A DNA stretch of 63,575 bases, counting the filler, from Acidimicrobiia bacterium (GTDB taxonomy: Bacteria > Actinomycetota > Acidimicrobiia > Spongiisociales > JAHEDJ01), in the NCBI GenBank assembly GCA_029210695.1. It is 5 parts of 5 records of this genome, joined end to end, with 100 filler letters (N's around TTAATTAATTAA, not from the genome) between each part and the next. Parts side by side here need not be neighbours in the genome. Positions count along the whole stretch, not along the records: positions 14,190 to 28,076 come from JARGFH010000079.1; 4 more parts are not named here. One strand, written 5' to 3'. Below the pieces are notes generated by a model. It saw only the letters and a list, made by a program, of their open reading frames with translations. It was not told the DNA's origin and searched no databases. The translations under genes were made by a program, and so were the position numbers. Shown piece by piece: positions 1-63,575 of the stretch; positions within the stretch are counted from its first letter, which is position 1, and every line of letters begins with the position of its first letter.

Positions 1-75
1 GGTCTCCGGCATCACCCACGACTGGCCCGCCGCCAACCAACCTCACCGAAAGCCACTTTTTCGGCAGCCACCTAG
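1..75. mobile_element. Terminus of an IS (IS5/IS1182-like) inserted at CTAG (72-75)
   Basis: The reverse complement of 55-75 (CTAG GTGGCTGCCGAAAAAGT) is identical to 41692-41712 at another contig end. It interrupts the SirB1-like ORF right after GLPGHFL. Family assignment is from recalled end motifs only. Confidence 0.65.
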
Positions 76-441
76 AAAGTGCCCCGGCAAGCCGACGCCC
101 TGCACTTCGAGGCCTGCTCTGCGCCCGACCTCGATCCAGATCACGGACAAGGAGATGGGGATCCCCTTGCGTCGATCGAGAACCCTATGCAGAAACGAAT
201 TGTCCGGGTGGTGGTAGTCGTCCACGTCGCCGCCGAGTCCCTCGGAGATCGCTACGACCCTCCGCAGTGCCAGATGGCCGCGGCCAACGATGCGCTCCGC
301 CATCCCATCCAGCCGGGCCTCGTAGGCCTCAACGTTGAGGTCGGGGTAAGCGAAGGTAGAGAAGGCAAAGGCGGCCGCGCCGGGTTGACCACTTCGGGCA
401 AGATCTGCGATGTCGAGCGCCGTCTGCAGGTAGGCAGTCAC
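72..441 (-). pseudogene. SirB1/transglutaminase-like (Transglut_core2) protein, 3' part cut off by IS insertion
   Basis: Motifs DYHHPDNSFLHRVLDRRKGIPISLS and GVGLPGHFL; the frame then runs into the IS end and stops at 43. Confidence 0.75.
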
Positions 442-469
442 GCCGTCCAGCGTACCGACCTGGATCCGA

Positions 470-1369
470 CTATCCGGGGAAACCCAGGCGGTCCAGCAAC
501 TCAGGTTGTTGCTGCCAGTCCTTCTCGACCCGGACCCGGAGCTCGAGAAACACTTTCGTGCCGAGAATGGTCTCGAGTTCAGCGCGAGCTTCGCTCCCGG
601 CCGTTTTTAACATATCTCCGCCCTTGCCGATGATTATCCCCTTCTGCGAGGAGCGCTCGACGATGGCCACCGCGTCGATGTACAACGTTCCCGAGTCGCG
701 CTGCTCCATCTCCCGTACGATGACCGTCAGGCTGTGCGGTAATTCGTCGCGAAGTCGGTTGAGGAACTTCTCGCGGATAATCTCCCCAATGAGTTGCTGC
801 TCCGGCTGATCCGAGACGGCCTCGATCGGGAAATAGAGCGGTCCTTCCGGTAGGCGGGCCACGAGTTCGTCGAGCAGCGGCTCCAGTGCCTCCCCCACAA
901 GCGCACTAGCCGGAACGTAGGCATCAAAATCCCACTCGGCGGCCTCGAGCAGGCGCTCGAGCACAACCGGTTTGGCGGCCACATCGATCTTGTTGACCAC
1001 CAGGACAACAGGGGTCCCTGCGTCGATCAGGCGCTGGGCGATGAGCCGATCACCCGGCCCGACCGGCTGCCGCGCATCGAGCAAAAAGAGATTCACATCT
1101 GATTCTGCCAGCGTCCCGTAGACCAGCTTGTTTAGTCGCTCGCCCAGTGCGGTCTTCGGCTTGTGCAGCCCCGGCGTGTCGACCAGTACCAGCTGAGACT
1201 CGGGCTCTCCGGCCGGATCCCGACGAGTCACGACTCCCCGGATCGTGTTGCGAGTGGTCTGGGGACGCTTCGAGGTGATTGCGACCTTGCTACCGACCAG
1301 CGCGTTGACGAGGGTCGACTTCCCGACATTCGGTCTTCCGACAACGGCGACAAACCCGGAGCGCGTCAT
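470..1369 (-). CDS. era: GTPase Era
   Basis: GRPNVGKS, PQTTR, DTPG, NKID, KH domain GIIIGKGG. Confidence 0.97.
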   Translation of the reverse strand: MTRSGFVAVVGRPNVGKSTLVNALVGSKVAITSKRPQTTRNTIRGVVTRRDPAGEPESQLVLVDTPGLHKPKTALGERLNKLVYGTLAESDVNLFLLDARQPVGPGDRLIAQRLIDAGTPVVLVVNKIDVAAKPVVLERLLEAAEWDFDAYVPASALVGEALEPLLDELVARLPEGPLYFPIEAVSDQPEQQLIGEIIREKFLNRLRDELPHSLTVIVREMEQRDSGTLYIDAVAIVERSSQKGIIIGKGGDMLKTAGSEARAELETILGTKVFLELRVRVEKDWQQQPELLDRLGFPG

Positions 1370-2541
1370 GCGTCGAGACGAGATGCGGTGACCTGCGCGA
1401 CCCGCCTGCCTTGCACACGGGTGGCAGTCAGGATGATGCCTTCGACCTCGAAGGTCTCCCCTTCAAACGGCACCCTCCCGGCCAGGCCGAGAACCAGACC
1501 GCCGACCGTATCCCATTCCTCATCAGGCAGGTCGACGCCGAGGAGCTCACTGAGCTCTTCGACCGGCAGACGGGCATCCACCAGGTAGCTGCCATCGTCT
1601 GCAACTTCGACCATCGCCTCCTCGGTGTCGTGCTCGTCGACGATCTCACCGACAAGCTCCTCGATGAGATCTTCAATCGTGACGATCCCGGCGGTGCCGC
1701 CGGATTCGTCGACGACGACGGCGATGTGGACTTTGCCCGACTGCATATCGCGCAAGAGGTCTGAGACCCGCTTGGTTTCCGGTACGAAATAGGCCGACCG
1801 CATGAGTTGAGCGACTGCGGCGGGCGCCGAGCCCTCATCCAGGAAGCGGAGCAGATCCTTGGCGTAGACGATCCCCCGAATATCGTCGAGTCCCTCCCCC
1901 GTCACCGGCAAGCGCGAATACCCGTGCTCGACCACGATGTCGACGGCCAGATCGCTCACGTCGTTTTCGCGGATGGTGACCATGTCCGTCCGCGGCACCA
2001 TCACCTCCCGCACGATCGTGTCGGAGAAGTCCAGCACGCTCGAAATCAAGTCGATCTCTTCGCGATCCTGCGACTCCTGTTCGACCACCTCCTCGGTGTC
2101 CTCTTCCTCTTCGAGCAGAAAGTCGGAGGCGCGGCCGCCGATGGCAACTGCCCACCTGAGGATGGGGACCAACTGGTAAGCGAGGATGCGAGGATTGTGC
2201 CTGCCGAGCGAACGCGGCAGCAGATCACCGATCAGGATGACGGCCAACCCCAACCCCGCCAGAGCCAGGGCGAGCGGCCAGCCATTCGCTGCCTCCGCCA
2301 TTGCCCAGCCTGCCGGGAGCACTGCCGCCACCAGCGTGGCCGAATGCACCATGCCGATCGCCGGTTGAATGCGGTTGCGATCATCGAGGAGTTCCGCCAC
2401 CGTTGCAGCTCGAGGATTGCCTTCGGCGGCGTCGTAGAGGGCGTCGGCCCGATGCGTGGTCACCAGGGAAGCTCCTCCGGCGCGCAACGCGGCGGCGATG
2501 AGCAGCAACAACAGCGACAGGGCGAGGGCGACGGCCGTCAT
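1366..2541 (-). CDS. Hemolysin-family/CorC-like protein (CNNM/DUF21 + CBS pair + CorC_HlyC)
   Basis: N-terminal TM helices, [38 protein letters not shown]; usual position between ybeY and era. Confidence 0.92.
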
Positions 2542-3002
2542 GGCCGTGTTCTGCCGACCATTTTGAGAAGTTGCTCCTCCCGATGTTCCATTGCCTCCGC
2601 GTCTGCGTCATCCAGGTGGTCGTAACCGAGGAGATGGAGGATGCCGTGGGTAACCATGAGCGCCAGTTCGTCATCGTAGGTGATCTGCCGGCTCTCAGCC
2701 TGCCTGCGGATGTAGGTGGGCGCAATGATCACATCCCCGAGATTCAAGGGCGGCCCGTTGACCGGTGGCGCGGGGATCAGGCCGGGGGCGAGGTGCTCGA
2801 GGGGAAATGCGAGCACATCCGTCGGTCCCTCCTTGGACATGAACTTCTCGTTGTAATCGGCCATTTGCTCATCGGCAACGGCCAGCACGGTTACCTCCGT
2901 ACCTGGGGCAAGTCCCTCCGCCTCCAGCACCACCTCGGCGAGCTTGCGAAGCTCGGCTGCCGGGAGCGGCTCCGCCTGCTCATCGGCAAAGAACACGTTC
3001 AT
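2538..3002 (-). CDS. ybeY: rRNA maturation endoribonuclease YbeY
   Basis: PTDVLAF, LGDVII, HGILHLLGYDH. Confidence 0.96.
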   Translation of the reverse strand: MNVFFADEQAEPLPAAELRKLAEVVLEAEGLAPGTEVTVLAVADEQMADYNEKFMSKEGPTDVLAFPLEHLAPGLIPAPPVNGPPLNLGDVIIAPTYIRRQAESRQITYDDELALMVTHGILHLLGYDHLDDADAEAMEHREEQLLKMVGRTRP

Positions 3003-5710
3003 TCGCCGTCCTCACGGGCTCGCCCGGTCAGTTGTCCGGAAGTGTCACTCTCCGGAGCCTCAGCGCCGGAAGGCTCATCTGGAGGAGGCTCGGCGGACGT
3101 CTGAACGCTGCCCGGGAAGTTCGGGTACGGGATCCGCTGGTGGTAGTGCCCGATGAGCGCGTCGACGAACGCGTCCTTGACTTTGGTGAGGTCTCCCATG
3201 GTGAGATCGCACTCGGTCAACTGGCCGTCGGCCACCTTCTCGCCCACCACCCGATCACACACAGCCCGGATGCTGTCCGGGGACGGATCCTCGTCCTGGA
3301 ACACCGCACGAACCGCGCCTTCGAGGGCATCGGCCATCATCAAGATCGCCATTTCCTTCGAAAGCGGCTTGTGGCCGGCGTGCCGGTAGGTCTCAACGTC
3401 CACGTTCTCATCACCGTATCGGGCCCTGGCCTTCTGATAGAAGTACTGCATGATGCCGTCACCATGATGCGAGAGGATCCCTTCAGCCACTTCGCTCGGG
3501 ATCCGGTACTGCCTGGCGAGCGCAATCCCGTCGGTGACATGTTTGCGGATGACTTCGGCCGATTCCTCCGGTGGGAGCAGATCATGCGGATTGGAGATAC
3601 CGAATTGATTCTCGATGAAGAAGGCGGGGTTCTGGGTCTTGCCCAGATCGTGGTAATAGGCGGCGGCCAGCGCGAGGAGGTTGTTCGCCCCGATCGAGCG
3701 AGCGGCCTTGTCGACCAGGGTGCCCACCATCAACGAGTGGTTGAACGAACCCCACGCTTCCTCCTGAAGGAGTTGCAGCGCCGGGTGGTTTCGATCAATG
3801 ACGTCGAGTAACCGGAGCGTCGTCGTGATATCGAATGCAGACTCGAAGAACGACAACGCAGCCAGGGCTACGAGGCTCGTGGCCAGCGTGGTCACGAAAG
3901 CGATGAGTGTTGCCTGCATCACGATGGAAGCTGGATCATCGGTCCCGGGACTGTGAAAGAACCATGACATGACGGCCGCCACCATCGACACGGCCACCGA
4001 CGAGTAGAGGATGGCCCGCCGCAGGTCTCCCCTGGTCGAGATGGAAGACACGAAGAGTATCGGTGCCATCGCTGAGACCAGGGCGAAGGCGGCGAAGCCG
4101 CTGTCCCCCGTCGCCAGCGCAGTCAGCACGGACGTCACGAGGGCCACGAGCACACCGATGCGAGGATCGAACAAGATGGCCGCCATGAACCCAAGCGCGG
4201 CAGCCGGTACCGCATAGCCCGCCAAACCGGTCAGGACATCGAACACCGACTCCATTGCGACTGCCCCGCGCGCCCCGGCCGATGCGAGAACGATCAGGAT
4301 GCCGAACAGCGTCACCCTCCGGCTCGCAGCCCAGAACGTGGGTCTAAACCTGGCGAGATAGATCATTACGACGATGACCGTGAGCGCGACGACGGCGGCC
4401 AGCTGGTAGTACTCAAAGGTCGCCGCTACATGGAGCTTGGCGCTATCGATCGCATTGAGAGCGGCTGCAGTCAAGATGTCGCGCTCCAGCACGATGGTCG
4501 AACCGGCCCGGAAGGTGGCCATCTCATCTTCCACCGCGTCTGCCGCCGCCTGGCGGGCAGCCTCGGTGGCCGTTTCGTCGTAGACGCGGTTGGGCAGCAG
4601 GTAGTCACTGACTATCTCACCGGCTGCCACACCCGCCGCTTCGTTGCTCTCGCCATCGAGTCGCACCAACGGCGGAGCCGCCCGCAACTGCTGACGGGCG
4701 GTGAGCACCTGATCGCCGTCGAGTCCTTCGCCAAGTAGTTCGTTCGCTCGCCGCAGGGCCGCATCTTCAACCTCGGCGAGGTATACCGACGAGCCCTCCA
4801 GGCGGCGCATCACGTCGTCGATCGCCAGGCGCACCAGTGTTTCGACCGTGGCCGCGTCGAGCAGCGTGGCCTCGGACAACGCGGCTTCCTGGGTCTCGAG
4901 CGTCGTCAGGAAGGGCCGGAATCCGATGGCGGGCAGGTCGACGATCGCGTTCTCGGTGGCGGTGAGTTCGTCGAGCCACGGTTCGGTGGAGATCCCGAAA
5001 CCTTCCGGGAAGTCGCGATCTTGGCCGTCGATCCCCACGCGGATGGTGCCGACCACGACGTCGGCGAAGTTGAAGGCCCCGTCTGCGCCGGTCTCGGTCG
5101 TATGTTCTACGTTGGCTCCGTCGACCAGCACCACGGTGATCCGCGGAAGGGGCAGGTCGCCGTCCTCCGGTTCAAACAGGCCGTCTGGATCGACTCCCAG
5201 CGTGTCCGCATCGATGAACGCAAAGCCGCTCACCTGGGTGACGGCCGGCTCAGGAGGAAGCGTGGTTACCGTGGTGGTTGTCGAATCACCGGCCACCGTC
5301 GTACCCGTCGGCTCGGGTTCGGTGGTGGAAGTCGGCGCGGTCGGCGTTGACTCCGGCAGAGGGGTCAGCGCCGGAATTTGGTCGGCCGGCAGGAATACAC
5401 CATCGCGGACCGCGTCGAAGACCGCCTCGATATCGACGAGTACCTTGGCGTTGATCGACGGATCGACGCTGAAGATCCTGGCGACGCCATCGGCTGCCTC
5501 ACGCCGCGCAGCTTCGGTCAGCACTGGATCCGGAACCACGATGTCATCAGTTCCGGCGGGTGCGATGAAGGTCTTCGGCGATGGATCACCCACAACGAGT
5601 TCATCAATGCGCGTCTGCTGGTTGATTGCCAGAAGACCGAAGGTGGCGGCAATCGTTACCACCAGCACTCCGGCCCGAATCAACCAGACCCTGCTGCGCG
5701 CGGAGGTCAT
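2999..5710 (-). CDS. 7TM-HD(IG) membrane phosphohydrolase (PgpH-like) with an extra SdrD-B-like extracellular domain
   Basis: N-terminal TM, large ectodomain, ~7 TM helices, then HSLMV...YYHDLGK...FFIENQ...HHG...MADALE; conserved phoH-HD-ybeY order. Confidence 0.88.
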   Translation of the reverse strand: MTSARSRVWLIRAGVLVVTIAATFGLLAINQQTRIDELVVGDPSPKTFIAPAGTDDIVVPDPVLTEAARREAADGVARIFSVDPSINAKVLVDIEAVFDAVRDGVFLPADQIPALTPLPESTPTAPTSTTEPEPTGTTVAGDSTTTTVTTLPPEPAVTQVSGFAFIDADTLGVDPDGLFEPEDGDLPLPRITVVLVDGANVEHTTETGADGAFNFADVVVGTIRVGIDGQDRDFPEGFGISTEPWLDELTATENAIVDLPAIGFRPFLTTLETQEAALSEATLLDAATVETLVRLAIDDVMRRLEGSSVYLAEVEDAALRRANELLGEGLDGDQVLTARQQLRAAPPLVRLDGESNEAAGVAAGEIVSDYLLPNRVYDETATEAARQAAADAVEDEMATFRAGSTIVLERDILTAAALNAIDSAKLHVAATFEYYQLAAVVALTVIVVMIYLARFRPTFWAASRRVTLFGILIVLASAGARGAVAMESVFDVLTGLAGYAVPAAALGFMAAILFDPRIGVLVALVTSVLTALATGDSGFAAFALVSAMAPILFVSSISTRGDLRRAILYSSVAVSMVAAVMSWFFHSPGTDDPASIVMQATLIAFVTTLATSLVALAALSFFESAFDITTTLRLLDVIDRNHPALQLLQEEAWGSFNHSLMVGTLVDKAARSIGANNLLALAAAYYHDLGKTQNPAFFIENQFGISNPHDLLPPEESAEVIRKHVTDGIALARQYRIPSEVAEGILSHHGDGIMQYFYQKARARYGDENVDVETYRHAGHKPLSKEMAILMMADALEGAVRAVFQDEDPSPDSIRAVCDRVVGEKVADGQLTECDLTMGDLTKVKDAFVDALIGHYHQRIPYPNFPGSVQTSAEPPPDEPSGAEAPESDTSGQLTGRAREDGE

Positions 5711-6687
5711 GCGTTATCGCCTTTTGCATCGTGACGGCCGTACGCCTCGACAATGTCCGCCACGATCTTGGCGCGCACGACATCGCGAGCGGTCAACTCG
5801 GTGAAGTTGATCCCGGGTATCCCGATCAGGATGCCGCGCACGAGCTTGAGCCCGGATCCTCTCTCAGTCGGCAAATCGATCTGTGTGACGTCCCCGGTGA
5901 TCACCATCTTCGAATTAAAACCCAACCGGGTGAGAAACATCTTCATTTGTTCCGGCGACGTGTTCTGCGCTTCATCGAGGATCACATATGCGTCGTTGAG
6001 CGTCCGGCCACGCATGTAGGCGAGCGGGGCAATTTCTATGATCCCGTGCTCCATCAGCCTGGCCGTTTCGTCCGCACCGAGCATGTCGTACAGCGCGTCG
6101 TAGAGCGGCCGCAAGTACGGGTCGATCTTCGCCGAGAGGTCGCCGGGCAGAAACCCGAGTCGCTCTCCGGCTTCGACGGCCGGACGGGTCAGCAGTATCC
6201 GACGAGACGCACCCGATCGCAACGCTTCGACTGCGGCGGCCATCGCCAGATAGGTCTTGCCGGTTCCGGCGGGTCCAATCCCGAACACAATTGTGTTGTC
6301 ACGAATGGCATCGATATAGCGCCGCTGCCCCATCGTCTTGGGACGGATGATCCGCCCACCTCCAACGGGTATCCCGGACGCAAATACACCGGATGGGCTC
6401 GGGACCTCGTCACGGACCATCTGGACGACGCGATCGATCTGGTCGCCATCGAGACGCTGATTCTCCTGGACCACGAGGAGGAGTTCGGCCAGCACCGTAT
6501 GGGCGCTGGCCGCGTCCAGTTCGGGGCCATTCAGCTGGAACTCGTTTCCGCGCGCGACAATATTGACCTTCGGAAAGGCCGTCTCGACGCGCCGCAAGAA
6601 CTCGTCCTGCTCTCCCAGGAGATCCAGCATCAAGTGATTGCTGGGTACGCGCAGCCGCAATTCGGAAGTGGATGCGCTAGATAGCAA
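5707..6687 (-). CDS. phoH: PhoH-family ATPase (YbeZ-type)
   Basis: GPAGTGKT, RPAVEAGERLGFLPG, YMRGRT, LDEAQN, TGDVTQIDLP. Confidence 0.96.
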   Translation of the reverse strand: MLSSASTSELRLRVPSNHLMLDLLGEQDEFLRRVETAFPKVNIVARGNEFQLNGPELDAASAHTVLAELLLVVQENQRLDGDQIDRVVQMVRDEVPSPSGVFASGIPVGGGRIIRPKTMGQRRYIDAIRDNTIVFGIGPAGTGKTYLAMAAAVEALRSGASRRILLTRPAVEAGERLGFLPGDLSAKIDPYLRPLYDALYDMLGADETARLMEHGIIEIAPLAYMRGRTLNDAYVILDEAQNTSPEQMKMFLTRLGFNSKMVITGDVTQIDLPTERGSGLKLVRGILIGIPGINFTELTARDVVRAKIVADIVEAYGRHDAKGDNA

Positions 6688-6802
6688 TGATTCCTCTACA
6701 GGAGGTATGCATAGGGGGAAACAGGAGTATAGAGAAACAACGGCTCATCTCGAAAGGGAAAACGCCGGGAAGCGATGTGGAGTTCCTCGTCGGGAATCAG
6801 GC

Positions 6803-7135
6803 TCAGCGGTCTGACCACCCGCCCATGAGATGAAAGTGCACGTGAAAAACGGTTTGACCTGCAGCCGGACCGACATTCGTAACGATCCGCCAACCTTCTT
6901 CGAGCCCCTCATCCGCGGCAATGGTCGCCGCCAGACCCATGAGCTCTGCCAGCCAGCCGGCGTCATCCGGCCCCAAGTCGGCGACGGAGTCCGCCACGTG
7001 CTCCTTCGGAATCAGAAGGACATGAGTGGGGGCATGGGGGTGGATATCGCGAAAGGCGAACAGCCGATCCGTCTCGGCAACCAGCGACGACGGAATCTCG
7101 CCGGCGACGATCTTGCAGAACACACAGTCGGTCAC
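6803..7135 (-). CDS. Histidine triad (HIT) nucleotide-binding protein
   Basis: DCVFCKIV start (GTG 7135), FRDIHP, QTVFHVHFH. Confidence 0.93.
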   Translation of the reverse strand: MTDCVFCKIVAGEIPSSLVAETDRLFAFRDIHPHAPTHVLLIPKEHVADSVADLGPDDAGWLAELMGLAATIAADEGLEEGWRIVTNVGPAAGQTVFHVHFHLMGGWSDR

Positions 7136-7184
7136 GCCTTCTCCCAACAGTCGGCCAATCGGCACGAACAGAGATCGGTGAGGA

Positions 7185-7664
7185 CTAGATCGTCCTGTCA
7201 ACCCCGAGCGTTGCTAGTACGTCCACGATGGACTCCTCCGACTGATGGAGCAACCCGGCGAGCAAGCGCAGGTCACTCGATCGGATCGTGAGGACCCGCC
7301 CGTTGAAGTCCTGTCGCATGATCTGAATCGCTCTCATGAACCGCTCGACGATATCGGCCGACGAGTCGTTTTCGAGGCGACTCAGGTCGATGCTCACGCC
7401 ACCGGTTGGAGTCCCGTGATCAGAGGCGTGGGATGATCGCTCATCAGGTGGAAGCAACTGGTCGACCGGAACGCCGTAGAACGAAGCAAGACGCTGCATT
7501 CTGGGCAATGACAAGCTTCTCTCTCCGCGTTCGTAAGCGCCGAGAACAGAAGCCTTGAACTCGAGTTCGGAGTTCGCTTCGACATCTTGCAGAGACAGGC
7601 CTTTTTGCTTGCGAATCGAACGCAAGCGCCGACCTACGGCCTCGTTATAGGACGATTCGATCAT
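7185..7664 (-). CDS. bldD: BldD-like XRE regulator with c-di-GMP-binding C-terminal domain
   Basis: HTH LRSIRKQKGLSLQDVE...GAYERGER...LASFYGVPV; C-terminal RQD-FNGRVLTI-RSSD matches RxD-X8-RxxD; GGAGG RBS. Confidence 0.82.
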   Translation of the reverse strand: MIESSYNEAVGRRLRSIRKQKGLSLQDVEANSELEFKASVLGAYERGERSLSLPRMQRLASFYGVPVDQLLPPDERSSHASDHGTPTGGVSIDLSRLENDSSADIVERFMRAIQIMRQDFNGRVLTIRSSDLRLLAGLLHQSEESIVDVLATLGVDRTI

Positions 7665-7718
7665 TCACGGCCCTCCTCCATAGTCAACAGTACCAGACAT
7701 GGACCCGCGCGGAAAGGG

Positions 7719-8402
7719 TCACTGAGGGTGAGATTTATTTTTCTTCCAGAGAACGTTATCACCGAGAAGGGCCCCAGCCCCGACAATCGCGGCGGTCTCG
7801 GTGCGCAGGACGCGTTCGGACAGTGCGATCCGGGCGGCGCGGTGCGGGATTTCCTCGTCGTGAAGCCCTGCCTCAGGACCGACCACCAGGGTGTAACGAG
7901 GCAACCCGGAGGGCACCGCATCCCTGCCATGGAGATCGCCGACCAACAGCGGTTCGTCGAGTTCATCGAGACCAACTGGCCCTGAGATGCTCATCAGGTG
8001 GGCGCCTCTCGATTGCTCGAGGGCACCGATTGCCCAGGCGCGGGCCTTCTGCTCGGCCGGCGGCGTTCCCTGCCCGAACCTGGTAGTGATCCAACGCAGT
8101 TCATCCACGCCCAGTTCGGCGAGTTTCTCAACGAGAAACCGGACTCGATCATTCGAACGGGGCGGTGCCACCGCCAGGCACAGCTCAGGAGATCTCCGGC
8201 CGACCAGGAGCTCATCTCCCCGAACGACGGTCGAACCGGTAAACGTTCCCTCGCCGGTGAGTCCGGCACCGTCGGTATAGGAGACAACGGCTCCACTCGG
8301 CCGGCGCAACACTCTGGTCAAATGACCCATCTGACGATCTTCGAGCCCAATCGCGGATGCCATCCAGGGCCCCGGTAGGTAGAGATGCGGGACGTGCGCC
8401 AT
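7719..8402 (-). CDS. rsmE: 16S rRNA m3U1498 methyltransferase RsmE
   Basis: HLTRVLR, EKLAELGV, EQSR, VGPEAGL, RVLRTETA; follows dnaJ. Confidence 0.93.
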   Translation of the reverse strand: MAHVPHLYLPGPWMASAIGLEDRQMGHLTRVLRRPSGAVVSYTDGAGLTGEGTFTGSTVVRGDELLVGRRSPELCLAVAPPRSNDRVRFLVEKLAELGVDELRWITTRFGQGTPPAEQKARAWAIGALEQSRGAHLMSISGPVGLDELDEPLLVGDLHGRDAVPSGLPRYTLVVGPEAGLHDEEIPHRAARIALSERVLRTETAAIVGAGALLGDNVLWKKNKSHPQ

Positions 8403-9488
8403 TCAGCGCACCTTGCGACGACGCCGCCCCGTCGCCACCGCTTCCCCCGTCAGTCCCGCATAGGTCCGCAACAAGGATTCCTGCTCGCCGTCGAGACGGG
8501 TCGGAACCACGAGGTCGACGTGCACGAGCAGGTCCCCTCTGCCGCGCCGACCGAGCCGCGGAACACCTTCGCCGGCCAGCCTGAACACAGAACCCGGTTG
8601 AGTTCCGGCCGGGATGGTCAGTTCCGTTTCTCCACCATCCAGAAGCGGCACCACTGCCTCAAATCCGAGCGCTGCCTGGGCAAGGCCGACCCGAAGTGGG
8701 TGATGGAGGTTGATCCCGTCTCGCTCGAATCGGGAATCCGGCCGCACCCGGATCTCGACGTAGAGATCACCGGCGGCACTCGCGCGGGCCCCTGCCTCGC
8801 CCTGACCGGTAATCCGGAGACGAGTGCCGTCGGATACCCCGGGTGGGATCTCGACGCTGGCGGACCGCTCGCTCTCCATGACCCCGCTGCCACGGCAATC
8901 CCGGCAGGGATCTGGAATGACTTCGCCCGTTCCCGAGCATCGGTCGCAAGGGGCGATCGACATCATCGAGCCAAACATCGTGCGCCGTGCTACACGCACG
9001 GAGCCAGCGCCGCCACAGTTAGCGCAGGTCTCCGGGTGGGTTCCGGGAGCCGCACCGTTGCCAGAGCAGGTGTCACACGTAACGGCGGCGCGAAACTCCA
9101 CCGAAGAGTTCGTTCCGAAGGCGGCGTCCGTCAGGTCTATCTCGACCGGCACGAGCACATCCCGTCCCCTTTGGCCCGCTTGTCGCCTGGTGCCTCCGAA
9201 CAGCCCGCTATCACCGAACACCGAACGGAGGAGATCGTCAAAAGTGCCGAGGTTCGAGAAGAGGTCACCGATGTCGACTCGATCACCACGGTCGTATCTC
9301 TGCCTCCGGTGTGGATCCGAGAGAACTTCATATGCCTCGGCAACTTCGCGGAATCTCGATTCAGCAGTCGGGTCGTCCGGATTGGCATCCGGATGCGAGG
9401 CGCGCGCCAATCGACGGAAGGCCTTCTTGATCTCTTCGGGGTCGGCATCGCGCGCAACGCCCAGGACTTCGTAGTAATCAGATGCCAT
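8403..9488 (-). CDS. dnaJ: Chaperone DnaJ (hrcA-linked, DnaJ2-type)
   Basis: J domain HPD, four CxxCxGxG repeats. Confidence 0.97.
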
Positions 9489-9490
9489 GG

Positions 9491-10498
9491 TCAGGATCCG
9501 AGGTTATCGGCGAGGTTGTCGCTGACCTCTTCGACGATTGAGATCGTGCGCCGGTAGTCCATTCGCATCGGTCCAAACACTCCGATTCGACCGGCGGCGA
9601 CTCCACCAACCTCGTAGGGAGTGGAGATCATGGCGAGATCCACGTCATCCTGCATGGGGAGCTCTTGTCCGATCTGAATGACCGTGCCGGGTGGTGCAGA
9701 AGCCATGATGCTCATGACCAGCGTTTCGCGCTCGAGCATGCCCAGCACGCGGTGCACCGTCGACAGGTCTTCCCAGAGCGAAGCCATCTGGCTGGTCCCT
9801 CCGACATACACGTCTCTAGCCATGTCCTCACAACGACGAACCGCGTCGAGCGCCGCTTCGACGACTTCTCGTGTCGCCTCAGATAGATCGCCCGGCATTT
9901 CATCCACCAGGGTGTCGATACCGGAAAGCAGCCGGCCGTTGAGCATCCCACCCAGAACTCGCTCGGCTCCGGGCACGATCGCATCGTCAACCGGGTTCGC
10001 CATCGTTAGAACTTCTTTGCTCACTCGTCCGGCATCACTCACGAGGATCAGCAGCACGGCGTGCCCTCCGAGTGGCACGAGGCTGACCCCGTGAACCTGT
10101 TCGCCGGACATACCGGGACCGGTGACGATGGCCGGATATTTGCTGAGATCCGCCACGAGCTCACTGGTGGACTTGAGGAGCCTGCCGAGCTCCTGATGTA
10201 CCGATGAGAAGAATCCACGGATCTTCTCCCGCGTCGATGCACGCAGCCGGCGCGGAGTCAGATGATCGACGTAGTAGCGGTAGGCACGCCCGGTCGGTAC
10301 ACGTCCGGCACTGGTATGTGGCTGGATCGCCATGCCTTCGCGGTCGAGCGCGGCCAGATCATTCCGAATCGTGGCAGGCGATACGTGCAGCGCTGAGTGC
10401 TCGAGAATGGCGCGCGAACTCACGGGCTCCCCTGAGGCTATGTATTCCTCAACGAGGACACGGAGCACTTCGGACTTGCGCTCGTCCAACACGACCAC
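9491..10498 (-). CDS. hrcA: Heat-inducible repressor HrcA (start may be GTG 10492)
   Basis: [34 protein letters not shown]. Confidence 0.96.
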
Positions 10499-10501
10499 AC
10501 G

Positions 10502-10528
10502 TTAGCAGTCACCAGACGCGAGTGCTAA
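10502..10528. promoter_or_regulatory. CIRCE operator (HrcA site) overlapping the hemW stop codon
   Basis: TTAGCAGTC-N9-GAGTGCTAA, 1 mismatch to the consensus TTAGCACTC-N9-GAGTGCTAA, immediately upstream of hrcA. Confidence 0.93.
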
Positions 10529-11656
10529 GACCGCCCTGGCGGCCTCGCTCCCCATCAGGGGTTTGTCCACAACGATCCGGGTGCCGTCCCACACCAGGAG
10601 TCCTGCCGCAAACAGACGCCTGCCCCATTCGTCTTCGGCGAGGGCCCCACCTGCGCAGCCGGCCTCCACCCCGGCAACACGCCGGAGGCCCAGGATCAAC
10701 CGCTCCTGTTCTCGCTCCCATGGAGTCTGAGCGTCTCTCCCCTGCTCCGGGCGCCGACCCTCCCTTACCGCCTTGAGATACGCATCCAGGCGGTGGATGT
10801 TCCGATAGCGCTGGGTTCCTCGATGACCATGTGCTCCCGGTCCGAAACCGAGATACTCGCCCTGTGCCCAGGTGAGAAGGTTGTACCTACATGCATGCCC
10901 GGGTGTTGCGAAATTGCTGACTTCATACCGCACGTACCCCGCATCCAGGAGTCTTGCTCGCGCCATCTCGTACTTGTCTGCCTGGTCGTCCTCGTCCGGA
11001 GCCGGAGCGCCCGCCGTGATGGAGCGGCTCAGCGCAGTGCCCCGTTCGACCGTGAGCGCGTAGAGCGAGAGATGGTCGGGTTCCAGGGCGAGCGCTTCTT
11101 CCACGGAGGCACGCCACGACTCTGCAGATTCTCCCGGGGTGCCGTACATGAGGTCGAGGTTTATCGATCGGAATCCAGCGCGGCGGGCAATCTGGACTCC
11201 CGCTGCGATGTCCGGCGGTTGATGGATCCTGCCCAGGCTCGTCAGTACGCCCGGGTCGAACGATTGCGCTCCGAAGGACACCCGGTTGAATCCTCCCCGG
11301 ACGAGTGATTCGGCCATCGCCCAGGACCAATCTTCGGGGTTCGCCTCGATACCGACCTCTACGTCAGCGTTGAACCCGAAGCGGGATCGAATCGCCGCCA
11401 GAACCCCGGTCAGTGCCTCGGGTGGGAGCCGGCTGGGTGTGCCGCCACCGACTGCGACGGAATCCAGAGGCTCCCAGTCCGGTTCCGCAGCTATTTCCGC
11501 CTGCACCGCGGTCACATACTGCGGTTGCGAGTCGTCGCGCCCCTCAACAACATTGAAATCGCAGTAGGGGCAGATGCGCGCACAAAAAGGTACATGGACG
11601 TAGGCTCCAACCCAGCCTGCAGCCGCTTCAGCGAGTTCAACGCTGTCCGGCCGCAT
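10502..11656 (-). CDS. hemW: Radical SAM heme chaperone HemW
   Basis: YVHVPFCARICPYCDFN, GGGTPS, YEVSNFA; ATG 11656 overlaps the lepA TGA. Confidence 0.93.
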   Translation of the reverse strand: MRPDSVELAEAAAGWVGAYVHVPFCARICPYCDFNVVEGRDDSQPQYVTAVQAEIAAEPDWEPLDSVAVGGGTPSRLPPEALTGVLAAIRSRFGFNADVEVGIEANPEDWSWAMAESLVRGGFNRVSFGAQSFDPGVLTSLGRIHQPPDIAAGVQIARRAGFRSINLDLMYGTPGESAESWRASVEEALALEPDHLSLYALTVERGTALSRSITAGAPAPDEDDQADKYEMARARLLDAGYVRYEVSNFATPGHACRYNLLTWAQGEYLGFGPGAHGHRGTQRYRNIHRLDAYLKAVREGRRPEQGRDAQTPWEREQERLILGLRRVAGVEAGCAGGALAEDEWGRRLFAAGLLVWDGTRIVVDKPLMGSEAARAVLALASGDC

Positions 11657-13464
11657 CACGTCTCTGTGTCGACCCGCAGCGCAGAGATGAACGCATCTTG
11701 CGGAACCTCGACGGAGCCGACCATCTTCATACGTTTCTTGCCCTCTTTCTGCCGCTCGAGGAGCTTGCGCTTTCGGCTCACATCGCCCCCGTAGCATTTG
11801 GCGATGACGTCCTTCCGGCGTGCCTTGACGGTCTCACGAGCAATCACCCTGGTTCCGATCGCAGCCTGGATGGGGACGTCGAAGAGCTGGCGGGGAATGA
11901 GCTGACGCAAACGCTCAACCATCTTCTTGCCGTAGAGATAGGCCTTCTCGTTGTGGGTGATCGTCGAGAAGGCGTCTACCGGCTGACCGTTGAGCAGGAT
12001 GTCGACCTTGACCAGGTCGGATGTCCGGTACTCCCCTGGCTCGTAATCGAGCGACGCATATCCCCTGGTCCGGGATTTGAGGTGGTCGAAGAAATCGAAC
12101 ACGACCTCCGCCAGCGGCAGGTTGTAGATCAGTTCCACTCGTTCAGGAGAAAGGTATTGCATGTGATCCATCGACCCGCGTCGAGTCTGCACCAGTTCCA
12201 TGATCGTGCCCGTGTACTCGGAAGGGGCGATGATCATCGCCCGCACATATGGCTCTTCGAGTAGCTCGATCTTTCCCCGATCCGGCAGATCCTGAGGGGA
12301 TCGGATCTCGAAACTCGACCCGTCGGTGGTCGTCACCCGGTAGGCAACCGAAGGGGCGGTGGCGACGAGGTCGAGGTTGTATTCGCGTTCGAGTCGCTCA
12401 CGGACGATCTCCATGTGTAGCAACCCGAGGAAACCACACCGGAAGCCAAAACCGAGCGCCCTGGACGACTCGGGCTCGAATACAAGGGAGGCATCGTTCA
12501 TGCGCAACTTCTCGAGGGCCTCGCGCAGGCGCTCCAGGTCGTCACCATCCGAAGGAAACAGTCCCGAATACACCATGGGCCGCGGCTCGGCATAACCGGG
12601 CAGCGGCCGCACTGCGGCTTGCCCGGGGTGGGTGATCGTGTCGCCGACCCGGATCCGATCGATCTCCTTCACTCCCGTGATCAGATAACCCACCTCGCCA
12701 GGACCCAGCCTGGCAACCGGCACAGCCAGCGGAGTCAGGACTCCCACCTCTGCAGCCGTGTGACGTTCAGCGGTCGCGGAAAATCTCACCGTATCCCCGG
12801 CGGCCAGAACCCCGTCGACCACCCGTACGTAGCAGACCACGCCGCGGTATGAGTCGTAGTACGAGTCGAAAACCAGAGCCCGCAGCTCTTCGCCTTCACT
12901 CGTTGGAGGTGGGATGTCGCGGACGATCCGGTCGAGCAACTCCTCGATGCCATCGCCGGTCTTGGCGGAGACCCGGATCACGCCGTCCGCCTCAACACCG
13001 AGGATCGAGGCGATTTCGGCTGCCACCTTGTCGGGATCGGCAGCCGGAAGATCGATCTTGTTGATGACCGGGATGATCTCCAGCCCGGCTTCAATGGCGA
13101 GGTAGGCGTTGGCCAGCGTCTGTGCTTCGACGCCCTGGGCTGCGTCGACCAGCAGGACGGCCCCTTCGCAGGCGGCGAGAGAGCGAGATACTTCGTAGCT
13201 GAAGTCGACGTGACCGGGTGTGTCGATCAGATTGAGTACGACTGGCGAACCGTCGGCGGCGTGGTAATCCAGGCGAACGGCCTGAGCCTTGATCGTGATG
13301 CCACGTTCGCGCTCCAGGTCCATGCTGTCGAGAACCTGCGCTCGCATATTCCGTTCGGAAATGGAACCAGTGCGCTCGAGCATGCGGTCGGCCAGCGTCG
13401 ACTTCCCGTGGTCGATGTGAGCGATGATGCTGAAGTTCCGGACAGAATAGGGAGAGAGACTCAC
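11656..13464 (-). CDS. lepA: Elongation factor 4 LepA
   Basis: [41 protein letters not shown]. Confidence 0.98.
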
Positions 13465-13541
13465 ACGATTACCTGTGCAGCGAGTGTCACGTTGCCGATG
13501 GGCAGTGACCCATAGGCTCTAGGAGGCGTGGACTCAAGAGT

Positions 13542-13569
13542 CTATGGCCTATGGCCTATGGCCTATGGC
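13542..13569. repeat. Heptamer tandem repeat (CTATGGC)x4
   Basis: Four perfect copies between rpsT and lepA. Confidence 0.9.
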
Positions 13570-13595
13570 CACGGCGAGGTGAGTCAAGTTCGCGA

Positions 13596-13868
13596 TCACT
13601 TGGTCGCGAGCAGTTCCGCCACATCCTTGACGAGCTTCGCTTTCCGGCGGGCGGCCGTGTTCTTGTGGAGAACGCCTTTGGTGACAGCCATGTCGATGCG
13701 CCTCTGGGCCAGTCGGGAAAGCTCCTCAGCCTTTTCTGCTTCGCCTGCTTCGGCAGCCTCGAGGGTGTTCTTGACCCGGGTCTTCAACTCGGAGCTAAGG
13801 CCCTTGTTGCGGACACGGCGCACTTCGTTCTGACGATTGCGCTTCATCTGTGACTTGATATTGGCCAT
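13596..13868 (-). CDS. rpsT: 30S ribosomal protein S20
   Basis: MANIKSQMKRNRQNE...KGVLHKNTAARRKAKL. Confidence 0.97.
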   Translation of the reverse strand: MANIKSQMKRNRQNEVRRVRNKGLSSELKTRVKNTLEAAEAGEAEKAEELSRLAQRRIDMAVTKGVLHKNTAARRKAKLVKDVAELLATK

Positions 13869-14089
13869 ACGAAATCGAAACCTCTGATGGAAACGGGGCG
13901 CGCGGCAAACTCACGCGGGCACGGAATCGTAGCAGCGGATGGGCCAAAGGAGCAAGGTCGATCGGTTGGCCCCGCGCGATTCCGGGCCTACCGTCGGTTC
14001 GCCGTTCGCCGCGGCACCTAATGGGGGTCTACGGGGCTTCTGCGGTTGTGGGAGTCTTGTGGCTGAGCCTGCTGGCCGGTGAGCACTGC

Positions 14090-14189
14090 NNNNNNNNNNN
14101 NNNNNNNNNNNNNNNNNNNNNNNNNNNNNNNNNTTAATTAATTAANNNNNNNNNNNNNNNNNNNNNNNNNNNNNNNNNNNNNNNNNNNN
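14090..14189. other. Artificial contig linker
   Basis: N44-TTAATTAATTAA-N44, which places stops in all six frames. Confidence 0.98.
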
Positions 14190-14270
14190 ATCTGGGAACA
14201 GATCCAGAATGCCGGATCGAGGGCGATGGTGAATGCTCGATATCGCTCTGGGCGGTGGGTGATCTGTGCG
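14190..14270 (-). repeat. Inverted 'head' copy of the module-delimiting repeat
   Basis: Matches 55865-55944 (22/26 and 33/37 identity in the two end blocks). Reverse complement CGCACAGATCAC...GCGATATCGAGCA...CCG^GCA matches the repeat family. Confidence 0.8.
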
Positions 14271-14367
14271 GTCTACGTCGCTCCTCCAAGTGGGGCAGTG
14301 CTGGCAAGTCGCCGGTTTCTTGGTGGCCCGGTTGCGAATCAGTGACGTGCGGCGTCTTTAGTGTGAG

Positions 14368-14883
14368 ATGGGTCGGACAGGTTTGCCATCAGCGGAGGTC
14401 ATGTCGTTGAGAGGTCTTGGCGAGGAGGAGACAGCGGTCGTCACGGAAGTGTATGAGCCGCTGCGCCGGTTTGCAGGTGTTGTCGGTCCGTTGGAGGTGG
14501 ATCCGGATGACCTTGTCCAGGAGGCCTTTCTGCGCGTGCTACGCCATGGCGCGCTGTCAGGTTTGGAGAACCCAGGTGCGTATTTGAGGCGGGTGGTGGT
14601 GAATCTGGCAGCGGATCATCGTCGCCGGTTAGGTCGCCGGCGACGAGCGTTGGCGAGGTTGGCAGCATCGTCTCCGTCTGGTGTTGACCCGGTATTCCCG
14701 TCGGATGTTGCTGATCTGCTGCACCTGGAGCCGAGGGCCAGGGCGGTGCTCTTCATGCATGACGTGGAGGGATATTCGTATCAGGAAATCGCAAACCTGT
14801 TGGGCCTGAGCGACAGCGCCGCCCGGATGGTGGCGTCGCGAGCCCGCCGACGGTTGAGGGCTGCGTTCGCCGAGGAGGTGTGA
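14368..14883 (+). CDS. ECF sigma-70 factor (module 1)
   Basis: Region 2 DDLVQEAFLRV...AYLRRVVVN; region 4 EGYSYQEIANLLG...SRARRRL. Confidence 0.92.
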   Translation: MGRTGLPSAEVMSLRGLGEEETAVVTEVYEPLRRFAGVVGPLEVDPDDLVQEAFLRVLRHGALSGLENPGAYLRRVVVNLAADHRRRLGRRRRALARLAASSPSGVDPVFPSDVADLLHLEPRARAVLFMHDVEGYSYQEIANLLGLSDSAARMVASRARRRLRAAFAEEV

Positions 14884-14884
14884 G

Positions 14885-15829
14885 ATGGAACAGGATCGTT
14901 CGGCATTCGAGTTCTTGGCAACACGCGGCACCCGCGTCGGACCTGACCTGATGGTCGAACGGCTGCAACTAGCGCTGGAGACCGAGCCCGACACCGAGCC
15001 GGGTCAGTTCCGCCGCCGGTCTTTCACGAGGAGCTGGTGGGTTCCCGTGGGAGCAGCGGCGGTGGCCGTGACGGTGGTGTTGGTTAGCTTGCTGATTCCT
15101 CCTGCTGCGCCATCAGCGGCGGCGGTGTTGGAGCAAGCGGAAGCCGCGGCTGTCCAATCGGCTACACCCGTTCCGGGGATGATGCTGCACCAGGTGGTTG
15201 ATTTCGAACGGAACCTGGAACCTACTTGTGAGGGAGGAACGGTGAGGATCGGTGGCGGTGAGGGTGGAGAGCCCCGCTACGGCACCGAGTCCTGGTTCGA
15301 CCCGGCGGGTAACCGGACCCGCGGCCATACCATCTACCCGGATGGGACATCCTCTGATTGGATCGACCTGGGCGGCGTCGAGATCTGGCAGCGAGGCGCC
15401 GAGTCGCCGTTCCGGTCAGTGGGGTGTTCAATGAGGGGGGGACCCACTGAACCACCCGACCCGGCCAATCTGGCACTGCTAGATGCCCTCAACGCTGTAT
15501 CTGATCCGGAAGCGGATCTGGTCGAGCGGGCAGCTGCTTTCGAGACGCTGCGGGGTTTCGAAGCGGTCGAGCTGCTTGCGGGCGAGCACGTAGATGCCAC
15601 CGGCCGTCGCGTGCTGGTACTGGAGGTGTCCCTAGAGGATGTGCTGGGCGAGCGCCAGGTAGCCGACCTCAAGTTCGACCCGGATACCTATCAACTCCTC
15701 GAAACAGCCAACTCCATCGATGGCCCGATGGTAAGGGGCACCGTGCGGATCACTGTTCTCGTCGAGGAATGGATCGAGGTGGATGATGAACTCTTCGATG
15801 TCACCGGATACACCAAGCAGACGGGATAG
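14885..15829 (+). CDS. Putative single-pass anti-sigma/sensor protein
   Basis: Directly after the sigma gene; short cytoplasmic N-terminus, one TM (WVPVGAAAVAVTVVLVSLLI), SAAAVLEQA then an acidic ectodomain. Confidence 0.7.
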   Translation: MEQDRSAFEFLATRGTRVGPDLMVERLQLALETEPDTEPGQFRRRSFTRSWWVPVGAAAVAVTVVLVSLLIPPAAPSAAAVLEQAEAAAVQSATPVPGMMLHQVVDFERNLEPTCEGGTVRIGGGEGGEPRYGTESWFDPAGNRTRGHTIYPDGTSSDWIDLGGVEIWQRGAESPFRSVGCSMRGGPTEPPDPANLALLDALNAVSDPEADLVERAAAFETLRGFEAVELLAGEHVDATGRRVLVLEVSLEDVLGERQVADLKFDPDTYQLLETANSIDGPMVRGTVRITVLVEEWIEVDDELFDVTGYTKQTG

Positions 15830-17099
15830 TCGCCGACCGGCCATAGTTGGCCGCGCCAGCTCGCCAGTGGTCGGACTCATCGCAGCGTCCGCATTGGTAC
15901 TTGCGGCCTGTGGCAACGGCGCCGAGACTGCGACCACTGCCCCGTACCAATCGTCAACTACACAATCGACCGCGGCAACTACATCATCGGTGGGGACTTC
16001 CTCCACAGCCACAATGATGCCCGAGACGCCGACCACAACAACGACTCGTGCTGAGGATCCGTGGCGACGGATCGCTTCTTCTCCACTCGAGGGCCGGTAT
16101 GCGCACGGATCAGCGTGGACCGGCGATCAGCTGGTGATCTGGGGTGGAATCTATCGGTCGGGTGACACTCTGGTCGATCTCACCGACGGAGCCGCCTACA
16201 ACCCGGCCAGCGACACGTGGCGGTCTCTGTCTCCGGCACCTTCGGATCTGGCGGGGCCAGCGGATGCGGTCTGGACCGGCCAAGAGATGATCGTACGGAC
16301 CGATCGTGTCCCCGACGGTCCAGCCGTAATGGCCGCCTATCAGCCAGCTGCGGACACCTGGCGGGTCATCGAAGGCGGGCCCGGCGCCGTACGGGAGGGC
16401 TATACGCTCCTCTGGACAGGAACCGACCTGATCATCTGGGGCGGCAACTCCGGCGACATGCTCGCCGGTCCCACCCTCGGCGCCGCCTACGACCCAACAA
16501 CCGACAGGTGGCGTGCAATTCGGGAATCGCCCATCGCCCCGCGAACCGGACACCAGACGGTCTGGACGGGGGAAGAGATGATCATCTGGGGAGGCCGGGG
16601 AAGCTGCGCCGGGAAAGACTCCACCTGTGTCGAGGACCTCACCGACGGTGCCGCCTACAACCCCGCCACCGACACCTGGCGGACTCTTCCGACGTCGGGC
16701 GACCTCCAAAGCTCAGCAGTGGCGGTATGGGATGGCGACCAGATCCTCTTCTGGAGTCAAGACGAGTGCACCCGGCGGTGCCTGGTCGGAGAGGCGTACG
16801 ATCCGCAGACAGACTTCTGGCTGCAGCTTCCCGACCCTCCAGCGCCAGCCACATCCGATCTGTACCGTGCGTTATGGATAGGTGACCGGGCACTCCTCTG
16901 GAATCAGGACGGCACCGCCCTCACCTACCAACCCAACACGGCAACCTGGCAAACCCTCCCACCGTACCCAAGTGCCGACCGCCGATTCTTCTTAACCCTC
17001 GGATGGACCGGGCAGGCCGTCATCGTATGGGGAGGATGGAACGGTCACGCCTTCACCCCGCCAAGCAACGACGGAGCCGCCCTAGACCCAACACCATGA
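15798..17099 (+). CDS. Kelch-like beta-propeller lipoprotein
   Basis: Lipobox VLAAC, Thr-rich linker, repeats WTGxxxIIWGG...GAAYNPxTDTWR. Start uncertain (15783 or 15798). Confidence 0.85.
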   Translation: MSPDTPSRRDSRRPAIVGRASSPVVGLIAASALVLAACGNGAETATTAPYQSSTTQSTAATTSSVGTSSTATMMPETPTTTTTRAEDPWRRIASSPLEGRYAHGSAWTGDQLVIWGGIYRSGDTLVDLTDGAAYNPASDTWRSLSPAPSDLAGPADAVWTGQEMIVRTDRVPDGPAVMAAYQPAADTWRVIEGGPGAVREGYTLLWTGTDLIIWGGNSGDMLAGPTLGAAYDPTTDRWRAIRESPIAPRTGHQTVWTGEEMIIWGGRGSCAGKDSTCVEDLTDGAAYNPATDTWRTLPTSGDLQSSAVAVWDGDQILFWSQDECTRRCLVGEAYDPQTDFWLQLPDPPAPATSDLYRALWIGDRALLWNQDGTALTYQPNTATWQTLPPYPSADRRFFLTLGWTGQAVIVWGGWNGHAFTPPSNDGAALDPTP

Positions 17100-17147
17100 C
17101 CGAACAGCAACGTCCAGGAAGCGTCGACGAGTCAGCAGATCCCCATG

Positions 17148-17268
17148 CGCTCCGATCACCCGCTATGCGCCATATCAAACACTTCGCGGACCGCACCCGG
17201 ACGGCACCACTGCGCTCGGGTATCTGAGTACCGTCCGACCACGGTGCGTGGAGTGTTGTCGGCGGTGG
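17148..17268 (+). repeat. Module-delimiting repeat, copy 1, with long imperfect hairpin
   Basis: CGCTCCGATCACC-CGCTATGCGCCATATC...GGACG^GCAC; stems 17178-17188/17247-17257 and 17198-17204/17231-17237. Confidence 0.75.
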
Positions 17269-17331
17269 GCCGCTCTTCGCATTGTTTGAGATTCTTGTAC
17301 ACCGTCATGCCGTGTGATGCGTGATAGTGGT

Positions 17332-17886
17332 GTGGAAACGGTACGAAGATCAGCAAGGGTGGTTGTGAGCGAAAACATCCCAGCGATGCCCCGGATCGAG
17401 GGGTTTGATGCTTTCTACGCCAGTGAGTACCCGCGGGCAGTGGCGGTGGCGCACGCTCTATTGGGCGGTGGCCTTGTCGCTGAGGACGTCGTACAGGAAA
17501 CGTTTTTGGCGACCTATCGACAGTGGGATCGGGTCTCGAGGTATGAGAACCCGCGCGCTTGGGTGCGGCGGGTGCTGGTGAACCGGGCGACGTCTTCGCT
17601 GCGGCGGCGGTCGGCCGAGTGGCGGGCCGTCATGCGTCTTTCTGGGCGGGTCGACCCGGGGTGGGTGAGCGCAATCGAGCCGGAGTCCAGTGAGGTGTGG
17701 AAGGCGGTGTCGCAGTTACCGAAGCGGCAGGCGCAGTCGGTTGCTCTCTATTACGTCGATCAGTTGAGCCTTGACGAGATCGGCGAGGTGCTGGGATGTA
17801 GCGCCGGGACGGTCAAGACCCACTTGAGCCGGGCCAGAACCAGGCTGGGTCGGAAGCTGAATGAGTTCAACGAGGTGACGGGATGA
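17332..17886 (+). CDS. ECF sigma-70 factor, SigE-like (module 2)
   Basis: AEDVVQETFLATYRQW, WVRRVLVN, LPKRQ, GTVKTHLSRAR. Start uncertain. Confidence 0.93.
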   Translation: METVRRSARVVVSENIPAMPRIEGFDAFYASEYPRAVAVAHALLGGGLVAEDVVQETFLATYRQWDRVSRYENPRAWVRRVLVNRATSSLRRRSAEWRAVMRLSGRVDPGWVSAIEPESSEVWKAVSQLPKRQAQSVALYYVDQLSLDEIGEVLGCSAGTVKTHLSRARTRLGRKLNEFNEVTG

Positions 17887-19346
17887 ATCGACTTGAGGAC
17901 CGGCTCCGACGTACGTCAAGGGAGCTACGTGAGGCGACAGCTCATCTCACCGCCCCCCCGCTAGAGGGTGCCCGAACCCGTGCGCGACGCCGGTTGGTGT
18001 TGGGGTTCGTTGGGGGGGCGGCGGTAGTTCTCTTTCTGATTGGCGGTGTTGCGCTGCTTCAACCCAACACCCCCGACCGGCCGATTGCCAACACCACGGT
18101 GGCACCCTCGACCACGGTGGCACCGTCGACCACGGTGGCGGAGGTGGACTGGACTGGGGGTTGGGTGGTGCTGTCGAGCGACCCCCGGGTGGTGCAAGCT
18201 CCCGACGACCCGGCACCTCTGTCGCCTCTCCCATCGGGCACCGAGATCCCCCTCCTGCCTATCACGTCTCTGAGGAGCCAGGACGTCGAAGCGATAGGCG
18301 TCTACGAGGGCGACCAACCGATCGTCGCGGTGGGTGTACTTGGTACCGGCGATCGGTTGTTCGTGGTCCCACCGGGGTGGACGGGGGCTCCCACCGATGT
18401 TGGCACCTGTTATCTGATCGTCGGCGACTCCGCCGCAGGCTCCGGTGTTCTCTGTGACGAGAACTGGGATGAGCCTTTGCTGGACCCAGATCCACCCGGG
18501 TCGCTCCGTTTCATCGGACCGGTACCGTCGGGGACGAGCACGTTTGAGGCCACCGATTGTCCCCTCACGACGAACTGTTCACATGAGATCGGCGAGTACT
18601 GGCAGCGCACCCGGGGCGGGTTCGTATTCATGGAAGCCCCGTTCAACTCCCCGGTCATCCAATGGACCGCACGAGCAGCCGACGGGACCGTCCTCCAACA
18701 AGCCGAGCGTGGCCCTTTCCAGTCGCTCGCCCAATCACCCAGCCAGACCGAAGCCGACGCCCAACGTGACGGGGTTGTCCCCGAGTTGGCCAACCTCGCT
18801 TTCACCCTCAGGGTCGACCCTTTGGTCGAATGGAACACCGAGGACGGTACATGGATGATCGCCCGACCGAGCGACGACCTCATCAACTCCACCATGGCTG
18901 ACGGATGCGGATTCGGTAACCTCGAGGGGACCTACCCGACCGAGGTGATCTGCACCTCCGAATACGGTGAGATCCTCCTCGTGGACGAAACTGGGAAGAT
19001 CGCCCGCGCGTATCCGATGCCGAGTGCAGTTCCAAGCTGGATCTATGTGACCTCGAGCACCGTGTATGCCGGACGGATCGGAGACGGGGGCCTACCCGAT
19101 TCGACCCTGATCCGTATCAGCCGCGACACACTGGAAGCCACCGTAGTCCTGATACCGGCGTACTTTGATGGCGGACAGGACTGGCCACCAGGCTGGCACA
19201 TCGCCACCCCAGAACAAAGCGCCGGATATGAAGGTCTGGTGGGGTTTGCCCCCGACATGACAGGCACCACGGTCACCTCCTGGAAAGGTGACGTTGTGGT
19301 CGACATCGAAGGCATCGACCAACTGATCACCCAACTCACCGAATAA
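17883..19346 (+). CDS. Putative single-pass anti-sigma/sensor protein
   Basis: ATGA overlap with the sigma stop; MNRLEDRLRRT start, one TM, (TTVAPS) linker, large ectodomain. Confidence 0.72.
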   Translation: MNRLEDRLRRTSRELREATAHLTAPPLEGARTRARRRLVLGFVGGAAVVLFLIGGVALLQPNTPDRPIANTTVAPSTTVAPSTTVAEVDWTGGWVVLSSDPRVVQAPDDPAPLSPLPSGTEIPLLPITSLRSQDVEAIGVYEGDQPIVAVGVLGTGDRLFVVPPGWTGAPTDVGTCYLIVGDSAAGSGVLCDENWDEPLLDPDPPGSLRFIGPVPSGTSTFEATDCPLTTNCSHEIGEYWQRTRGGFVFMEAPFNSPVIQWTARAADGTVLQQAERGPFQSLAQSPSQTEADAQRDGVVPELANLAFTLRVDPLVEWNTEDGTWMIARPSDDLINSTMADGCGFGNLEGTYPTEVICTSEYGEILLVDETGKIARAYPMPSAVPSWIYVTSSTVYAGRIGDGGLPDSTLIRISRDTLEATVVLIPAYFDGGQDWPPGWHIATPEQSAGYEGLVGFAPDMTGTTVTSWKGDVVVDIEGIDQLITQLTE

Positions 19347-19496
19347 GGACAGCCGCGACACCGGACGAGAACCCAAAGTCCGTCACCGGCAAACGACCAA
19401 GAGAACCCGAAAAAGGTGTCAAAGGAAACCACTCCCGACGCGTCTTACTAACAGTGGAAGCCACCGTCACCAGCGGGGAGCCGCGATGACACAGCT

Positions 19497-19606
19497 CGCA
19501 CCCGATCACCAAATATGCGCCATAACGCACCTCACAACCACCCGTCCCCGAACGGCACTTCGAGGAGCGCGCTCCGCTTGAACGGTCGCTACTCAGTGTG
19601 GTGGTC
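19497..19606 (+). repeat. Module-delimiting repeat, copy 2
   Basis: CGCACCCGATCACCAAATATGCGCCATAACG...CACCCGTCCCCGAACG^GCAC; GATCACCA (19504-11) can pair with TGGTGGTC (19599-606). Confidence 0.8.
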
Positions 19607-19660
19607 TGCTTTCGAGTCGGGTGTCATCTCCGAAGGTTCCGCGCTCGGGGGTTGCATGAC

Positions 19661-20710
19661 CTACGGACGGCGATTCAGGTGTCGGTCGCGGAGTTGCCTG
19701 CTGCCTTCCGCATAGGGTGTGATATCCGAAACTTGGGTGAGGGAGACGCGATCCGCTGGGATCCCATGAGACTGCAACCCGATAAGGGCGCTGTCCAAGT
19801 CGATTACCGCCACCCAATCGTCGCCCAAGGTGAAGGTTTCGGCCGGATGTGAAATGTCGTCGATGAAAAACCCTGAGCTGGCCCATTTAGGGACGGGTCG
19901 TCCGTCGATTTCGATGCGGCGCTTCATCGCCCATTGATGGAATTCCTCCGGTGCCAGATCCTCAGGCCGAGGAGCCTGGCGGTACCACAGCTCGCGGGTC
20001 AGCTCTCGGCGGATGTGATCAGGTTCACGGTCGGGTCGGTCGGGTCGTTTCCATATCGTGTTGACCCGCATTTGGGGTTCGTCGGGCGGATCCCCATACC
20101 TGAGTTCGAAGTGGGTCAACATCGACCCTGACTGCCCATGCCCTCCCAAAGACCGCTGACCGGCCCAGCCCGCCAGTCCATACACCGATCCCGGGGCCGT
20201 CTGCACCATCCGGATAAGTTGCTCGGTTTCGAGGCGCTCAGCTCGGGTCGGGCTGACCGTGCGGACAAGATCAATCCACAATCCGCGCCGGCCCAACCGA
20301 AGCAGCGCCGTAGCCAGGAAGAACAGCCACACCAACAGCACCCACACAACCGTCACCAGCAGCCACGACCAGTCGAGAGTCACCCGCAACACGACCCCCA
20401 ACATCACTCCCACGACGGTCGCACCCACCCAGAACACCGGCACCGGCTCCGCGGTCCGATGCTGTATCAGCACCCGAATCACCCGGGTCGGCCAGCTCCA
20501 CCACAACGGTCCACGATCGGCCCTGGCCCAGAGCGAGGCCGAGGATCCTGCGGGCCATTCATGCCCATTTGGGCAGCGCAGCGTCGATGACGGTGCCTGA
20601 CCATCGAAGAGCCAACCTCTCAGTCGCGCCCACCGGTTCGGCGTCGCGACGACCTGCCCCTCCAATCCACAGGCCCGACATGGGCCACCACCAACCGTTG
20701 TAAGCCACAT
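19661..20710 (-). CDS. Hypothetical membrane protein (module 3)
   Basis: Long ORF with CxxC and CPNGH pairs and two TM helices; fills the space between two repeats. Start uncertain. Confidence 0.6.
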   Translation of the reverse strand: MWLTTVGGGPCRACGLEGQVVATPNRWARLRGWLFDGQAPSSTLRCPNGHEWPAGSSASLWARADRGPLWWSWPTRVIRVLIQHRTAEPVPVFWVGATVVGVMLGVVLRVTLDWSWLLVTVVWVLLVWLFFLATALLRLGRRGLWIDLVRTVSPTRAERLETEQLIRMVQTAPGSVYGLAGWAGQRSLGGHGQSGSMLTHFELRYGDPPDEPQMRVNTIWKRPDRPDREPDHIRRELTRELWYRQAPRPEDLAPEEFHQWAMKRRIEIDGRPVPKWASSGFFIDDISHPAETFTLGDDWVAVIDLDSALIGLQSHGIPADRVSLTQVSDITPYAEGSRQLRDRHLNRRP

Positions 20711-20750
20711 GGCACGGCCGCTTGATCGCATCCAAGCAGTATGCCAGCCA

Positions 20751-20846
20751 CGCACAGATCACTCTGATATCGCGCCATAACGAGCACATCGCCCACCCGT
20801 CCTGGATCGGCACGTCGGCGGGCGGCGGCGGAACCACCCAGAGTGG
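20751..20846 (+). repeat. Module-delimiting repeat, copy 3
   Basis: CGCACAGATCACTCTGATATCGCGCCATAACGAGCAC...CACCCGTCCTGGATCG^GCAC; TCACTCTG (20759-66) pairs with CAGAGTGG (20839-46). Confidence 0.82.
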
Positions 20847-20936
20847 CGCAACACCGGATCACGGGGATGGAACCCGGACTGGTGCTGCGGGCATACCCGT
20901 GATGTGAGGTACGGTGCCCGTCTGTTGGGAGGTTCG

Positions 20937-21059
20937 GTGGTCGACGATGTGCGTGGTGATGCGCGGGATTGGCCGCTGGTCGTTGGCGGTGATCACGCGG
21001 CGTTCGAGCGCGTCTTCGACCGTCATGCCGATCTGATCTATCGGTTTGCGCGGCGCCGC
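20937..21059 (+). pseudogene. 5' fragment of a transposon-split ECF sigma factor (module 4)
   Basis: GGGAGG RBS, GTG 20937: MVDDVRGDARDWPLVVGGDHAAFERVFDRHADLIYRFARRR; joins in frame to 24938. Confidence 0.88.
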
Positions 21060-21112
21060 CTCCCGTGTGATTGAGTGGTGATTATGTCGCACCCCTCCGG
21101 TAGGCTGTGGGC

Positions 21113-22311
21113 GTGGCTAAGGGACGACCGATCGGAAGTGGTGCGAAGGATCTACCTTCATGCGTCCAACATCCAGGGAGCCGTGTGTAAAGAACGGCAC
21201 ATACGGAACAGGCAACGACAAGCGCCAGATGTTCCGTTGCATCCCCACAGATGGACCGGTCCACAAGTTCGCCGGAGTGATACCCCGGCTTGTGAATGAG
21301 AGCCATTCGTGCGACCACTGCGAGAACACAGTGGCAAGTCACGAAGGGCCCCGCGTTGCTCATCGCTACGAGTTTCCCGTGGCCCAAGCTGCTGCGGCGC
21401 TGGTCATGATCGGCCAGGGCGTTTCCTATACCGAGACTGCCGACCGGATGCGTGCTCGGAACTTCCGAGACAGGTTTGATGGCGGAGCGCAGCTGGTGTG
21501 CAACTGGGCTGAGATTCTGGGTCCAGTTGTTGTGAGTGAGTACACGGAGACTGAATGGCCTGAGACAGTCGTCTTGGACGCAACGTGGTTCATGGTGACC
21601 AACAAGCGCACCGGAGACACCACAAGGGCGTTCAGTGTTCTCGGCGCCCACGGGTACCCCGAGGGACACAAGCGGGGGCGGTGTTGGATGCTGCGCGCAA
21701 CGCCAACTCGAACGGCACGGGACTGGGAGAACGTGCTGCGGAGCTTGCCGGGTGAGCCCAAGATGGTCATCTGTGACGAAGACGCTGCCATCATCGCTGC
21801 AGTATCGAAAGTCTGGCCTGATGCGTTCATCAAACGGTGTGAACACCACCTGCGCGAGAGCGTCATCAAGAAAATGGCCCCCTATGGTCTCACCGCTTAC
21901 GGAAGCCCTGAGATGGAGCTGCTCAATGACGGCTTTCACAGCTCCAAGAGTTGGCGTGCATTCAAGAAGAAGGTGAGCGGCGCCGGCGTGGAGGACTGGA
22001 TCGTGCGACGCGAAGAGGTGATTGGGGAACAAGTGCGACTGCGCGGGCGTCTCCCCCAACACCACTCGACAGGAGCGCTCGATGAGGACTTGGCGAGGGT
22101 GCGAGAGTTCATGGAGCCTCGAGCGTTCTGCTATCGCAATGCCGAGAGGACGAACCGGCTGTTAGAGCTGGTGCGACTACGGCTCAGCCGATGTGACGAT
22201 CCGTTGATCTACGCCAGAGCCATTCGCAAGCACCTCGACTCCAACGGAGGCAAGCTCGGCAAGCAAGGAACCATCAGAGACAAAGCGGGCCATCCGAGTT
22301 TGCGGGCGTAG
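21113..22311 (+). pseudogene. Mutator-like DDE transposase, probably frameshifted near 21187 (main ORF 21160-22311)
   Basis: VVLDATW (D1), VICDEDAAIIAAVSKVWP...RCEHH (D2 + CxxH), STGALDE. The upstream frame GTG21113 MAKGRP...CVQHPGSRV* supplies the first half of a CH-CH zinc finger. Confidence 0.75.
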
Positions 22312-22346
22312 CGCCGTCAACCAGTCTCATCCCGCACTGGGTGTCT

Positions 22347-23510
22347 CTACCGGTTGCCCTTAGCCTGGTTGTGTGTCTTGCAGAGCATCTGACAGTTTGA
22401 GGCAACAGTGGGACCGTCCTTGCTCCACGCAGCCACATGATCTGCGTTCATGTCAGCGAAGGGCCAGATCTTGGCCTTGTTGGCATTCTGACCGATGGCA
22501 CAGAGTGGGCAGTTGGATTCTCCGCTCTTCTTCGCTTCGGTCGTCTGCTTCTCGTAGACCGAGCGACTTGTGGCTGTGTCGAATACGCGAACGTTGAGAA
22601 GTTTGGTGTCGGTTGAGCCACCGAGCAGGTACTCGTAGATGCCCCTGCGGTTCTGCACGTAAGGGTCGCCATAGAGCTTCTTCACTTCCGCATCGATTGC
22701 AGCCGGGTCGTAGGGTCTCTTGTGGTACTGCTCGTAGAGTCGCCCCCACTCCAAGCCGCACATCTCATTCTCAACTGACAAGAAGAGACCCGCCACCCAG
22801 TCGATCACGGTGTTGAAGTAGGTCTTCACTTCGCTGATGTTGTCGTTGTGGCGGTGCTTGCTCATGTAGTCATCCACGTCGCCCTTGCTCACCCACTCGA
22901 GCGCGCGCTCCCAGATGTCCTGACGATTCGCGCTGCCCGCCACGTAGGCGCCCCACTTCTGGATGTTGGCGTTCTGGCTGTTGGAAAACTCTGCTTTGCC
23001 GGCAGTCACGAACGGGCCTGAGTAGATGGCGTTGAGGAGCTCTTGGTTGTTGAGCGGAATCCCGGCAATGTTGATCGTCTTGAACCATTGCTTGATTTCG
23101 GTCTCCGTGCCGCTGCATTCGTAGACGAGGATCTCGGACTCGATGATCTTTGTCTGCTGATCCTCGGCCAGACCGCTGAAATACTGCTGCATACCGTTGG
23201 CATCGGTGATGGCAAACTTGTCGGTCACGAACCGGCCGAAGCTGGTGATCCTCTGCTGGCCATCGAGGACTTCCAGCCGGTCCTCGCCTGCACGGTTGAA
23301 GTAGATGAGCCCCAGCGGATAACCCTTCAAGAGCGAATCGACCACGGCAACATCACGCTTGCCATCGGCGTAGATGTAGTTGCGCTGATACTCCGGCTGG
23401 ATCGTCAACTTGCCCGCAAGACCAAACAGACCCCTGCCTTCCAACTCGTTGTAGACGAACCCCTCCGACACCTGCTCAACGGTGTAGCGTGTTAGTGTCG
23501 TTTCCATCAT
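22347..23510 (-). CDS. DUF262 (GmrS-like) + HNH endonuclease
   Basis: [27 protein letters not shown]-terminal CPLC...[11 protein letters not shown]...[13 protein letters not shown]. Confidence 0.9.
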
Positions 23511-23571
23511 GCGGCCTTTCGGTGGCGGATGAAGATTCGCTGGTAGGCCGACTGGATCACTCGCCCGTTCT

Positions 23572-24705
23572 TCATTGGGTTCTCCGTCGGATGAGAAGTC
23601 GTGCGTAGGTGGCTTTGAAGGTGCCATCCGGCATCTTGATCGCGGCACGCCTGTTCAGGTCTCCAGGCTTGGGAACATCGCCCTTTCGGTACTCCTTGGT
23701 TTTCAGGCCATATTCGTTGCCGCGGTCGGTGATGCCAAGAATCTCGAACTGCTCGGGGTTGTACTTGTCGAGGAAGCTGATCGGTACACCCATCGCACCT
23801 GGGTAGTCGCTCGGGATGGCGTCGGTGAACGGCACCTCGATCGCGTCATAGTTGTCGTACTTCTTGTAGCCGACCCCCCTGATCTCTTTGTGCTTGCTGA
23901 ATCTCTTGTTGTCAGCCTGGGTCATCAGGGCGAGGGGTTGGTGACGGCGGCCATGGTCAAGGTTCGTGAACCAACACGAGTTGCCGAGACGCGTGTAGTC
24001 GCCTTCATAGCCGAGACGAGCGGCTTTTTCCTTATCGGCGGCCTTGACCTCTGACCCGGGGGGTACACCGAACACCATGTCGCTTCCGTTGGCGGTAGCT
24101 CCAAGCCACAGTCGGTCAGTCTGGATCAGGGGAAAGACCTCCTTGTATGTGATGGCGTTCATGTTGCCCACGATGACAAGCTGCTTGCCTGCTTCCATGA
24201 TCCAGGCCAAGAACTCACGGAAGAGTGAGAACGGGGGGTTGGTGATGACCATATCGGCTTCATCTCGAAGACGACGGACCTCGTCACTGCGGAAGTCACC
24301 ATCGCCCACGAGGTATTGCCACTCCAAGTCGTTGACGTCGATCCTCTGGTCATTATTCACGTCACGGCTGAGGGTGAAGATCTTTCCGTCGGCCTTCGTC
24401 TTCGCCCGGTCGAACTGGGGGCTTTCAGCCTCAAAGAGTGTGGGTTGCATGGAATACGCGACTGCTGTCGGTGCATAGCTCGTGCTGATTAGCTTCTTCA
24501 GACCCAGCTTCTCAAAGTTCTGTGCGAAGTACTTGGTGAAGTTGCTCCACTCGGGGTCGTCACACGGCAGCAGCACCGTCTTGCCACGGAACACATCCGG
24601 GTCGTACTCGAGATAGGCGTTCATCTCCGTCTCGATGTCAGAGAACTGCGTGTAGAACTCATCGTTCTTCGCGTTCCTGGCGCTCGAAAGATTCACGTTA
24701 GCCAC
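23572..24705 (-). CDS. Adenine-specific DNA methyltransferase, EcoRI family
   Basis: [45 protein letters not shown]...[18 protein letters not shown]. Confidence 0.93.
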
Positions 24706-24937
24706 GAGCGGCTCTCCCCTGAGCTGTCAGTCGTAAGTGGCATTGCTTCGTCATTCTTAGATCTTCCCATATGGCGGTACGAGTGCGTGACTTTCTGCAG
24801 CAGTGTCGGCCCGTGCCTCACCTGGCGGCAGTCCCTTGGGGATGCCGAATGGAACTGCACCAACCCCCAACGGTACCCGAAGTAGGCCGTTCTGGGGCGG
24901 ACATAATCACCACTCAATCACACGGGGGGGGCGCCGC

Positions 24938-25450
24938 ACCGGAGATGCCGATCTCGCTGAGGAGGTTGTTTCGCAGGTGTTTCTGGAAGCCTGGCGGCAA
25001 CGCAAGCGGGTGCGACTTCTTGACGGTTCGCTGCGGTCGTGGCTGTTGGGGGTGGCCTCGAACCTGGTGAGACGTCACTGGCGGAGCCGAGATCGAGGGA
25101 GACGTGCCATCGGCCGCCTCCCTCATCCGACTCCGGTCCAGGATCACGCTGACGAGGTTGCTGATCGAACCGATGGCCAGCGACGACTGGAAGTCCTTAG
25201 AGCACAGCTCGAACGGATGCCCCGCAAGCAGGTCGAGGTGTTGCTGCTGTGGGCATGGGAGGAGCTGAGCTACAACGAGATTGCTCAGACTCTCGAGGTC
25301 CCGGTCGGCACGGTGCGGTCTCGACTCTCACGGGCACGGAAACATCTCAATGCCGGCGAGGGAACCGTCACCGAGGATCGGGCATTCCCTCATCGCAAGC
25401 CCGACGGTGACGACTCACCGGCCACGAATTCGGAAAGGAGCACAGGATGA
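24938..25450 (+). pseudogene. 3' fragment of the transposon-split ECF sigma factor
   Basis: TGDADLAEEVVSQVFLEAWR...WLLGVASN...LSYNEIAQTLEVPVGTVRSRLSRAR. Confidence 0.9.
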
Positions 25451-26199
25451 ACGACTCAGACCTTTGTCGTCTGATGCTTCCCGATGACGGACTACCGCCG
25501 GAACGTCACGACCTCATCAAGGAGCGTGTCATGACCGCGGTCAGAACCGAACAACCCTTCCCCGGCAGCCAGTCCACCTCGAGTTCCCGGGTTCGTGTGC
25601 GACTGGTCCCAACCCTGGCGTCGGTGATCGCTGTCCTGCTGGTGGCGGGCACCGCTGGGGCGATGGGGCTGTTTCCTTGGCAGGCGAAGGAAACCCTCGA
25701 CTACATGGATTGCCGCACCAGCGGCAGCGTCGAGACACTTGTCGCCACCGCCGATGCAAGCGACGGGAACACCACCCAACTCTGGACCACCAGTCCAGGT
25801 CCAGACGCTGCGCCGAGCGGATTCGCCATGGTCGAGATCGATTCGCAAGGTGAATACGTCGGGGGTGTGAACGCGTGCAACACCGCCACGTGGGAGTTCG
25901 CCCCCATGGGCGAGATCTGGGTCGGAGCCCCAGCAGAAGCCTCCGCACAAGAAACGGTCCTCACCGTGCTGGGCCACGTCCCCACCGCGGCTGCCACCGT
26001 CGAGGTGACCTTCGACGACGGAAGCGTCGTGCAGACCAACGTGCAGACCGACGGCTACTTCCTCGAGCTCGTCCACGGTCCCGGCGTTGACGTCTCTCCC
26101 GGCAATCCCGAGCCGCACTTCCCGGAAGCCATCATCGTCACAGCCCTGGACACAGACGGGAACGTCATCGCCCGCCAAGACCTCCGGGATCTCGGATAG
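25447..26199 (+). CDS. Putative single-pass anti-sigma/sensor protein
   Basis: ATGA overlap, GAAAGGAG RBS, one TM (LASVIAVLLVAGTAGAMG), ectodomain. Confidence 0.72.
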   Translation: MNDSDLCRLMLPDDGLPPERHDLIKERVMTAVRTEQPFPGSQSTSSSRVRVRLVPTLASVIAVLLVAGTAGAMGLFPWQAKETLDYMDCRTSGSVETLVATADASDGNTTQLWTTSPGPDAAPSGFAMVEIDSQGEYVGGVNACNTATWEFAPMGEIWVGAPAEASAQETVLTVLGHVPTAAATVEVTFDDGSVVQTNVQTDGYFLELVHGPGVDVSPGNPEPHFPEAIIVTALDTDGNVIARQDLRDLG

Positions 26200-26282
26200 C
26201 CGAACCAGCGGACCGGCAAGCGCTCTGAGTCCCCCGCGTACCCGGGGGGCTCGGCGCATGGTCACCGCGAGACGCCCCGGGT

Positions 26283-26359
26283 CGACCGAGATCACCAAAT
26301 ACGTTGCACGAACGAGCACTCCGCCGAGAGCGCTGGATCGGCGTTTCTTGCCCGGCGGA
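26283..26359 (+). repeat. Module-delimiting repeat, copy 4 (diverged)
   Basis: GAGATCACCAAATAC...AACGAGCAC...TGGATCG^GC at the conserved 51-nt spacing; stem TCCGCCG/CGGCGGA. Confidence 0.65.
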
Positions 26360-26491
26360 TCGAACACTCACAGTTGTTCTCTCCATGATGCCGGACTGGG
26401 CCGCAACTGGCGGATGTCTATCGATAGTTGCACGCCGAAGAGGCCGCGATGAGACAATGGTGATGGTCGCGGCCTCGAATAGAAACTTGAG

Positions 26492-27352
26492 ATGGCTGAA
26501 CAAGAGCATCGTCAATCCGGGAGCGCGTCAGTCGATCATGTCGAGCGTGCTGATCCTGACGGCTCGATTCGCTCATCGATCGAGATTGCATCTGTGCTGA
26601 AGGATCCGCTGGCGAGGTCGCTTCTCGCCGCTCTTGGTGCTCCGGCCGATTCGTTGGATCGCATGCTCGCTGCCTCCGATGAACTCAGGTCGTTGGTAAC
26701 GGGATATCAGCGGTGGGCGCCGCTGTCACAGATTGGGTGGGCCATTACTGATCTCGCGACCCCGCAGGTCTATGACCAGGCGGCCGAGCTGCTCGACGCT
26801 GGGAAGCAGAGGACGGCCGAGGAGGTCCTGGAGGACTACTGGAACGAACCCGGCAGGTTGGAATCAGCTGCACTGCGGGTTCTGCGTGTCGCGATCTACT
26901 CCGAAACACGAATTCAGGTTGGTCAACGTCGGCACGAGCTCGTGGAGTTGGCGGTTGCCGATCATCGCGCAGAGAGGTATCACGCGTCGGTACCGGTTGC
27001 ACTTGCGCAGGCAGAAGGAATGGTGCGGGACGTGATCGATTCCTCCCCGTTTCTGAACCCCAACCGTCTCTCCGATGATGTATCCAGTTCGGGTCATCCC
27101 GACATTCTGCAGCCGATATTCGAATCGAGCAGGGCCACAATGAAACGCACGGTCCTCGATGTATCTGGTGTGTTCCCGCCTCGTCACGGTGTTCTTCACG
27201 GGCGTGATCTCGGATACGACAACCGGCGCAACTCCACGAAGGCGCTCATCGCCCTGACCGAGTTGGCAACCTTCTGCCAAGCCCAACTGGTCCGGGCGGA
27301 AAAGGACGGAACACTCGAGGATCTCGACCGGCAGGCGTTCGGAAGTGCATAG
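26492..27352 (+). CDS. Hypothetical helical protein with a HEPN-like RxxxxH motif (module 5)
   Basis: C-terminal PRHGVLHGRDLGY...NSTK and an upstream conserved-looking QAEG helix. Confidence 0.6.
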   Translation: MAEQEHRQSGSASVDHVERADPDGSIRSSIEIASVLKDPLARSLLAALGAPADSLDRMLAASDELRSLVTGYQRWAPLSQIGWAITDLATPQVYDQAAELLDAGKQRTAEEVLEDYWNEPGRLESAALRVLRVAIYSETRIQVGQRRHELVELAVADHRAERYHASVPVALAQAEGMVRDVIDSSPFLNPNRLSDDVSSSGHPDILQPIFESSRATMKRTVLDVSGVFPPRHGVLHGRDLGYDNRRNSTKALIALTELATFCQAQLVRAEKDGTLEDLDRQAFGSA

Positions 27353-27430
27353 GTGCCATAGGACGCACTGCGGTAGATCTCGATCAGGGTCGTCGCTCCG
27401 ATGTTTGCTGCTGGATACCCCCATGCAGTC

Positions 27431-27482
27431 CAGATCGCCAGATATGCGCCATAAAGAACGGGCCCCTGATCCGAGCCGAACG
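27431..27482 (+). repeat. Module-delimiting repeat, copy 5, cut by an IS110 insertion
   Basis: CAGATCGCCAGATATGCGCCATAAAG...GAACG followed by the IS110 end in place of GCAC. Confidence 0.78.
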
Positions 27483-27573
27483 AGGCCTGTTTGGTTGTCA
27501 AGGGGTGTTTTGGGCGCGGTGGAGTGCCTTGCCGGATCGGCAAGCTCGGTGGTGTGGGCGTAGGCTGGGGGTT

Positions 27574-27664
27574 GGCCCGGGGTGGCTTTGTGGAAGAGCC
27601 GGCGCTTCAGGATGCAACGCCGGACACGCACGCGACAGAGACGTTCCTGGGTGCCCCCCGGGCC
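27574..27664 (-). ncRNA. Predicted IS110 bridge/seek RNA
   Basis: 91 nt starting right after the transposase stop, closed by GGCCCGGGG/CCCCGGGCC, with internal stem CCGGCGTT/AGCGCCGG. Confidence 0.6.
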
Positions 27665-28076
27665 CTAACGCTTTTGGTCGGCGACGAGGTGGCGGTAGAC
27701 GACGTCAGAGAGGCGCCGTTTCAGTGACCGGATGGCTTCCTTCTTCGTTTTGCCTTCAGCGAGTTTACGTTCGTAGAAGATGCGTCCCTCAGTTCCCGGG
27801 TAGCGGAGTTGGGTGATCGCGATCAGATGCAGCGCATGGTTCAACATGCGGTTGCCTCGCGGGTTGAGCCGATGCCGCTTCTTCGACCCGGAGGAGGCGT
27901 CGATGGGGGCGGTGCCGTTGTAGGTGGCATAGTGGTGCCGGGTGGGGAACCTGGTGATGTCGCCGCTGTAGCCGATCACCAGGCCGGCTACGACCGGGCC
28001 CACGCCGTAGATGTCGGTAAGGGTGGTGCCCGACGCTGCCACTGCGGTGGCCAGGTTTGCCTTTGACGCTTTGAGT
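27665..28076 (-). CDS. IS110 transposase, C-terminal part (cut by contig end)
   Basis: IYGVGPVVAG...RFPT...GTAPIDASSG...RLNPRGNRMLNHALH...AIRSLKRRL. Confidence 0.92.
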
Positions 28077-28176
28077 NNNNNNNNNNNNNNNNNNNNNNNN
28101 NNNNNNNNNNNNNNNNNNNNTTAATTAATTAANNNNNNNNNNNNNNNNNNNNNNNNNNNNNNNNNNNNNNNNNNNN
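28077..28176. other. Artificial contig linker
   Basis: N44-TTAATTAATTAA-N44. Confidence 0.98.
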
Positions 28177-28717
28177 GATCGAAGCCACCTGGGCTGAAGC
28201 TGTCGTTCAGACCTGTGTGATCCATCTGCTCCGTGCCTCGTTCCGTTACGGCTCCAATGATGACCGCAAGAAGATAGCCGCCCAGCTGCGGCCCATCTAC
28301 ACAGCAGCCACGACCGACGCCGCCGAGGCTGCCATGGCCGAATTCGAAGCAGGGCTCGGACAGAAGTATCCGGCGATCGTCAGGCTGTGGCGAGACACCT
28401 GGGAGACGTTCATCCCCTTCCTGGCCTACCCGTCGGAGATCAGACGGGTGGTGTATACCACCAACATGATCGAATCGATCAACTATCAGCTACGCAAAGT
28501 GACCAAGAACCGGGGACATTTCCCCACCGAACGGGCAGCCCTCAAACTGCTCTACCTGGCAACACGTAACATCACCACCAAGAGAGGAGGAGAAGCGGGC
28601 ACAGGAACACAAGGATGGAAGGCCTGCCTCAACCAGCTGGCCATCTACTTTCCCGGACGAATCAACATCGTCTAAATGACCACCGCCACCCACTTACACA
28701 GAATCCCTGACAGGCCC
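28177..28717 (+). mobile_element. IS256-family element, 3' part (transposase ends 28675)
   Basis: VQTCVIHLLR, YTTNMIESIN, RGHFP...ALKLLYLA; right end CACTTACACAGAATCCCTGACAGGCCC. Confidence 0.92.
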
Positions 28718-29303
28718 CGAGCAAGGTGACTGCGTTGAGGACCGTCCGGCGAACATACTGGCCGGCGCAGATCGCCTTGGAACCGACATCGGAGATCGTC
28801 AACGAGTTGAAGATGGCACCGCCTCTGAGATAGCGGTCGTGGATCCAGTCGGACTGTTGCCACACTCCCGGTGCCGATCCCACCATCGGCAACGGCAACC
28901 GTTGAGAACCAGAAGACGGTTGCCTCGACTGGCGGGTCACACCTGCCTGGGTAAGGATCCGTTCGATCGTTCGCAACCCGGGGATCGGATCGATGTTGTC
29001 TCGTTCCATCGCCGCCACAATCGACAAGCCACCCACCGAAGCCACCGGATCCGCTTTGAGACGATCCCGATACTCCAATACCAAACCGACCATCACCGCC
29101 GGTGTCTTCGTGGGCCGTTCCAACGGTGCGGTGGACCGGCCCACAAGGCTTTCCCCAGCATCGGCCCGCTGTTTCCATTTCGAGAGCCATCGTCGGGAAC
29201 GGCCCACACGGTTCGCAGCCGCCCCAACTCCCAGACCCTCTTCGTCGATCAGCCGAAGCGCCTCCACTCGACGCTCCACCTCAGACTCAAACTCACCAAC
29301 CAC
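28718..29303 (-). pseudogene. IS481-like transposase, 5' half, interrupted by IS256
   Basis: HTH AAANRVGRSRRWLSKW, RSTAP, RTIERIL, integrase core start PGVWQQSD; GAGGAGG RBS; the frame runs into the IS256 end. Confidence 0.75.
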
Positions 29304-29323
29304 AACATGCCTCCTCGCACGAT

Positions 29324-29369
29324 CAGAGGAACGATGTCATGGCGGAACAGAGGAACGATGTCCTGGCGG
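29324..29369. repeat. Two 22-bp direct repeats in the left end of the IS481-like element
   Basis: CAGAGGAACGATGTC(A/C)TGGCGG at 29324 and 29348. Confidence 0.85.
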
Positions 29370-29375
29370 TTCCCC

Positions 29376-29405
29376 CCTACTGCCTACGGCCTACTGCCTA
29401 CTGCC
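29376..29405. repeat. Heptamer tandem repeat (CCTACTG)x4
   Basis: CCTACTG CCTACGG CCTACTG CCTACTG CC. Confidence 0.88.
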
Positions 29406-29559
29406 GTTCTCAATCCGTGTGTCTCTGACTCCAGGAGTGCCGGTCGGTTCAAACCAGAACGCGAAAACTCTCCCTGGTTGTGCCAAAAACTTCCTGGTCA
29501 CGTCATTGACCCGCTGGTAGGTTGGTTTTCCGAACCCCGGTCTGGAGGAAGGAGCTGAG

Positions 29560-29799
29560 GTGAGTGACTGGCAGACGGATGCCCTGTGCAGGGGCAACCA
29601 TTCGCACCTGTTTTTCCCGCCCAGTACGTTCGAGCGCAAGGATGAACGCGAGCGGCGAGAGGCTCGGGCCAAGGCGATCTGCCAGGTTTGCCCCGTAGTT
29701 GGTGCGTGCCTGGAATATGCCGTTCGTATTCGCGAACCGTACGGCATTTGGGGGGGACTTACCGAGCCCGACCGACGGTCGGTCGCTCAGCCGGCCTGA
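29560..29799 (+). CDS. whiB: WhiB-family Fe-S transcription regulator (WhiB3/WhiD-like)
   Basis: WQTDALC...LFFP...AKAICQVCPVVGACLEYA...EPYGIWGGLTE; GGAG RBS. Confidence 0.95.
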   Translation: MSDWQTDALCRGNHSHLFFPPSTFERKDERERREARAKAICQVCPVVGACLEYAVRIREPYGIWGGLTEPDRRSVAQPA

Positions 29800-31589
29800 A
29801 CCGTCCGAACATCACCGTCCCGCTCCGTGACGCCGTTGGCGTCCATCCATTCGAGGAGCGGGACGGCGTATTTCCTGGACAGTCCGAAGAGATCACGAAA
29901 CTCGGCGACCGTGAACGGACCCTGCATCGCTCGAATGCGCTTTGCCAGGGCGTCGAGTTGGTCGGGCAGATAAACCAGTTCGGGGCCGACCCGGATGATC
30001 CTCCGGTCACGCAGAAGGGCATGCAGGAGATCCGGATCTATTGGTAGTTCCTTGATCCGGGGGACGGTGAGCCCCGCCGACTGCAGGCTGCTGCGGAGGT
30101 TTTCCCATTCGCCTTCCCGGCCGGCATCGAGGCCTCCTTCGAAATCCACCCCGGCGACCGTGGCCCCGTCGTCCCGCAGATCTCCGCTTCGGGCGATCAG
30201 CACTTCGAGAGAGTCGAGGTCGATCCCCAGCCCACTTGCCAGGCTGGCCTTCTGGATGCCCGGCCGCAGTGGATTCCCACCATGGAAAGAGCGAACCAGG
30301 CCTACCGCGCGGGAAGTCAGCTGCTGGGCCAGGGTGTGGGCCATTGCGCGCTGCTTCACCACGACGGCATCTGCCGGTTTCCCACCTCCGGAGTGAGCCG
30401 ACAGTCGGGCGAGATCCTCGATCTTGCGCGAATCCAGGAGTGCGCCGGCCAGGGCATCGGGCCCCCGTCCCAAGGCGTCGCGCAGCTTTGGGAGCGATGC
30501 AAGAACGTCCGGGCGACGCGGGCTCGGGGCCGGATCGAGGACCCGGCCCCCTCCGACGACGGCCCGGCGCCCAGTCTCGCGGAGGATGAAACGATCCCCG
30601 GCGACGACCGGAATCCGTTCAGGCAGGCGGAGGAGGGCAGCTCCCGGTCCCGTCAGCGCAGCATCTTCAATGAGGCGTAGAGTGACCGGCCAGGAACCGG
30701 ACCCTAGGTGCAGGTGAAACGCACCACGATTGGTCAGGGGATCCTCGACGTAGCGGGCCGGCCGGACGTCGACGAGCAGCGTGTCGCTGGGCGCCCATTG
30801 GCCCGGAATCCCGAGCATGTTGCCCCGCTGAACCTCCCTGCGTTCGAGTCCTGCAAGATTGATGGCGCAGCGAGTTGCCGGCGGAACCGAGTCGAGTTCC
30901 GTTTCGTGCGACTGGAGTCCGCGTACCCGCACCTCGTGGCCTCCCGGCCAGAGCTCGAGACGGTCGCCTAGACGGACGGTTCCGTCGGTGAGGGTGCCGG
31001 TCACGACGGTCCCCGCCCCCGAGATGGTGAACGCCCGATCGATCCAGAGTCGCGCCCGGCCGTTGGGCTCGAGACTCCGGCCCGCTTCATCCACGATCCG
31101 AACGAGATGGTTGATTAGCTCGTCGTACCCCTCCCGGGTCGGCGCGGCCACGGGAACGAGTGGAGCCCCGGCAAATACGGTCCCCTCCAGTTGCTCTTCT
31201 ATCTCGAGCATTGCGAGTTCGAGGAGATCGTCGTCGACCCGGTCCCGTTTCGTCACTGCTACCAGCCCGTGCCGCACGCCGAGCAGGTCGAGGACGGCCA
31301 GATGCTCCTCGGACTGAGGCATCCAGCCCTCGTCGGCTGCGACCACGAGCAGCGCTACGTCGATCGCTTCAGTGCCGGCCAGCATGTTCTTGATGAATCG
31401 TTCGTGGCCGGGGACGTCGACGAATGACACTTCGGTCCCATCGGGAAGCGTCGTCCAGGCGAACCCTAGGTCGATGGTTAGACCGCGACGTTTCTCCTCA
31501 TCCCAACGGTCGGGATCCCGGCCGGTCAATCCTTCGACCAGTGTGGACTTTCCATGGTCGACATGCCCGGCGGTGCCGATTACCGGCAT
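29787..31589 (-). CDS. selB: Selenocysteine-specific elongation factor SelB
   Basis: IGTAGHVDHGKS, EEKRRGLTIDLGF, DVPGHERFIKNM, C-terminal wHTH FRDLFGLSRKYAVPLLE. Confidence 0.96.
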   Translation of the reverse strand: MPVIGTAGHVDHGKSTLVEGLTGRDPDRWDEEKRRGLTIDLGFAWTTLPDGTEVSFVDVPGHERFIKNMLAGTEAIDVALLVVAADEGWMPQSEEHLAVLDLLGVRHGLVAVTKRDRVDDDLLELAMLEIEEQLEGTVFAGAPLVPVAAPTREGYDELINHLVRIVDEAGRSLEPNGRARLWIDRAFTISGAGTVVTGTLTDGTVRLGDRLELWPGGHEVRVRGLQSHETELDSVPPATRCAINLAGLERREVQRGNMLGIPGQWAPSDTLLVDVRPARYVEDPLTNRGAFHLHLGSGSWPVTLRLIEDAALTGPGAALLRLPERIPVVAGDRFILRETGRRAVVGGGRVLDPAPSPRRPDVLASLPKLRDALGRGPDALAGALLDSRKIEDLARLSAHSGGGKPADAVVVKQRAMAHTLAQQLTSRAVGLVRSFHGGNPLRPGIQKASLASGLGIDLDSLEVLIARSGDLRDDGATVAGVDFEGGLDAGREGEWENLRSSLQSAGLTVPRIKELPIDPDLLHALLRDRRIIRVGPELVYLPDQLDALAKRIRAMQGPFTVAEFRDLFGLSRKYAVPLLEWMDANGVTERDGDVRTVQAG

Positions 31590-32911
31590 GCAGACTCCAG
31601 CGCCGCCAACAGGGCGTCGTCGTCGGCCTCCGGGACAGCGCGAAGATCGATTATCAACTCGCCGGCATCACGCCTCGCTACCACCGGCGGTTCGGCGGCG
31701 AGGAGTCGATCCCAAACCAGGTCGACGGTGACCCCGTAGATGGCGAGAACCGGCGTCGGTAGCTCTGCTCCCGGCACCGAGCCGGCACCCGGCACAGAGT
31801 TGCTCTGACGAATCTCTCCACCGGCGACTCCCTGGAGACGTGTGAGCCGCGGCCGGAGTTGCTCGTCGGATTTCGTTGCCATCGACCAGAAAGGGATCTC
31901 GGCGCCGCGTCCATCGGCGTAGATCTCCAGAGTGGCGGCCAGGGCGGCGAGATTAGAGCCGTCGATGCGAAGCGCTCGGGCGATGGGATGTGTCGACATC
32001 GTCTCGATGGCCCCGGCAGTTCCGACGACGATGCCGGCCTGGGGACCGCCGAGGAGCTTGTCCCCCGAGAAGGTGATCACATCGGCTCCGGTCGCTAGTG
32101 CCTGCCGCACGCCCGGCTCACCTCCGAGCCAGGTGGGTGGTGGGCCATCCAGCCATGGAACGTTGTCGTCGAGCAGCCCCGAGCCGATGTCGAACGCGAC
32201 CGGGACCTCGTGGGCCCGTCCGATCTCGACCAGATCGGCGAGCGGAGTGTCCTCAGCGAACCCCATCACGCGGTAGTTCGAGGGGTGGACCTTCAAGAGC
32301 AGGGTGGTGTCGGTAGTGATGGCACGTTCGTAGTCGGATCTGCGGGTACGGTTGGTCGTTCCGACCTCGACCATGCGGGCGTGACTGGCCGCCATCAGCT
32401 CGGGCAACCGGTAGGAGCCACCGATCTCGATCAACTCGCCTCGCGAAACGGGAACCCGGCCGTCGCCTCCAATGGCTGCCAGCGTCAGGAGCAACGCACC
32501 CGCATTGTTGCCGACCACCATGGCCGCCTCGGCACCGGTCAGATTGCGGAGGAGATCTTTCACGTAGGCGCCCCGCCCACCTCTGCTACCGGTGGTGAGG
32601 TCGAATTCGAGGTTGCCGTATCCGGTGGCGGCCAGGTGGGCCGCATCGGCAGCCGCGGGCGCAAGGGGGGCCCTACCGAGATTCGTGTGCAACAGAACGC
32701 CCGTCGCATTGAGCAGGCGGTGCGGCTTCGAGCGGCTTGCTCTCGAGAGCCTGTCCGCCGCCAGGGCAGCGGCGTCGGCTTGTTCGCCTGCAGTGATCAG
32801 TTGGCGGGCCTCATCGATCGAGCGGCGCACGATCTCGGTAACCAGGCCCACCGGAAGCGGAGAGTTGATCTGGCGAACCAGAGCGTCGACGGAGGGGAGG
32901 TGCCGCAGCAT
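31580..32911 (-). CDS. selA: L-seryl-tRNA(Sec) selenium transferase SelA
   Basis: LPSVD, NATGVLLHTNLGRA, SRGELIEIGGS, EVGTTNRT, FSGDKLLGGPQAG. Confidence 0.96.
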   Translation of the reverse strand: MLRHLPSVDALVRQINSPLPVGLVTEIVRRSIDEARQLITAGEQADAAALAADRLSRASRSKPHRLLNATGVLLHTNLGRAPLAPAAADAAHLAATGYGNLEFDLTTGSRGGRGAYVKDLLRNLTGAEAAMVVGNNAGALLLTLAAIGGDGRVPVSRGELIEIGGSYRLPELMAASHARMVEVGTTNRTRRSDYERAITTDTTLLLKVHPSNYRVMGFAEDTPLADLVEIGRAHEVPVAFDIGSGLLDDNVPWLDGPPPTWLGGEPGVRQALATGADVITFSGDKLLGGPQAGIVVGTAGAIETMSTHPIARALRIDGSNLAALAATLEIYADGRGAEIPFWSMATKSDEQLRPRLTRLQGVAGGEIRQSNSVPGAGSVPGAELPTPVLAIYGVTVDLVWDRLLAAEPPVVARRDAGELIIDLRAVPEADDDALLAALESACR

Positions 32912-32947
32912 GCAAATAGCCTAGACATGCTCGTATTCTGTGGATAT

Positions 32948-33310
32948 ATGTTGATGCTGGCTTTCATCGTGGTCCCGGTTGCAGAGCTGTACGTCCTGAT
33001 GAGTGTGGAGGGTCGGATCGGTCTGGCCGCCACACTTGGGGCGATTCTCCTCACCGCAATCGTTGGCGCCGGTCTGCTGCGGAGGCAGGGGATGGCGACA
33101 ATGTCGGCGATCCGTCGGCAGACGGCCACCGGGCAGTTTCCCGGGAGAGATCTTGCGCACGGCGGAATCCTGCTCTTTGCAGGCGGATTGCTCCTCACTC
33201 CGGGGTTCATCACCGACGCCGTTGGATTCGCTCTCCTCGTACCCGCCATCCGGGAGGTTGTGCGGTTGCGGCTCGCCCAATACTTCCGGGAACGCACCAT
33301 CATCCTCTAA
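32948..33310 (+). CDS. fxsA: FxsA family membrane protein
   Basis: FIVVPVAELY, LLRRQG, GGLLLTPGFITDAVG; real start lies well inside the long track ORF. Confidence 0.9.
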   Translation: MLMLAFIVVPVAELYVLMSVEGRIGLAATLGAILLTAIVGAGLLRRQGMATMSAIRRQTATGQFPGRDLAHGGILLFAGGLLLTPGFITDAVGFALLVPAIREVVRLRLAQYFRERTIIL

Positions 33311-33326
33311 CTCGACTTGAGGTCGC

Positions 33327-34172
33327 GTGAGAACGCGCGAAACTGTTCTCAACCGCTCCGACACCCACCGAGGCATTGTGGAGACCCAAAGGCTGCTCGC
33401 CCCCAATCCTGGTCTGTTCACGGGTCCCGGCACGAACACTTACGTGCTGCGATCGGGAGACGACGCGCTCATCGTTGACCCGGGTCCGATCGAGCCATCC
33501 CACCGCACCGCCATCCTCGACGCCGTTGCCGCCTCCGCGGTACGGGGCATTCTCGTTACTCATTCGCACCCCGATCATGCGCCCCTCGCCAATCCGCTGG
33601 GGCTGGAACTGGATGTTCCCGTGTACGGATACGAGCCCGGTCCCGGATTCGACCCCGACATCCAGGTGGATGACGGGGATCGGGTGGCCGTTGGCTCCGA
33701 GGAGTTGAAGGTGGTCTATACGCCGGGGCACTCGGCCGATCACCTCTGCTTCCTGGCAGGCGACCTGCTATTCACGGGCGACCACATCATGGGAGGCTCG
33801 ACCGTCGTGGTCGAAGATATGGTGGCCTACCTCGCCTCACTCCGCCGTCTCACGGCCATCACGCTGCAGCGCCTCTATCCGGGCCACGGGCCGGTCATGG
33901 ATGATCCATACGCGGTCATAGACGATTACATAAGTCACCGGCTCGAACGCGAACAACAGATCATTGCCGCACTCGAAGCTGGTGCAGGTACGGTAGGAGC
34001 CGTCGTGGAAGCGGTGTACGCAGATGTAGATCCCGCCTTACATCCGCTCGCCGCTCACTCCGTGGCCGCTCACCTGCACAAACTGCTCGTGGAAGGCAAA
34101 GTGACGTTCGCCGGCGATGCGCCTGTCCTTTGGAGCGCCATTGTTGGGCTGATCGGAGCTTCCCGTGAGTAG
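33327..34172 (+). CDS. MBL-fold metallo-hydrolase (LACTB2-like)
   Basis: [40 protein letters not shown]. Start may be 33378. Confidence 0.92.
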
Positions 34173-35343
34173 AACCGCCCGGCTGCTGGCCACCGTTGTC
34201 GTTCTTGCCCTCCTTGCCGCCCCGGCGGTCGCGCAGGTCACCGACGATGACCTTTCTGCCGCTGAACAGGAGGTGGCCACGACTCGGGCGGAACTCGAAG
34301 TCCTGGCGGCTGAGTTGGAAGCGGCAACCGTCCGCTCGATCGAACTGGACATCGAACTCGCTCGCCTCAATCGGTCGGTCTTCGAAACGCAGGTTCAGGT
34401 CGATGCTTCCCTGGAACAACTGCAAGCGCGAGCCGTGGAGCTGTACACCGCGGCCGCCTCCAACCGGGTTTCTCTGGTGTTTTTCTCGGGAACGCCGGAG
34501 CAACTAGGCGCAGGTCTCAGCTATCTGGAGAGCCTGGCAATCGATGATGAGCAGCTGATCAATGATCTGGCGGGGCTCCAGACGGAGTATGAACGCCAGC
34601 TTGGTGTGCTTGCCGAGCTCGAACAGGAGCAGCAACTCAATGTTGCTCGACTGGATGCAGCAGCCGCAGCCCTCAATGATCGACTCGACGCCGCCCAGGC
34701 TGCCTACGTCGCCCTAGTCGAGCAGCGACGGATTGAGGATGAGGAGCGCCGGAGAATCGAGGAGGAACTTCGCCGACTCGAAGAAGAGCGCCTGCGCGCC
34801 GAACAGGCTGCCCGGGATGCCACCTCGACGACGACGACCACGACGATCGTCAGTACGACCTCAACCGCGGCCGGCGAGACCACCACCACCGTGACCGGTG
34901 AGTCGACGACAACCACGACCACCGTCGTCGTTGCGACGGGCGGCCTGGTGTGTCCCGTCGATGGTTTCTCAGCCTTCACGGATACCTGGGGAGCGGCGCG
35001 GAGTGGCGGAAGGGGCCATCAAGGCGTGGACATGCTGGCTGCGAGGGGTACGCCGACCGTGGCGATCGAGTCGGGGAAGATCCGCCGGATGGGTAACGGG
35101 GGTCTCGGCGGCATCACGATCTGGTTGACCGGTCAATCCGGGGATGAGTACTACTACGCGCACCTGGACGACTGGGCGCCCGGGCTTTCGGTCGGGCAAT
35201 CCGTCTCCGTAGGGGAGCTGGTCGGGTACGTCGGTTCGACCGGGAACGCGTCGTACAGCGTGCCGCACCTGCACTTCGAGTTCCATCCCGGCGGCGGACC
35301 GGCGGTCAACCCATATCCACTGGCCAAGGTACTTTGTGGGTAG
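34165..35343 (+). CDS. Secreted M23 peptidase with coiled coil
   Basis: Signal peptide, coiled coil, Thr-rich linker, HQGVD, YYYAHL, HLHFE. Confidence 0.92.
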
Positions 35344-35370
35344 TTCTAGGTTCTGGGTTTTGACCCAGCA

Positions 35371-35408
35371 GGCAACTGGCAATTGGCAATTGGCAATTGG
35401 CAATTGGC
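35371..35408. repeat. Heptamer tandem repeat (GGCAATT)x5
   Basis: GGCAACT followed by four GGCAATT. Confidence 0.9.
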
Positions 35409-35459
35409 CCCCTGCTTGGACTCGCGATTAGGAACTCGCGACTAGGCACTCCACGCGCA

Positions 35460-35487
35460 GCGAGGGTCGCCTTTCGGTGACCCTCGC
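35460..35487. terminator. Strong hairpin, probable terminator
   Basis: GCGAGGGTCGCC-TTTC-GGTGACCCTCGC (GAAA loop on the minus strand). Confidence 0.65.
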
Positions 35488-35647
35488 CTGGTGTGATGCG
35501 CTTCCGGCGGAAAAGCCCTCCCAGCCGGTTCGACAACCCTGGCACGTTCAGTCCCTAGTATCGACCACGGAGAGTGTTTGCTTGGGTGGCATAAAAACAT
35601 AGCATCATATGACTAGTTAGCCATCTCGGAGCAGAGAGCGGAATTGT

Positions 35648-36796
35648 CTAAGCAGAACTGGCCTCCATGGCGTCCACAAGCCGGGCGATCCGGGCAGTGC
35701 AGGTTTCGTCTTCCACGGGTGGCACCAAGTCGATAACACGCTGCGCGGTCGCCCTGAGAGCCGCTCCGGCGGCCCCGTCTGGAGCAACTCTCGCCACCGG
35801 GTTCCCGGAGTCGCCACCTTCCACGACGCCGGCGTCGAGCGGAATCTGTCCGATCAACGGCACTCCGATTGCCTCCGCCAGTTCCGTGCCGCCACCGGAA
35901 CCGAAGAGGTCGTAGGTCTCGCCGTGCCCGCAGGTGAAGCCGGCCATGTTCTCAATGACTCCGACGACAGGCATGTAGGACCGTCTGGCCATGTCTGCGA
36001 CCCGGATGGCCACCTTCTGGGCAGCCTTCTGCGGTGTCGTGACGACCACCATCTCCGCCTGGGGTAGGAGCCGGGACAGGGCCATTTGAATGTCGCCGGT
36101 TCCCGGGGGAAGATCGATGATGAGGTAGTCGAGTTCACCCCAGGCGACCTGGTGGAGGAACTGCTCCAGTGCCTTGGACAGCATCAGCCCGCGCCACATC
36201 AGGGCGGTTTCCTCCGACTCCACGATGAGCCCGGTCGAGACCACCGCGATGCCGTGCACATCGACCGGAATGATGACCTTCTCGTCATTCGCCTCGAGGC
36301 GCTCGGTCGTGCCGAGCATGCGGGGAATCGAGAATCCCCAGATGTCGGCGTCGAGCAAACCGACTCGATAGCCGAGATCCGAGATGGCGACGGCCAGGTT
36401 CACGCTGACCGACGACTTACCGACGCCACCTTTGCCCGAACCGACTGCAATGACCCGGGTCTTGGGGTCGACTCTGGTTGGCTCGGCGTTGTCCCTGGCC
36501 GTTCGCCTGGCTCGTTCCATCACACCCGAACGCTGTTTCTGCGTCATCGCCCGGATGTCAATGTGGACGTCGGTGACGCCGTTGAGTGCCGACACCTTGC
36601 GAACTGTGTCTTCTTCGATCTGTGAGCGCATTGGGCATTCGGCGATTGTGAGTGCGATGCCCAGCGTCACTTCGCCGGTCGGCGTGATGTCGACGTCCTG
36701 AACCATGCCCAGTTCCACGATATCTGCCCCCAGTTCGGGGTCAAACACACCACGGAGAGCCTTGAATACGTCTTCATGTGTAAGCACGTAGGTCAT
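35648..36796 (-). CDS. mrp: Mrp/ApbC Fe-S cluster carrier ATPase
   Basis: DPELG/CPM N-terminal domain, SGKGGVGKS, DADIWG, MWRG, DLPPGTGD, IENM. Confidence 0.94.
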   Translation of the reverse strand: MTYVLTHEDVFKALRGVFDPELGADIVELGMVQDVDITPTGEVTLGIALTIAECPMRSQIEEDTVRKVSALNGVTDVHIDIRAMTQKQRSGVMERARRTARDNAEPTRVDPKTRVIAVGSGKGGVGKSSVSVNLAVAISDLGYRVGLLDADIWGFSIPRMLGTTERLEANDEKVIIPVDVHGIAVVSTGLIVESEETALMWRGLMLSKALEQFLHQVAWGELDYLIIDLPPGTGDIQMALSRLLPQAEMVVVTTPQKAAQKVAIRVADMARRSYMPVVGVIENMAGFTCGHGETYDLFGSGGGTELAEAIGVPLIGQIPLDAGVVEGGDSGNPVARVAPDGAAGAALRATAQRVIDLVPPVEDETCTARIARLVDAMEASSA

Positions 36797-36889
36797 GGTA
36801 CCGGGTATTTCCACTATGGGGACATTGCAAATTACACGTGAATCAGGGGTATAGTGACAACCCCAGATCGAGCTCAGGAGTTTGGAACA

Positions 36890-37252
36890 ATGAGTCAACC
36901 GTTGACGTTCAAGTCGAGCGTTCCGCAGAAGGCCGTCGACCTCACAGACGGTGCTATCGACAAGCTGCGCCAGTTGATCGATGCCGAAGGGGATGAGACG
37001 ATGGCTTTGCGTTTGGCCGTGAAAGCAGGCGGCTGTTCGGGGTTCTCATATGAGATGTTCTTCGACAACGAGTTCGATGCCGCCGACACCGTCGAGGAAT
37101 TCGATGGGGTCAAGGTGGTGGTTGATTCGCAGAGCCTCGAAATGGTCCGGGGTGCGACTCTCGACTACAAAGACGCCCTCACCGGCGCCGGGTTCGCCAT
37201 CAACAACCCGAACGTGACCCGTTCCTGCGGGTGCGGCAACAGCTTCTCCTAG
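36890..37252 (+). CDS. A-type Fe-S carrier (ErpA/IscA/HesB)
   Basis: GGCSGFSY, NPN...SCGCGNSF; AGGAG RBS before ATG 36890. Confidence 0.95.
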   Translation: MSQPLTFKSSVPQKAVDLTDGAIDKLRQLIDAEGDETMALRLAVKAGGCSGFSYEMFFDNEFDAADTVEEFDGVKVVVDSQSLEMVRGATLDYKDALTGAGFAINNPNVTRSCGCGNSFS

Positions 37253-37266
37253 TAGGTGGGTGGCGG

Positions 37267-37287
37267 CCTGCCGGCGAAGCCGGCAGG
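37267..37287. terminator. Hairpin between convergent genes
   Basis: CCTGCCGGC-GAA-GCCGGCAGG. Confidence 0.55.
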
Positions 37288-37371
37288 TTCGAGTTCCTAC
37301 GGAACTCGTCGATAGTCGCGGTAGCGGACTGTACCGATATCGGCGACGCTCTGAGCCAATTGCCATCTTGC

Positions 37372-38097
37372 TCACGCGACCACAACGAACGCGATCGTGG
37401 CCACGATGATGATGATCCCGAGCACGATGGTGATCGGGAGGATGACCCACCGACGGAGTTGGCGGAAGATCGGCTGGATGTAGCCGCGCACCCTTCCCAG
37501 CACCGACCCGGTCCACTCGGCGATCGACCCAACCGCCGACCCTGAGAAGGTTCCTTCCTCGAGTCGGGCGGTCATGCGGCCGAGGATGTTTCCGATGGCC
37601 CGTTCGCTCAATGCGCCCAGCGGCCGTCCCAGAAACCAGACTCGCTGCTGGATGGCCCGACCGACGGCGGGCGTGATCATGACGAGCAGCAGGCCGTCGG
37701 CGAGTTGTCGATCGTTCGGGGGATTCTCAGCGCCGACCAGGTCGGTTTGGAGTTGCGCGGCCGCAGCCTGTGTCACGGATATGAGTTCACCGGTCTGGGC
37801 TTCGAGATTGGCGCCCAGGCTTCGTACCCAGATCACCGCGCCGAGCGAGACCACGATCACGGCTCCAATCAGCGTGAGCACGACGACCCGCAGGGAGCCG
37901 CCCCCGTTCTGCACGCTGAGCCAGATCACCAGGACCACACACGCCAGGGCAGCCGAAGCCCATCTCGCGGCGCGAGTGATGGAGTCGAGAACCGATGAGG
38001 TGACGTCGAGCGCATCAACGACTTCCTCATGCTGGTATGCGCCAAAATCGATGCCGGTGCTATCGATGAGTTGCTGCCGGAGTTCCTCGCTTCGCAT
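37372..38097 (-). CDS. Hypothetical membrane protein
   Basis: ORF from MRSEELRQQ with 3-4 hydrophobic helices. Confidence 0.7.
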   Translation of the reverse strand: MRSEELRQQLIDSTGIDFGAYQHEEVVDALDVTSSVLDSITRAARWASAALACVVLVIWLSVQNGGGSLRVVVLTLIGAVIVVSLGAVIWVRSLGANLEAQTGELISVTQAAAAQLQTDLVGAENPPNDRQLADGLLLVMITPAVGRAIQQRVWFLGRPLGALSERAIGNILGRMTARLEEGTFSGSAVGSIAEWTGSVLGRVRGYIQPIFRQLRRWVILPITIVLGIIIIVATIAFVVVA

Positions 38098-38201
38098 GTT
38101 TGCCAGTTTGTCGAACTGCCACGCTCTGAGCCAATTGCCCGGCGCTTCTCGCCACCCATTCCACCGGCGTACCCGCCCGCACGACCAGTTACCCTTGCCG
38201 T

Positions 38202-38582
38202 ATGCCAAAACAAGTACTCAATACCCCCAGTGCACCTTCTGCCCTCGGCCCCTATTCGGTTTCCGTCGAGGCTGCCGGCCTCGTCTTCATCTCCGGTCAG
38301 GTGGCCATCGATCCCGCCTCCGGTGAACGGGCCCCGGATGACGTGGTTGCTCAGGCGAAGCAGATAATGACCAATATCGAGGCGATTCTCGGAGATGTCG
38401 GCCTCGGGTTCGGCGACGTCGTCAAGACGACCATCTTCCTGGCCGACATGGCGGACTTCCCGAAGGTAAATGAAGTCTACGGCGCCGCCTTCCCGGACAG
38501 TCCTCCGGCCCGTTCCACCGTCGAGGTGAGCGCGTTGCCTGGTGGCTTCTTGGTCGAGATCGAAACCATCGCGGCCCGGTGA
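38202..38582 (+). CDS. RidA/YjgF enamine-imine deaminase
   Basis: APSALGPYS, ISGQV, VVKTTIFL, PARSTVEV, VEIE. Confidence 0.94.
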   Translation: MPKQVLNTPSAPSALGPYSVSVEAAGLVFISGQVAIDPASGERAPDDVVAQAKQIMTNIEAILGDVGLGFGDVVKTTIFLADMADFPKVNEVYGAAFPDSPPARSTVEVSALPGGFLVEIETIAAR

Positions 38583-38596
38583 GAGAGGACTCCAAC

Positions 38597-40114
38597 GTGG
38601 ACACACAACAGGTACTTGCTGAACTCGGCATCAAGGAATTCAACAGCGGCGCCTATGCCGGTGGGTGGATCGAAACCCACGGTTCGGAGCTGCCGAGCTA
38701 CAACCCGGCTACCGGTGAGGTGATCGCCACGATCATCAGAGCGAATGGGGATGACTACCAGAAAGTCATCTCCAACTCGGTCGAAACGTTCGAACGGTGG
38801 CGCATGCTGCCGGCGCCGAAGCGCGGGGAATATGTCCGCTTGGTGGGCAATGCTCTGCGCCAGAAGAAGACTGCGCTCGGGGCGCTGGTCACGATGGAGA
38901 TGGGCAAGATCCTTCCCGAAGGGGAGGGTGAAGTTCAGGAGATGATCGACATCGCCGACTTCGCGGTGGGCCTCTCCCGTCAGCTCTACGGTTTGACGAT
39001 GACCTCTGAACGCCCCATGCACCGCATGTACGAGCAATGGCATCCGCTCGGACCGGTCGGCACGATCACCTCGTTCAACTTCCCGACCGCGGTGTGGTCC
39101 TGGAACTCACTGATTGCCGCCGTGTGCGGTGACACGAACATCTGGAAGCCATCGAGCGAAACCCCGCTGACGGCCATCGCGGTGACCAAGATCACCGATG
39201 CGGTCATGGCCGGTACGGGCTTCGAGGGCGTATTCAACCTCGCCATCGGTTCAGGTTCCGATGTAGGTGATCTCATGGTGAAGGACCATCGAGTGCCGCT
39301 CGTCTCGGCGACCGGATCGTGCGACATGGGATACAAGGTGGGGACGGAACTCGCCAAGCGCCTCGGACGGGCAATCCTGGAATTGGGCGGTAACAACGCC
39401 ATCATCGTGATGGACGACGCCGATCTCGAGCTGGCCGTTCGAGCGGCCACGTTCGCGGCGGTGGGAACGGCCGGGCAACGCTGCACGTCCCTGCGCCGGA
39501 TGATCGTCCACAAAGACGTCTTCGACGAGGTCGCCAAGCGACTGGTCGCTACCTACGCACAGGTCACCATCGGAGATCCACTCGAGGCCGGCATTTTGAT
39601 GGGACCTCTGGTCAACGAGACGGCCGTCTACAACATGCTGACCGCTCTCGATCTCGCCACTCAGCAGGGCGGCGAGGTTCTCACCGGCGGCAACCGCCTG
39701 GAGAATCTCGGCCCTGCGTTCATCGAGCCGACGGTGGTCAGGATGCCGAAGGACGCACCGATCCTCCAGGAGGAGACATTTGCGCCGTTGCTCTACTTGA
39801 TCGAAGTGGACTCGCTCGAGGAAGGCATCGCGGTGCAGAACGGCGTCCGTCAGGGATTGTCGTCGGCCATCTTCACCGACTCGCTCAAGAACGCCGAGAA
39901 GTTCCTGTCGCATTTCGGGTCGGACTGCGGGATCGCCAACGTCAACATCGGGACCTCCGGCGCGGAGATCGGCGGAGCGTTTGGTGGCGAGAAGGAGACC
40001 GGTGGAGGCCGCGAGGCCGGTTCCGACTCCTGGAAGGCTTACATGCGCCGCCAGACCACGACGATCAACTGGGGCGACGACCTCCCGCTGGCCCAAGGCG
40101 TCGAGTTCGTGTGA
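38597..40114 (+). CDS. Aldehyde dehydrogenase, ALDH7 / piperideine-6-carboxylate dehydrogenase type
   Basis: GEVQEMIDIADFAVGLSRQLYG, LELGGNNA, GQRCT, DCGIANVNIGTSGAEIGGAFGGEK. Confidence 0.93.
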   Translation: MDTQQVLAELGIKEFNSGAYAGGWIETHGSELPSYNPATGEVIATIIRANGDDYQKVISNSVETFERWRMLPAPKRGEYVRLVGNALRQKKTALGALVTMEMGKILPEGEGEVQEMIDIADFAVGLSRQLYGLTMTSERPMHRMYEQWHPLGPVGTITSFNFPTAVWSWNSLIAAVCGDTNIWKPSSETPLTAIAVTKITDAVMAGTGFEGVFNLAIGSGSDVGDLMVKDHRVPLVSATGSCDMGYKVGTELAKRLGRAILELGGNNAIIVMDDADLELAVRAATFAAVGTAGQRCTSLRRMIVHKDVFDEVAKRLVATYAQVTIGDPLEAGILMGPLVNETAVYNMLTALDLATQQGGEVLTGGNRLENLGPAFIEPTVVRMPKDAPILQEETFAPLLYLIEVDSLEEGIAVQNGVRQGLSSAIFTDSLKNAEKFLSHFGSDCGIANVNIGTSGAEIGGAFGGEKETGGGREAGSDSWKAYMRRQTTTINWGDDLPLAQGVEFV

Positions 40115-40120
40115 GTAAAC

Positions 40121-40176
40121 CCCATTCTGGCGTCAGAAAGCGCGCAATTCTGACGGGTTTCTGACGCCAGAACGGG
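40121..40176. repeat. REP-like intergenic inverted repeat
   Basis: TTCTGGCGTCAGAAA (40125-39) / TTTCTGACGCCAGAA (40158-72), perfect 15 bp, 18-nt loop. Confidence 0.8.
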
Positions 40177-40193
40177 TGAGAGAGGTGCCGAAC

Positions 40194-40790
40194 ATGGATC
40201 GAGACGCATGGGATGACCGCTATCGGGATCGGGAGTGGTTGTGGACCGTCGATGCCAACCGCTTCGTCGTTCAGGAGGTCACCGGTCTGACGCCGGGCAA
40301 GGCGCTGGACCTGGCCGCCGGTGAAGGGCGCAATGCGGTCTGGCTGGCCAAACAAGGGTGGAATGTCACGGCCATCGACTTCTCCGCGGTGGCGCTCGGT
40401 CGGGCGGCCGACCTGGCCGCCCGGGACGGCGTGGAGATCACTACCGTCGCGGCCGACCTGCGTGAGTACGTGCCGGAGGCCGGTGCCTTCGATCTCGTCG
40501 TGCTGGCCTACCTGCACCTGCCCCAGGATCTGCTGCGCGTCGTACATGCGCGAGCTGCGGCTGCCCTGGCGCCCGGAGGGACGATGGTCATTGTCGGGCA
40601 CGATCTCACCAATATCGAGGATGGCTACGGCGGGCCGCAGAGCCCGGAGGTGCTGTACACGCCGGAGGACCTGGTTGCCGACCTCCGGTCGCTCGACATC
40701 GTGAAGGCCGAGAAGGTGAACCGACCCTACATCTCGGAAGAAGGCGAATTCACGGCGATCGACGCGCTGGTGGTAGCGCGCAGAGGGTGA
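40194..40790 (+). CDS. Class I SAM-dependent methyltransferase
   Basis: WDDRY, ALDLAAGEGRNAVWLA, AIDFS, FDLV. Confidence 0.92.
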   Translation: MDRDAWDDRYRDREWLWTVDANRFVVQEVTGLTPGKALDLAAGEGRNAVWLAKQGWNVTAIDFSAVALGRAADLAARDGVEITTVAADLREYVPEAGAFDLVVLAYLHLPQDLLRVVHARAAAALAPGGTMVIVGHDLTNIEDGYGGPQSPEVLYTPEDLVADLRSLDIVKAEKVNRPYISEEGEFTAIDALVVARRG

Positions 40791-40813
40791 GACCTACCAA
40801 GGAGAGCTTCCTG

Positions 40814-41695
40814 ATGGGCACAATCGTTCGTGTGGCTTTGGTCCTGGTGCTGGTGGTGGCGATAGCCGGTTGCGGTGATAGCGGCGGTCCGGGGACAACC
40901 TCCGGGGCGACGGTGGCGTCATCCGCAGCCACCTCTACGACCGAGTCGACGACGCCCCCGGCCGCGGCCACGACCACGACCACAACCTCGGGATCGACGA
41001 CCTCCTCGACCTCATCCACGACGACCACGGTCACGCTTCCCCCGACGCCGATCGTCGACACCATCGTCAACGACACGGACGTGGCGGATCCGCCGATTGA
41101 CATCGAGTCCCGCGAACCGGTCGTTTCAGGCCTGGGAGCGGCCTCGCAGGCCGCAGTCAACCAGGCGATTCGCGATATCGTCGATCCCCGGCGCAACCAG
41201 TTCATCGCAGACGTCTCCTCTTCCCACGACCCGACCCTCGGTCTCCCGGGGTCTTCGTACTGGCTGGAGTTCGAGGTCGGCGTGGCTACTCCTGAGGTCC
41301 TCAGCATCATGTTCTCCGAGTCGATCTATTACGAGGGGGCGGCACACCCGACAACCCAGATGTTCAGCATCACACTGGATCCGCAGACCGGAGCCGTGTT
41401 CGCCCTCGCCGACGTGTTGATCCCGGGGACGATCGGAGCACTCGCCCTGGCAGTCGAACAACGCGTGATCGACGACGTCTACGGGGGAGACTCGGCCGCA
41501 TTCGCCTCGTGGATGAGCGGCGTCCCTCCTGAGCTCCTGTATGCGTGGGCGGTCACCCCGACTGGTGTGCAGATCGGCTTCTCGCAGTACGACGTCGGCC
41601 CCAGCGCGCTGGGTCCGCAGACCGTCGTCGTGCCCTACGGCGAGTTGGCCGGCGTGGTGGACCCGGCTGGACCGGCCGGCGGCCTGATCCCCTAG
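40814..41695 (+). CDS. Lipoprotein with RsiV/DUF3298-like domain
   Basis: Lipobox IAGC, Thr-rich linker, YYEGAAHP, FSQYDVGPSALG...VVPY; its TAG is the CTAG IS target. Confidence 0.8.
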   Translation: MGTIVRVALVLVLVVAIAGCGDSGGPGTTSGATVASSAATSTTESTTPPAAATTTTTTSGSTTSSTSSTTTTVTLPPTPIVDTIVNDTDVADPPIDIESREPVVSGLGAASQAAVNQAIRDIVDPRRNQFIADVSSSHDPTLGLPGSSYWLEFEVGVATPEVLSIMFSESIYYEGAAHPTTQMFSITLDPQTGAVFALADVLIPGTIGALALAVEQRVIDDVYGGDSAAFASWMSGVPPELLYAWAVTPTGVQIGFSQYDVGPSALGPQTVVVPYGELAGVVDPAGPAGGLIP

Positions 41696-41764
41696 GTGGC
41701 TGCCGAAAAAGTTGGTGGTTGTGGGTCGGGGGTGCTCGCGTTCGAGGTCGTTTTCGGTCACACT
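41692..41764. mobile_element. IS terminus at CTAG (same IR as 55-75)
   Basis: CTAG GTGGCTGCCGAAAAAGT, running into the contig end. Confidence 0.65.
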
Positions 41765-41864
41765 NNNNNNNNNNNNNNNNNNNNNNNNNNNNNNNNNNNN
41801 NNNNNNNNTTAATTAATTAANNNNNNNNNNNNNNNNNNNNNNNNNNNNNNNNNNNNNNNNNNNN
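41765..41864. other. Artificial contig linker
   Basis: N44-TTAATTAATTAA-N44. Confidence 0.98.
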
Positions 41865-41939
41865 GAGCCCTCCTCTACGCCGGAAAACCCAACTGGAATC
41901 TACTCGCCACCATCACACCCCGCTGAAATCCGATGAGCC
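41865..41939 (+). mobile_element. ISL3-family right end
   Basis: Transposase tail ALLYAGKPNWNLLATITPR* (stop 41926), terminus AAATCCGATGAGCC. Confidence 0.8.
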
Positions 41940-42033
41940 CGTTTACTCCATCGGGGGTAGCCCGCAGATCTTCTACGAGTGGCTCCAGCGTGACGTTCCC
42001 GACTTCTAGTTCGACAGTCCGGTAGCTCCGCCC

Positions 42034-42062
42034 ACGATGCGATCACCCGGTGATCGCATCGT
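42034..42062. terminator. Perfect palindrome downstream of the acyltransferase
   Basis: ACGATGCGATCACC-C-GGTGATCGCATCGT, 14-bp arms. Confidence 0.5.
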
Positions 42063-42074
42063 CGCGCCCGACCC

Positions 42075-43394
42075 TCACCGGCGCTTTCTCTGGGCAGGTA
42101 GGGCGCCCAGCATCAGTGCACCGGCGATTGCCGCTCCGGGGATGCTCCAGCGGACGACGGCTTCGGAGGTGGCGATTCCGACCTGGGCAACTGCCGCCGC
42201 TGAGCCGGCCAGGAGTAACACACCTATCGTGACGATTGGCCGGTTGTGAGGGAATGGAGCGTCGCTGATCCGCCACTCGAACCGGGCGAACAATGCCACC
42301 AGCCCCAGAGTCACGATGGCCAGAATGGCCAGCCATACCGGGCGGGTGGCCCACCAGACCCCGGTTCCGGGTTCGACCTTGAACAGGGCCCCTTCGAAGG
42401 TGAACAATCCGGCGGCCGCCACCAGCGACATCGCGGACAGATGCCACAGGTAGAGGGTCATGATCACGCCGGAGACGGTCACCACCGCGTGCCAGGCCCG
42501 AACCCGGGCGGTGAGGCGGCGCACCGTCGGTTGGGTGCCGAGGATGATGCCCAACTGGATAATTCCCAACAGCGCAATCGCGAACGTTGGTGGGGTCATG
42601 TTGGTTACCCCGGCGCCGGGCACCCCGACCATCGCCACTGGATACCAGCCGATCCAGGTGACGGCGATCAGTACCGCCAGCACTCCCCCGGCCAGCGTCC
42701 AACCGGCGCGGGCCGGCACTCCCCCGGCCTCGTCCCTGTCAGCCCACCAATAGCCGATCTGGTGGACGGTCGCCCACACGAACAGGAAGTTGAACCAGGC
42801 AACCCCGGGAACGTCGAAGGCGAACCGGGCGACGTCGACGGCGATGGCGGTCGCCGCCGGGAAGAGGACGGTGGCCGGACCGAAGCGGCGCCACCAGGCG
42901 TGGGTGAGAGGCGCCATGGCGGTGAGGCTGATGTACACGGCCAGGAACCACAGCGGCACGGTGGCAGACATGGCCCCGGCGTAGACCACCTCGGGTGGGA
43001 CGAAGGTGCGCATGACCATGATCAGCGCCACCCAGATCACCAGCAGCGGGATGACGGGGGTGAACAGCCGCCGGGCCCTGGCTGTGATCCAGTCCCGGCG
43101 CAGCTCCTCACCGGCGACCACCTTCCGCAGTCCCCGGGCGTTGGCGTATCCGCCGGCCAGGAAGAAGATCGGCATGACCTGAACCACCCAGGTGACCCAG
43201 CCGGAGTATGGGATCCATTCCAGGGAGTTGAGGAGGGCGATCTCATCATTGGGTTGCAACCAGATCGACGCCGCCAGCCAGTGGCCGAACATGACTACCA
43301 GAATGGCCAGCGCCCGCCAGAAATCGACGGTCCGGTTCCGGCTCGCCGGGGTCTCGGCCGCCAGCCGGGCCGTGTAGGCGAGGTACTTCTTCAT
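42075..43394 (-). CDS. Membrane acyltransferase family 3
   Basis: RNRTVDFWRALAILVVMFGHW, QVMPIFF, LWFLAVY, MTLYLWH; AGGAGG RBS before ATG 43394. Confidence 0.9.
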   Translation of the reverse strand: MKKYLAYTARLAAETPASRNRTVDFWRALAILVVMFGHWLAASIWLQPNDEIALLNSLEWIPYSGWVTWVVQVMPIFFLAGGYANARGLRKVVAGEELRRDWITARARRLFTPVIPLLVIWVALIMVMRTFVPPEVVYAGAMSATVPLWFLAVYISLTAMAPLTHAWWRRFGPATVLFPAATAIAVDVARFAFDVPGVAWFNFLFVWATVHQIGYWWADRDEAGGVPARAGWTLAGGVLAVLIAVTWIGWYPVAMVGVPGAGVTNMTPPTFAIALLGIIQLGIILGTQPTVRRLTARVRAWHAVVTVSGVIMTLYLWHLSAMSLVAAAGLFTFEGALFKVEPGTGVWWATRPVWLAILAIVTLGLVALFARFEWRISDAPFPHNRPIVTIGVLLLAGSAAAVAQVGIATSEAVVRWSIPGAAIAGALMLGALPAQRKRR

Positions 43395-43486
43395 TGCCGG
43401 CGTCCCTCCTTGGTTGGCCCCATTATCGGACCCCAAAGACCCGCAACTGAGTATCGTTGGGCGATCAGCTGAAGGGGAACCAGAAC

Positions 43487-44248
43487 ATGTGCGTTGACGC
43501 AGACGCCTCACCTCCAATTCGCCCGGTTTCGGGAGCATCCGTCGACCATCGGGAACTCATCCTCGGCGCCGCCGACGGCAACCAGTTCGCCGCTTTCGAG
43601 GCGTACGCCGCTGAACCCGGCGAGGTAGCGGTGATCGTCTTGCCAGACGTCCGCGGCCTGTTCGGCTTCTATCAAGAGCTGGCCGAGCGGTTCGCCGAGG
43701 TGGGATACGACGCCATCGCCATCGACTATTTCGGGCGGACCGCCGGGATCGGAGTGCGCGATGAGGAATTCGAGTACATGGAGCACATTCCCCGTACGAC
43801 TGCCGACGGCGTGAAGAACGATGTGGCGGCGGCGGTAGCTCACCTGCGGGCAGACCACCCCGATAGGAAACTGTTCACGGTCGGGTTCTGCTTCGGTGGT
43901 TCGAACTCCTGGTACCAGGCGGCCAACGGTCACGGATTGGCAGGAGTCGTCGGTTTCTACGGAAAACCCGATCGAGAGCTGCCGCTCGGGGCAGGGACCG
44001 TGATCGACCGGGTGCCCGACATGGATTGCCCGGTGCTCGGCCTGATGGGTGGGGACGATCCCGGAATCCCACCCGATTCGATCGCTGCCTTCGAAGAAGC
44101 CCTGACCGCCTCGGGCATCCAACACGAACTGATCACCTATCCGGGGGCGCCGCACTCGTTCTTCGACCGGAAACAAGAGCAGTTCGCCTCCGAGTCGGCC
44201 GACGCCTGGCAACGGGTGCTCGACTTCATCGGGACCAACTCGCGATGA
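43487..44248 (+). CDS. Dienelactone hydrolase family protein
   Basis: LPDVRGL, GFCFGG, GGDD, YPGAPHSF. Confidence 0.93.
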   Translation: MCVDADASPPIRPVSGASVDHRELILGAADGNQFAAFEAYAAEPGEVAVIVLPDVRGLFGFYQELAERFAEVGYDAIAIDYFGRTAGIGVRDEEFEYMEHIPRTTADGVKNDVAAAVAHLRADHPDRKLFTVGFCFGGSNSWYQAANGHGLAGVVGFYGKPDRELPLGAGTVIDRVPDMDCPVLGLMGGDDPGIPPDSIAAFEEALTASGIQHELITYPGAPHSFFDRKQEQFASESADAWQRVLDFIGTNSR

Positions 44249-44340
44249 GTTAGTCCGGACTCGTTGAGCTAGCGCCTCGAGCGGGCACCGATCAACGATC
44301 GTTCGCGTATCGCACGATCCGACCGCTAATCAGGTATCCA

Positions 44341-44640
44341 TCAGGTTCTCGTCCGGCTCCGCCCCTGGAAGACCCAGATGAGCGCGATCACCCACAAGCC
44401 GACCCCGCCGGCCAGCATCCCGTATCCCCAGCCTTCCGCGATGTCGCCGACTCGCCAGCTCCAGTCGCCGATTCCCAGGTACTGATCGGCTCCGGCATAC
44501 AAGATGAACAGGCCCAGGAAGATCGCAATCGCACCGAAGATCGCCAGGAGCTGTTTGACGATCCTCTGCCAGCCGGTGCCTGGAGGCGTCGCGGCCGCAC
44601 GATCTGCCTGGTCGGGTGTCGAGTCATACTTCGTGGCCAT
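44341..44640 (-). CDS. Small hypothetical membrane protein
   Basis: AAGGAGG RBS, two TM helices. Confidence 0.75.
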   Translation of the reverse strand: MATKYDSTPDQADRAAATPPGTGWQRIVKQLLAIFGAIAIFLGLFILYAGADQYLGIGDWSWRVGDIAEGWGYGMLAGGVGLWVIALIWVFQGRSRTRT

Positions 44641-44772
44641 TTGGACCTCCTTTCACCCCCATTAGACGGCGGATCACTCCGGGAGTCGAGAGTCAATTGT
44701 CCGAATCCCCTCGTAGGCGGTCGCCTCTCGACCCGGCTTGTAGCGAACAGAGCCATTCGCCTCTTAACCGTC

Positions 44773-44798
44773 GCAACTCGAGGACGGAGAATGACGTT
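44773..44798 (+). promoter_or_regulatory. Putative ECF-sigma promoter
   Basis: GCAAC-N17-CGTT, 17 nt upstream of the lipoprotein ATG. Confidence 0.5.
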
Positions 44799-44815
44799 AA
44801 AAGGGGTGAGATCTC

Positions 44816-46501
44816 ATGCGACGCACTCTGGTCGTTGTTGTTTGTTGGTCCCTAATGCTGGCCGCCTGTGGCACATCCGCAGAGGACTCCGTGGTCTCCA
44901 CGACGGCCCCGACCGCCGTAACCACGACCACGACGCGAGTCACGGTCCCCCCGCCCACCTCAACAACGGCTCCCGCCATCACTTCTACGAGCACCACGAC
45001 GACTTCGATTCCACCGGAGGCGGCGGCGGGGCCCAACTACATCGTCACAGGACGGGAAGGAGTGTTCCGGGTGATCGCCGGTGCCGCGACGCTGGTTCTG
45101 AACCAGCCGGATGTGATGTGGGCGGCAGACGACGGTATGGGTGGCATCGTGTTCTATGCCAGGCCCGGCGTTGTTGAGCATCTCCGGGCCGACACCGGTA
45201 CCAGTGCCGTGATCGCCGAGGATGCATCCCCCAACTACATGGCCCTCGTTGGAGGGCAGCCCGCGGTGGAAATCAGTCATATGACCTTCGATGACTGCGA
45301 CGACGCCGACTCATGGCATGCGATGTTGATCGACTTGCCCACCGGAGAGGAACGGATGCTGATCCCTTGCATTCCCCTGGAGTCGACCGGTGTGCACCCG
45401 CTCTCGATCGGGGGGAATCTCACGGTGTCGGTTGCGGGAGGCGGATGGCCGGACGAGGCACCCGTATCGCACCGGCTGATTCTCCGCAGCCTCGACATGC
45501 CCGAATCGATCACATTCGTCACCGAGTGGGATCTGGACGCGGAACGTCTGCTGGAAGGCCTGGCCGTTGACCTGTCATCTAACCCATGGCCGGAGCCGAC
45601 ACCCTGGTGTGTGCTGACGCCCGTCCTCTCGCCGGATGGCTTGGCGTTAGCGCTCTCAGAATTCGTCCCCCAACCCGACGACCTGGACGCGGCCGACTGG
45701 GCCGAGTTCAACGCGCTCGACATCACCGAACAATGGAGCAGGTGGGAAGCGGCCCTGAGGTTGGGAAACATTCGAGTTCGGATCATCGATCTCGACACAG
45801 GCGAGATCCTCTTCTCGACCACCCGGCCCGGTTGGGGGCAGGTCGTCGACTTCGACGGCCGCTACGTCGTCTACGAGACCAGCCAGATGGACGATGGCGG
45901 TGAGTACTCGCGATCGGTTGAGCTGATCGACAGTCACACAGGTGACGAGATCCCGATCAACTGGGCGGGCAACGAACCTGCGTCGAGCACTATTCGCTTG
46001 TTCCTGCCCACTGCGCCACACGGGGAGGTCAGCCTGCGCGGCGACGGACTCGGGATCGTCGGCTTCGGCGATCCATACGATCGGGTATTGGCAACACTCG
46101 AACAGATCTTGGGGCCGCCAACCGAAATCATCGAGGGCCCCGACGCCATCCAGGCAAGCGATGACTCATTCCACTACGGCGGGCCCGACATGACCGAAGT
46201 CCTGGCTGTATGGCGTCCCATCGGTTTGTTCGTCGCCTTCAGTCCCTATCCGTTCTATAGAGACGACGGAGTCATGCACTTCTCGGGTTGGGCTTCGATT
46301 CCGTCGTGGTCGAGCGTGATCGGGCCCTCGACCCCGGAAGGGATCGGCGTGGGATCGACCTACGCGGAGGCGAACGAGGCTTTCGGGGACCGTTTCGTAG
46401 CAAGCGACGACGAGTGTGGGCCATCCGCATATGTGACACCACTCGGCGAAGACGACGTCGCCTTTCGTATTGGCCTCGTGCTGGAGGTTCGATCGACCTG
46501 A
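44816..46501 (+). CDS. Hypothetical lipoprotein, probably 3'-truncated
   Basis: Lipobox MLAAC, Thr-rich linker, acidic domains; abuts an out-of-frame fragment of another gene near 46485. Confidence 0.75.
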   Translation: MRRTLVVVVCWSLMLAACGTSAEDSVVSTTAPTAVTTTTTRVTVPPPTSTTAPAITSTSTTTTSIPPEAAAGPNYIVTGREGVFRVIAGAATLVLNQPDVMWAADDGMGGIVFYARPGVVEHLRADTGTSAVIAEDASPNYMALVGGQPAVEISHMTFDDCDDADSWHAMLIDLPTGEERMLIPCIPLESTGVHPLSIGGNLTVSVAGGGWPDEAPVSHRLILRSLDMPESITFVTEWDLDAERLLEGLAVDLSSNPWPEPTPWCVLTPVLSPDGLALALSEFVPQPDDLDAADWAEFNALDITEQWSRWEAALRLGNIRVRIIDLDTGEILFSTTRPGWGQVVDFDGRYVVYETSQMDDGGEYSRSVELIDSHTGDEIPINWAGNEPASSTIRLFLPTAPHGEVSLRGDGLGIVGFGDPYDRVLATLEQILGPPTEIIEGPDAIQASDDSFHYGGPDMTEVLAVWRPIGLFVAFSPYPFYRDDGVMHFSGWASIPSWSSVIGPSTPEGIGVGSTYAEANEAFGDRFVASDDECGPSAYVTPLGEDDVAFRIGLVLEVRST

Positions 46502-47468
46502 TCGCCCTCGACGAGCCCTACTACTACGCCGCTGTCTACGACGGCCCAAACGCCTGCGTCTGGCCGGCGGAAAAGGTGGCCGAAGAGGTGGCGCAGTATG
46601 TCGATCTGATGCGTTCTCGCTTCCCGGCGGTGATCGTCGGCGACACAGAACCGACCCCCGTGCCGGTCGAGACGGAGACCTATACGTCGTGGCTCGAGAC
46701 GTTCCGCGAAGTCAACGGCTACGACCTCGGCTTCCTTCACCTCGACATGGACTGGGCCCGGACCGATTGGCCGGTCATGGTCGGCGAGCTCGTCGAATTC
46801 GGTCGGGACTTCGGAGTTCCGGTTGGAATGATCTACATCGGCAACGCCTCCGACCCCAGCGACGAGGTCAACGTGTCGGTGATGGGAGCCCGGGCGCTGC
46901 GGCTCGAAGACGAGTTCGGGGTCGATCCGGCCCACGTCCTGTTCCAGTCCTGGGTGGACCATCCGGATCGGGTCCTCCCCGAGTCCGAGCCCTACCGTTC
47001 ACCTGGCTGGTTCGGACCTACTTCGAGGATCGGGACTTGCTGGGAGTCCGTTCTGAAGGAGCAGGGGCCAACGTGGCCTACGGCAAGGCCGCCCGAGCGT
47101 CTGCCACCAACCCCGGAGATGACCCGGTCAACGCATTCGACGGCGACACCGGAACCCTCTGGTCGGCCGCCGCCGATGCACCCCAATGGATCGAAGTCGA
47201 TCTGGGTGAAGTATTCGACGTTGCGGAGATACGGATGGTCCCCTCGCAGTATCCGGCCGGCAACACAGTCCACCGGATTTCGGGGCGCGGTCCCGACACC
47301 GGAGGTCTGGTCGAACTCGGCGTGATCGAAAGCGAGACCACCGACGGCGACTACGTGGTGCTGGTGGCAGAGTCGCCCTGGCTCGGTCTCGACACCATCC
47401 GGGTGGAGACGACGTCCAGCCCGTCGTGGGTGGCCTGGCGCGAGATCGAAGTGGTGGCGGCCGGTTGA
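46483..47468 (+). pseudogene. Glycoside-hydrolase-like fragment + F5/8-type C (discoidin/CBM32) domain, 5'-deleted and frameshifted
   Basis: Frame A: IDLIALDEPYYY...FQSWVDHPDRVLPESEPY. Frame B from ~46998: FTWLV...NVAYGK...NAFDGDTGTLW...QWIEVDLG...WREIEV. No start codon or RBS. Confidence 0.72.
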
Positions 47469-47504
47469 GTCCTAGCCGGATCACAGAGAGTCGGCGATGG
47501 AGCG

Positions 47505-48389
47505 CTATCGATCGGCTCGGGCGTCGGTCGCGGCAACAATCGACTCGGTGCCTCGACAACCGGGCTCGACGACGAACAGCGCACCGTCGAGGCCACCGTC
47601 GTCGATGCTTTGACCTCTTCCAACCGCGGCGGTCGTGATGAAAAGCCTGTCGAGGTCGGGACCCCCGAATCCACAAGCCGACACCCGGGGTACGGGAAGC
47701 TCTATCTCACCGATGATCCGTCCGTCGGGTGAATACCTGCGCACCTTGCCACCCCCCCACAATGCCACCCAAAGGCAATCCTCGGCGTCGATGGCGATCC
47801 CATCGGGGGTACCGTCCGTTTCGGGCACATCTACAAACGGCCGCCGCCCGGACACCGACCCCGAAGCCGTGTCGTAATCCATGAGATCGATCCGCTGTAA
47901 TCCGCTGTCGACGTAGTACATGAGGTTGCCGTCCGCGGTCCAGGCCAGACCGTTGGAGATGGTGACCCCGCCGAAGAGGGTCCGCACCGACCCGTCGGTG
48001 TCACGTTGGTATAGGTGTCCAATCCCCGGTTGAGCATCGCGGGCCATTGAGCCGGCCACGAACCGCCCGATAGGATCAACCACCCCGTCATTCATGCGCG
48101 AGCCGGAACCTTCGAAAGCGCCCTGGAAGTCGACGATCCCTGTGTTATCCAACGTGGCGAATCCGTTCCGCACCGCCAGCAAGTAGCCGTCGTCCCCATG
48201 AAGGGCAAGGGCGCCAACATCCGCTCCCACAGGGATACTGGTGGTCGTTCCACCATCCGGGTCGGTTAGATGAACGTGGCCGCCGAGTATGTCGACCCAG
48301 GCAAGTAAACCCTTGCGATGATCCCACCGGGGCCCCTCACCCAGCCGGGCATGCAGGTTGATCAGAACATCGACAGCGGCGCCCGGCAT
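47505..48389 (-). CDS. SMP-30/gluconolactonase family protein
   Basis: LGEGPRWD, RMNDG, ISNGLAW, PDGIAIDAE, FGGPDLDRLFITTA. Confidence 0.93.
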   Translation of the reverse strand: MPGAAVDVLINLHARLGEGPRWDHRKGLLAWVDILGGHVHLTDPDGGTTTSIPVGADVGALALHGDDGYLLAVRNGFATLDNTGIVDFQGAFEGSGSRMNDGVVDPIGRFVAGSMARDAQPGIGHLYQRDTDGSVRTLFGGVTISNGLAWTADGNLMYYVDSGLQRIDLMDYDTASGSVSGRRPFVDVPETDGTPDGIAIDAEDCLWVALWGGGKVRRYSPDGRIIGEIELPVPRVSACGFGGPDLDRLFITTAAVGRGQSIDDGGLDGALFVVEPGCRGTESIVAATDARADR

Positions 48390-48417
48390 GTCAGAACTTA
48401 CCTCTCATGGCTTCATT

Positions 48418-49242
48418 TCAGGACGGTACTTGTTCACTAGCGGGGACGTCGACCCGTACCCAGTCGATCAATACTCTCACCTCGTCGTCTTTGATCCGAT
48501 CCACCGTCTCTTCACTGATTCCGTAGTAGGGCGACCGGATTCCGTTTGTCTTGTACGGATAAGTGCCACCCAGTGCAAGGTTGAGGATGAGGAACTTCTC
48601 GTTATCGAACATCCACGGACCGAAGAACTCGGCCATGGGAGGCGTCACCCGGTACACGGTGGCTCCGTCGACCTCGAAGCGGAGCCGATCCGGCGACCAA
48701 TCGAGCGTATACGTGTGCCAACCGGTCGCATCGTTGCCGTCCGGAAAGTAGAGCTTGTTGACGAGGCCGGCCTCCCCAGCGTATCCGGGCCCGTGCACGG
48801 CGGAACTCACCCAATCCCGTTCGCCGACATACTCCATGATGTCGATCTCGCCGGTATCCGGCCACCGGCCGTTCCCCATGGCCCAGAAGGCGGGCCACGA
48901 CCCGGGCCCAGTGGGGAGCTGCATCCGAGCCGATGCTCTTCCGTATCGGAACTGGAACCGGTCTCTCGTGTCGATTCGGCCGGAGAGGAAATCGAAAGTC
49001 TGCCCGTCCTCAGTCTCGAAACCGGGTCGATACCGCGGATGGAGCACGAGGACGTTTCCGTCTGCGCCGGGGACCCCGCGCTCGACATAGGCCGTTTCGG
49101 TCGAGTCGATGTAGGCCTGCTGCTCGTCGTTGACTACACGGCCGGTCGTCCGCACGTTCCACTTTGAGCGGTCCAGTTCTCCCAAACTGAAGCCATCAAA
49201 GAAGATCGGCTCGGCTCGGTCGGGTTCGACTACAGACTCCAC
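48418..49242 (-). CDS. GH16 glycoside hydrolase (laminarinase-like), no signal peptide
   Basis: WPAFWAMG, GEIDIMEY, ILNLALGG; GTG 49242. Confidence 0.92.
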   Translation of the reverse strand: MESVVEPDRAEPIFFDGFSLGELDRSKWNVRTTGRVVNDEQQAYIDSTETAYVERGVPGADGNVLVLHPRYRPGFETEDGQTFDFLSGRIDTRDRFQFRYGRASARMQLPTGPGSWPAFWAMGNGRWPDTGEIDIMEYVGERDWVSSAVHGPGYAGEAGLVNKLYFPDGNDATGWHTYTLDWSPDRLRFEVDGATVYRVTPPMAEFFGPWMFDNEKFLILNLALGGTYPYKTNGIRSPYYGISEETVDRIKDDEVRVLIDWVRVDVPASEQVPS

Positions 49243-49247
49243 GTCCC

Positions 49248-50195
49248 CTAGCCATCCACCGGCTGGTATACGCGAACGTGGTCGACGTACATGTGCTGAG
49301 GGAACTCGGCATCCGGCGGGATGAGTCCACCTATGATGCCGCCGAGCGCGAGGTTGAGAATCATGAAGAATGGCTGGTCGAACACCCATTCTCGCTCCCC
49401 TACCGAGTCTCTGCTCTTCTCGGCGTAGAGCTCGCCGTCGAAGTACCAGCGGATACCGTCGTAGTCCCAGTCGATGGCAAAGGTGTGGAATTCGTCGGCA
49501 ATCGAGAACTCCTGCCGGTTCCAGGTCGTGAGACCACCGGCGCCCGCATATCCGGGACCGTGGATGGTCCCCAGCACGAGATCCGGTTCCTTGCCGGCGT
49601 ACTCCATGATGTCGATTTCTCCCACATCCGGCCAGTTGCTGTCATCGGGGTTCTCGGTGTCCCTCCCGAAGTCGGCGCCGAGCATCCAGAACGCCGGCCA
49701 GGTTCCAACTCCGGCGGGCACCTTGATGCGAGCCTCGATGAAGCCGTACTGGAACTCACGGAGGCCCTGAGTGAGGAGGCGTGCCGACGTGTAGTAGTTC
49801 CCTTCGAACTGCTCTTTGTCGGCTTCAATGACCAGCAAACCGTTCTGCACCCGGGCGTTCTCGGGCCGGTCGGTGTAGTACTGGGCCTCGCCGTTGCCCC
49901 AGCCCCAGCCGCCGATGTCGTAGGTCCAGTTGGTGGGATCGATGGTGTCGCCGTCGAACTCGTCGTTCCAGACGAGTTCCATACCCTCCGGGGACTCGAT
50001 CGAGATTGGTTCCGGGGTAGTAATAGTGGTGGTTGTGGTTGGCGGGATCGTCGTCGTGGTCGACCCACGGGTCACAGTGGTTTCGGACGCGTCACGGGAG
50101 GTTGAGTTTGAGTCCCCGCTGCACGCACCGGCCACGATCGCCAGACTCAACAGGACGTATGGAAGTCTCCTGTGCCCGGATAGTGTGGCGTTCAC
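49248..50195 (-). CDS. GH16 glycoside hydrolase lipoprotein
   Basis: Lipobox AGAC, LVWNDEFDG, WGNGEAQYY, WPAFWML, GEIDIMEY. Confidence 0.94.
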   Translation of the reverse strand: MNATLSGHRRLPYVLLSLAIVAGACSGDSNSTSRDASETTVTRGSTTTTIPPTTTTTITTPEPISIESPEGMELVWNDEFDGDTIDPTNWTYDIGGWGWGNGEAQYYTDRPENARVQNGLLVIEADKEQFEGNYYTSARLLTQGLREFQYGFIEARIKVPAGVGTWPAFWMLGADFGRDTENPDDSNWPDVGEIDIMEYAGKEPDLVLGTIHGPGYAGAGGLTTWNRQEFSIADEFHTFAIDWDYDGIRWYFDGELYAEKSRDSVGEREWVFDQPFFMILNLALGGIIGGLIPPDAEFPQHMYVDHVRVYQPVDG

Positions 50196-51061
50196 GGTGT
50201 GTCCATTCGCTTGTCGGTTATTGCTGAAGGATCGATATCACTCCGCCGGCGTGCGCTGGGGTGCTCAGCACCCAGCTGCGCAGTGAGGCCGCCGTCGATG
50301 TAGATGACCTGTCCCGTCACGTAGTCTGCTTCAGACGAGGCGAGGAATGCAACGAGAGCGGCGATGTCGGCCGGTGTGCCGTATCTCCTGAGGGGAACAC
50401 TCTCTGCTGCCTCCCGGTAGGAGTCCGGGTCGGTGAGAGCATCCGTGAGATAGGTGTGCGTCAGCCCGGGTCCGATCGCGTTGACCCGGATGCCGTACTG
50501 GCCGAGTTCGATCGCCATCGCCATTGTCAGCGCGTTGATCGCTCCCTTGGTGACGTCGTAGGGAAATCCCCGATGGTGAGCGCGCAGGGCACCTACCGAC
50601 GAGATGTGGATGATGCTGCCACCGTTGCCTGCCCGCATGATCGCGGCGGCCCGCTGTGAACACAGGTAGGGGCTCCGCACGTTGGTTGCCAGTTGCCGAT
50701 CCAGGAGGACTTCGTGATCGTCGAGGAAGTACTTCCGGTATAGATCGGCCGCGTTGTTGACCAGCAAGTCGACCGAACCGAAGGTTTCAATGGCTGCGTC
50801 GAACAGCGCCCCGATCTCCTTGGAGTTGCTGAGATCTCCATGGAAGGGCAGGACTTCGGTACCGCGGTCCCGCAACATCCCGGCCGTCACTTCCAGGGAC
50901 GCTCCATCGATATCCGGTGCCACGATCCGCATGCCTTCGGCTGCCAACCTGAAAGCGATGCCCTGGCCGATTCCTTTGGCGGCACCGGTGACCACTGCTA
51001 CACGACCGCTCAGTTCCGGATAGCGTGGTTCAAGCGATTCGAGCTGCTCTCGAATGTCCAT
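50192..51061 (-). CDS. SDR family oxidoreductase
   Basis: TGAAKGIG, LVNNA, YDVTK, IRVNAIGPG, IDGG. Confidence 0.93.
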   Translation of the reverse strand: MDIREQLESLEPRYPELSGRVAVVTGAAKGIGQGIAFRLAAEGMRIVAPDIDGASLEVTAGMLRDRGTEVLPFHGDLSNSKEIGALFDAAIETFGSVDLLVNNAADLYRKYFLDDHEVLLDRQLATNVRSPYLCSQRAAAIMRAGNGGSIIHISSVGALRAHHRGFPYDVTKGAINALTMAMAIELGQYGIRVNAIGPGLTHTYLTDALTDPDSYREAAESVPLRRYGTPADIAALVAFLASSEADYVTGQVIYIDGGLTAQLGAEHPSARRRSDIDPSAITDKRMDTP

Positions 51062-51081
51062 CTCAATAATCCTTGCTGCGT

Positions 51082-52281
51082 TTAGGGACGGGCCGGGCTG
51101 CCGTCCGGCAATCTGGTCTGGGTCCACTGCTCGACGATTTCACCGCATGGGTGCTGAGCCGCCAGATCCTCATCGATGTCGATGCCCAGGCCCGGCCTGT
51201 CGTTCGGATAGAGGTATCCATCGACGACCTGCGGGAGGCCGGGGAACATCTCGTACTCGAGTTCCGACGGCCGGTACCACTCCTGGATCCCGAAGTTGGG
51301 CGCCCACACGTCGAGATGGAGGTTGGCGGCGTGCCCGACCGGCGAGGTGTCACCCGGGCCGTGCCAGGCTGTTCTAATCCCGAAGATGTCGGCGAACGCG
51401 GCCACATTGCGCGCCGGAGTGATGCCACCGATCTGACTGATGTGCATGCGCACGAAGTCGATCAGCTGATCCGTTATCAGCGACCGCCACTCGTGTGGGT
51501 TGTTGAACAGTTCTCCCATGGCCAGCGGCGTTGCGCACTGCTGGCGAATCGTTGTGAACCATCCGATGTCCTCCGGCGCTAGGGCGTCTTCGAGAAAGAA
51601 CAACCGGTACTGCTCGACGTCCTTGGCGAACTGGACTGCATCGATCGGGTACAGGCGCTCGTGGACGTCGTGAAGAAGCTCGATTCGATCGTCAAGTCGG
51701 TCGCGGACGTGTTCGATCATCTGCAGCATCGCCCGACCGTAGGAGCGCGGGTCGAAGTAGTTGCCCTCGGGAGCGTTCCGCGGTTGGTGCATCCCCGCCC
51801 CCTCCCCCCCGTAGCCACCCATCTGGATGCGCACATGCCGGTACCCGTCTGCGACCAGTCGCCCGGCGTTCTCCGCGACCTCATGCTGATCGCGGCCGTC
51901 GGCATGCACGTAGACCGCGGCCGCCTCGCGGCTCTTGCCACCCAGTAGTTGATACAGCGGCATCCCGGCGCGTTTCCCCTTGATGTCCCAGAGAGCCTGA
52001 TCGACGCCCGATATCGCGTTGTTGAGCACCGGACCGTTGCGCCAGTAGCCGTGGACCATCGACATCCGCCAGATCTCCTCGATGCGGTCGACGTCGCGTC
52101 CAATCAGGAACGGCTTGAGATGACGTTCGATAGCTGCCTCAACGGCGAAGACGCGCTGGGTGAACGTGGCGCAGCCGAGCCCATACAGCCCGTCGTCGGA
52201 GGTGAGCACCTTGACGATGACGAGCCGGGAGTTGCCCGGTTGCGTCAGGATCGTCTGAACGTCCTCAATCGTTACCGGCGA
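51082..52281 (-). CDS. Enolase-superfamily sugar-acid dehydratase (ManD/RspA-like); canonical start codon missing
   Basis: GLGCATF, YWRNGPV, LWDIKGK, LHDVH, FFLED, MGEL, AWHGP; family-like sequence extends 24 codons upstream of GTG 52209. Confidence 0.88.
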   Translation of the reverse strand, partial: SPVTIEDVQTILTQPGNSRLVIVKVLTSDDGLYGLGCATFTQRVFAVEAAIERHLKPFLIGRDVDRIEEIWRMSMVHGYWRNGPVLNNAISGVDQALWDIKGKRAGMPLYQLLGGKSREAAAVYVHADGRDQHEVAENAGRLVADGYRHVRIQMGGYGGEGAGMHQPRNAPEGNYFDPRSYGRAMLQMIEHVRDRLDDRIELLHDVHERLYPIDAVQFAKDVEQYRLFFLEDALAPEDIGWFTTIRQQCATPLAMGELFNNPHEWRSLITDQLIDFVRMHISQIGGITPARNVAAFADIFGIRTAWHGPGDTSPVGHAANLHLDVWAPNFGIQEWYRPSELEYEMFPGLPQVVDGYLYPNDRPGLGIDIDEDLAAQHPCGEIVEQWTQTRLPDGSPARP

Positions 52282-52311
52282 GGCACACCTCTTTCCGACC
52301 TAGAAGGGCGG

Positions 52312-53181
52312 CTAGCCCTTGACCGCGCCTGCGGTTAGACCGCCAATTATGTAGCGCTGCAAGAACATGAACAGCACCAGGATCGGAATCATCAACATGA
52401 GCACAGCAGCGGCGATCCCCGGCCAGTTGTTCCCGTACACGCCCTCGAAGACGATCAACCCACGGGTGATCGGATACAAGGCGGGGTCGGTCAGGTAGAT
52501 CGTCGGAAGGATCAACTCGTTCCAGATGCCGATGGCGTGCAGCACGGTCACCGTGGCCACCGCCGGACGGATCAGAGGGAAGATGACCTTGAACACGTAC
52601 CGCGTGTAGCTGGCGCCGTCGACCGCCGCCGACTCGTCCAGTTCCTTCGGGATCGACTTCATGTAGTTGACCAGGATGATCATCCCAATCGGATTGATCA
52701 GGAACAGAAGGATGAAGCCCGGCCGGGTGTTGTAGAGACCGAGGTTCAGGATCAGCTGGAACTGCGGGATCAGCGCCGGCGGAAGGAACAAAGCAACCAC
52801 ATACAATGTGAGCAACGCCTTGCTGCCTTTGAAGTATCCGCGGGCGATAGGGAAGGCCACGAACAGCGATGAGGCAATGAAGATCGCCGTCGCCGTGAAC
52901 GTGTAGAGCGCCGAGTTGAGCATGTATTGCGGGAAGTTGGCCAGTTCCCAGGCATCGCCGAAGTTAGCCAGGCTGGGACTGCTGGCCAGGCCTCCCGGGT
53001 CTTGCAGATACTCGGTGAAGGGCCGCAGCGAAGTGTTGACCAGCATGAACAGCGGCCAGATGTAGAAGATCGAGAAGATCCCCAAGACGACGTACGACGC
53101 GATCTTGAGCCAACGGGATCGTGTGGAAGCGCTCTCGCTGCCGACGATCTTCTTGAAACGGGTGTCGAGGGAGGTGCTCAT
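52312..53181 (-). CDS. Carbohydrate ABC transporter permease (MalG-like)
   Basis: IPKELDESAAVDGA, IWNE, LQRYIIGGLTAGAVKG; ATG 53181. Confidence 0.93.
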   Translation of the reverse strand: MSTSLDTRFKKIVGSESASTRSRWLKIASYVVLGIFSIFYIWPLFMLVNTSLRPFTEYLQDPGGLASSPSLANFGDAWELANFPQYMLNSALYTFTATAIFIASSLFVAFPIARGYFKGSKALLTLYVVALFLPPALIPQFQLILNLGLYNTRPGFILLFLINPIGMIILVNYMKSIPKELDESAAVDGASYTRYVFKVIFPLIRPAVATVTVLHAIGIWNELILPTIYLTDPALYPITRGLIVFEGVYGNNWPGIAAAVLMLMIPILVLFMFLQRYIIGGLTAGAVKG

Positions 53182-54116
53182 CCCACGTACCTCTCTTCTC
53201 TCCAGCTGACGTACTTGTTGGCTGCAAACCCAATGACGAGGACCAGGAAGAACAGCACGATCGACGCGGCGGCCGCGAATCCCTGGCGAAACGCCGGAGA
53301 TTCCCCCTGTCCGAAGCCCTCTGCGAAGACGAGGTAGCCGAGCACCTGGGTGCCGTTCTTGTACCCGACCAGCACGAGGAACAACTGCCAGGCCTGAAGC
53401 GACCCAACTATGTTCAAGAGGAAGTTGGTGTTGATGGCCGGTGTGAGCTGTGGCCAGGTGATGCTCTTGAAGAGCTGCCACCCCCCAGCCCCATCGATAC
53501 GGGCGGCTTCGTACAAGTCGTCGGAGATCGTCTGCATGCCGGCCAGGAAGATCACCATCGTGACGCCGACGTTGGCCCAAATCTGCACTATGACGACCCA
53601 CATGAACGCCTCGCTCGGCAAGCCGCCCAGGAACTCCGACTCAGCGCCGAACAATCCGAAGATCGACGCCATCGGACCTCCCCGCGGCAACAGGAAGAGC
53701 TTCCACATCAAGCCCTGAATGACCACCCCGAGGATCACCGGGATGAAGAAGAGAGTCCTGAAGAACGTCCGGCCTTTGAGCTTCTGATTCAGAAGCAGGG
53801 CGAGTATGAGCCCAAGGGTGAACTGGATGAAGGTGACGAGGACCGAGAACTGCAGGGTGCGAACTGTGGCTGCAAGGTTGTCACGGGACGCCAAGCCCTC
53901 GAAGAGAAACTCGTTGTAGTTGTCGAATCCGACCCAGTTGACATCCGCCCCACGCAATCCACTCGCATCGGTGAACGAGTACGCAGCCGTCGCCATCGAC
54001 GGACCAAGAGCGATGACGAGGTAGAGGAGAACCCCCGGAATCAGGAGGTAGATCGGCGTCAACCGACTCCAACGGCCTTCACTGCCGAACAGGTAGTTTC
54101 TCTGCATCAGCGCCAT
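53178..54116 (-). CDS. Carbohydrate ABC transporter permease (MalF-like)
   Basis: WVGFDNY, FRTLFFIP, LYEAARIDGA. Confidence 0.93.
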   Translation of the reverse strand: MALMQRNYLFGSEGRWSRLTPIYLLIPGVLLYLVIALGPSMATAAYSFTDASGLRGADVNWVGFDNYNEFLFEGLASRDNLAATVRTLQFSVLVTFIQFTLGLILALLLNQKLKGRTFFRTLFFIPVILGVVIQGLMWKLFLLPRGGPMASIFGLFGAESEFLGGLPSEAFMWVVIVQIWANVGVTMVIFLAGMQTISDDLYEAARIDGAGGWQLFKSITWPQLTPAINTNFLLNIVGSLQAWQLFLVLVGYKNGTQVLGYLVFAEGFGQGESPAFRQGFAAAASIVLFFLVLVIGFAANKYVSWREERYVG

Positions 54117-54151
54117 CGTCTTAGTCCATTTCCTCTCGGCCGGTTCACCGA

Positions 54152-54181
54152 GGGCGGGCTCTCGCTGTCGAGAGCCCGCCC
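54152..54181. terminator. Intercistronic hairpin after the solute-binding gene
   Basis: GGGCGGGCTCTCG-CTGT-CGAGAGCCCGCCC. Confidence 0.6.
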
Positions 54182-54214
54182 CACTGGCATCCTAGATAGG
54201 TGTCTCGCCTCCCG

Positions 54215-55239
54215 TCAGCTGCCGAGCCCGGCGTCGAGATCGGCCTGGATCTGATTGGCGAGTTCGGTGGAATCGGTCCATTCGTTGAACGGCGCGAACC
54301 ACGAGGCTGCTTGTCTGCCGTCGGCCCACTGGCCGACACCGCTCGGGGACACCCAGTACTGCTCTAGGCCGACTCGGTAAGCCGGCACCAGGTCCGCCAC
54401 TGCGTCGCCCAGCTTGCTGTTCAGCGACGCGGTGGGCTGAGTGGGCAGGAAGCCGACAGCATCCAGGTAGGCCTGGTATTCGGTCGTGTCGGACAGCGCG
54501 GCCAGGTAGGCCTTGGCCACGTCCGGATGGGGCGTGTCCGATGCGACCATCCAGCTCATGTCGTACTTGCCCCACAGGTACTGGTTGTCGGCGACATTGT
54601 CGCTGCCGGGGAATGGCACGTAGGTCCAGTCGAACGTCGGCGCCAAGTTCTCCAGATTGGGGGCCTGCCACATACCGGTGGGCATGAAGGCCACGTCGCC
54701 GCCGGCGTACCGCGCGGTAGCTTCGTCATGACTCAGGCCGGTGACGCCCGACTCGAGCATTTCGGTGGCGAACACCTGGAACTTCTCGATAGCCTCGAGA
54801 CCCTTGCCTTCATTCCACTTGATGTCGCCCGCCCACAGACCTTCGGCTAGCGCCGCCTGGTCGGGGAAAATGGACCCGAGCAGGCCGCTGGCTCCAACGA
54901 AGATGGGCCAGCCGTCGCCACCGCCGACCGTCATGCACGAGTTGCCAGAGTCGACAATCGTCTCACAAGCGGAGACCAGTTCGCTCCAAGTGGTGGGAAT
55001 AGCCACACCAACTTCGGCCAGAAGGTCGTTGTTGACGAACATGCCGCTATAGGTGACGCGACCCATGGGGAGCGCATACACACGATCGTTGAAGGTCCCG
55101 GCGTCCCGGAGTGCGGTCTCGTCGAAATTCGCCACGAACGGCTCGTCCGTGAGGTCCATGAGGAGACCGGCCTCGATCAGCTGCTGCCAGACAGGCTTCT
55201 CACCGTAGTTGTCGCCCATGTAGTCAAGAATCCCGTTAG
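54215..55239 (-). pseudogene. Sugar ABC solute-binding protein, 5' part separated by IS insertion
   Basis: GLLMDLT, VYALP, IPTTWSEL, GDVAF; no signal peptide, and the frame runs into an IS end at 55240. Confidence 0.78.
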
Positions 55240-55312
55240 CCTGGATCCACCGGTCTGATCGGTGTCTGACGGTTGGGATTGACATAGAAAATGCCTTCTG
55301 ACCTGGGAGAAT
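55240..55312 (+). mobile_element. IS1380-like left end
   Basis: TTAG then CCTGGATCCACCG...TTGACATAGAAAATGCCTTCTGACCTGGGAGAAT, resembling recalled actinobacterial IS1380 ends; runs to the contig end. Confidence 0.6.
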
Positions 55313-55412
55313 NNNNNNNNNNNNNNNNNNNNNNNNNNNNNNNNNNNNNNNNNNNNTTAATTAATTAANNNNNNNNNNNNNNNNNNNNNNNNNNNNNNNN
55401 NNNNNNNNNNNN
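55313..55412. other. Artificial contig linker
   Basis: N44-TTAATTAATTAA-N44. Confidence 0.98.
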
Positions 55413-55489
55413 ACAGAGTGACCAAAACCCGGCCCGGGGGGTCAATTTTCAACCGGTGCCAGGGGGTCAATTTTCAGGCGGTGTTGACA
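55413..55489 (+). mobile_element. IS21-family terminus
   Basis: GGGGGTCAATTTTCA twice (55437, 55462) and terminal GTTGACA. Confidence 0.8.
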
Positions 55490-55836
55490 CCACCGACCGG
55501 GAATGGGCCTACGTGGCGATGAGCCGCGGACGGCAAACCAACACCCTCTACCTCACCAACGTCGGACCGGCTGATGAACAGTGCGCCCACCTCACCCACC
55601 AAGGTCGCTCCGATGCCCTCGATCGCCTCACCGCTTCGCTCAACCGCGCCTCGGCCCAGATCGCCGCCATCGACCATGCCGGACCGGCACCCACCGATGA
55701 CATTGACCCGTTGGGTCCGCCCCCACCCAGCACAGATGTCGCTGCTCGGGTCGCCTGGCAGATCGCCAAACGCCGGATCCAAACGGACGAAACCGAACGG
55801 CAGGCACCCGGCTTCGACCTTGCTGTTGGCCGCTGA
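55490..55836 (+). pseudogene. C-terminal fragment of a MobF/TrwC-like relaxase-helicase, interrupted by IS21
   Basis: Helicase motif VI REWAYVAMSRGRQTNTLY and a tail ending ...GFDLAVGR*, typical of relaxase C-termini. Confidence 0.72.
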
Positions 55837-55864
55837 TCGCAACCACGGAACGTGACAACTCAGT

Positions 55865-55944
55865 ATCTGGGATCAGATCGATATTGCCGGCTATGAGCGA
55901 AAGGGAGTGCTCGCTATCGCTCGGGGCGGCGCGTGATCTGTGCG
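55865..55944 (-). repeat. Inverted 'head' copy of the module-delimiting repeat, 28 nt after the relaxase stop
   Basis: Homologous to 14190-14270; ends GTGATCTGTGCG. Confidence 0.8.
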
Positions 55945-56059
55945 CCGGTGCCAATCGTGGACCGATGGCAGCGGGTCGGAGGATGGATTCCAGGATCCTC
56001 GCAGCGGGGTGCGGTACTCGACACCAGTGCGGCCTCGGCCCGTTCAAGAGGAAGGAGAG

Positions 56060-56701
56060 CTAGCTAGGTGGCTCTCCGTTTCCCGGCCTCTCCGTACTCA
56101 CGCCGCGTGCACGGCTATCGGGCGATCTATGGGTGGACGTTTTCCGACGGTCTCGGTTACCGCGACCGACAGCATTTGTGGTGGGGCGGGTGACCCAAGC
56201 GGCGACAGCGGCGGTACTGAGGAGGATACCGATGGTGATGGCGAACCAATCGGGTCCCTCATTGAGGCTGCGCCCTTTTTCGAGGACGGTCAGAGATTCG
56301 ACTTCGAGATAGGACTCGCCCTGTCTCTCCGGGTCGTGGTATCTCCAGATGCCCGCGACTCGTACGATCGGTCCTCGGGAGTGATAGCCGCCAGGATCAT
56401 CGAGAGAGTCGGTCAGGGCAGTGGGCATCCGTATCCCGATGCCCTGGTTGGCTCCGACCGGAGGGCCACCCTCGACTATCGGCTCGTAGACGTATACATC
56501 GCCATTCAGTTGTGTCCATGTCCAGCCGTCGTCGCGATGGCCGTAATCGCCTATCAGCTCACCTGACACCGCCACTTCCTGGCCGGCCAGGTCGGCGCCC
56601 ATCTCGATCAGATCGGAAACAGTGACTTCACTGGCGGCCAATGCGGCATGAGGAACGAGAATGAGAGCTGTAGCCATGACCGCGACTCGTAGGCGTCGCA
56701 T
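56060..56701 (-). CDS. Exported protein with OB-fold-like domain and C-terminal TM anchor, last gene of the trk operon
   Basis: ATG overlaps the trkH TAA; signal peptide ...AALA, GQEVAVSGELIGD, VRVAGIW. Confidence 0.75.
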   Translation of the reverse strand: MRRLRVAVMATALILVPHAALAASEVTVSDLIEMGADLAGQEVAVSGELIGDYGHRDDGWTWTQLNGDVYVYEPIVEGGPPVGANQGIGIRMPTALTDSLDDPGGYHSRGPIVRVAGIWRYHDPERQGESYLEVESLTVLEKGRSLNEGPDWFAITIGILLSTAAVAAWVTRPTTNAVGRGNRDRRKTSTHRSPDSRARGVSTERPGNGEPPS

Positions 56702-58197
56702 TACTTCCCCCTTGCCCACGAGTAGAGGAACCCGAGTAGAGAGAACATGGCGACGAACTCCAGGCGACCAGCCCACATTTGCGTCATGTACACCAGTTCC
56801 AGAAGCACCGGCATCGATGGGTTGGTGACACCTACCGACAAGCCTACGTTGGCGGAAGCGCTGACAGACTCGAAAAGAGCAGCCTGTAGCGGGATTCCAT
56901 AGGCGAGACCAATCCCGGCTCCCAGCAGGTAGAGCGCCACATATAGGAGCGACACGATCATGACGGATTGGGCGAGGCTTGGGGTCAGATGCTTCCGCCC
57001 GGCTTGGCTGTAGGCGCTGCTGACCACGGCATGCTCTGGGAGCAGGACCTGTTTGATCTGGGTGAAGACCGTCTTGATGGTCAGTCCGATCCTGAGGGAC
57101 TTGACGCCGCCCGCGGTCGACGACCCCATGCCACCCAAAGCCATCGCGATGGCCATGCCCCCGAAGGCGAGGCCGCCCCATTGTGAGAGTTCGGTGGTCG
57201 AGATAGTGGAAAAACCGGTTCCGGTATGGGCGGAGAGGATCTGAAAAAGGCCCTGTCGGGTCAGGCCAGCCACCGCGGTGAAGGCCCCGGTGACCGCCAG
57301 ACCGATCATTGTGAGCAACAGTGTGAACCCGAACGTGGAGAGGATGGTGCGGGTTTCGAGGTTGGCGAAGACAGCTCGGCGCGGGCCGCGCCACAGCGAA
57401 TAGTGAACTCCGAACGACATTGCCCCAGCGACCATCAGGACGGAGGCCAATCCCTCGAAGATTGCAGAGTGGTAATAGCCAATGCTGGTCGATTGCGGTG
57501 AGAAACCTCCTGTGTCGAAGCCGGCGAAGAACGTCATCAACCCGTGGAAGACGGCGCGGTCCGGATCGAACCCGAGCACCAGCCATCCGACAAGGCCGAG
57601 CGCGGCAACACCGAAGACCAGGTGCACGACGGATACGGCCCAGATGAATCTCGCCGTAGAGGTGACCGAGGGGAGGACGCGCTCGTCTCTTCCCTCACCG
57701 AAATAGAGGGGGATCCCTCCGGTTCCGGCGAAGACCGATAGTGCTGCCACGATGATGCCCTGCCCACCCAGGAATTGGAGAAGGTGTCGCCAGAAGTTGA
57801 GCGAAGGCGCAAGGTGGTCCACATCACTGAGCAGTGACAAGCCGGTTGTGGTTAGTCCGGAGACTGCGTCGAAGAGAGCGTCGAGGGGCCTGCCGAAGTG
57901 GCCGGACAGCAGCAGCGGAACGGAACCGATGACAGGTACGATCAACCAGGTGAGGGCTACGACCACCATGCCTTGGCTCCAGTCGAGCTTCCGCACCTCC
58001 GGGGCGTTCCTGATCCCGATGACGCCGAAAAGGGCGAACAGTCCGACCGTTACGAGAAACGAGCCAAACGGATTCCACTCTCGTCCTAGAGCCGCCCACG
58101 TGAGTGGTAACAGGCCGACGGCGGCGACGATGAGAAAGATCCGGCCCATGTAGAAGGCGATGGTTCGAAAGTCTTCTGCGACGGGTCGGATCAGCAT
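56701..58197 (-). CDS. trkH: TrkH potassium uptake permease
   Basis: Four pore loops SGLTTTG, FDTGG, AHTGTG, ASANVG; GGMGSSTAGGVK; GRLEF. Confidence 0.94.
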   Translation of the reverse strand: MLIRPVAEDFRTIAFYMGRIFLIVAAVGLLPLTWAALGREWNPFGSFLVTVGLFALFGVIGIRNAPEVRKLDWSQGMVVVALTWLIVPVIGSVPLLLSGHFGRPLDALFDAVSGLTTTGLSLLSDVDHLAPSLNFWRHLLQFLGGQGIIVAALSVFAGTGGIPLYFGEGRDERVLPSVTSTARFIWAVSVVHLVFGVAALGLVGWLVLGFDPDRAVFHGLMTFFAGFDTGGFSPQSTSIGYYHSAIFEGLASVLMVAGAMSFGVHYSLWRGPRRAVFANLETRTILSTFGFTLLLTMIGLAVTGAFTAVAGLTRQGLFQILSAHTGTGFSTISTTELSQWGGLAFGGMAIAMALGGMGSSTAGGVKSLRIGLTIKTVFTQIKQVLLPEHAVVSSAYSQAGRKHLTPSLAQSVMIVSLLYVALYLLGAGIGLAYGIPLQAALFESVSASANVGLSVGVTNPSMPVLLELVYMTQMWAGRLEFVAMFSLLGFLYSWARGK

Positions 58198-58198
58198 G

Positions 58199-58345
58199 TC
58201 ACAAGAAGGCCAGAACTATGACCGCGACGATCCATGCTGCCGCGGCGACCACTGCTACGATCAAGGTCTCGATGGCGAACATCGCGAGGCCCCCGGCCAA
58301 ACCGGTGATGCTCATCCATTTTCGGTTCCTCGACGAATCCGTCAC
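58199..58345 (-). CDS. 48-aa hydrophobic protein (not in the ORF track)
   Basis: GTG overlaps the trkA TGA and the stop is 1 nt before the trkH ATG; MTDSSRNRKWMSITGLAGGLAMFAIETLIVAVVAAAAWIVAVIVLAFL. Confidence 0.7.
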   Translation of the reverse strand: MTDSSRNRKWMSITGLAGGLAMFAIETLIVAVVAAAAWIVAVIVLAFL

Positions 58346-59004
58346 AGCTGGCCCTCTTTCGGATGGCCTAATACGGATCGCACCTCGTCCTCGAGTTCCA
58401 TGCTGCTCACCGCGGTCACCCGATCACCCGGCTTGAGGTGTGTGGAGGCGATCGGGATCGCCACCTCGTCGCCGCTGCCCACGGTGATGAGGAGAGATCC
58501 CTTGGGCAATCGGATCTCGGCTAGGGGCCGCTCCGTGAAATCCGAGGGAAGGTCGATCTCGTACACCGAGAACCTCCCCCTCCCGAGCACCGCGATGCGG
58601 TTTAGAGCAGATACTTCCACCTCACGTGAGATCAATCCCGCCATCATGTCGGTCACGGCCACCACCGGGACATCGAGCGCTTCGAACGTTGGGCGATTCA
58701 ACGGAGCGTTGAGCCTCGCCAGAACATGCTGAGCGCCAAGGGTGAGGGCGAGCTGGCATGCCATCAGGTTGACCTCGTCGCGCCCTGTGACTGCAAGCAC
58801 CCAATCGGCTCGGTGGACGTCAGCAGCCTTGAGTAGGTATGCGTCGCTACCATCGCCCTCCAGGACCAGTGCTTTGGAGTCGTCGGTGAGGGCTTCGGCG
58901 CGCCCGCGACGCTCCTCGATCACTGTGACGATGTGACCCGCCTCGTGGAGTTCGCGAGCAAGGAACGATCCCACCTTGCCACCCCCTATGACGATGATCC
59001 TCAC
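58342..59004 (-). CDS. trkA: TrkA-family RCK protein
   Basis: IGGGKVG, GDGSD, VTGRDEVN, TrkA_C domain. Confidence 0.93.
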   Translation of the reverse strand: MRIIVIGGGKVGSFLARELHEAGHIVTVIEERRGRAEALTDDSKALVLEGDGSDAYLLKAADVHRADWVLAVTGRDEVNLMACQLALTLGAQHVLARLNAPLNRPTFEALDVPVVAVTDMMAGLISREVEVSALNRIAVLGRGRFSVYEIDLPSDFTERPLAEIRLPKGSLLITVGSGDEVAIPIASTHLKPGDRVTAVSSMELEDEVRSVLGHPKEGQL

Positions 59005-59663
59005 TGTTGACCCTCCTTGACGGCGAGATACCCGCGGATCTTGTTTCGTGCCCCACTTCGAGCAGCCGCCACCACGAGATCACCCTCGGCGAGGACGAAG
59101 CCGCCGTCGGGGATGACGGTGGAGTGCGCCCGGTATACCGCCGCCACCCGTAGATCGTTCGGCAGTTCGAAGGCCTCCACAGGCAGGCCTGCCCCTTCGG
59201 GACCGATGGTTACCTCGACCACCTCGACGTCGCCTCTCGGGAAAGTCACGTGGAAGCTGAACTCCTCACGGACAATCTGCTCGTGGATCACCTTCGACGT
59301 GAGCTTGGCCCCTGGAACGAACGGGACGTTCAGTGCGCGGTAGTCCTCCTCGCGGGCCGGGTCGTCGAGACGGGCGATTGCTGTCGGGACTCCGAACACC
59401 CGTTTGGCGACCTGAACCGCCATTGCGTTGGCGTTGTCAGAGTTGGTTGCGGCAACGAACGCATCGGCATACTCGATCCCGGCGTTGCGTAACACCCGCA
59501 CGTCGTATGCAAGCCCCTCGTGCGTGATTCCGTTGAACGTTGAGCCGAGACGGTCGAAGATGCCGGGCCGGTCATCTATCACCGACACGTCGTGTCCCTC
59601 CTCGGCCAGGGTGAGAGCAAGGTCACTTCCGACCCGGCCACATCCCGCGATAACGATTCGCAT
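59001..59663 (-). CDS. trkA: TrkA-family RCK protein
   Basis: AGCGRVG, ATNSDNAN, TrkA_C domain. Confidence 0.93.
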   Translation of the reverse strand: MRIVIAGCGRVGSDLALTLAEEGHDVSVIDDRPGIFDRLGSTFNGITHEGLAYDVRVLRNAGIEYADAFVAATNSDNANAMAVQVAKRVFGVPTAIARLDDPAREEDYRALNVPFVPGAKLTSKVIHEQIVREEFSFHVTFPRGDVEVVEVTIGPEGAGLPVEAFELPNDLRVAAVYRAHSTVIPDGGFVLAEGDLVVAAARSGARNKIRGYLAVKEGQQ

Positions 59664-59672
59664 TTGTTCCCC

Positions 59673-59939
59673 CTATCGGGTCTTGGTCACGGACTGGTTC
59701 ACGGCGGTGTCCCTGACGAGCGTGAGGGGGAGTTGGCCCGGAGTGTTTGGTCGCCATTCGTTGCGCAGGAATACATGGGCCAGCGCCTCTTCATCGGGGA
59801 GGTGAGCCGGTCCCAGGTATTCATGCAAGATGCCGCTCACCCGGTAGCGAACGCCGATTCTCAGATCCTTGGGAAGACGTGAACGTTTCTCGACATCGGG
59901 ACACCGCCAATCTGCGCCGGGGGCTTTCATCGCTTCCAT
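59673..59939 (-). CDS. Small hypothetical protein heading the trk operon
   Basis: 88-aa ORF ending 9 nt before trkA; no recognised motif. Confidence 0.5.
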   Translation of the reverse strand: MEAMKAPGADWRCPDVEKRSRLPKDLRIGVRYRVSGILHEYLGPAHLPDEEALAHVFLRNEWRPNTPGQLPLTLVRDTAVNQSVTKTR

Positions 59940-59976
59940 ACCAACGTTCTACCCCGCCTCGCCACCTGCCGATCGG

Positions 59977-60027
59977 TCTTGACGGGGTCCTAACGCATCC
60001 TTATCGATTCTTGACGGTCTGATAACG
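59977..60027. promoter_or_regulatory. Phased direct repeats, putative KdpE binding sites
   Basis: TCTTGACG 59977, TCCTAACG 59988, CCTTATCG 59999, TCTTGACG 60009, GATAACG 60021; period 10-11 nt as expected for OmpR-family regulators. Confidence 0.6.
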
Positions 60028-60082
60028 CCGTCCAGGGAATCCTCGAAAACTGCAGCTTCGCTGACGGCGTTAGGGTTGGACC

Positions 60083-62617
60083 ATGAATAGAGGCAGGTTG
60101 CGCGTCTTTCTCGGAGCCGCTCCCGGCGTGGGCAAGACGTTTGCCATGCTGGAAGAGGGGCTTCGCCTCCACGGTGAGGGCCGAGACGTCGTCATCGGGT
60201 TCGTCGAGCCCCATGGTCGGGCTGAGATAACCGATCTCGCAGACGACCTCGAGAAGGTCACCCCCAAACGAACCGGTCACCGCCAAGCCAAGCTCGAGGA
60301 GATGGATGTTAACGCTATTCTCGCCCGAGAGCCCCAGATCGTCCTGGTCGATGAGCTGGCCCACACCAATCTTTCCGGGTCACGGCATAAGAAGCGGTGG
60401 CTCGATGTCGAGACCCTCCTCGACGCCGGCATCGACGTACTGACCACCCTCAATATCCAACATCTGGAAACCCTCAACGACGTCATCTTCGAGATCACCG
60501 GAGTCCACGAACGCGAGACCATCCCCGACGAGGTAGTGCGTCAGGCAGACGAGATCGAACTCATCGATTTGCCACAGGAAGGCATCCGGGGGCGTTTGAA
60601 GGCGGGGAGGATCTTCCCGGCTGACGAAATCGATGCTGCACTCGCCAACTACTTCCGTCCCGGTAACCTGTCGGCCCTACGAGGGCTGGCGCTGTCGTGG
60701 ACTGCGGACCGCGTTGATGAAACTCTGACCGACTACCGAGACATCCATCAAATAGACCGGCCGTGGGAGACCAGGGAGCGCATCGTGGTGGCTCTTGGCG
60801 GAGTGTGGGGAGCTGACGTCGTCATTCGGAGGGCGGCCCGCACATCGATGCGTTCTCGTGCTGAGCTGCACGGTGTGTATGTCCGTCCCACCGACAGGCG
60901 CGCCACCGAAGACGACCCATACCTTCCTGCCCAACGGAAACTCCTCGAGAGTCTCGGAGGGCGCTATCACGAGGTGGTCGGCGACAGCTTCGCCGAAGCT
61001 CTTCTTTCCTTCGCAAAAGCAGAAAATGCCACCCAGCTCGTCGTGGGAATGTCCCGACGGTCGAGTTTCGTGGAGAGGATTCGAGGGTCACCCTTCATGC
61101 GGGTAATCCGGCAGTCGGGTGCGATCGATGTGCACGTGATTCCGCTCGAGGCGACCCATCGGCCCCGTATCCGTCGCCTCAACCGGCCCGGTGCCCTCGG
61201 CGTGAGGCGTCGTTTGACGGCGTGGCTGCTAACCGCTGCCGGCCTACCGCTGCTGACACTGCTCCTTCTGTCCCTCGGCGACCGGATCGCCCTCGAAAAC
61301 GTTCTGCTCGTCTATCTGCTGGCGGCAGTAGGAGTCGGAGTGATCGGAGGCGCCTTCCCCGCCGTGATCTGCGCCGGTACGGGGTTTCTTCTCGCCAATT
61401 GGTATTTCACGCCTCCCTTTTGGACCTGGAAGATCGACGACGCCGGCCATCTGTTCTCCCTCTTCGCCTTTCTCCTGGTCGCTTCCGCGGTTGGCCTTCT
61501 GGTAGGAAATGCCACAAGGCGTAGCGCCGAGGCCCGAAAGGCTCGCGCCCACGCCGAGGCTTTGGCCGCCACCGCCGACTATCCGGTGTTCGGGCCCAGC
61601 GCTTCGGGGATGACTAGGCGCATTCGGGACGTTTTCGCCCTCAACGCAGCAGCTGTCCTCCGCCGATCCGATAATGCCTGGGAAACATTGGCAGCCGTAG
61701 GTGTATCCGAACTGCGCCGACCGGAGGATGCCGGCGAGGTGATCCCTCTCACAGATGACACAGTACTGGCGCTCAGTGGCGGCAGCCTCACCGGAGATGA
61801 TCGGAGGGTGCTGCGGGCCTTCGCCGCACAGATGGCGCAGGCCTTAGAGCGAGAGAAGCTCGAGCGAGAAGCGGCGACGGTCGATGCGATGGCCGAAACT
61901 GACCGGCTGCGCACCTCACTGCTGAACGCCGTGTCCCACGATCTCCGGACCCCGCTGGCAACGATAAAGGCGTCTGTCACCAGTCTGCTAGAGACCAAGG
62001 TGGCCTGGTCGGCCGATCAGACACAGGCCTTTCTCGAGGCCATCCTCGAGGAAACCGAGCGCCTCAATCGAGTAGTTGGCCGGCTCCTCGATGCCAGCCG
62101 GATACAGGTGGGAGCGGTCCACGTGTTCGTTCTCCCCGTCGGCCTCGACGAGATCATCTCATCGGCACTTCCAGGTTTAGGCAACGGACGTGACCGCGTT
62201 CTGGTCGAGATCCCGGAATCTTTACCCCAAGTCCTGACCGATCCCGCGCTGTTGGAACGGGCGGTCGCCAACCTGATAGAGAACGCCCTCACCTGGTCAC
62301 CGTCCGAGCAATACGTTCGGGTAACCGCAGGGGAGGTGGCCGGGCGAGTAGACCTACGGATCATCGACCGAGGCCCGGGAATCCCACCCAACGACAGGGA
62401 GATGATCTTTCAGCCGTTCCAACGACTTGGCGACTCCTCGAGCGGGAGCGGTGTTGGTCTTGGTATGGCAGTGGCCCGAGGATTCCTCGAGGCAATGGGA
62501 AACGAGTTGTCAATCGAAGACACGCCAGGAGGTGGAACCACGATGGTGATCGGCTTCAAGCTGGATCCACCCATAGAAGGGCGGCCGGTGGCTATCGCTC
62601 GAGAAGAGCAACCATGA
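60083..62617 (+). CDS. kdpD: Sensor histidine kinase KdpD
   Basis: FLGAAPGVGKTFAML, VDELAHTN, LNIQHLE, USP domain, 4 TM, VSHDLRTPL, DRGPG, GLG. Confidence 0.96.
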   Translation: MNRGRLRVFLGAAPGVGKTFAMLEEGLRLHGEGRDVVIGFVEPHGRAEITDLADDLEKVTPKRTGHRQAKLEEMDVNAILAREPQIVLVDELAHTNLSGSRHKKRWLDVETLLDAGIDVLTTLNIQHLETLNDVIFEITGVHERETIPDEVVRQADEIELIDLPQEGIRGRLKAGRIFPADEIDAALANYFRPGNLSALRGLALSWTADRVDETLTDYRDIHQIDRPWETRERIVVALGGVWGADVVIRRAARTSMRSRAELHGVYVRPTDRRATEDDPYLPAQRKLLESLGGRYHEVVGDSFAEALLSFAKAENATQLVVGMSRRSSFVERIRGSPFMRVIRQSGAIDVHVIPLEATHRPRIRRLNRPGALGVRRRLTAWLLTAAGLPLLTLLLLSLGDRIALENVLLVYLLAAVGVGVIGGAFPAVICAGTGFLLANWYFTPPFWTWKIDDAGHLFSLFAFLLVASAVGLLVGNATRRSAEARKARAHAEALAATADYPVFGPSASGMTRRIRDVFALNAAAVLRRSDNAWETLAAVGVSELRRPEDAGEVIPLTDDTVLALSGGSLTGDDRRVLRAFAAQMAQALEREKLEREAATVDAMAETDRLRTSLLNAVSHDLRTPLATIKASVTSLLETKVAWSADQTQAFLEAILEETERLNRVVGRLLDASRIQVGAVHVFVLPVGLDEIISSALPGLGNGRDRVLVEIPESLPQVLTDPALLERAVANLIENALTWSPSEQYVRVTAGEVAGRVDLRIIDRGPGIPPNDREMIFQPFQRLGDSSSGSGVGLGMAVARGFLEAMGNELSIEDTPGGGTTMVIGFKLDPPIEGRPVAIAREEQP

Positions 62618-63315
62618 CTCAGGTAGCTCGTATCCTCGTTGTAGACGATGAGCCTCAGATAGTGCGTGCCCTCACCGTCAATCTCGAAGCAATCGGCTAC
62701 AAAGTCGATTCCGCCGGAACCGGAGAGGACGCTCTGAAGAAGGCAGCCGACCATCGACCCGACGCCGTGATTCTCGACCTCGGACTTCCAGGTATCGACG
62801 GAGTGGAGGTGATCCGTGGGTTGCGAGGGTGGACGAAAGTACCGATCATCGTGCTTTCCGTGAGGGAAGAGGAACGCGACAAAATTGCCGCCCTCGACGC
62901 CGGAGCCGACGACTACGTCACCAAGCCATTCGGAATGGGCGAATTGGTCGCCCGATTGCGGGCTGCCCTCCGGCGGGCCTTCGACAGCAACCACACCACG
63001 CCGGTCGTCGTCACCCCCACCTTCACTATCGACCTTGCCGCCAAACGTGTCACCCGACCCGACGGAGAAGAAATCCGGCTCACCCCGACCGAGTGGGGGA
63101 TAGTCGAGGTTCTTGCGTTGCACCAAGGGTTGCTTGTCAGTCAGGTCCAGCTCCTCAAGGAAGTGTGGGGACCCGACTACGGAGAGGAAACCAACTACCT
63201 CCGAGTATTCATAGCCCAACTGCGTCGCAAACTCGAACCCGAGCCCAGCACCCCACGCTACTTCATCACTGAACCGGGAATGGGCTACCGTTTCGAAGTC
63301 GAGGCCGGATCCTGA
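62614..63315 (+). CDS. kdpE: Response regulator KdpE
   Basis: VVDDE, ILDLGLP, GADDYVTKPF, YLRVFIAQLRRKLE, TEPGMGYRF. Confidence 0.96.
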   Translation: MTQVARILVVDDEPQIVRALTVNLEAIGYKVDSAGTGEDALKKAADHRPDAVILDLGLPGIDGVEVIRGLRGWTKVPIIVLSVREEERDKIAALDAGADDYVTKPFGMGELVARLRAALRRAFDSNHTTPVVVTPTFTIDLAAKRVTRPDGEEIRLTPTEWGIVEVLALHQGLLVSQVQLLKEVWGPDYGEETNYLRVFIAQLRRKLEPEPSTPRYFITEPGMGYRFEVEAGS

Positions 63316-63440
63316 ACCATCCAAACCACATCTCTGAGAGAGATAAGTGCTGGTGGGTTTCACCGATGGTGTCGCCACGGCACGACGACGGGCAGACGAG
63401 ATCGGAAACGGCCCCCTCGATGCAATGCTTCACTGACAAG

Positions 63441-63500
63441 CGCACGAGATCGCCCTGATATCGCGGAATAACGCCCTTTTCGCCTACCCGTCCGCTATCG
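63441..63500 (+). repeat. Module-delimiting repeat, copy 6, cut by an IS110-like end
   Basis: CGCACGAGATCGCCCTGATATCGCGGAATAACG...TCGCCTACCCGTCCGCTATCG, closest to the 20751 copy. Confidence 0.8.
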
Positions 63501-63575
63501 ATGCCTGTTTGGTTGTCAAGGGGGTTTTTGGGCGCGTTGGTGCCGCTCGGCCGTGACCGAGGTGATCGTGGGGTG
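63501..63575 (-). mobile_element. Right end of a second, related IS110 element
   Basis: 63503-63540 is 35/38 identical to 27485-27522, then diverges. Confidence 0.75.

Follow-up and report, generated by a model that had tools for sequence, protein, structure and literature searches.

A gene-cassette array in an Acidimicrobiia bacterium that is distinct from integrons and probably served by a dedicated Xer-like tyrosine recombinase

The window analysed here is a stretch of 63,575 nucleotides, composed of five joined contigs of an Acidimicrobiia bacterium (GCA_029210695.1; 3.9-Mb genome, G000 below). Between positions 14,190 and 27,482 it holds a row of gene modules separated by copies of an intergenic repeat. 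The sites fall into two classes, A and B, and a second, shorter set lies on contig C175 of the same window. The features are as follows:

14199-14273, minus: class B site, spacer 14210-14215 (TGCCGG on the plus strand), accessory boxes facing module 1; start of the array
14216-17207, plus: module 1 (B to A); ECF sigma factor 14368-14883, putative anti-sigma factor 14885-15829 (no Pfam match), Kelch-repeat protein 15783-17099
17146-17219, plus: class A site 1, spacer CGGCAC at 17202-17207
17208-19558, plus: cassette 2; ECF sigma factor 17314-17886, putative membrane anti-sigma factor 17883-19346
19496-19570, plus: class A site 2, spacer 19553-19558
19559-20813, minus: cassette 3; single inverted hypothetical gene, ORF 19661-20755
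20749-20825, plus: class A site 3, spacer 20808-20813
20814-26344, plus: cassette 4; ECF sigma factor split into about 20902-21059 and about 24930-25450, putative anti-sigma factor 25447-26199
21060-24929, no strand assigned: IS256/MULE-like transposon within the sigma gene of cassette 4, with terminal inverted repeats and an 8-bp flanking direct repeat; transposase 21160-22311 (plus), GmrSD-HNH nuclease 22347-23648 (minus), EcoRI-type methyltransferase 23572-24705 (minus)
26282-26356, plus: class A site 4, spacer 26339-26344 degenerate (CGGCGT)
26345-27482, plus: cassette 5; hypothetical gene 26492-27352 with an RxxxxH string
27425-27482, plus: class A site 5, cut behind the CG of its spacer by IS110
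27483-28076, minus: IS110-family element (3' end and transposase C-terminus), which targets class A sites
55874-55944, minus: class B site on C175, spacer 55885-55890, behind a relaxase-like C-terminal ORF (55456-55836)
63440-63500, plus: class A site on C175 at the end of a 7.6-kb B-to-A module, interrupted at CG by IS110 (63501-63575)

The initial annotation had described a repeat of about 60 bp with copies at 17148, 19497, 20751, 26283, 27431 and 63441, and with 50, 51, 53, 51, 50 and 53 nt from GATC to CG. All six copies are present at these coordinates and a recount of the spans gave the same values. The repeat is thus real, but it is longer, about 72 bp, continuing about 12 bp beyond CG^GC, and the consensus written for it was over-specific, as GCGCCATAACG occurs exactly in just two of the six copies. 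All six do lie in one window; however, the copy at 63441 is on another of the joined contigs. The housekeeping contigs (C157, C160, C161) are indeed free of the repeat. The copies separate self-contained modules, but the fourth is not the intact pair of sigma and anti-sigma genes that had been claimed: it measures 5.5 kb and its sigma gene is split by the transposon. A weak contig joint skipping this IS256-like element was seen in one contig, at a depth of 2.3. The RxxxxH string behind the claim of a HEPN-motif gene in cassette 5 is present, but HEPN identity was not confirmed: Pfam gave no match with an E below 0.013, PADLOC gave none at all, and the Atlas neighbours are all unnamed. Only one class of sites had been assumed, and the inverted class B sites at 14199-14273 and 55874-55944 had gone unlisted. 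The contig end bearing the former overlaps contig C124 by 77 nt; there, the B site directly follows the stop of a MobF (conjugative) relaxase gene, in an element that also has a tyrosine integrase and a small excisionase-like ORF.

A class A site, about 72 bp, consists of two degenerate inverted arms flanking a fixed spacer of 6 bp (CGGCAC in 297 of the 352 A spacers), and of an accessory part on the cargo side, formed by two direct repeats of the arm 26 and 46 bp upstream. The core geometry is 11-6-11/12, i.e., dif-like. Scoring A sites with a matrix of the B inner arm gave top scores at offsets 0, -26 and -46, and on the reverse strand at +6 and -40. Class B sites are inverted, have the spacer CCGGCA and open the arrays; their spacer has a 5-mer in common with that of class A, offset by one base. 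Since B sites were picked by their spacer, the invariance of that spacer is circular. Neighbouring site pairs fit the order of inverted B and co-oriented A in 303 of 306 cases (148 loci, overlapping loci kept). Judged by sequence, the A and B repeats are sites of the tyrosine-recombinase type, in which the accessory repeats would have a role in recombination; site 4, with its degenerate spacer CGGCGT, would probably be a poor substrate. A coding origin of the repeat, hinted at by covariation between positions i and i+3, was rejected: no conserved frame was visible by eye and the sites are intergenic.

An iterated profile found 38 copies in G000 at E<0.2, while the same profile returned no match at E<1 on a reversed-genome decoy. 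Several small arrays are present per genome, and sites occur in about half (76/151) of the genomes searched of the order. Only 17 of 445 sites fall within called genes, while the coding fraction is 0.75. Two pattern matches in viral contigs were not upheld by the profile, and five of the first 80 genome-contig loci had no profile match, including ones labelled Rhodobacter, Caulobacter, Fluviicola and Acidobacteriota. A plasmid search gave one homologue, at 48%.

The initial annotation had proposed a site-specific gene-capture system, and module boundaries in relatives do coincide with the site. Among 335 A sites there are nine pairs that share their upstream side (at least 90% identity over 120 bp, with divergent downstream DNA), and identity stops at the last spacer base in eight of them. 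In the ten A pairs sharing only the downstream side, the mismatch is at the base preceding the spacer in seven, the next 16 nt are identical in six, and the outer arm itself differs in four. Six B pairs break at the spacer or at most 3 nt away. In G000, one cassette (C69) stands behind two different sites, with identity beginning at the spacer. Cassettes 2 and 3 of the window are also found in other metagenomes, where their ends fall at 17202, 19558 and 20813: contigs of runs X1 and X4 match from 17202 onwards and carry a different site before it, X1 has a joint at 19558, a contig of X2 (3144 nt) holds window positions 19502-20773 at its positions 745-2019, and X1, X3 and X4 show loose ends behind 20813. 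Reads of this strain itself are absent, as no sequencing run contained more than 0.11 of the words, and in the assembled contigs no circle junction was seen. In the complete genome G030, which is without the recombinase described below, a 1770-bp B-to-A module stands at two places with 100% identity. DDE transposon ends (TG...CA) were rejected, as this duplicate has no target duplication and the outer arms are conserved.

Cassettes with up to 98.5% identity stand beside different neighbours in different families, and this requires precise insertion in addition to deletion. Their median size is 829 bp, and 155 of the 188 cassettes below 3 kb hold one or two genes. The genes are not co-oriented (117 in the same and 170 in the opposite orientation) and encode ECF sigma modules, toxin-antitoxin pairs, GNAT proteins and an AadA-like protein. 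Integron-style B-by-A insertion was rejected, inner/inner hybrid sites being no more frequent (2%) than at random (1.2%). In three short linkers inspected by eye, the outer arms of A and B showed no pairing.

The initial annotation had placed a co-occurring recombinase outside the window. In relatives we found a tyrosine recombinase that is not IntI: an Xer-like protein of 307 aa, whose gene typically has an A site upstream and a B site downstream. It was not found in G000 at all (best match 32%), so that the array here is an orphan. The enzyme is present in only 14 of the 151 genomes, with many copies being fragments; sites occur in 12 of these 14 and in 64 of the 137 negative genomes (Fisher p=0.009, an overstated value since related genomes are not independent). 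The residues R158, K184, H248, R251, H274 and Y283 do not vary in any of the 20 sequences aligned, and this R-K-H-R-H-Y catalytic set, together with core-binding and catalytic domains, makes the protein a simple tyrosine recombinase. It scores below the host-family cut-offs (XerC, 133 vs 335; XerD, 136 vs 330), aligns to XerD with no large insertion, and has a spacing of 90 from the first catalytic Arg to His, against 87 in host XerC.

Metagenome loci chosen by the protein alone (at least 79% identity) have an A site upstream in five of six evaluable cases and a B core downstream in five of seven by pattern, plus one by eye. GTDB loci have a B core in seven of eight evaluable cases (at least 75% identity) and an A core in six of eight; some loci recur across data sets, L402 repeating the flank of L214. 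The adjoining A site is missing at L207, L190, L396 and L408, and the B site at L300 and L406. A divergent clade of the recombinase has the same layout with the spacers TCGGCG and CGGCGG; the two were seen together in 18 of the 72 loci, and 13 show neither core. The family comprises at least 6842 clusters at E<=1e-60. Other candidates from G000 were discarded. The C121 integrase adjoining a half-site clusters with ordinary element integrases, also present in the site-free genomes G007 and G018; the C119 recombinase (205 aa) clustered with just one protein among 10 other genomes examined; the C116 recombinase shares 32% identity with the linked enzyme and lies on a contig lacking A sites. The MobF relaxase precedes B in four places but is absent from most arrays.

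The structure of the sites, the breakpoints at both spacers, the linkage of the recombinase and the targeting by IS110 are all observed. A distinct site-specific cassette system is supported, and with a probability of roughly three in four we read the locus as a non-integron gene-cassette array, run by the dedicated Xer-like recombinase on double-stranded sites. The linked enzyme would be the catalyst, presumably acting in trans and through circular intermediates. A-by-A exchange (CGGCAC) would excise, insert and reorder cassettes. B-by-B exchange (CCGGCA, inverted, at the array start) would change the DNA ahead of the array; B also sits behind genes of integrative mobilisable elements. Crossover at both A and B would move a whole B-to-A module between molecules, or an A-to-B segment, which may be the recombinase gene itself or a linker of 65-117 bp. 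As a rule the recombinase has been lost or broken, so that most arrays, this one among them, would be orphans; they would depend on the enzyme coming in trans for any reshuffling, and IS110 copies colonise them.

Integrons are thought to be rare in Actinobacteria. We give even odds to the wider proposal of a convergent actinobacterial capture machinery, in which one enzyme and two mutually exclusive spacers would provide both cassette shuffling and natural cassette exchange, and the enzyme, as its own cassette, would pass through populations, reshuffle orphans and then be lost, with spacer pairs specific to each clade. We found no published description of the system, and a cassette system of integron-like behaviour with another enzyme and other sites is apparently undescribed. 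If active, it would be a second, independent cassette-based route of gene capture, missed by attC-based detection. The arrays may help to show how ECF sigma modules, toxin-antitoxin pairs and enzymes (the AadA-like one included) are exchanged among these uncultured bacteria and, being defined by sequence, they may be searched for accessory genes not yet explored; as a single protein with two naturally orthogonal spacers, the recombinase could serve as a cassette-exchange tool in high-GC hosts.

It is unlikely, though worth weighing, that host XerC, alone or with XerD, recombines the sites and that the linked recombinase is a frequent cargo or helper. This would resemble the pdif/dif modules of Acinetobacter, for which PMC12907356 describes an 11-6-11-type double-stranded core: here, too, such a core, site-bounded modules, B-to-A modules between inverted sites and XerC-like arms are found. 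On a matrix of the XerC arm, the arms score -9 to -13, whereas random DNA scores -21.6, or -16.9 if given the same two inner bases; one of the arms is identical to the XerC arm of the order's dif. XerC and XerD are encoded in 11 of 11 genomes examined, whereas the linked enzyme is in 14 of 151, and G030 has duplicated its module without the latter. However, the XerC likeness is weak on average (true dif XerC arms score 17.5), and an XerD-type arm is missing (means of -18 to -22 vs 21.4 for dif). In contrast to pdif, the sites are mostly co-oriented, have only two fixed spacers and extra direct repeats, and come with a dedicated linked recombinase, whose gene they bracket and with whose clade the spacers co-vary. 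Moreover, some genomes with XerC/XerD have no sites.

Rather improbable is the view that the sites are resolution sites of the TnpI/IRS or cer type in mobile elements and the arrays accumulated remnants of resolved co-integrates rather than a platform for capture. According to PMC2847244, TnpI of Tn4430 makes a 6-bp staggered cut in a core accompanied by two directly repeated accessory motifs, and repeats of this type favour deletion over capture. Our system shares with it a simple tyrosine recombinase and a core with two accessory copies of the arm motif in direct orientation; its arrays lie in islands alongside integrases and relaxases, and the mixed gene orientation would agree with such relics. 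Yet, while the IRS serves to resolve transposon co-integrates, the sites here number in the dozens, are degenerate, fall into two classes and delimit single-gene cassettes. These small cassettes recur beside varied neighbours, which calls for insertion, and no Tn3-type transposase was noticed among the array proteins annotated with Pfam.

That the sites are a REP/MITE-like or regulator-binding repeat, only targeted by IS110 or other elements, at which modules pile up passively, we hold to be very improbable. In its favour, all eight IS110 right ends in G000 are inserted at a site, at the single point CG^ and in a single orientation, and isolated copies occur beside housekeeping genes. However, most site copies are free of any IS, the motif is intergenic and clustered in islands rather than scattered (28 of 37 copies on contigs below 15 kb, which make up 11.6% of the genome), site orientation is strict, and breakpoints fall at the spacer end and not at the IS110 point. 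CG^GC, formerly taken for the crossover, is the insertion point of IS110, and the 6-bp spacer would be the place of crossover.

The array resembles integrons and CALINs in its small accessory cassettes, which each end in a degenerate site of shared orientation, in orphan arrays, a distinct array-start site near the recombinase, toxin-antitoxin cargo and IS110-family parasites of the sites. It differs in its conserved 6-bp spacer, the mixed orientation of cassette genes, the several small arrays per genome and a recombinase whose gene is itself bounded by sites. The paired RYYYAAC/GTTRRRY boxes, reported missing in the initial annotation, are found in none of the six window sites and together in one of 292 sites. 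Neither is there an attC hairpin: folding z-scores range from -1.5 to +1.2 (10 strands), RNAalifold returned 0 consensus pairs, 104 sites gave no antidiagonal covariation signal of long-range pairing, and 44 cassette pairs showed no complementarity. An Rfam scan of 14190-28076 for known RNA families had no match at E<=1. The linked enzyme lacks the IntI-specific insertion, which is essential for integron function according to PMC8138268, and scores 73.6 on TIGR02249 (cut-off 265); the best score in G000 is 68.6. A divergent attC array (CALIN) with its IntI elsewhere is largely refuted by the lack of structure, pairing, boxes and an IntI-level score, although co-oriented sites bound small modules with toxin-antitoxin, GNAT and AadA-like cargo and are targeted by an IS110-family element. 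IS1111-attC elements of the same family (titles cited in PMC11187229) likewise use one insertion point and one orientation within a cassette recombination site, which there is attC and here is the class A site.

All six repeat copies of the initial annotation, which had read them as delimiting an integron-like cassette array, lie where it placed them. The array is on contig C158 (window 14190-28076), one of five joined contigs from one assembly. An iterated nucleotide profile found 38 copies in this genome (G000) at E<0.2, while a reversed-genome decoy gave none at E<1. With a longer model, contigs shorter than 15 kb (11.6% of bases) held 28 of 37 copies, and the window's three housekeeping contigs held none, as had been noticed before. 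Copies within one contig share one direction, and the modules between them have one or two genes, including MazF/PIN toxin-antitoxin pairs, ECF sigma pairs, and GNAT, serpin, AadA-like and Imm33 genes. One array cassette (L018:189-995) holds a gene for an AadA-like nucleotidyltransferase.

A sequence-only site model matched 31/41 relatives and 76/151 genomes of the order; these tallies, the 104-site alignment and the dif set (two rows each) take in the unpublished G010 and G021, on which no conclusion rests. G030, a complete genome, carries six small arrays at separate places. GTDB contigs match the exact site pattern at 126 places or more. Among the 80 loci listed, labels are mostly Acidimicrobiia, Actinomycetota or unnamed bacterium, and a profile match is absent from five, including those labelled as other phyla, which makes an Acidimicrobiia the most likely host.

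The co-oriented copies closing cassettes (A sites) are ~72 bp long. Their core consists of an 11-bp arm with K-A-W at its end, then the spacer CGGCAC (297/352 sites) and an inverted 12-bp arm; two direct arm copies stand upstream, at distances of 26 and 46 bp. The TnpI IRS is laid out alike, and its accessory repeats impose deletion selectivity (available sections of PMC2847244). A second class, B, called by demanding the spacer CCGGCA, has the same boxes in inverted orientation and stands at array starts. The order B-inverted, A, A was kept in 303/306 neighbouring pairs (148 loci, overlapping loci included). The window has two such sites:

14199-14273, inverted, class B site
55874-55944, inverted, class B site

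The first joins contig C124 through a 77-nt overlap and comes after a MobF relaxase stop, in an integrative element beside secG. Near-identical A-to-B linkers of 65-117 bp recur at different loci (L204, L208, L217, L219, L240, L242, L173, L238) and may be miniature mobile segments. At L305:470-4100, upstream of a recombinase with 69% identity, three A/B pairs spaced by 50 bp alternate in a pdif-like way.

A CG^GC step had been marked in the repeat. In one IS110 group of G000, all eight right ends are positioned after CG of an A spacer, and GGCAC follows the left end in 11/11 distinct ones printed; CG^GC is therefore the insertion point of a parasite, whose insertion in A sites also explains the assembly fragmentation. 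The IS1111-attC group is a parallel, judging from reference-list titles in PMC11187229. The non-coding left end of this IS110 (C140 17450-17685, L026, and homologues) has within it a copy of the GGCAC-plus-arm motif of its target, which is a candidate for the guide segment of a bridge/seek RNA. A second insert kind with a related end starts after CGGCA of the A spacer (L181:2033, L217:10528, L242:4277), possibly another site-targeting IS group. Elsewhere in the window, an IS256/MULE-like element with an 8-bp direct repeat interrupts an ECF sigma gene (21060-24929), its passengers being an EcoRI-type methyltransferase and a GmrSD-HNH nuclease; the protein encoded at 26492-27352 belongs to an unnamed family and has an RxxxxH string, and its Atlas neighbours lack a Pfam family.

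Breakpoints fall at the spacers, as a comparison of 335 A and 57 B sites revealed. When A-site pairs shared upstream DNA alone (n=9), identity ended at the last spacer base in eight. When they shared downstream DNA alone (n=10), the base before the spacer was mismatched in seven and six were identical directly after it; four of the ten have an unlike outer arm and leave the crossover point unfixed. Six B-site pairs break at the spacer or within 3 nt of it. The C69 cassette of G000 was found behind two different sites, with identity beginning at the spacer. Window cassettes 2 and 3 are present, with ends at 17202, 19558 and 20813, in contigs of four public runs that are 85-99% alike to the window and come from relatives, not the G000 strain. 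One module is 98.5% identical across two families. In 196 A-to-A cassettes (median 829 bp), 117 genes run in the direction of the sites and 170 opposite to it, unlike in the promoterless cassettes of integrons. A 7.6-kb B-to-A module (55413-63575), with K+-transport-like and KdpD/KdpE-like genes assigned by reading translations alone, suggests that large modules may move too.

A candidate for the recombinase, which had been placed outside the window, was found in relatives. Tyrosine recombinases rank first (23 loci) among 1354 clustered site-neighbour genes, and a 307-aa subfamily, 84-99% identical, is bracketed by the two site classes: the gene begins 114-148 bp behind an A site at seven distinct places, and a B site lies 54-59 bp past the stop at three by profile and three more by eye. 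Loci picked through the protein alone confirm this linkage. At metagenome loci (protein ≥79% identical) A stands upstream in 5/6 and B downstream in 6/7 (one of these by eye; flanks are common to two of the loci). At GTDB loci B is downstream in 7/8 at ≥75% protein identity and 0/4 at ≤72%, and A upstream in 6/8. Sites occur in 12/14 enzyme-positive versus 64/137 enzyme-negative genomes, kin not being independent.

We favour, at roughly 75% probability, homologous-spacer tyrosine recombination with an enzyme cassette acting in trans and arrays spread by mobilisable elements. A would recombine with A and B with B through homologous spacers, giving cassette excision, presumably as circles, insertion, and two-site module exchange; the assembled contigs showed no circle junction. 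The linked enzyme, the probable catalyst, would ride as a cassette and act in trans on arrays lacking it, while mobilisable elements would take arrays from cell to cell.

Such a system would work like an integron, yet IntI is absent among the 24 tyrosine-recombinase matches of G000, no hairpin fold was found for the site, and both attC boxes occur together in 1/292 sites. The 307-aa enzyme has a complete catalytic set, scores under the XerC, XerD and IntI cut-offs, and is without a large insertion; PMC8138268 calls the IntI-specific insertion essential for integron function, and no subgroup named in its available sections fits the enzyme, compared by description alone.

Recombination of the sites by host XerC stays a rival. 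The order's dif site has a single match in 34/41 genomes:

G000 contig C44, ~10409-10436 (L145), chromosomal dif site

Its XerC arm has a weak likeness to the arms of the A and B sites, with one perfect match, but these arms are not XerD-like, which also sets the sites apart from pdif modules, whose 11-6-11-type core (PMC12907356) they share; XerC is therefore kept. Moreover, the linked enzyme occurs in just 14/151 genomes, often broken, and the 307-aa query did not find it in G000 or G030, although G030 has one identical B-to-A module at two places. A ~205-aa catalytic-domain-only tyrosine recombinase is common to G000 (C119:28442-29059) and G029 (C5:21691-22194). The 33.9-kb contig C116 of G000, with overlapping ends (circular), carries a pair of tyrosine recombinases, of which one has 32% identity with the cassette enzyme.

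Our search, with most subscription journals outside it, found no paper that describes arrays of this kind from Acidimicrobiia or any other Actinobacteria. Among 72 more distant loci (66-76% identity), the bracketing of the gene recurs with other spacers, TCGGCG on the upstream side and CGGCGG, inverted, on the downstream side: 18 loci have both, 24 have one and 13 have neither, the remaining 17 having CGGCAC cores or being too short. Each clade's two spacers have five bases in common, offset by one.

Follow-up and report, generated by a model that had tools for sequence, protein, structure and literature searches.

The analysed window is a 63.5-kb stretch of the genome of an Acidimicrobiia bacterium (GCA_029210695.1), consisting of five contigs with N spacers between them. 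It contains six direct copies of a repeat of about 80 bp, hereafter repeat A, all intergenic and on the + strand, together with inverse copies of a diverged sister repeat, B (Table 1). The B copy at 14205 is recognizable as a relative of A, with its reverse complement aligning to the A profile (E 0.027), and an ECF sigma factor, its partner and a Kelch protein form a block (14368..17099) between this B and the first A. The downstream A copies enclose a second sigma factor cassette, two cassettes of hypothetical proteins and a composite module. No relatives of the 364-aa hypothetical protein were found in Pfam, NCBIfam or the Atlas, and family searches with the 286-aa protein gave no match. The module at 20830-26284 had been described in an earlier note as a sigma/anti-sigma unit; the sigma factor and partner are indeed present, but so are a transposase relic, a GmrSD-HNH nuclease and an EcoRI-type methylase. 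In a profile scan, its interior contained neither A nor B at E below 0.4. The GC content of this module falls to 0.57-0.59 over 22-25 kb.

Table 1. Features of the window related to repeats A and B (positions along the whole window).
Feature	Position	Strand	Remarks
B copy, diverged relative of A, inverse	14205..14270	-	very start of contig 2; repeat pair D10; B profile E 1.5e-16
ECF sigma factor	14368-14883	+	Pfam Sigma70_r2/r4_2
Membrane partner of ECF sigma factor	14885-15829	+	no family above cut-off
Kelch beta-propeller protein	15783-17099	+	Pfam Kelch families
A copy 1	17147-17226	+	profile E 5e-13
ECF sigma factor, cassette 17314..19346	17314-17886	+	with 487-aa partner
487-aa partner, cassette 17314..19346		+	one predicted membrane segment
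A copy 2	19500-19575	+	profile E 9e-12
364-aa hypothetical protein cassette	19661..20755	-	opposite to A; GC3 pattern fits coding
A copy 3	20749-20830	+	profile E 5e-12
Composite module, 5.5 kb	21160..26199	mixed	transposase relic, nuclease, methylase, sigma, partner
IS256/MULE-like transposase relic	21160-22311	+	in composite module
GmrSD-HNH nuclease	22347-23648	-	in composite module
EcoRI-type adenine methylase	23572-24705	-	in composite module
ECF sigma factor	24803-25450	+	in composite module
Sigma partner	25447-26199	+	in composite module
A copy 4, CACGAACG subtype	26284-26359	+	profile E 8e-10
286-aa hypothetical protein cassette	26492..27352	+	Atlas neighbours all hypothetical
A copy 5, cut after GAACG	27426-27482	+	only profile positions 6-62 matched, E 1e-6
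IS110-family element end, leaves contig	27483..28076	-	non-coding end and transposase C-terminal part (27665-28075)
Relaxase/helicase-like gene remnant	55414-55836		directly before B copy 55879
B copy, inverse orientation	55879..55944	-	B profile E 5e-17
A copy 6, 3' of kdpE, cut after TATCG	63447-63500	+	profile E 9e-4
Second IS110-family end, leaves contig	63501..63575	-	90% identical to 27481-27522 (repeat pair D12)

The E values of the A copies were obtained with a profile of 52 copies, all taken from other genomes and none from the window itself; no seventh + strand match below E 0.4 was present in the 63.5 kb. The copies are non-random: a 16-mer search allowing up to three mismatches found 3 matches where 0.30 were expected, a number reached in 0 of 100 shuffles. 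The six direct copies of the earlier note were all recovered, and its GATC-to-CG spans of 50, 51, 53, 51, 50 and 53 nt were correct (five by script, the third by reading). The fixed blocks of A are GATCAC, TATGCGCCATAACG and GAWCGGCAC, with variable stretches between them. As also claimed, RYYYAAC/GTTRRRY boxes are absent, none of the six copies holding either box inside or beside it. The CG^GC point marked in the earlier note is where an IS110-family element, overlooked at that time, inserts; an end of such an element interrupts copies 5 and 6 at an identical base. Contigs 1, 3 and 4 are free of A. The copy at 63447 adjoins the kdpD-kdpE and Trk genes, so A is not limited to accessory DNA.

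Repeat A is a family, with 61 further copies at 28 loci of 24 assemblies, giving a total of 67 copies in 29 sources; a wider profile found 68 copies in the same 28 loci. The A-bearing loci were labelled Acidimicrobiia, Acidimicrobiaceae or Actinomycetota in 21 of 28 cases. Neighbouring copies were co-oriented in 36 of 37 pairs, at a spacing of 550-5534 nt (median 1365), and B was inverse to A in all 60 A-B pairs located on one contig. With regard to a MITE or DDE transposon having A as its left and B as its right end, for which terminal inverted repeats, target-site duplications and breaks at the outer ends would be expected, A is related to the reverse complement of B, and eight close A-then-B pairs with gaps of 16-150 nt were found; by eye, these lacked a flanking duplication, and homology of the upstream flank crosses the outer (5') end of A. 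The remnant gene and B copy at 55879 share 76% identity over 455 nt with locus L058 (15620-16069). Between the strand of A and local GC skew there was no relation, with 12 of 30 sources positive. Each of the five cassette borders of L020 had an A, and L016 held six copies by profile. Single copies also adjoin core genes (kdpDE, secDF and cobalamin genes). The earlier note had regarded a REP-like scatter as evidence against a boundary role; a complete 3.48-Mb chromosome contained one match to the exact pattern, which suggests a low copy number unlike that of REPs. Repeat A is an intergenic element of strict polarity that is conserved at the boundaries of gene modules, and the proposed position between self-contained modules extends to arrays in many related genomes.

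The DNA between A copies represents self-contained cargo, including MazEF, VapBC, TacAT and ParE/Phd, ECF sigma modules, NUDIX, GNAT, hydrolases and hypotheticals, encoded on either strand relative to A, with about half of the genes reversed. Comparison of related loci shows that the same cassettes occur in relatives in another order and with other neighbours, and that similarity breaks inside A. Cassettes 1 and 5 of L016 correspond to cassettes 1 and 2 of L020 (89% and 86% identity), with three extra cassettes between them in L016, one of which is shared with L034 (85%); cassette 5 is also shared with L064 (83%). Loci L027 and L048 are 98.5% identical as far as GGCAC and unrelated beyond it. 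In L063, a 1022-nt duplicate (93.5%) follows two different A copies and begins with the final base of GGCAC; this start is the exact IS110 junction, and one end of the duplicate lies at neither A nor B. In total, 12 of 13 homology ends were inside A or within 40 nt of it, seven of them at A positions 49-81. Positions 13-17, 38-45 and 49-54 each had two breaks, 62-66 had four and 77-81 had one, and a further break lay about 30-40 nt past the end of A; those within A span positions 13 to 81, with the majority in the 3' third. Greater sharpness would be expected of a true site-specific crossover, although BLAST ends are fuzzy at 83-90% identity. About a dozen comparisons were informative. The proposed examination of module gain, loss and reordering thus places the breaks at A in related genomes.

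The repeat-bearing DNA, about 363 kb in total, yielded no dedicated site-specific recombinase. No recombinase was consistently located beside the arrays, the six-copy array of L016 on a complete chromosome being empty in this respect within 6-8 kb, and clustering of 366 ORFs of the repeat-bearing loci yielded no recurrent unknown family. IntI was absent among the ORFs of the 28 loci and the window, and two generic tyrosine recombinases scored 57 and 45 bits against the integron-integrase cut-off of 265. No recombinase for A was seen in the window, as the earlier note had stated; the search for one co-occurring with the arrays found none consistently adjacent, and the only recurrent family in repeat-bearing loci was the IS110-family RNA-guided transposase. 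This family is also the only one recurrently tied to A, inserting at the GAWCGGCAC block. In six A copies (two in the window and those in L031, L036, L037 and L063), the element is inserted at an identical point, after GAWCG (GAWCG/GCAC), and always in one orientation, with the transposase antisense to A; a related element in L053 lies 15 nt further on. The element end at 27483..28076 shows 77-83% DNA identity to the elements in L031, L036, L037 and L063, and its transposase part (27665-28075) matches PF02371 (1.9e-17) and NF033542 (5.8e-22). The L063 protein reaches 170 bits with NF033542 against the NCBIfam cut-off of 140 for IS110-family RNA-guided transposases. Homologues were found in 6 of 30 A-bearing sources versus 0 of 45 other loci (L005 overlaps L004). 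No inverted repeat of at least 10 nt was present between the element ends, and the non-coding ends showed neither subterminal inverted repeats nor guide matches of a convincing kind. The fixed position and orientation of the insertions, the lack of TIRs and the DEDD type of the enzyme identify A as a site targeted by an IS110-family RNA-guided transposase. All 25 A copies of L016, L020, L034 and L044 are uninterrupted by an IS.

Folding of A (76-115 nt, both strands) gave z values of -2.2 to +1.3, with 1 of 16 below -2, and RNAalifold on 47 and 56 copies predicted 0 consensus pairs. The centre of A contains a short TATG..CATA dyad, with 60% of cells paired versus 57% in shuffled alignments (2 of 500 shuffles as high) and a weak covariation score of 0.092 versus 0.060 (10 of 500 as high). 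There was no Rfam match to A at the gathering score or at E 1, ARAGORN predicted 0 genes in the window, and a position-specific inverse of the 5' box was absent within 250 nt downstream of the 67 copies. An attC site was rejected, as the earlier note had held, given the lack of a hairpin, of R''/R' boxes (0 of 6) and of any IntI among the ORFs of the 28 loci and the window; the arrangement of at least two co-oriented sites bounding cassettes within a few kb, as in integrons, was observed (36 of 37 pairs). The REP/BIME type was rejected by the lack of a palindrome, the one exact match in a complete 3.48-Mb chromosome and the absence of a Y1 (RAYT) transposase in the scanned ORFs. An additive island at a tRNA gene was dismissed since the repeat is not a tRNA or tmRNA fragment (ARAGORN 0, Rfam 0), and Xer/dif modules since the orientation is direct and not alternating, arm structure being judged by eye only.

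Several known systems resemble the A arrays in part. Like integrons and CALINs, they have short sites in one orientation, small accessory cassettes among which toxin-antitoxin cassettes are common, whole-cassette differences between relatives, and IS110/IS1111-group members inside the site. They differ in that A lacks a folded imperfect palindrome and RYYYAAC/GTTRRRY boxes, no IntI or attI/Pc end was found with it, the cargo is often multi-gene, with its own regulation and on either strand, and a genome may have several small arrays plus the inverse sister B. Actinomycetota are essentially without integrons according to two studies (PMC4889954, PMC9024848). Additive flexible islands with direct repeats of tRNA fragments are described for 'Ca. 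Actinomarinales' in PMC7771536; these marine, Acidimicrobiia-related Actinobacteria also gain small cassettes stepwise by presumed site-directed recombination with terminal direct repeats, but their repeat, as described there, consists of part of the targeted tRNA gene, whereas A matches no tRNA or other known RNA and its conserved blocks persist in at least 24 assemblies. REP/BIME elements share with A the clade-specific intergenic location and an RNA-guided DEDD transposase at one point and orientation. The pdif (Xer) modules of Acinetobacter plasmids, with 28-bp sites of alternating orientation, are likewise discrete modules with short recombination sites and a recombinase encoded elsewhere; A is about 80 bp long and direct (36 of 37), and an 11-6-11 dif-like core was not seen by eye. 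REPs are palindromic and present in hundreds of copies, none being known to bound swappable cassettes in polar arrays. Full-text literature searches gave no description of repeat A.

We give an even chance to the preferred reading, that A is a double-stranded recombination site at the joints of mobile cassettes in chromosomal arrays of a clade of Acidimicrobiia, served by an enzyme other than an integron integrase. A possible, if fairly improbable, explanation is that A and B represent clade-specific intergenic repeats that have no recombinase of their own and gather in flexible islands; cassettes would then be swapped by ordinary homologous recombination or gene conversion between repeat copies, with IS110 elements just using them as a safe landing site. 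The breaks over several conserved blocks (13-17, 38-45, 49-66 and 77-81), the lack of a dedicated recombinase and the copies beside core genes are consistent with this, as is the targeting of REP sequences by IS1111 relatives known from PMC11187229. Nevertheless, a mean column identity of about 57% and a longest shared block of 14 nt are short for RecA exchange, the breaks tend to lie in the 3' third and not in TATGCGCCATAACG, the longest identical block, the polarity is strict (36/37 A-A and 60/60 A-B), REP-type palindromes or hairpins are lacking, as is Y1 (RAYT) in the scanned ORFs, and the copy number is low. It is unlikely that A is foremost the target of one IS110 lineage, with the rearrangements as by-products of insertion at GAWCG/GCAC, of mutual recombination or moving flanks, and of precise excision leaving a clean recombinant A. 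Six insertions at one point and orientation (with the L053 element 15 nt off), the 6/30 versus 0/45 distribution of this only recurrent recombinase family, and the L063 cassette starting at the junction of an element scoring 170 versus 140 bits argue for it. Most arrays are IS-free (0/25), however, some breaks occur at a large distance from where the element inserts, conservation over 55 bases upstream of that point far exceeds the need of an RNA guide, and the non-coding ends offered neither a convincing guide match nor a subterminal inverted repeat.

A role of A in expression, as an operator, promoter, terminator or small RNA, is very unlikely: the central dyad with its weak covariation would suit a dimeric DNA-binding protein, but flanking genes are of mixed orientation while A is fixed along the array, and Rfam matches, consensus pairs in 56 copies and marked folding (z -2.2 to +1.3) are wanting. 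Least credible, to the point of near exclusion, is a true integron array without integrase (CALIN) with unusual attC sites. It would account for the co-oriented sites at 0.6-3 kb spacing, the toxin-antitoxin-rich cargo and the IS inside the site, IS110/IS1111-kind elements being known from PMC11187229 to insert into attC; the missing hairpin, R''/R' boxes (0/6) and downstream inverse partner box, tyrosine recombinases at 57 and 45 bits against 265, and the reversal of about half of the cargo speak against it.

If A is a recombination site of mobile cassettes, a trans-acting recombinase would pair two A copies; exchange between direct copies would excise the cassette as a circle with one A, and recombination of the circle's A with a chromosomal A would insert it. 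Through such excision and insertion, arrays could grow, shrink and shuffle like integron arrays. Exchange would be concentrated near GAWCGGCAC in the 3' third of A, and the inverse sister B may serve as a terminal site or as a further partner. The distinct site-specific gene-capture system proposed in the earlier note is partly supported, by the boundary role and the reordering at A; because the breaks are spread over A and not set at one nucleotide, we can only infer site-specific exchange. A doubtful, tentatively offered extension is an integron-independent capture platform with polar 80-bp double-stranded sites, a non-IntI recombinase, possibly of IS110 type with a bridge/seek RNA, and B as the terminal partner.

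Integrons are the textbook means of stockpiling and shuffling small accessory genes. If the A arrays follow integron logic with a different, unfolded site, this architecture would have arisen more than once; such arrays would also point to a new recombinase-site pair. The link between A and IS110 would be a natural case of an RNA-guided element specialising on a recombination site. The A family also provides a handle on such a system: genomes can be scanned with it, co-occurrence can lead to its partners, and it is testable with reporter constructs.

Repeat A, the polar repeat of about 80 bp found at the joints between gene cassettes, occurs in the window as an array in contig 2 and singly at the end of contig 5. 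All six direct copies described in the earlier note were present, and the GATC-to-CG spans it had listed (50, 51, 53, 51, 50, and 53 nt) were correct. Beyond these six, its total of eight probably took in two diverged, inverse copies of a second family, repeat B. The six copies were tested against a profile built from 52 copies of other genomes, without window rows (E-values in the table), and no further match on the plus strand of the window fell below E 0.4. All six are intergenic, and neither RYYYAAC nor GTTRRRY was found in any of them, in agreement with the reported absence of paired boxes. The repeat is approximately 77-87 positions long, with fixed blocks GATCAC, TATGCGCCATAACG, and GAWCGGCAC, a looser tail TCG..G.GCGG, and a mean column identity of 57% (56 copies).

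A species-representative genome collection was scanned with a 21-nt degenerate pattern, which yielded 75 stretches, stored as 74 loci (designated L0xx). Profile searches identified 28 distinct loci, belonging to 24 assemblies, with full-length A copies (L005 and L004 overlap); the remaining 45 loci, containing the typed pattern match only, look like chance. The titles of the 28 loci comprised 21 Acidimicrobiia, Acidimicrobiaceae, or Actinomycetota, two Kiloniellales (L027 and L048), three Acidobacteria (L028, L030, and L042), one Gemmatimonadales (L031), and one unclassified (L056). The seven titles outside Actinomycetota may reflect mis-binned contigs, loose labels, or transfer. A plasmid or phage source for A was rejected, as a BLASTN search with one copy gave no matches among 72,556 plasmids and 50,697 phage records.

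Neighbouring A copies shared the same orientation in 36 of 37 pairs (67 copies, 29 sources), with A-A spacing from 550 to 5534 nt (median 1365 nt). The longest arrays were observed in L034 (eight copies in 8.2 kb), L044 (six), L016, a complete 3.48-Mb chromosome (six), and L020 (five), where every cassette border carries an A. The strand of A was unrelated to local GC skew, a weak proxy for the replication strand (12 of 30 sources positive); therefore, polarity seems to be a property of the array and not of the replichore. The cargo between A copies included toxin-antitoxin pairs (MazEF, VapBC, TacAT, and ParE/Phd), an ECF sigma factor with its partner (three occurrences in the window and others in L016 and L036), NUDIX and GNAT proteins, an EamA transporter, beta-lactamase-fold and alpha/beta hydrolases, an AadA_C-like nucleotidyltransferase, an Rrf2-cyclase-SDR trio, an M20 peptidase, and many hypotheticals. 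Cargo genes lie on both strands relative to A, with three of the four L020 cassettes reversed, which argues against A as a promoter or terminator. Five A loci (L002, L004, L025, L042, and L045) encode large proteins with adenylate/guanylate-cyclase domains, in some cases combined with AAA/NB-ARC and TPR parts; these formed the largest protein cluster there apart from the transposase.

The five contigs of the 63,575-base window are separated by N...TTAATTAATTAA...N spacers. Contigs 1, 3, and 4 carry housekeeping genes (era, ybeY, phoH, dnaJ, hrcA, lepA, rpsT, selA/selB, Fe-S assembly, and sugar transport), and the A copy of contig 5 comes after kdpD-kdpE, near trkH and a pair of trkA genes. The label "anti-sigma" given earlier to the sigma factor partners is putative: it follows from their position and a single membrane segment, and no family match was obtained. 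Function searches with the 364-aa and 286-aa cassette proteins gave no lead. The internal repeats of the Kelch gene are propeller blades and lie outside the finding. In L016, selB is located about 3 kb past one array end, and an MBL-fold gene farther out.

Coordinates of repeats, mobile elements, and neighbouring features in the window and in other A loci
Feature	Source	Position (nt)	Remarks
Contigs 1 to 5	window	1-14089; 14190-28076; 28177-41764; 41865-55312; 55413-63575	
A copy 1	window	17147-17226	E 5e-13; preceded by ECF sigma factor, membrane partner, and Kelch protein; followed by ECF sigma factor and partner
A copy 2	window	19500-19575	E 9e-12; followed by 364-aa hypothetical on the opposite strand
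A copy 3	window	20749-20830	E 5e-12; followed by 5.5-kb composite: IS256/MULE-like transposase relic, GmrSD-HNH nuclease, EcoRI-type methylase, ECF sigma factor and partner
A copy 4	window	26284-26359	E 8e-10; followed by 286-aa hypothetical
A copy 5	window	27426-27482	E 1e-6; interrupted by insertion sequence after GAACG
A copy 6	window	63447-63500	E 9e-4; interrupted after TATCG
B copies	window	14205-14270; 55879-55944	inverse orientation, diverged
B copy	L020	3815-3879	
B copy	L044	8566-8631	
B copies	L034	815-878; 3536-3599; 4691-4750	
B copies	L058	10852-10913; 15616-15680	further B copies in other loci
IS110-family element	window	27483-28076; 63501-63575	at one fixed point of A
IS110-family element	L063	13722-15157	at one fixed point of A
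IS110-family element	L031	~300-1735	at one fixed point of A
IS21-family element (istA/istB)	L036	~4900-7510	nested in IS110-family element within an A
Internal direct repeats of Kelch gene	window	16176-16687	141-168 nt period
IS256/MULE-like transposase relic	window	21160-22311	adjoins nuclease/methylase pair
GmrSD-HNH nuclease and EcoRI-type adenine methylase	window	22347-24705	tail-to-head overlap; low-GC patch (0.57-0.59); largest module
Contig 3 start	window	28177-28675	inside IS256-family (Transposase_mut) gene; then selB, selA, MBL (metallo-beta-lactamase)-fold gene
selB 3' end and selA	window	31193-32542	69-74% DNA identity to L016 region
Contig 5 start	window	55413-55836	short motif present twice in tandem, IS-end look; then the last 140 codons of a relaxase/helicase-like gene without family match
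Homologue of contig 5 relaxase/helicase-like gene	L058	15740-16069	72% protein identity; B copy next in both genomes
int and excisionase-like HTH segment	L048	7248-8694	abuts A; starts at end of L027 similarity
Segment with int and GH25 lysozyme	L063	6259-9931	abuts A

Flank comparisons between loci provided 13 informative homology ends. Cassette 1 of L016 and the next A correspond to cassette 1 of L020 and its A (89% over 684 nt), and cassette 5 of L016 corresponds to cassette 2 of L020 (86% over 638 nt); between these two shared cassettes, L016 contains three extra ones, of which one matches an L034 cassette (85% over 665 nt). Cassette 5 of L016 recurs in L064 (83%). L027 and L048 are 98.5% identical as far as GGCAC and unrelated beyond it, and the common stretch of L020 and L064 (466 nt) ends at A position 66. 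An internal duplicate of L063 (1022 nt, 93.5%) follows two distinct A copies and in both cases starts with the final base of GGCAC. Expressed in approximate coordinates of the profile, the homology ends were located at 13-17 (two), 38-45 (two), 49-54 (two), 62-66 (four), and 77-81 (one); one lay 30-40 nt beyond the A end, and one, on the right-hand side of the L063 duplicate, at neither A nor B. This spread marks A as a place of module exchange, preferentially in its 3' third, at a resolution coarser than a single crossover base. One of the two main rival readings is that A is a passive clade-specific repeat where homologous exchange happens.

The other main rival attributes the rearrangements to an IS110-family element that targets A. 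The two interrupted window copies run into the same sequence, starting with GCCTGTTTGG (90% identity over 42 nt), which in contig 2 is followed by the C-terminal half of a minus-strand transposase of the IS110 family (PF02371; NF033542). In six cases (twice in the window and in L031, L036, L037, and L063), an IS110-family element directly follows GAWCG of A and runs antisense to the repeat; a related one in L053 lies 15 nt farther on. The L031 element has two clean junctions, and the site it interrupts reads as an exact A with the break between CG and GCAC. The full element of L063 is about 1.44 kb long, with a non-coding stretch on each side of the transposase gene and without inverted ends; searches of the IS ends for guide-RNA matches and subterminal inverted repeats yielded nothing convincing. 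Contigs 2 and 5 of the window both end inside the element, indicating that it is multi-copy and assembly-breaking. Transposase homologues were present in six of 30 A-bearing sources (L005 overlapping L004) versus none of 45 other loci, and this transposase was the only recurrent recombinase in the A loci. Passages of one study describe IS1111-family members as targeting attC sites and REP sequences via RNA from the non-coding region (PMC11187229).

A Pfam scan covered about 370 ORFs from the A loci and the window. No integrase adjoined the A arrays, including within 6-8 kb in L016, and no recurrent uncharacterised protein family was found beside them. Phage-type tyrosine recombinases of L048 and L063, located 1.6-2.5 kb from an A, are generic, share 35% identity, and score far below the integron-integrase cut-off; since they are not bordered by another A or B, they could not be linked to A. 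An attC-like hairpin was rejected, as single-strand folds of both strands were no stabler than shuffles, and RNAalifold predicted no pair on 47 or 56 copies. An inner 5-bp stem GCAC/GTGC, spotted by eye, was likewise rejected (39% of cells paired vs 40% in shuffles). Weak co-variation was confined to a short central dyad, and an inverse copy of the 5' box showed no positional enrichment downstream. Rfam gave no matches to A even at E 1, and no tRNA or tmRNA was detected. In 'Ca. Actinomarinales', small cassettes are added at tRNA genes and leave tRNA-fragment repeats, according to excerpts of PMC7771536.

The B family comprised 18 copies from 13 sources, and A can be aligned to the reverse complement of B. 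All 60 A-B pairs sharing one contig had the same relative orientation. Eight B copies lie 16-150 nt after an A and two after one intervening cassette; others are 0.65-7.5 kb ahead of the first A of the locus, including those of contigs 2 and 5 of the window. A stable hairpin formed by close A-B pairs was rejected (four pairs folded, z from -1.15 to +0.62), and no target-site duplications were seen around any of the eight close pairs. B may represent a terminal site, a partner site, or an old transposon end.

Two genome-wide surveys (PMC4889954 and PMC9024848) detected no complete integrons in Actinobacteria, and no prior account of A emerged from full-text searches on integrons and cassettes in Acidimicrobiia and Actinobacteria, supplements aside. 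The A arrays resemble an integron in logic, yet they are not members of the integron family. The most likely reading, to which we assign about an even chance, is that A is a double-stranded recombination site delimiting mobile cassettes.

Follow-up and report, generated by a model that had tools for sequence, protein, structure and literature searches.

Two contigs of an Acidimicrobiia genome carry, ahead of direct repeats, the same conserved sequence of about 80 bp, here called the head. What is this sequence, and what is it for? A preliminary description saw in it one inverted primary site followed by several direct sites, and offered three possible identities: an attI-like entry site, a shufflon-like inversion anchor or the fixed end of a cargo-accreting element. 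In the explanation that we consider best, the head serves as the junction site on the backbone side of the cargo array of an integrative mobilizable element (IME), possibly its oriT, and we give this combined reading an even chance of being right.

The analysis covered the window, that is, the whole stretch of 63,575 nt, in which five contigs are joined by N44-TTAATTAATTAA-N44 linkers. Domains were sought in 71 window ORFs, with Pfam run on 19 ORFs of contig 2 and 14 of contig 5. Rfam at gathering scores detected no known RNA family and ARAGORN no tRNA anywhere in the window. For the site family, the sample consisted of the window and three related loci, L001 (from a related metagenome-assembled genome), L006 and L007; the search pattern that retrieved these loci was itself derived from the sites, and the co-occurrence of site types is partly built into the sample. 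Rfam at E <= 0.1 returned from these loci two tRNAs in L001 and one YrlA match, which at 28.1 bits is far under the gathering score of 69. The remaining five of the eight scanned loci (L002-L005 and L008) were chance or coding matches and served solely as negative controls.

The head and the element backbone

The first head, H1, occupies positions 14190..14270 on the + strand (head profile E 3.7e-17) and is 82.9% identical to L001 10078-9997. Since position 14190 is base 1 of contig 2, H1 is truncated at its left; contig 5 and L001 both extend the conserved stretch by about 30 nt to the left of this point. The second, H2, lies in contig 5 at 55865-55944 behind a conserved spacer at 55837-55864, spacer and head together spanning 55837..55944 on the + strand (head profile E 2.5e-17; also matched to L001 by blastn). 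The homology of the two heads, claimed from the outset, was borne out: their local alignment scores 77, against a mean of 16.2 and a maximum of 27 in 1000 shuffles, blastn gives 79% identity across 81 nt, and the end blocks agree at 22/26 and 33/37 positions as counted by eye. Both heads also open with the mini-hairpin ATCTG-GGA(A/T)-CAGAT that had been pointed out. However, this hairpin is not a conserved feature, because its 5 bp are reduced to 3 bp in the L001 homologue, as read from the sequence, and it is absent from the head-type copies of L006 and L007 and from the second copy of L001. The other end of the head carries the 12-mer GTGATCTGTGCG (14259-14270 in H1), which is exact in five of six head-type copies. 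Read as CGCACAGATCAC, it has three exact occurrences in the window, at 14259-14270 (-), 55933-55944 (-) and 20751-20762 (+), the last being the 12-nt identity to a direct repeat on which the preliminary description had relied; allowing up to one mismatch, the window holds four matches where 0.54 would be expected.

A relaxase gene precedes the head in contig 5, a positive answer to the proposed check for a relaxase or integrase at this place. At the start of contig 5, 55413..55836 (+) was identified by blastp as the 3' end of a gene for a MobF/TrwC-type relaxase-helicase, 140 codons long and open at the contig start; by itself the fragment has no Pfam match. Over 115 aa, its ORF (55414-55836) shares 80% identity with residues 811-925 of L001 ORF 10107-12884, a 925-aa protein with TrwC (E 9.2e-77) and AAA_30 domains that aligns with TraI/TrwC relaxase structures at E 1e-29, the conserved histidine stretch included. 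The stop codon lies 29 nt before the head both in contig 5 and in L001. Contig 2 starts inside the conserved stretch, and we infer that a relaxase gene lies to the left of H1 as well. At the DNA level, window 55489-55947 matches L001 10454-9995 with 82.2% identity over 461 nt, and this homology stops 3 nt past the 12-mer. The head end GTGATCTGTGCG marks the nucleotide where the conserved backbone stops and cargo, different from element to element, begins.

The complete element in L001 shows what this backbone comprises. Its order is tRNA-Phe attL, cargo with four co-oriented repeats, head, mobF, xis, integrase and attR. The att sites form a 71-nt direct repeat of 92% identity (1824-1894, overlapping the 3' end of tRNA-Phe, and 14856-14926). 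The integrase has Phage_integrase and Phage_int_M domains, its gene being frameshifted (split) after a G5 run, and xis is an HTH_17 excisionase-type ORF. A small ORF lies between mobF and xis (the orf118-mobF operon), and a gap of about 230 nt, richer in A+T, separates xis from this operon; a repeat finder located no inverted repeat in it. No type IV secretion genes were found among the ORFs scanned in this 13-kb element, and no tRNA-Phe att fragment was found in the window. L001, L006 and L007 share no proteins with contigs 2 and 5 of the window other than the relaxase and, beyond the head, two distant paralogues, an ECF sigma factor (36% identity) and an IS110 transposase (64%). The element is very probably built as described here, with Acidimicrobiia-like Actinomycetota as the host group. 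Among the three identities first offered for the head, the fixed end of a cargo-accreting element is the one that fits the relaxase gene before the head, the att sites, xis and integrase of L001, and the stop of homology at the head end.

A family of sites at cargo junctions

Downstream of H1, contig 2 holds cargo at 14368..27352 that by Pfam comprises three ECF sigma modules, a Kelch protein and undescribed ORFs, one module being interrupted by a 3.9-kb IS256-family transposon. ECF sigma gene 1 begins 98 nt downstream of H1 and forms module 1 with a putative anti-sigma and the Kelch protein; module 2 consists of an ECF sigma gene and a 487-aa ORF, and module 3 of a 364-aa ORF on the minus strand. 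Direct-type repeats, all on the + strand, punctuate this DNA. One at 17145..17227 (nhmmer E 8.9e-15) separates modules 1 and 2, and one at 19497..19573 (E 7.5e-14) modules 2 and 3. The repeat at 20751..20829 (E 4.7e-15), about 110 nt downstream of which ECF sigma gene 3 starts, is intermediate towards the head type: it matches the reverse complement of the head end at 12/12 positions and gives a weak head-profile match on the minus strand (E 0.041). Further on lie a weaker repeat at 26287..26342 (E 4.9e-5 with an enlarged profile, E 0.09 with the first) and one at 27424..27484 (E 1.2e-10, profile positions 3-60) that has lost its right quarter to an IS110-family element. In contig 5, the DNA between H2 and the repeat (55945..63437), which is either cargo or chromosome, carries by Pfam one or more ORFs without assignment, trkH, two trkA, kdpD and kdpE, and the single direct copy, IS-cut, follows kdpE at 63438..63502 (E 3.8e-8), 7.5 kb from H2.

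Across the sample the family numbers 21 copies: two head-type and six direct-type in the window, two and four in L001, one and four in L007, and one of each in L006. The IS-cut L007 copy at 3600-3677 was missed by the direct-type profile and found by a pattern scan; it gives a weak head-profile match (E 0.0076) and was assigned to the direct type by alignment to the profile. Units are 60-85 nt long and non-palindromic, the information content reaching background level some 6 nt before GATC on the left and some 22 nt beyond CGGCA on the right; around GATC, inspection by eye reveals a weak inverted match between the two site ends, at some 7-8 of 11-12 positions. At a cut-off of E<=1, no family copy was found in contigs 1, 3 and 4 of the window (about 41 kb, housekeeping), nor any in L001 outside the att repeats (about 6.9 kb) or in the five unrelated control loci. 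Sites are more conserved than the genes they flank: two site pairs found by repeat search are 72% and 76% identical and identities generally lie at 70-80%, an estimate from alignments, whereas the flanked sigma genes encode proteins with 29-36% identity and the putative anti-sigma genes are unmatched. No module was found in two arrays among the window contigs, L001, L006 and L007.

In sequence, the head is a diverged relative of the direct-type sites that runs in the opposite direction. In all ten head/direct pairs the reverse complement outscores the forward orientation, so the claim that the reverse complement of the head fits the direct repeat holds as to orientation. As to strength, it proved weaker than stated, since only two of the ten pairs score far above shuffles (H1 with 20750, z 6.6; H2 with 63439, z 6.5), the remaining eight having z of 0.0 to 3.1, and a profile built from the direct copies misses the heads (E 13-16). 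Direct-type copies are co-oriented in every multi-copy locus (6/6 in the window, 4/4 in L001, 4/4 in L007), and the head is inverted relative to them in four of the five contigs or loci that bear sites (contigs 2 and 5 of the window, L001 and L007). The head starts both arrays in the window, with the array of contig 5 amounting to one direct copy, but in L001 and L007 head-type copies also occur inside arrays. A plan with a single inverted primary site and several direct ones does not hold as a rule: L001 has two heads, direct copies flank the L007 head on both sides, and head and direct copy of L006 are oriented to each other the opposite way from those in the other loci. Direct-type copies were nonetheless found near the head in all three of the loci retrieved with the site pattern, and the head is not the end of an unrelated IS. 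We read the head as the member on the backbone side of a family of conserved double-stranded sites, each about 60-85 bp in length, that occupy IME cargo junctions.

Insertion of IS110-family elements into direct-type sites is repeated, position-specific and orientation-specific. At 27485..28076 (-), the end of an IS110/IS1111-family IS, with a non-coding end of about 180 nt and the C-terminal part of the transposase (Transposase_20, E 1.6e-17), abuts the repeat and continues past the end of contig 2; it is 74.6% identical in DNA and 64% in protein to the IS of L007. The first 73 nt of a second, related end close the window at 63503..63575 (-), 42 nt of them being 90% identical to 27481-27522. 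All three abutted sites (27485, 63503 and L007 ~3677) are met at one position, and the transposase is encoded on the strand opposite to the repeat in the two of three insertions where the gene is visible. A search for seek/bridge-RNA complementarity between the non-coding IS ends and the DNA flanking the sites gave matches of 7-8 nt at most, the window IS copies being incomplete. Dispersed repeats, among them REP and attC ends, are known targets of IS110/IS1111 elements (PMC11187229, PMC1525189 and PMC11208160).

Several accounts of the sites were set aside. A coding repeat was rejected on six-frame translation: a short minus-strand peptide is shared, but a 2-nt indel between subtypes shifts the frame. 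Leftovers of tandem duplication of sigma modules do not account for sites that are far more alike than the sigmas and anti-sigmas beside them. A hairpin structure (attC, REP, single-strand origin or promoter) was rejected, as no consistent fold was seen in RNA or DNA: fold z values of the six heads as DNA are -0.10, -2.76, -1.83, -0.37, +0.35 and -0.65, z falls below -2 in one of nine direct copies and one of six heads, and RNAalifold gave an unfavourable covariation term (+1.11) with 3/19 pairs compensated, in a small inner stem. Promoter or terminator patterns were likewise set aside, as they show no association with the sites in a consensus scan: promoter-like sites fall at none of the family copies, and one of 11 terminator-like sites (7.8 expected) overlaps a copy.

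The role of the head and competing explanations

The head may be the site of action of an element-encoded protein, most likely the MobF relaxase. It could serve as the oriT/nic region, the cargo being transferred first, and the direct-type sites would then be secondary sites for the gain, loss and exchange of modules, either by relaxase strand transfer, as by TrwC between oriT copies, or by simple recombination between conserved sites. Precedent comes from TrwC, which recombines and integrates DNA at oriT copies down to 17 bp (PMC3264647); a MOBF nic region consists of an inverted repeat that is followed on its 3' side by a short, conserved single-stranded stretch with the nic site (PMC4176350).

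This role of the head as oriT or relaxase site is tentative, and we put it somewhat short of an even chance. Normally there is one oriT per element. Against such a role, three of the six head-type copies (L006, L007 and the second of L001) lie away from a relaxase gene, related copies are scattered through the cargo, the gap between xis and orf118 in L001 is a second and more classical oriT candidate, and the head has no consistent hairpin. Since the direct copies run opposite to the head, their nic-like end would lie on the other strand, and they could not end a transfer started at the head. The reversed relative orientation in L006 also speaks against reading the sites as an array, as does the lack of any module seen in two arrays. 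The nearest plasmid relaxases (Corynebacterium MobF plasmids) are only about 31% identical and head DNA found no match in a plasmid collection, which leaves no known oriT for comparison.

The most serious competitor, which we nevertheless consider unlikely, takes the sites as passive, small non-autonomous repeats (MITE- or REP-like) that pile up in tolerant island DNA, mainly as IS110 landing pads, with the relaxase-side copy having no role. Such a view would accommodate the sharp site ends and their weak inverted match around GATC, seen by eye, the three copies that bear an IS at one position in keeping with the known targeting of dispersed repeats by IS110-type elements, the copies distant from relaxase genes, and the sequence subtypes, which in our reading of the alignment seem common to several genomes. 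It sits badly with the shared orientation of the direct copies, expected about 1 in 2000 times under random insertion, with the lack of copies in about 48 kb of non-island DNA examined, with the coincidence of the backbone/cargo break with a site end (contig 5 against L001) and with the absence of a REP-type hairpin.

A bolder version of the junction-site reading would make the relaxase-linked head, as a fixed site, and the co-oriented 80-bp sites a new kind of gene-capture platform, substrates for the insertion, excision and swapping of modules on which an HUH relaxase or an unrecognized island enzyme acts, not an integron integrase, and which IS110-family elements parasitize; we think this rather improbable.

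Integron-like cassettes, with the head as attI, the direct copies as attC-like sites and an island integrase or other tyrosine recombinase as the enzyme, would explain co-oriented sites between small, mostly co-oriented gene modules. A dedicated IS110-family parasite parallels the IS1111-attC group (PMC11187229), and both L001 and the end of L007 carry tyrosine recombinase genes. The L001 integrase, however, lies 3.6 kb from the head, with mobF in between, and its own att is the tRNA-Phe 3' end, which the sites do not resemble: 12 of them compared on both strands with attL and attR of tRNA-Phe and with tRNA-Asp gave z <= 2.4 throughout, so the sites are not copies of the integrase att. Recombinase genes are absent from the 71 scanned window ORFs, no integron-type integrase lies at the head, and the fold values above speak against attC-like hairpins. 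Integron core sites form the motif pair RYYYAAC/GTTRRRY, and no such pair was seen in the sites by eye. Inverted head and direct sites would moreover give inversion, not insertion, in simple site-specific recombination. An attI-like entry site, as first suggested, thus has little chance of being correct.

Equally slight are the prospects of a cis-regulatory role, in which the sites would be promoters, operators or insulators for each module, for instance promoters dependent on ECF sigma factors. A family copy does lie 87-272 nt upstream of all four ECF sigma genes (14368, 17314, ~20938 and L001 5094), direct copies are on the strand of most modules, and AAC-N16-CGTC, which resembles the ECF promoter consensus, was noted by eye in three of 15 direct copies (19497, 20751 and 63438). 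The motif is missing from the other 12, and the arrangement speaks against such a role: orientation to the sigma gene varies (the same for H1, opposite for the second L001 head), copies 19497, 27424 and 63438 face a convergent gene 3' end or an IS, and the promoter and terminator scans gave nothing at the sites beyond the one overlap. The break point of the backbone and the copy after the relaxase stop would also be left unexplained.

A shufflon-like inversion switch is highly improbable: the inverted placement of the head in four of five contigs or loci speaks for it, but an invertase gene is absent, the loci show no alternative arrangement or other sign of inversion, the distances of 3-13 kb span whole operons, and no coding region is rearranged, the sites being non-coding with a 2-nt indel that shifts frames.

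If the junction sites are active, they would offer mobile elements a second route besides integrons for assembling modular cargo, one linked to conjugative DNA processing and present in an uncultured actinobacterial lineage that has been little studied. The idea can be put to the test by comparison alone, because the backbone is common, with >120 relaxase cluster representatives at >=65% identity in public metagenomes. On a more modest reading, the head is a clear marker of the border between backbone and cargo in these islands, explains why assemblies break there and belongs to a site family that IS110-family (bridge/seek-RNA) recombinases of Actinomycetota target naturally and repeatedly.

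Comparison with known systems

IMEs, as outlined in PMC5704250, combine an integrase, an excisionase and a relaxase with its oriT and reside in tRNA genes. L001 resembles them in its tyrosine integrase, HTH_17 excisionase-type gene, MobF relaxase and 71-nt att duplication at tRNA-Phe, and in having 13 kb without mating-pore genes, and the window carries the relaxase 3' end with the same site downstream. What differs is the cargo, which here is split by conserved co-oriented repeats, with an inverted copy closing the backbone; a literature search found no IME with this combination. With the oriT of MOBF systems, the head shares its position beside a TrwC-family relaxase gene, its conservation, its non-coding nature and its invariant end, and the joining by TrwC at a second minimal oriT (PMC3264647) is a precedent for multiple sites. 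The present sites are, however, 60-85 bp long as against 17 bp and lack a consistent inverted repeat, their secondary copies are inverted, and half of the six head-type copies are not at the relaxase gene.

Like REP/BIME units, the sites are intergenic repeats that would give IS110-family elements a safe landing site (PMC1525189), but REP units are palindromic and 20-40 nt long, whereas the sites are two to three times longer, non-palindromic, co-oriented and, within the DNA examined, clustered in islands, with none in the 41 kb of housekeeping contigs. A MITE has terminal inverted repeats and a target-site duplication and occurs in either orientation; in the present sites, the ends show a weak inverted match by eye and the orientation is non-random. 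Integrons differ in that the head has no integron integrase, no hairpin-forming imperfect palindrome and no core-site pair, and the modules here often hold two or three genes and have a relaxase gene at their fixed end. What the two systems share is the plan of short co-oriented sites between small modules with a distinct site at a fixed end, and, as PMC11187229 describes for IS1111-attC elements, an IS with a DEDD transposase that enters at one defined site position and in one orientation.

Head sites and the family of junction sites

The preliminary description had placed an inverted site of about 80 nt, the head, at the beginning of both arrays, and re-reading the sequence at 14190 and 55865 found both as described. 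The two heads (14190-14270 in contig 2 and 55865-55944 in contig 5) are 79% identical over 81 nt by blastn, and their local alignment scores 77, against a mean of 16.2 and a maximum of 27 in 1000 shuffles. The window has three exact matches to the 12-mer CGCACAGATCAC: one in each head, on the minus strand, and a plus-strand match at 20751, one of the direct copies of the repeat found between cargo genes. In gapped pairwise alignment the reverse complement of the heads runs collinear with the direct copies, and this orientation scores better in 10/10 pairs. The orientation proposed for the head as an inverted relative of the repeat was thus right, but the kinship is distant: only two of these ten pairs exceed their shuffles by a wide margin (z 6.6 and 6.5), and the remaining eight give z 0.0-3.1. 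A profile built from five direct copies recovers those five (E 6e-17 to 9e-12) and does not recover the heads (E 13-16). Copy 20751 is an intermediate form that also matches the head profile weakly (E 0.041).

A two-block pattern matching both heads and copy 20751, run on genome_contigs, returned eight loci. Five (L002-L005 and L008) were chance or coding matches in unrelated bacteria and were kept as negative controls; the three true relatives, all metagenome-assembled Actinomycetota, are L001 (20 kb out of a 693-kb contig), L006 (a 4.5-kb Acidimicrobiaceae contig) and L007 (10.3 kb), to which the window's best DNA identities are 75-83%. The window's own genome is absent from genome_contigs. 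Two profiles, one for the head type and an enlarged one for the direct type, gave 21 copies in total in the window and these relatives: two head-type (14190 and 55865) and six direct-type (17145, 19497, 20751, 26287, 27424 and 63438) in the window, two and four in L001 (the second head-type copy at 4822-4762, E 3.9e-5), one and four in L007, and one of each in L006. An IS-cut direct-type copy in L007 (3600-3677) was missed by the direct-type profile, found by pattern scan and placed by profile alignment.

This junction-site family is island-bound and co-oriented. Direct-type copies share one orientation in every multi-copy locus (window 6/6, L001 4/4, L007 4/4), and no family copy reached E<=1 in contigs 1, 3 and 4, in any of the five control loci or in the parts of L001 that flank its att repeats on the outside. 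The head belongs, inverted, to this family of sites dividing the cargo; it is inverted relative to the direct copies in contigs 2 and 5, L001 and L007, and not in L006. Conserved blocks are GATCAC, AACG, CGGCAC and GCGG in the direct copies and TGCCGG, ATCGCTC and the 12-mer end (exact in 5/6) in the heads, and the unit ends are sharp, conservation reaching background level only a few bases on. Conservation is far stronger in the sites than in the genes between them; the three ECF sigmas of the window and that of L001 are 29-36% identical as proteins, the putative anti-sigma proteins show no match, and none of the other cargo proteins of L001, L006 and L007 matches window contigs 2 and 5. The flank of the direct-type copy at L007 7349-7424 has ATCTGGGA, the start of the window-head mini-hairpin, which may be chance or a trace of kinship between site flanks.

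The relaxase gene and the complete L001 element

The conserved backbone of a mobF-type island ends with the head, mobF being the gene for a TrwC/MobF relaxase. Window 55489-55947 is 82.2% identical to L001 10454-9995 over 461 nt. The contig 5 ORF at 55414-55836, open at the contig start, has no Pfam match by itself; over 115 aa it shares 80% identity with the C-terminus of L001 ORF 10107-12884, whose 925-aa product matches TrwC (E 9.2e-77), has an AAA_30 helicase domain and aligns to TraI and TrwC relaxase structures (E 1e-29 to 1e-27), conserved histidine stretch included. A relaxase gene therefore ends before the contig 5 head, 29 nt away there as in L001, and the relaxase that had been raised as a possible predecessor of the head is in place for these two heads. 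The contig 2 head is 82.9% identical to that of L001 over 82 nt, and contig 2 starts inside the conserved spacer-plus-head stretch; this start is most simply read as an assembly break in a multi-copy relaxase region. The relaxase family is plentiful in metagenomes (1606 proteins at E <= 1e-30 among 8000 candidates scored); the best 120 of the 1606 are all at least 65% identical, several of them named MobF family relaxase and coming from Acidimicrobiia or Actinomycetota. Plasmid relatives reach about 31% identity at most.

L001 carries two direct copies of a 71-nt sequence (92% identical), one at 1824-1894, over the 3' part of tRNA-Phe, and the other at 14856-14926. Between these att repeats, from high coordinates downward, follow a frameshift-split tyrosine integrase, an HTH_17 excisionase-type gene, a 118-aa ORF, the relaxase, the head (10059-9998) and about 8 kb of cargo up to the tRNA; this is how an integrative mobilizable element (IME) is laid out. 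At L001 14100-14150 the island integrase falls into two ORFs, the frame shifting directly after a G5 run; either the gene has decayed or the assembly is wrong here, which bears on whether the island is still mobile.

Insertions, cargo and contig ends

IS110-family elements use the junction-site family as a target. Copies 27424 and 63438 break off at one site position, where two related IS ends start (42 nt, 90%); that in contig 2 encodes, on the minus strand, the C-terminal part of an IS110-family transposase with its Transposase_20 domain. A related IS (74.6% identical in DNA, 64% in protein) interrupts a copy in L007 at this position too, its transposase likewise on the strand opposite to the repeat. 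IS110/IS1111 elements are known to pick repeated targets (REP units, attC ends) via a guide RNA (PMC11187229; PMC1525189; PMC11208160); in the incomplete IS ends, guide-like matches to the site flanks were just 7-8 nt long. L007 1366-6683 holds three IS110-family transposase genes on one strand within 5.3 kb and, by our reading of the sequence, two of the elements, the IS that cuts the copy and a second one, appear to abut within one junction site, as though two insertions had struck one target.

Four cargo modules consist of an ECF sigma gene followed by a large unknown ORF, a putative anti-sigma (window 14368-19346 and 20938-26199; L001 5094-7108). Module 1 also has a Kelch-repeat protein, whose coding repeats of about 150 nt are the direct-repeat families at 16176-16687. 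ECF sigma gene 3 is split, with its start near 20938 and the rest from about 24938, by a 3.9-kb IS256/Mutator-family transposon (21059-24929) with 30-nt inverted ends (97% complementary) and the 8-bp target duplication GGCGCCGC on both sides; its passengers are a GmrSD-type endonuclease with an HNH domain and an EcoRI-type adenine methyltransferase. From the contig 5 head to the trkH stop (55945-56700, about 750 nt) there are only ORFs without a Pfam match, for example 55940-56566.

The window joins separate pieces of the genome: four N44-TTAATTAATTAA-N44 linkers divide it into five contigs (1-14089; 14190-28076, with 14190 as first base; 28177-41764; 41865-55312; 55413-63575), whose lengths drop steadily as in a size-sorted assembly, the last probably being cut by the window end. 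Ordinary housekeeping genes fill contigs 1, 3 and 4, among them era, lepA, hrcA, selA/selB and genes for a BldD-like regulator, an Mrp-type ATPase and sugar transport; the 38 ORFs scanned there include no integrase and no relaxase. The start of contig 3 (28217-28675) encodes the C-terminal part of another Mutator/IS256-family transposase, so repeated mobile DNA lies at several contig ends (both ends of contig 2 and the starts of contigs 3 and 5).

Possible roles of the sites

In our preferred reading, the neighbouring relaxase would process DNA at these sites and the head would be the oriT/nic region (transfer origin and nick site). We prefer it because of the head's position, its invariant end at the backbone/cargo break and the precedent of TrwC, which recombines and integrates DNA at minimal oriT copies (PMC3264647; PMC4176350). 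Against this role, three of the six head-type copies lie away from any relaxase gene, the direct copies run opposite to the head, the sites lack a consistent inverted repeat, and in L001 the gap between xis, the excisionase-type gene, and the relaxase operon offers a classical alternative place for oriT. The sites could instead be a passive repeat serving as an IS landing pad; the shared insertion position fits this, and the uniform orientation of the direct-type copies and the backbone/cargo break at a site end speak against it. A tyrosine-recombinase cassette system would suit sites that divide the cargo of an integrase-bearing island, but the L001 att repeat has no similarity to head or direct sites.

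For a regulatory element speaks AAC-16 nt-CGTC, which resembles ECF-type promoters, in three of the 15 direct-type copies (window ~19523-19546, 20779-20802 and 63468-63491); the other 12 are without it, no promoter-like site was found at any copy, and terminator-like sites are not enriched at copies. An inversion switch, the shufflon-like reading offered earlier, is the weakest, with the head's orientation in its favour and, against it, no invertase gene and no alternative arrangement seen among the loci. The window has no Rfam family or tRNA, and a coding role for the sites was ruled out, as the copy subtypes differ by a 2-nt indel that puts every frame out of register.

That the whole constitutes a relaxase-linked gene-capture platform seems to us unlikely. 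A limited search of open-access text found no description of an IME with cargo divided by such a site family. The sites do not fold consistently: the six head-type copies give DNA z of -0.10, -2.76, -1.83, -0.37, +0.35 and -0.65, one of nine direct copies falls below -2, and RNAalifold on the six heads gave an unfavourable covariation term (+1.11) with 3/19 compensated pairs. Structurally the sites qualify neither as attC nor as REP; the L001 element shows the defining features of an IME.

Follow-up and report, generated by a model that had tools for sequence, protein, structure and literature searches.

The two positions in the window at which an interspersed repeat is cut short are probably both occupied by one lineage of IS110-family insertions of about 1.43 kb, which encode a DEDD/RuvC-type recombinase and would pick their site by means of a bridge RNA in the left end. 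The window, namely the whole stretch of 63,575 nt that was analyzed, was composed of five draft contigs (A to E) joined artificially by N44-TTAATTAATTAA-N44 linkers at 14090-14189, 28077-28176, 41765-41864 and 55313-55412, and the neighbourhood across these joins was not real. The occurrence of two insertions at the same base of the repeat within the window was far beyond chance.

Repeat copies and insertion junctions in the window

The repeat unit was about 60-75 nt long. Among its conserved blocks were, in order, GCAC-like bases, GATCACC at a distance of 1-3 nt and a TATGCGCCATAACG-like block that was nearly palindromic. Some 18 bases between this block and CG/GCAC (the slash denotes the insertion point) were variable; [G/T]T came after CG/GCAC, and a subfamily carried about 12 more bases after [G/T]T. 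The column identity among the copies was about 65%. Eight copies were present in the window, six of them in the 13.9-kb contig B and two in contig E, and the profile search gave none in the other three contigs. The copies and the parts of the inserted elements are summarized in Table 1. The copies were intergenic, 1.2-6.7 kb apart and mostly in the same orientation (five of the six in contig B). The genes between them were accessory, namely ECF sigma operons, a Kelch protein, a restriction-modification module, a GH25 lysozyme and a serine hydrolase, together with many genes of no family.

Table 1. Repeat copies and element parts in window coordinates; distances are those from the GATC block to the CG/GCAC point.
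Feature	Position	Strand	Remarks
Diverged copy, longer subfamily	14199..14283	-	start of contig B; E 0.17; 52 nt
Unoccupied copy	17145..17207	+	CG/GCAC at 17202-17207; E 1.9e-14, member of the model
Unoccupied copy	19496..19560	+	CG/GCAC at 19553-19558
Unoccupied copy	20750..20815	+	CG/GCAC at 20808-20813; 14 nt to the right match the L005 left flank
Weaker unoccupied copy	26290..26342	+	CG/GCGT; E 0.02; 51 nt
Occupied repeat copy 1	27424..27482	+	cut after CG (27481-27482); ends in GAACG
Right-end non-coding region, element copy 1	27483..27664	-	182 nt past the stop codon; from alignment with nine other copies
Recombinase C-terminus, 136 codons	27665..28076	-	PF02371 E 1.6e-17; truncated by the contig end
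Diverged copy, same longer subfamily	55874..55958	-	83% identical to 14223-14270; E 0.49; 51 nt
Occupied repeat copy 2	63440..63500	+	cut after CG (63499-63500); ends in TATCG
Right end, element copy 2	63501..63575	-	different hairpin variant; cut by the window end, 75 nt visible

The first-pass annotation of this DNA stated that the repeat stops at 27482 and 63500 where intact copies continue with GCAC, and this was confirmed to the base. After the equivalent CG, GCAC was read in three unoccupied copies of the same contig as the first junction (17204-17207, 19555-19558 and 20810-20813). The profile of the repeat was built from seven unoccupied copies only, three from the window and four from the flanks of the loci L002, L004 and L008 described below. 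The first occupied copy matched this profile with an E value of 3.5e-6 in an alignment that stopped exactly at 27482, and its GATC block was 50 nt from the junction; the second copy had an E value of 1.7e-3 and a distance of 53 nt. An element right end followed each junction (27482/27483 and 63500/63501) in the same orientation. The two right ends had 35 of 38 bases in common when counted from GCCTG and 34 of 38 when counted from the first base past CG. The agreement fell to 10 of 33 bases past position 42, and the earlier description of two ends that are shared over 35/38 nt and then diverge was therefore accurate.

The C-terminus of a recombinase was encoded on the minus strand past the first junction, and hence it is the right end of the element that abuts the repeat. 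The translation of this fragment contained the G..P....SG motif of the C-terminal Tnp domain (PF02371), as defined in the available part of PMC11187229. The fragment (27665-28075) scored 78.3 bits against NF033542 (positions 210-341 of 343), below the cut-off because the gene was truncated; no PF01548 domain was visible in the window, the gene being cut at 28076. The right-end non-coding region of the first copy comprised the terminal dinucleotide (AG on the plus strand), an imperfect terminal inverted repeat, a TTGACA box, a variable hairpin and a conserved block beside the stop codon. The first copy was 86% identical to the element of locus L005 over 597 nt and 78-84% identical to the other elements. 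The second copy was assigned to IS110 by its likeness to the first copy and to the loci below, because its own gene was out of sight; its first 38-43 nt were 98-100% identical to the L001 and L006 ends, and its identity with the first copy collapsed after about 42 nt. The earlier claim of two different IS110 elements was overstated. The two copies differ in a hypervariable hairpin, and as far as the 75 nt of the second can tell, they are better regarded as variants of one uncharacterised IS110-family lineage from Acidimicrobiia. Neither a left end nor its flank was within the window because copy 1 was cut at 28076 and copy 2 by the window end, and a search of the window for left-end sequence at up to three mismatches gave 0 matches.

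The nature of the repeat was examined by folding and by family searches. Single folds of six copies had z-scores of -0.71 to +1.02, with no fold, and RNAalifold on ten unoccupied copies gave 0 predicted pairs on either strand. The Rfam search of the whole window at the gathering threshold gave 0 hits, and in contig B at E <= 5 there were two hits, both at chance level and unconnected with the repeat. The repeat is neither REP-like nor attC-like, since it had neither a predicted structure nor an Rfam family, and the comparison of the target with attC and REP sites in the first-pass annotation was abandoned. A REP or BIME was rejected because no stem-loop-forming palindromic unit was predicted on either strand, and an integron attC because neither strand showed any pairing. 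The scan of 66 window ORFs revealed no integrase gene. A promoter or terminator was also rejected, as a consensus scan gave nothing recurrent at the copies. The ECF-type -35/-10, a short upstream ORF, a Shine-Dalgarno-like GGTGATC and a dif-like arm were inconsistent between the copies by eye. It had been suggested that the insertions independently support the repeat as an abundant functional element. The multi-copy and conserved character of the repeat was upheld, but targeting by an IS shows these properties only and not that the repeat is functional.

Several other features of the window were recorded. Its overall G+C content was 62%, and a family scan of the 66 ORFs identified genes for WhiB, a BldD-like regulator and ECF sigma factors; selB and selA, for selenocysteine incorporation, adjoined the WhiB gene (29787-32911). 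The named sequences closest to LepA were from Acidimicrobiia MAGs, with identities of up to 88%, and the host accordingly appears to be an uncultured acidimicrobiian. Contig B held three ECF sigma factor genes within 12 kb (14368-19346, 24803-26199), each followed by a gene without a family, and its repeat copies lay after ECF sigma operons or 100-130 nt before them. In the same contig, 30-nt inverted repeats with 97% complementarity (21059-21088 and 24900-24929) bracketed three genes, namely a 383-aa ORF without a family, a GmrSD_N protein and an EcoRI-type adenine methylase. The segment 21059-24929 looks like a transposon-like module with restriction-modification genes, and its right inverted repeat fell within the longest reading of the ECF sigma ORF 24803-25450. 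The start of contig C (28217-29303) held the C-terminal 152 aa of a Mutator/IS256-family transposase (PF00872), which was another IS at a contig break, and then an HTH_23 protein on the opposite strand. Contig E (55413-55835) began with GGGGGTCAATTTTCA twice, possibly an IS end. An ORF was open from the first bases of this contig, and its C-terminus had YVAMSRGRQTNTLYL, which may be a RecD/TraA-type helicase motif; a diverged repeat copy came afterwards. The two copies of the longer subfamily, 83% alike over 48 nt, had an extra small palindrome, ATCTGGGA[A/T]CAGAT, and each was the sole copy of opposite orientation in its contig, to the left of plus-oriented copies.

The element in other genomes

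The shared 20-nt end was scanned against species-representative genomes. Eight further copies (L001 to L008) were found in seven MAGs, which gave ten copies together with the two in the window. The MAG records were labelled Actinomycetota, Actinomycetes and Acidimicrobiia, with one contig each labelled Acidobacteria and Gemmatimonadales. All ten flanks ended in CG, which was followed by A[G/T]G and the shared end. The flank comparison proposed with the first-pass annotation was carried out on these ten copies, and five of the flanks matched the profile of unoccupied copies at E < 0.01, namely the two window flanks (27431 and 63447, with the values given above), L003 (1e-7), L007 (1.3e-3) and L008 (8.9e-3). 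The E values were 5 for L005 and 8.2 for L002, and L001, L004 and L006 gave no match. The distance from the GATCAC-like block to the IS junction was 50-53 nt in seven of the ten occupied sites. The distance from this block to the CG/GCAC point was likewise 50-53 nt in nine of ten unoccupied copies and 46 nt in the tenth. The value for L002 was re-anchored by eye on GAGCAC, where the automatic anchor gave 72; the anchor in L006 (42 nt) was doubtful, and no GATCAC-like anchor was seen in L001 or L004. The four further repeat copies in L002, L004 and L008 were all oriented like the occupied one.

Across independent genomes, the lineage thus inserts at one and the same base of this repeat, though not exclusively. 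Three of the ten insertions (L001, L004 and L006) were in flanks not recognisable as repeat copies, indicating that the element needs only a short site and not the repeat itself. Hence, the IS110 lineage specialised for this site that was envisaged earlier held with respect to the fixed position and orientation, but not with respect to these three flanks. Both ends were present in six loci (L001, L003, L005, L006, L007 and L008). The prediction that GCAC would resume past the left end was borne out in four of these: the left flank ended in GTGC (GCAC in repeat orientation) in L001, L003, L007 and L005, with an offset of two bases in L005, and the left flanks of L006 and L008 did not end in GTGC.

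The complete element was 1430-1441 bp long in the six loci; the non-coding stretch upstream of the gene (left) measured 229-231 nt and the one downstream (right) 179-185 nt. The recombinase gene had 339-341 codons and was broken in L003, which also held an N run. PF01548 (N-terminal, DEDD/RuvC-like; E 1.9e-23 to 5.2e-20) and PF02371 were found in five of five intact relatives, and the two relatives scanned against NF033542, 'IS110 family RNA-guided transposase', scored 166.5 (L001) and 170.8 bits (L008) with a cut-off of 140. The terminal inverted repeat was imperfect and about 22 nt long, with about 15 of 22 bases matched in a by-eye reading; three bases lay beyond it on the right and only 0-2 on the left. 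The best 120 metagenome clusters listed for the L005 protein were 75-96% identical to it, and the organism names on 6 of these 120 were Acidimicrobiia (4), Actinomycetota (1) and 'bacterium' (1). The protein family of the recombinase appears from these matches to be large in metagenomes. A blastn search of 27482-28076 in a plasmid collection returned only 10 records with 60-80% identity, none covering 80% of the query, and yielded neither a close relative nor an annotated name. A literature search for IS110 elements in Acidimicrobiia returned no paper, and a named ISfinder relative may exist. In L006, a rifampin ADP-ribosyltransferase gene (Arr-ms, E 9e-51) occupied 2179-2604, about 450 nt past the right end of the element. 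In L003, an N run was just outside the left end (111-299), and the recombinase frame was broken (531-1467).

Predicted left-end RNA and target recognition

The six left ends (about 230 nt) folded alike into a 5' stem-loop and two long stems, each of which had an internal loop and a capping hairpin. In the bridge RNA of IS621, as described in the available parts of PMC11208160 and PMC11208158, 8-9 nt of the bottom strand are recognised by the 5' sides of the loops and 4-7 nt of the top strand by the 3' sides, and each of the four guides contains the core. The second loop of the present fold matched the element's own ends in six of six copies: its 5' side carried the last 8 bases of the right end and then xU (GU), and its 3' side the complement of the first 6 left-end bases. 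The first loop read A[U/C/G]GUGCCU on the 5' side and UUUCGA[A/G], then CGAG, on the 3' side. The 5' side of the first loop equalled the left flank plus CT over 8, 8, 10, 6, 3 and 2 contiguous bases in the six copies. The local-alignment sum of the 5' sides with their own flanks was 41 compared with a mean of 36, and a fraction of 0.028 of 720 permutations reached 41. Moreover, L006 had a different first-loop 5' side and a correspondingly different flank. The 3' side gave an own sum of 29 vs 28.3 with the right flank (permutation fraction 0.5), with no covariation, and only the complement of CT plus CG was matched throughout. L005 alone had a G in this 3' side, and the matching C was present in the L005 flank.

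The fold was drawn from six sequences that were about 80-90% alike, with compensatory changes in 2 of 70 pairs. A single left-end copy had a z-score of -1.71 (12 of 200 shuffles folded as well), part of the proposed 3'-side guide was drawn as a stem in the predicted fold, and Rfam on the six loci at E <= 1 gave no family match in the left end. The left end is most likely a bridge RNA of the IS110-group type, as predicted from the sequence, and the choice of target is most likely guided by this RNA as in the IS110 group. A bridge RNA in the left end would therefore explain the choice of site. The RNA would be made and would guide recombination as in IS621. One of its loops matches the two ends of the element (the donor), and the other matches a short site with NGTGC on one side and CG on the other, which occurs at a fixed place inside the interspersed repeat. 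Because this short site is repeated many times, successive insertions would share one base and one orientation, and the element could also land in unrelated DNA that carries the short site by chance.

Transposition may proceed through a circle, in which the joined ends would put the TTGACA box of the right end upstream of the RNA. This box was 13 nt from the right tip, which is the usual site of the -35 element for a promoter formed in a circle. By our own count, its spacing in the joined circle would be 15 nt with one shared dinucleotide and 17 nt with both. A convincing -10 element for a circle-junction promoter was sought in the left end and was not found.

The core dinucleotide did not conform to this scheme in every respect. 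The left boundary of the element was CT in six of six copies, and the right boundary was CT (3) or AT (7) in ten. The right-hand dinucleotide went with the element variant: L004 and L007, which are the same variant in one MAG, both had AT, and the first window copy and its closest relative L005 both had CT. In the available part of PMC11208158, the second core base of IS621 is given as a nearly invariant T and the first as free, and the boundaries of the present element agreed with this. All ten unoccupied copies had GTGC directly followed by CG, and the CT specified by the guides was absent. Hence, the repeat as seen was not a perfect canonical target. The right-hand part of the copies 20756 and L004a was the sequence of the left flank of the L005 insertion (14 nt were identical to 20756), so these copies were the best available stand-ins for an empty site. 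Furthermore, the left junctions of L005 and L008 each contained an additional dinucleotide, the same as that at the right of the respective element.

Three accounts of this pattern are possible. The real targets may be uncommon variants of the repeat that have two additional bases and all happen to be occupied. The site may lack a core, and each end of the element may bring its own dinucleotide. The crossover may also pass through a single shared C, for which no extra bases would be needed and the geometry would not be that of IS621. All four guides agree with the CT-core register, which calls for two additional bases in the target, whereas the single-C register agrees with the unoccupied repeats and departs from the geometry of IS621. 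In recent preprints, single-strand and 'half-match' routes have been proposed for IS110 elements, and no account of the pattern described here was found in the literature consulted.

Alternative readings and relation to known systems

The repeat may instead be a module that hitch-hikes on the element or that the recombinase of the element mobilises, like ssr9 with ISPpu9, in which case solo copies would be modules left behind or moved alone. The available part of PMC12288879 offers ISPpu9 as a precedent for modular circles. The repeat was always on the right-end side and in one orientation, and GCAC-like bases often occurred both 1-3 nt before GATCAC and after CG, resembling a short direct repeat on both sides of a unit of about 56 nt. 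Moreover, 23 nt were common to copy 17151, L003 and L004a, and near-identical stretches occurred across MAGs. However, the ends of the repeat were unlike the donor sequences read by the second loop, and the repeats were far more diverged than the adjoining element ends, as the column identity and the 35/38 agreement given above show. Three of the ten elements had no recognisable repeat alongside. In four of the six complete copies, the right-hand part of the repeat continued past the element, so the element interrupts the repeat and does not abut it. The module is thus considered unlikely.

It is more doubtful still that the target is recognised as a folded attC- or REP-like structure by an IS1111-type element with an RNA in the right end. 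According to the available part of PMC11187229, IS1111-group elements are known to target attC and REP sites, and the recombinase length of 339-341 aa was inside the IS1111 range given there. An imperfect terminal inverted repeat of about 22 nt and a conserved right-end non-coding region of about 180 nt are also compatible with such an element. On the other hand, the target had no fold in the single predictions (z -0.71 to +1.02) or in the alignment-based predictions on both strands (0 pairs), and the donor- and target-matching sequences sat in the left end. According to the accessible part of PMC11187229, the subterminal inverted repeats of the IS1111 group are near-perfect and 11-13 bp long, and 7 (or 6) bp extend beyond them on the left and 3 bp on the right; the inverted repeat here was imperfect (about 15/22), and its left extension was 0-2.

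Every copy had a hairpin about 45-70 nt from the right tip (27520-27545 in the window; L001-L008), the stem of which differed with compensating changes. This hairpin did not covary with the flank. The own sum was 60 vs 59.4 (p 0.47) in nine copies, L004 being left out because its variant is that of L007. No counterpart of the seekRNA that the IS1111 group encodes downstream of the recombinase gene was thus apparent in the variable part of the right end, which was unrelated to the flank; the conserved part hardly varied. The hairpin was ruled out as a second target guide on the same values. The link to the IS1111 group in the first-pass annotation accordingly found no support, neither in this test nor in the location of the target-matching RNA. 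The only right-end hits in the Rfam search of the six loci were sub-threshold antisense matches to RF02341 (ncrMT1302, a Mycobacterium sRNA) in the conserved region of L008 (5095-5185, 31.6 bits) and L001 (3204-3296, 27.5 bits), with a cut-off of 45.

An assembly artefact, in which repeated IS sequence was wrongly joined to contig ends, is hardly credible: the window copies were at a contig end or window end, where collapsed repeats usually break assemblies, but the same junction occurred in eight contigs from seven other assemblies, and the artefact is excluded because the element was internal with both flanks in six contigs elsewhere.

Insertion of IS110-family elements into one intergenic repeat has long been known, and a bridge or seek RNA explains it. 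The two insertions in the window conform to this site-specific behaviour. Tobes and Pareja are said to have described, in 2006, IS110-family elements in copies of one intergenic repeat. Elements within copies of one recurrent repeat are also described for ISPa11 and the attC-targeting IS1111 group in the available part of PMC11187229. As far as IS621 is covered by the accessible parts of PMC11208160 and PMC11208158, the present lineage resembled it and the IS110 group in the DEDD plus Tnp-domain recombinase. It also resembled IS621 in the predicted left-end RNA with a 5' stem-loop and two internal loops for the target and the joined ends, in being bounded by xT dinucleotides, and in that it inserts, always in one orientation, into an intergenic repeat of many copies. 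In contrast to IS621, the target here was non-palindromic, unstructured and not a REP, the terminal inverted repeat was longer and imperfect, a conserved right non-coding region of about 180 nt carried a hypervariable hairpin, and the unoccupied targets had no core dinucleotide; the present lineage is known from sequence alone.

The ISPpu9 and ISPpu10 elements of Pseudomonas putida provide a second comparison, on the basis of the available parts of PMC12288879 and bioRxiv 10.64898/2026.03.19.712850. All of their copies are likewise in one conserved intergenic sequence, and ISPpu9, too, has additional non-coding sequence past the recombinase gene. Their targets are REPs or carry a stem-loop, and this stem-loop adds specificity in the case of ISPpu10, whereas no stem-loop was predicted in the repeat here. 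The IS1111-attC group (ISKpn4, ISPst6 and ISPa25) and IS4321/IS5075, as treated in the accessible part of PMC11187229, similarly comprise diverged elements at one position of a recurrent site, with subterminal inverted repeats and recombinases of similar length. Their seekRNA is downstream of the gene and their target is a folded attC or a transposon end, whereas the guide-like loops here were upstream and the target was neither. The lineage is a new one from Acidimicrobiia in which a predicted left-end RNA of the IS110 type is combined with rather long, imperfect repeats at the termini, a conserved non-coding region at the other end as well, and an unstructured target.

Arrays of the repeat in the same orientation between unrelated accessory genes were observed in four separate contigs. 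The repeat could be a site at which mobile gene cassettes of Acidimicrobiia are bounded or recombined, and so play the part of attC without its structure, although we consider this improbable. If it were true, the IS110 lineage would exploit the repeat as IS1111-attC elements exploit integron cassettes, and the missing core dinucleotide would reflect a junction geometry unlike that of IS621. The discrepancy of the CT core and the unstructured, orientation-biased repeat between accessory genes in several MAGs are the points that deserve a further look. For annotation, the insertions explain two contig breaks in the assembly. The lineage offers a natural example of putative bridge-RNA targeting of a host repeat in a poorly studied, uncultured actinobacterial class, and its several diverged element variants, together with their flanks, may be useful as raw material for guide-target rules outside Proteobacteria.
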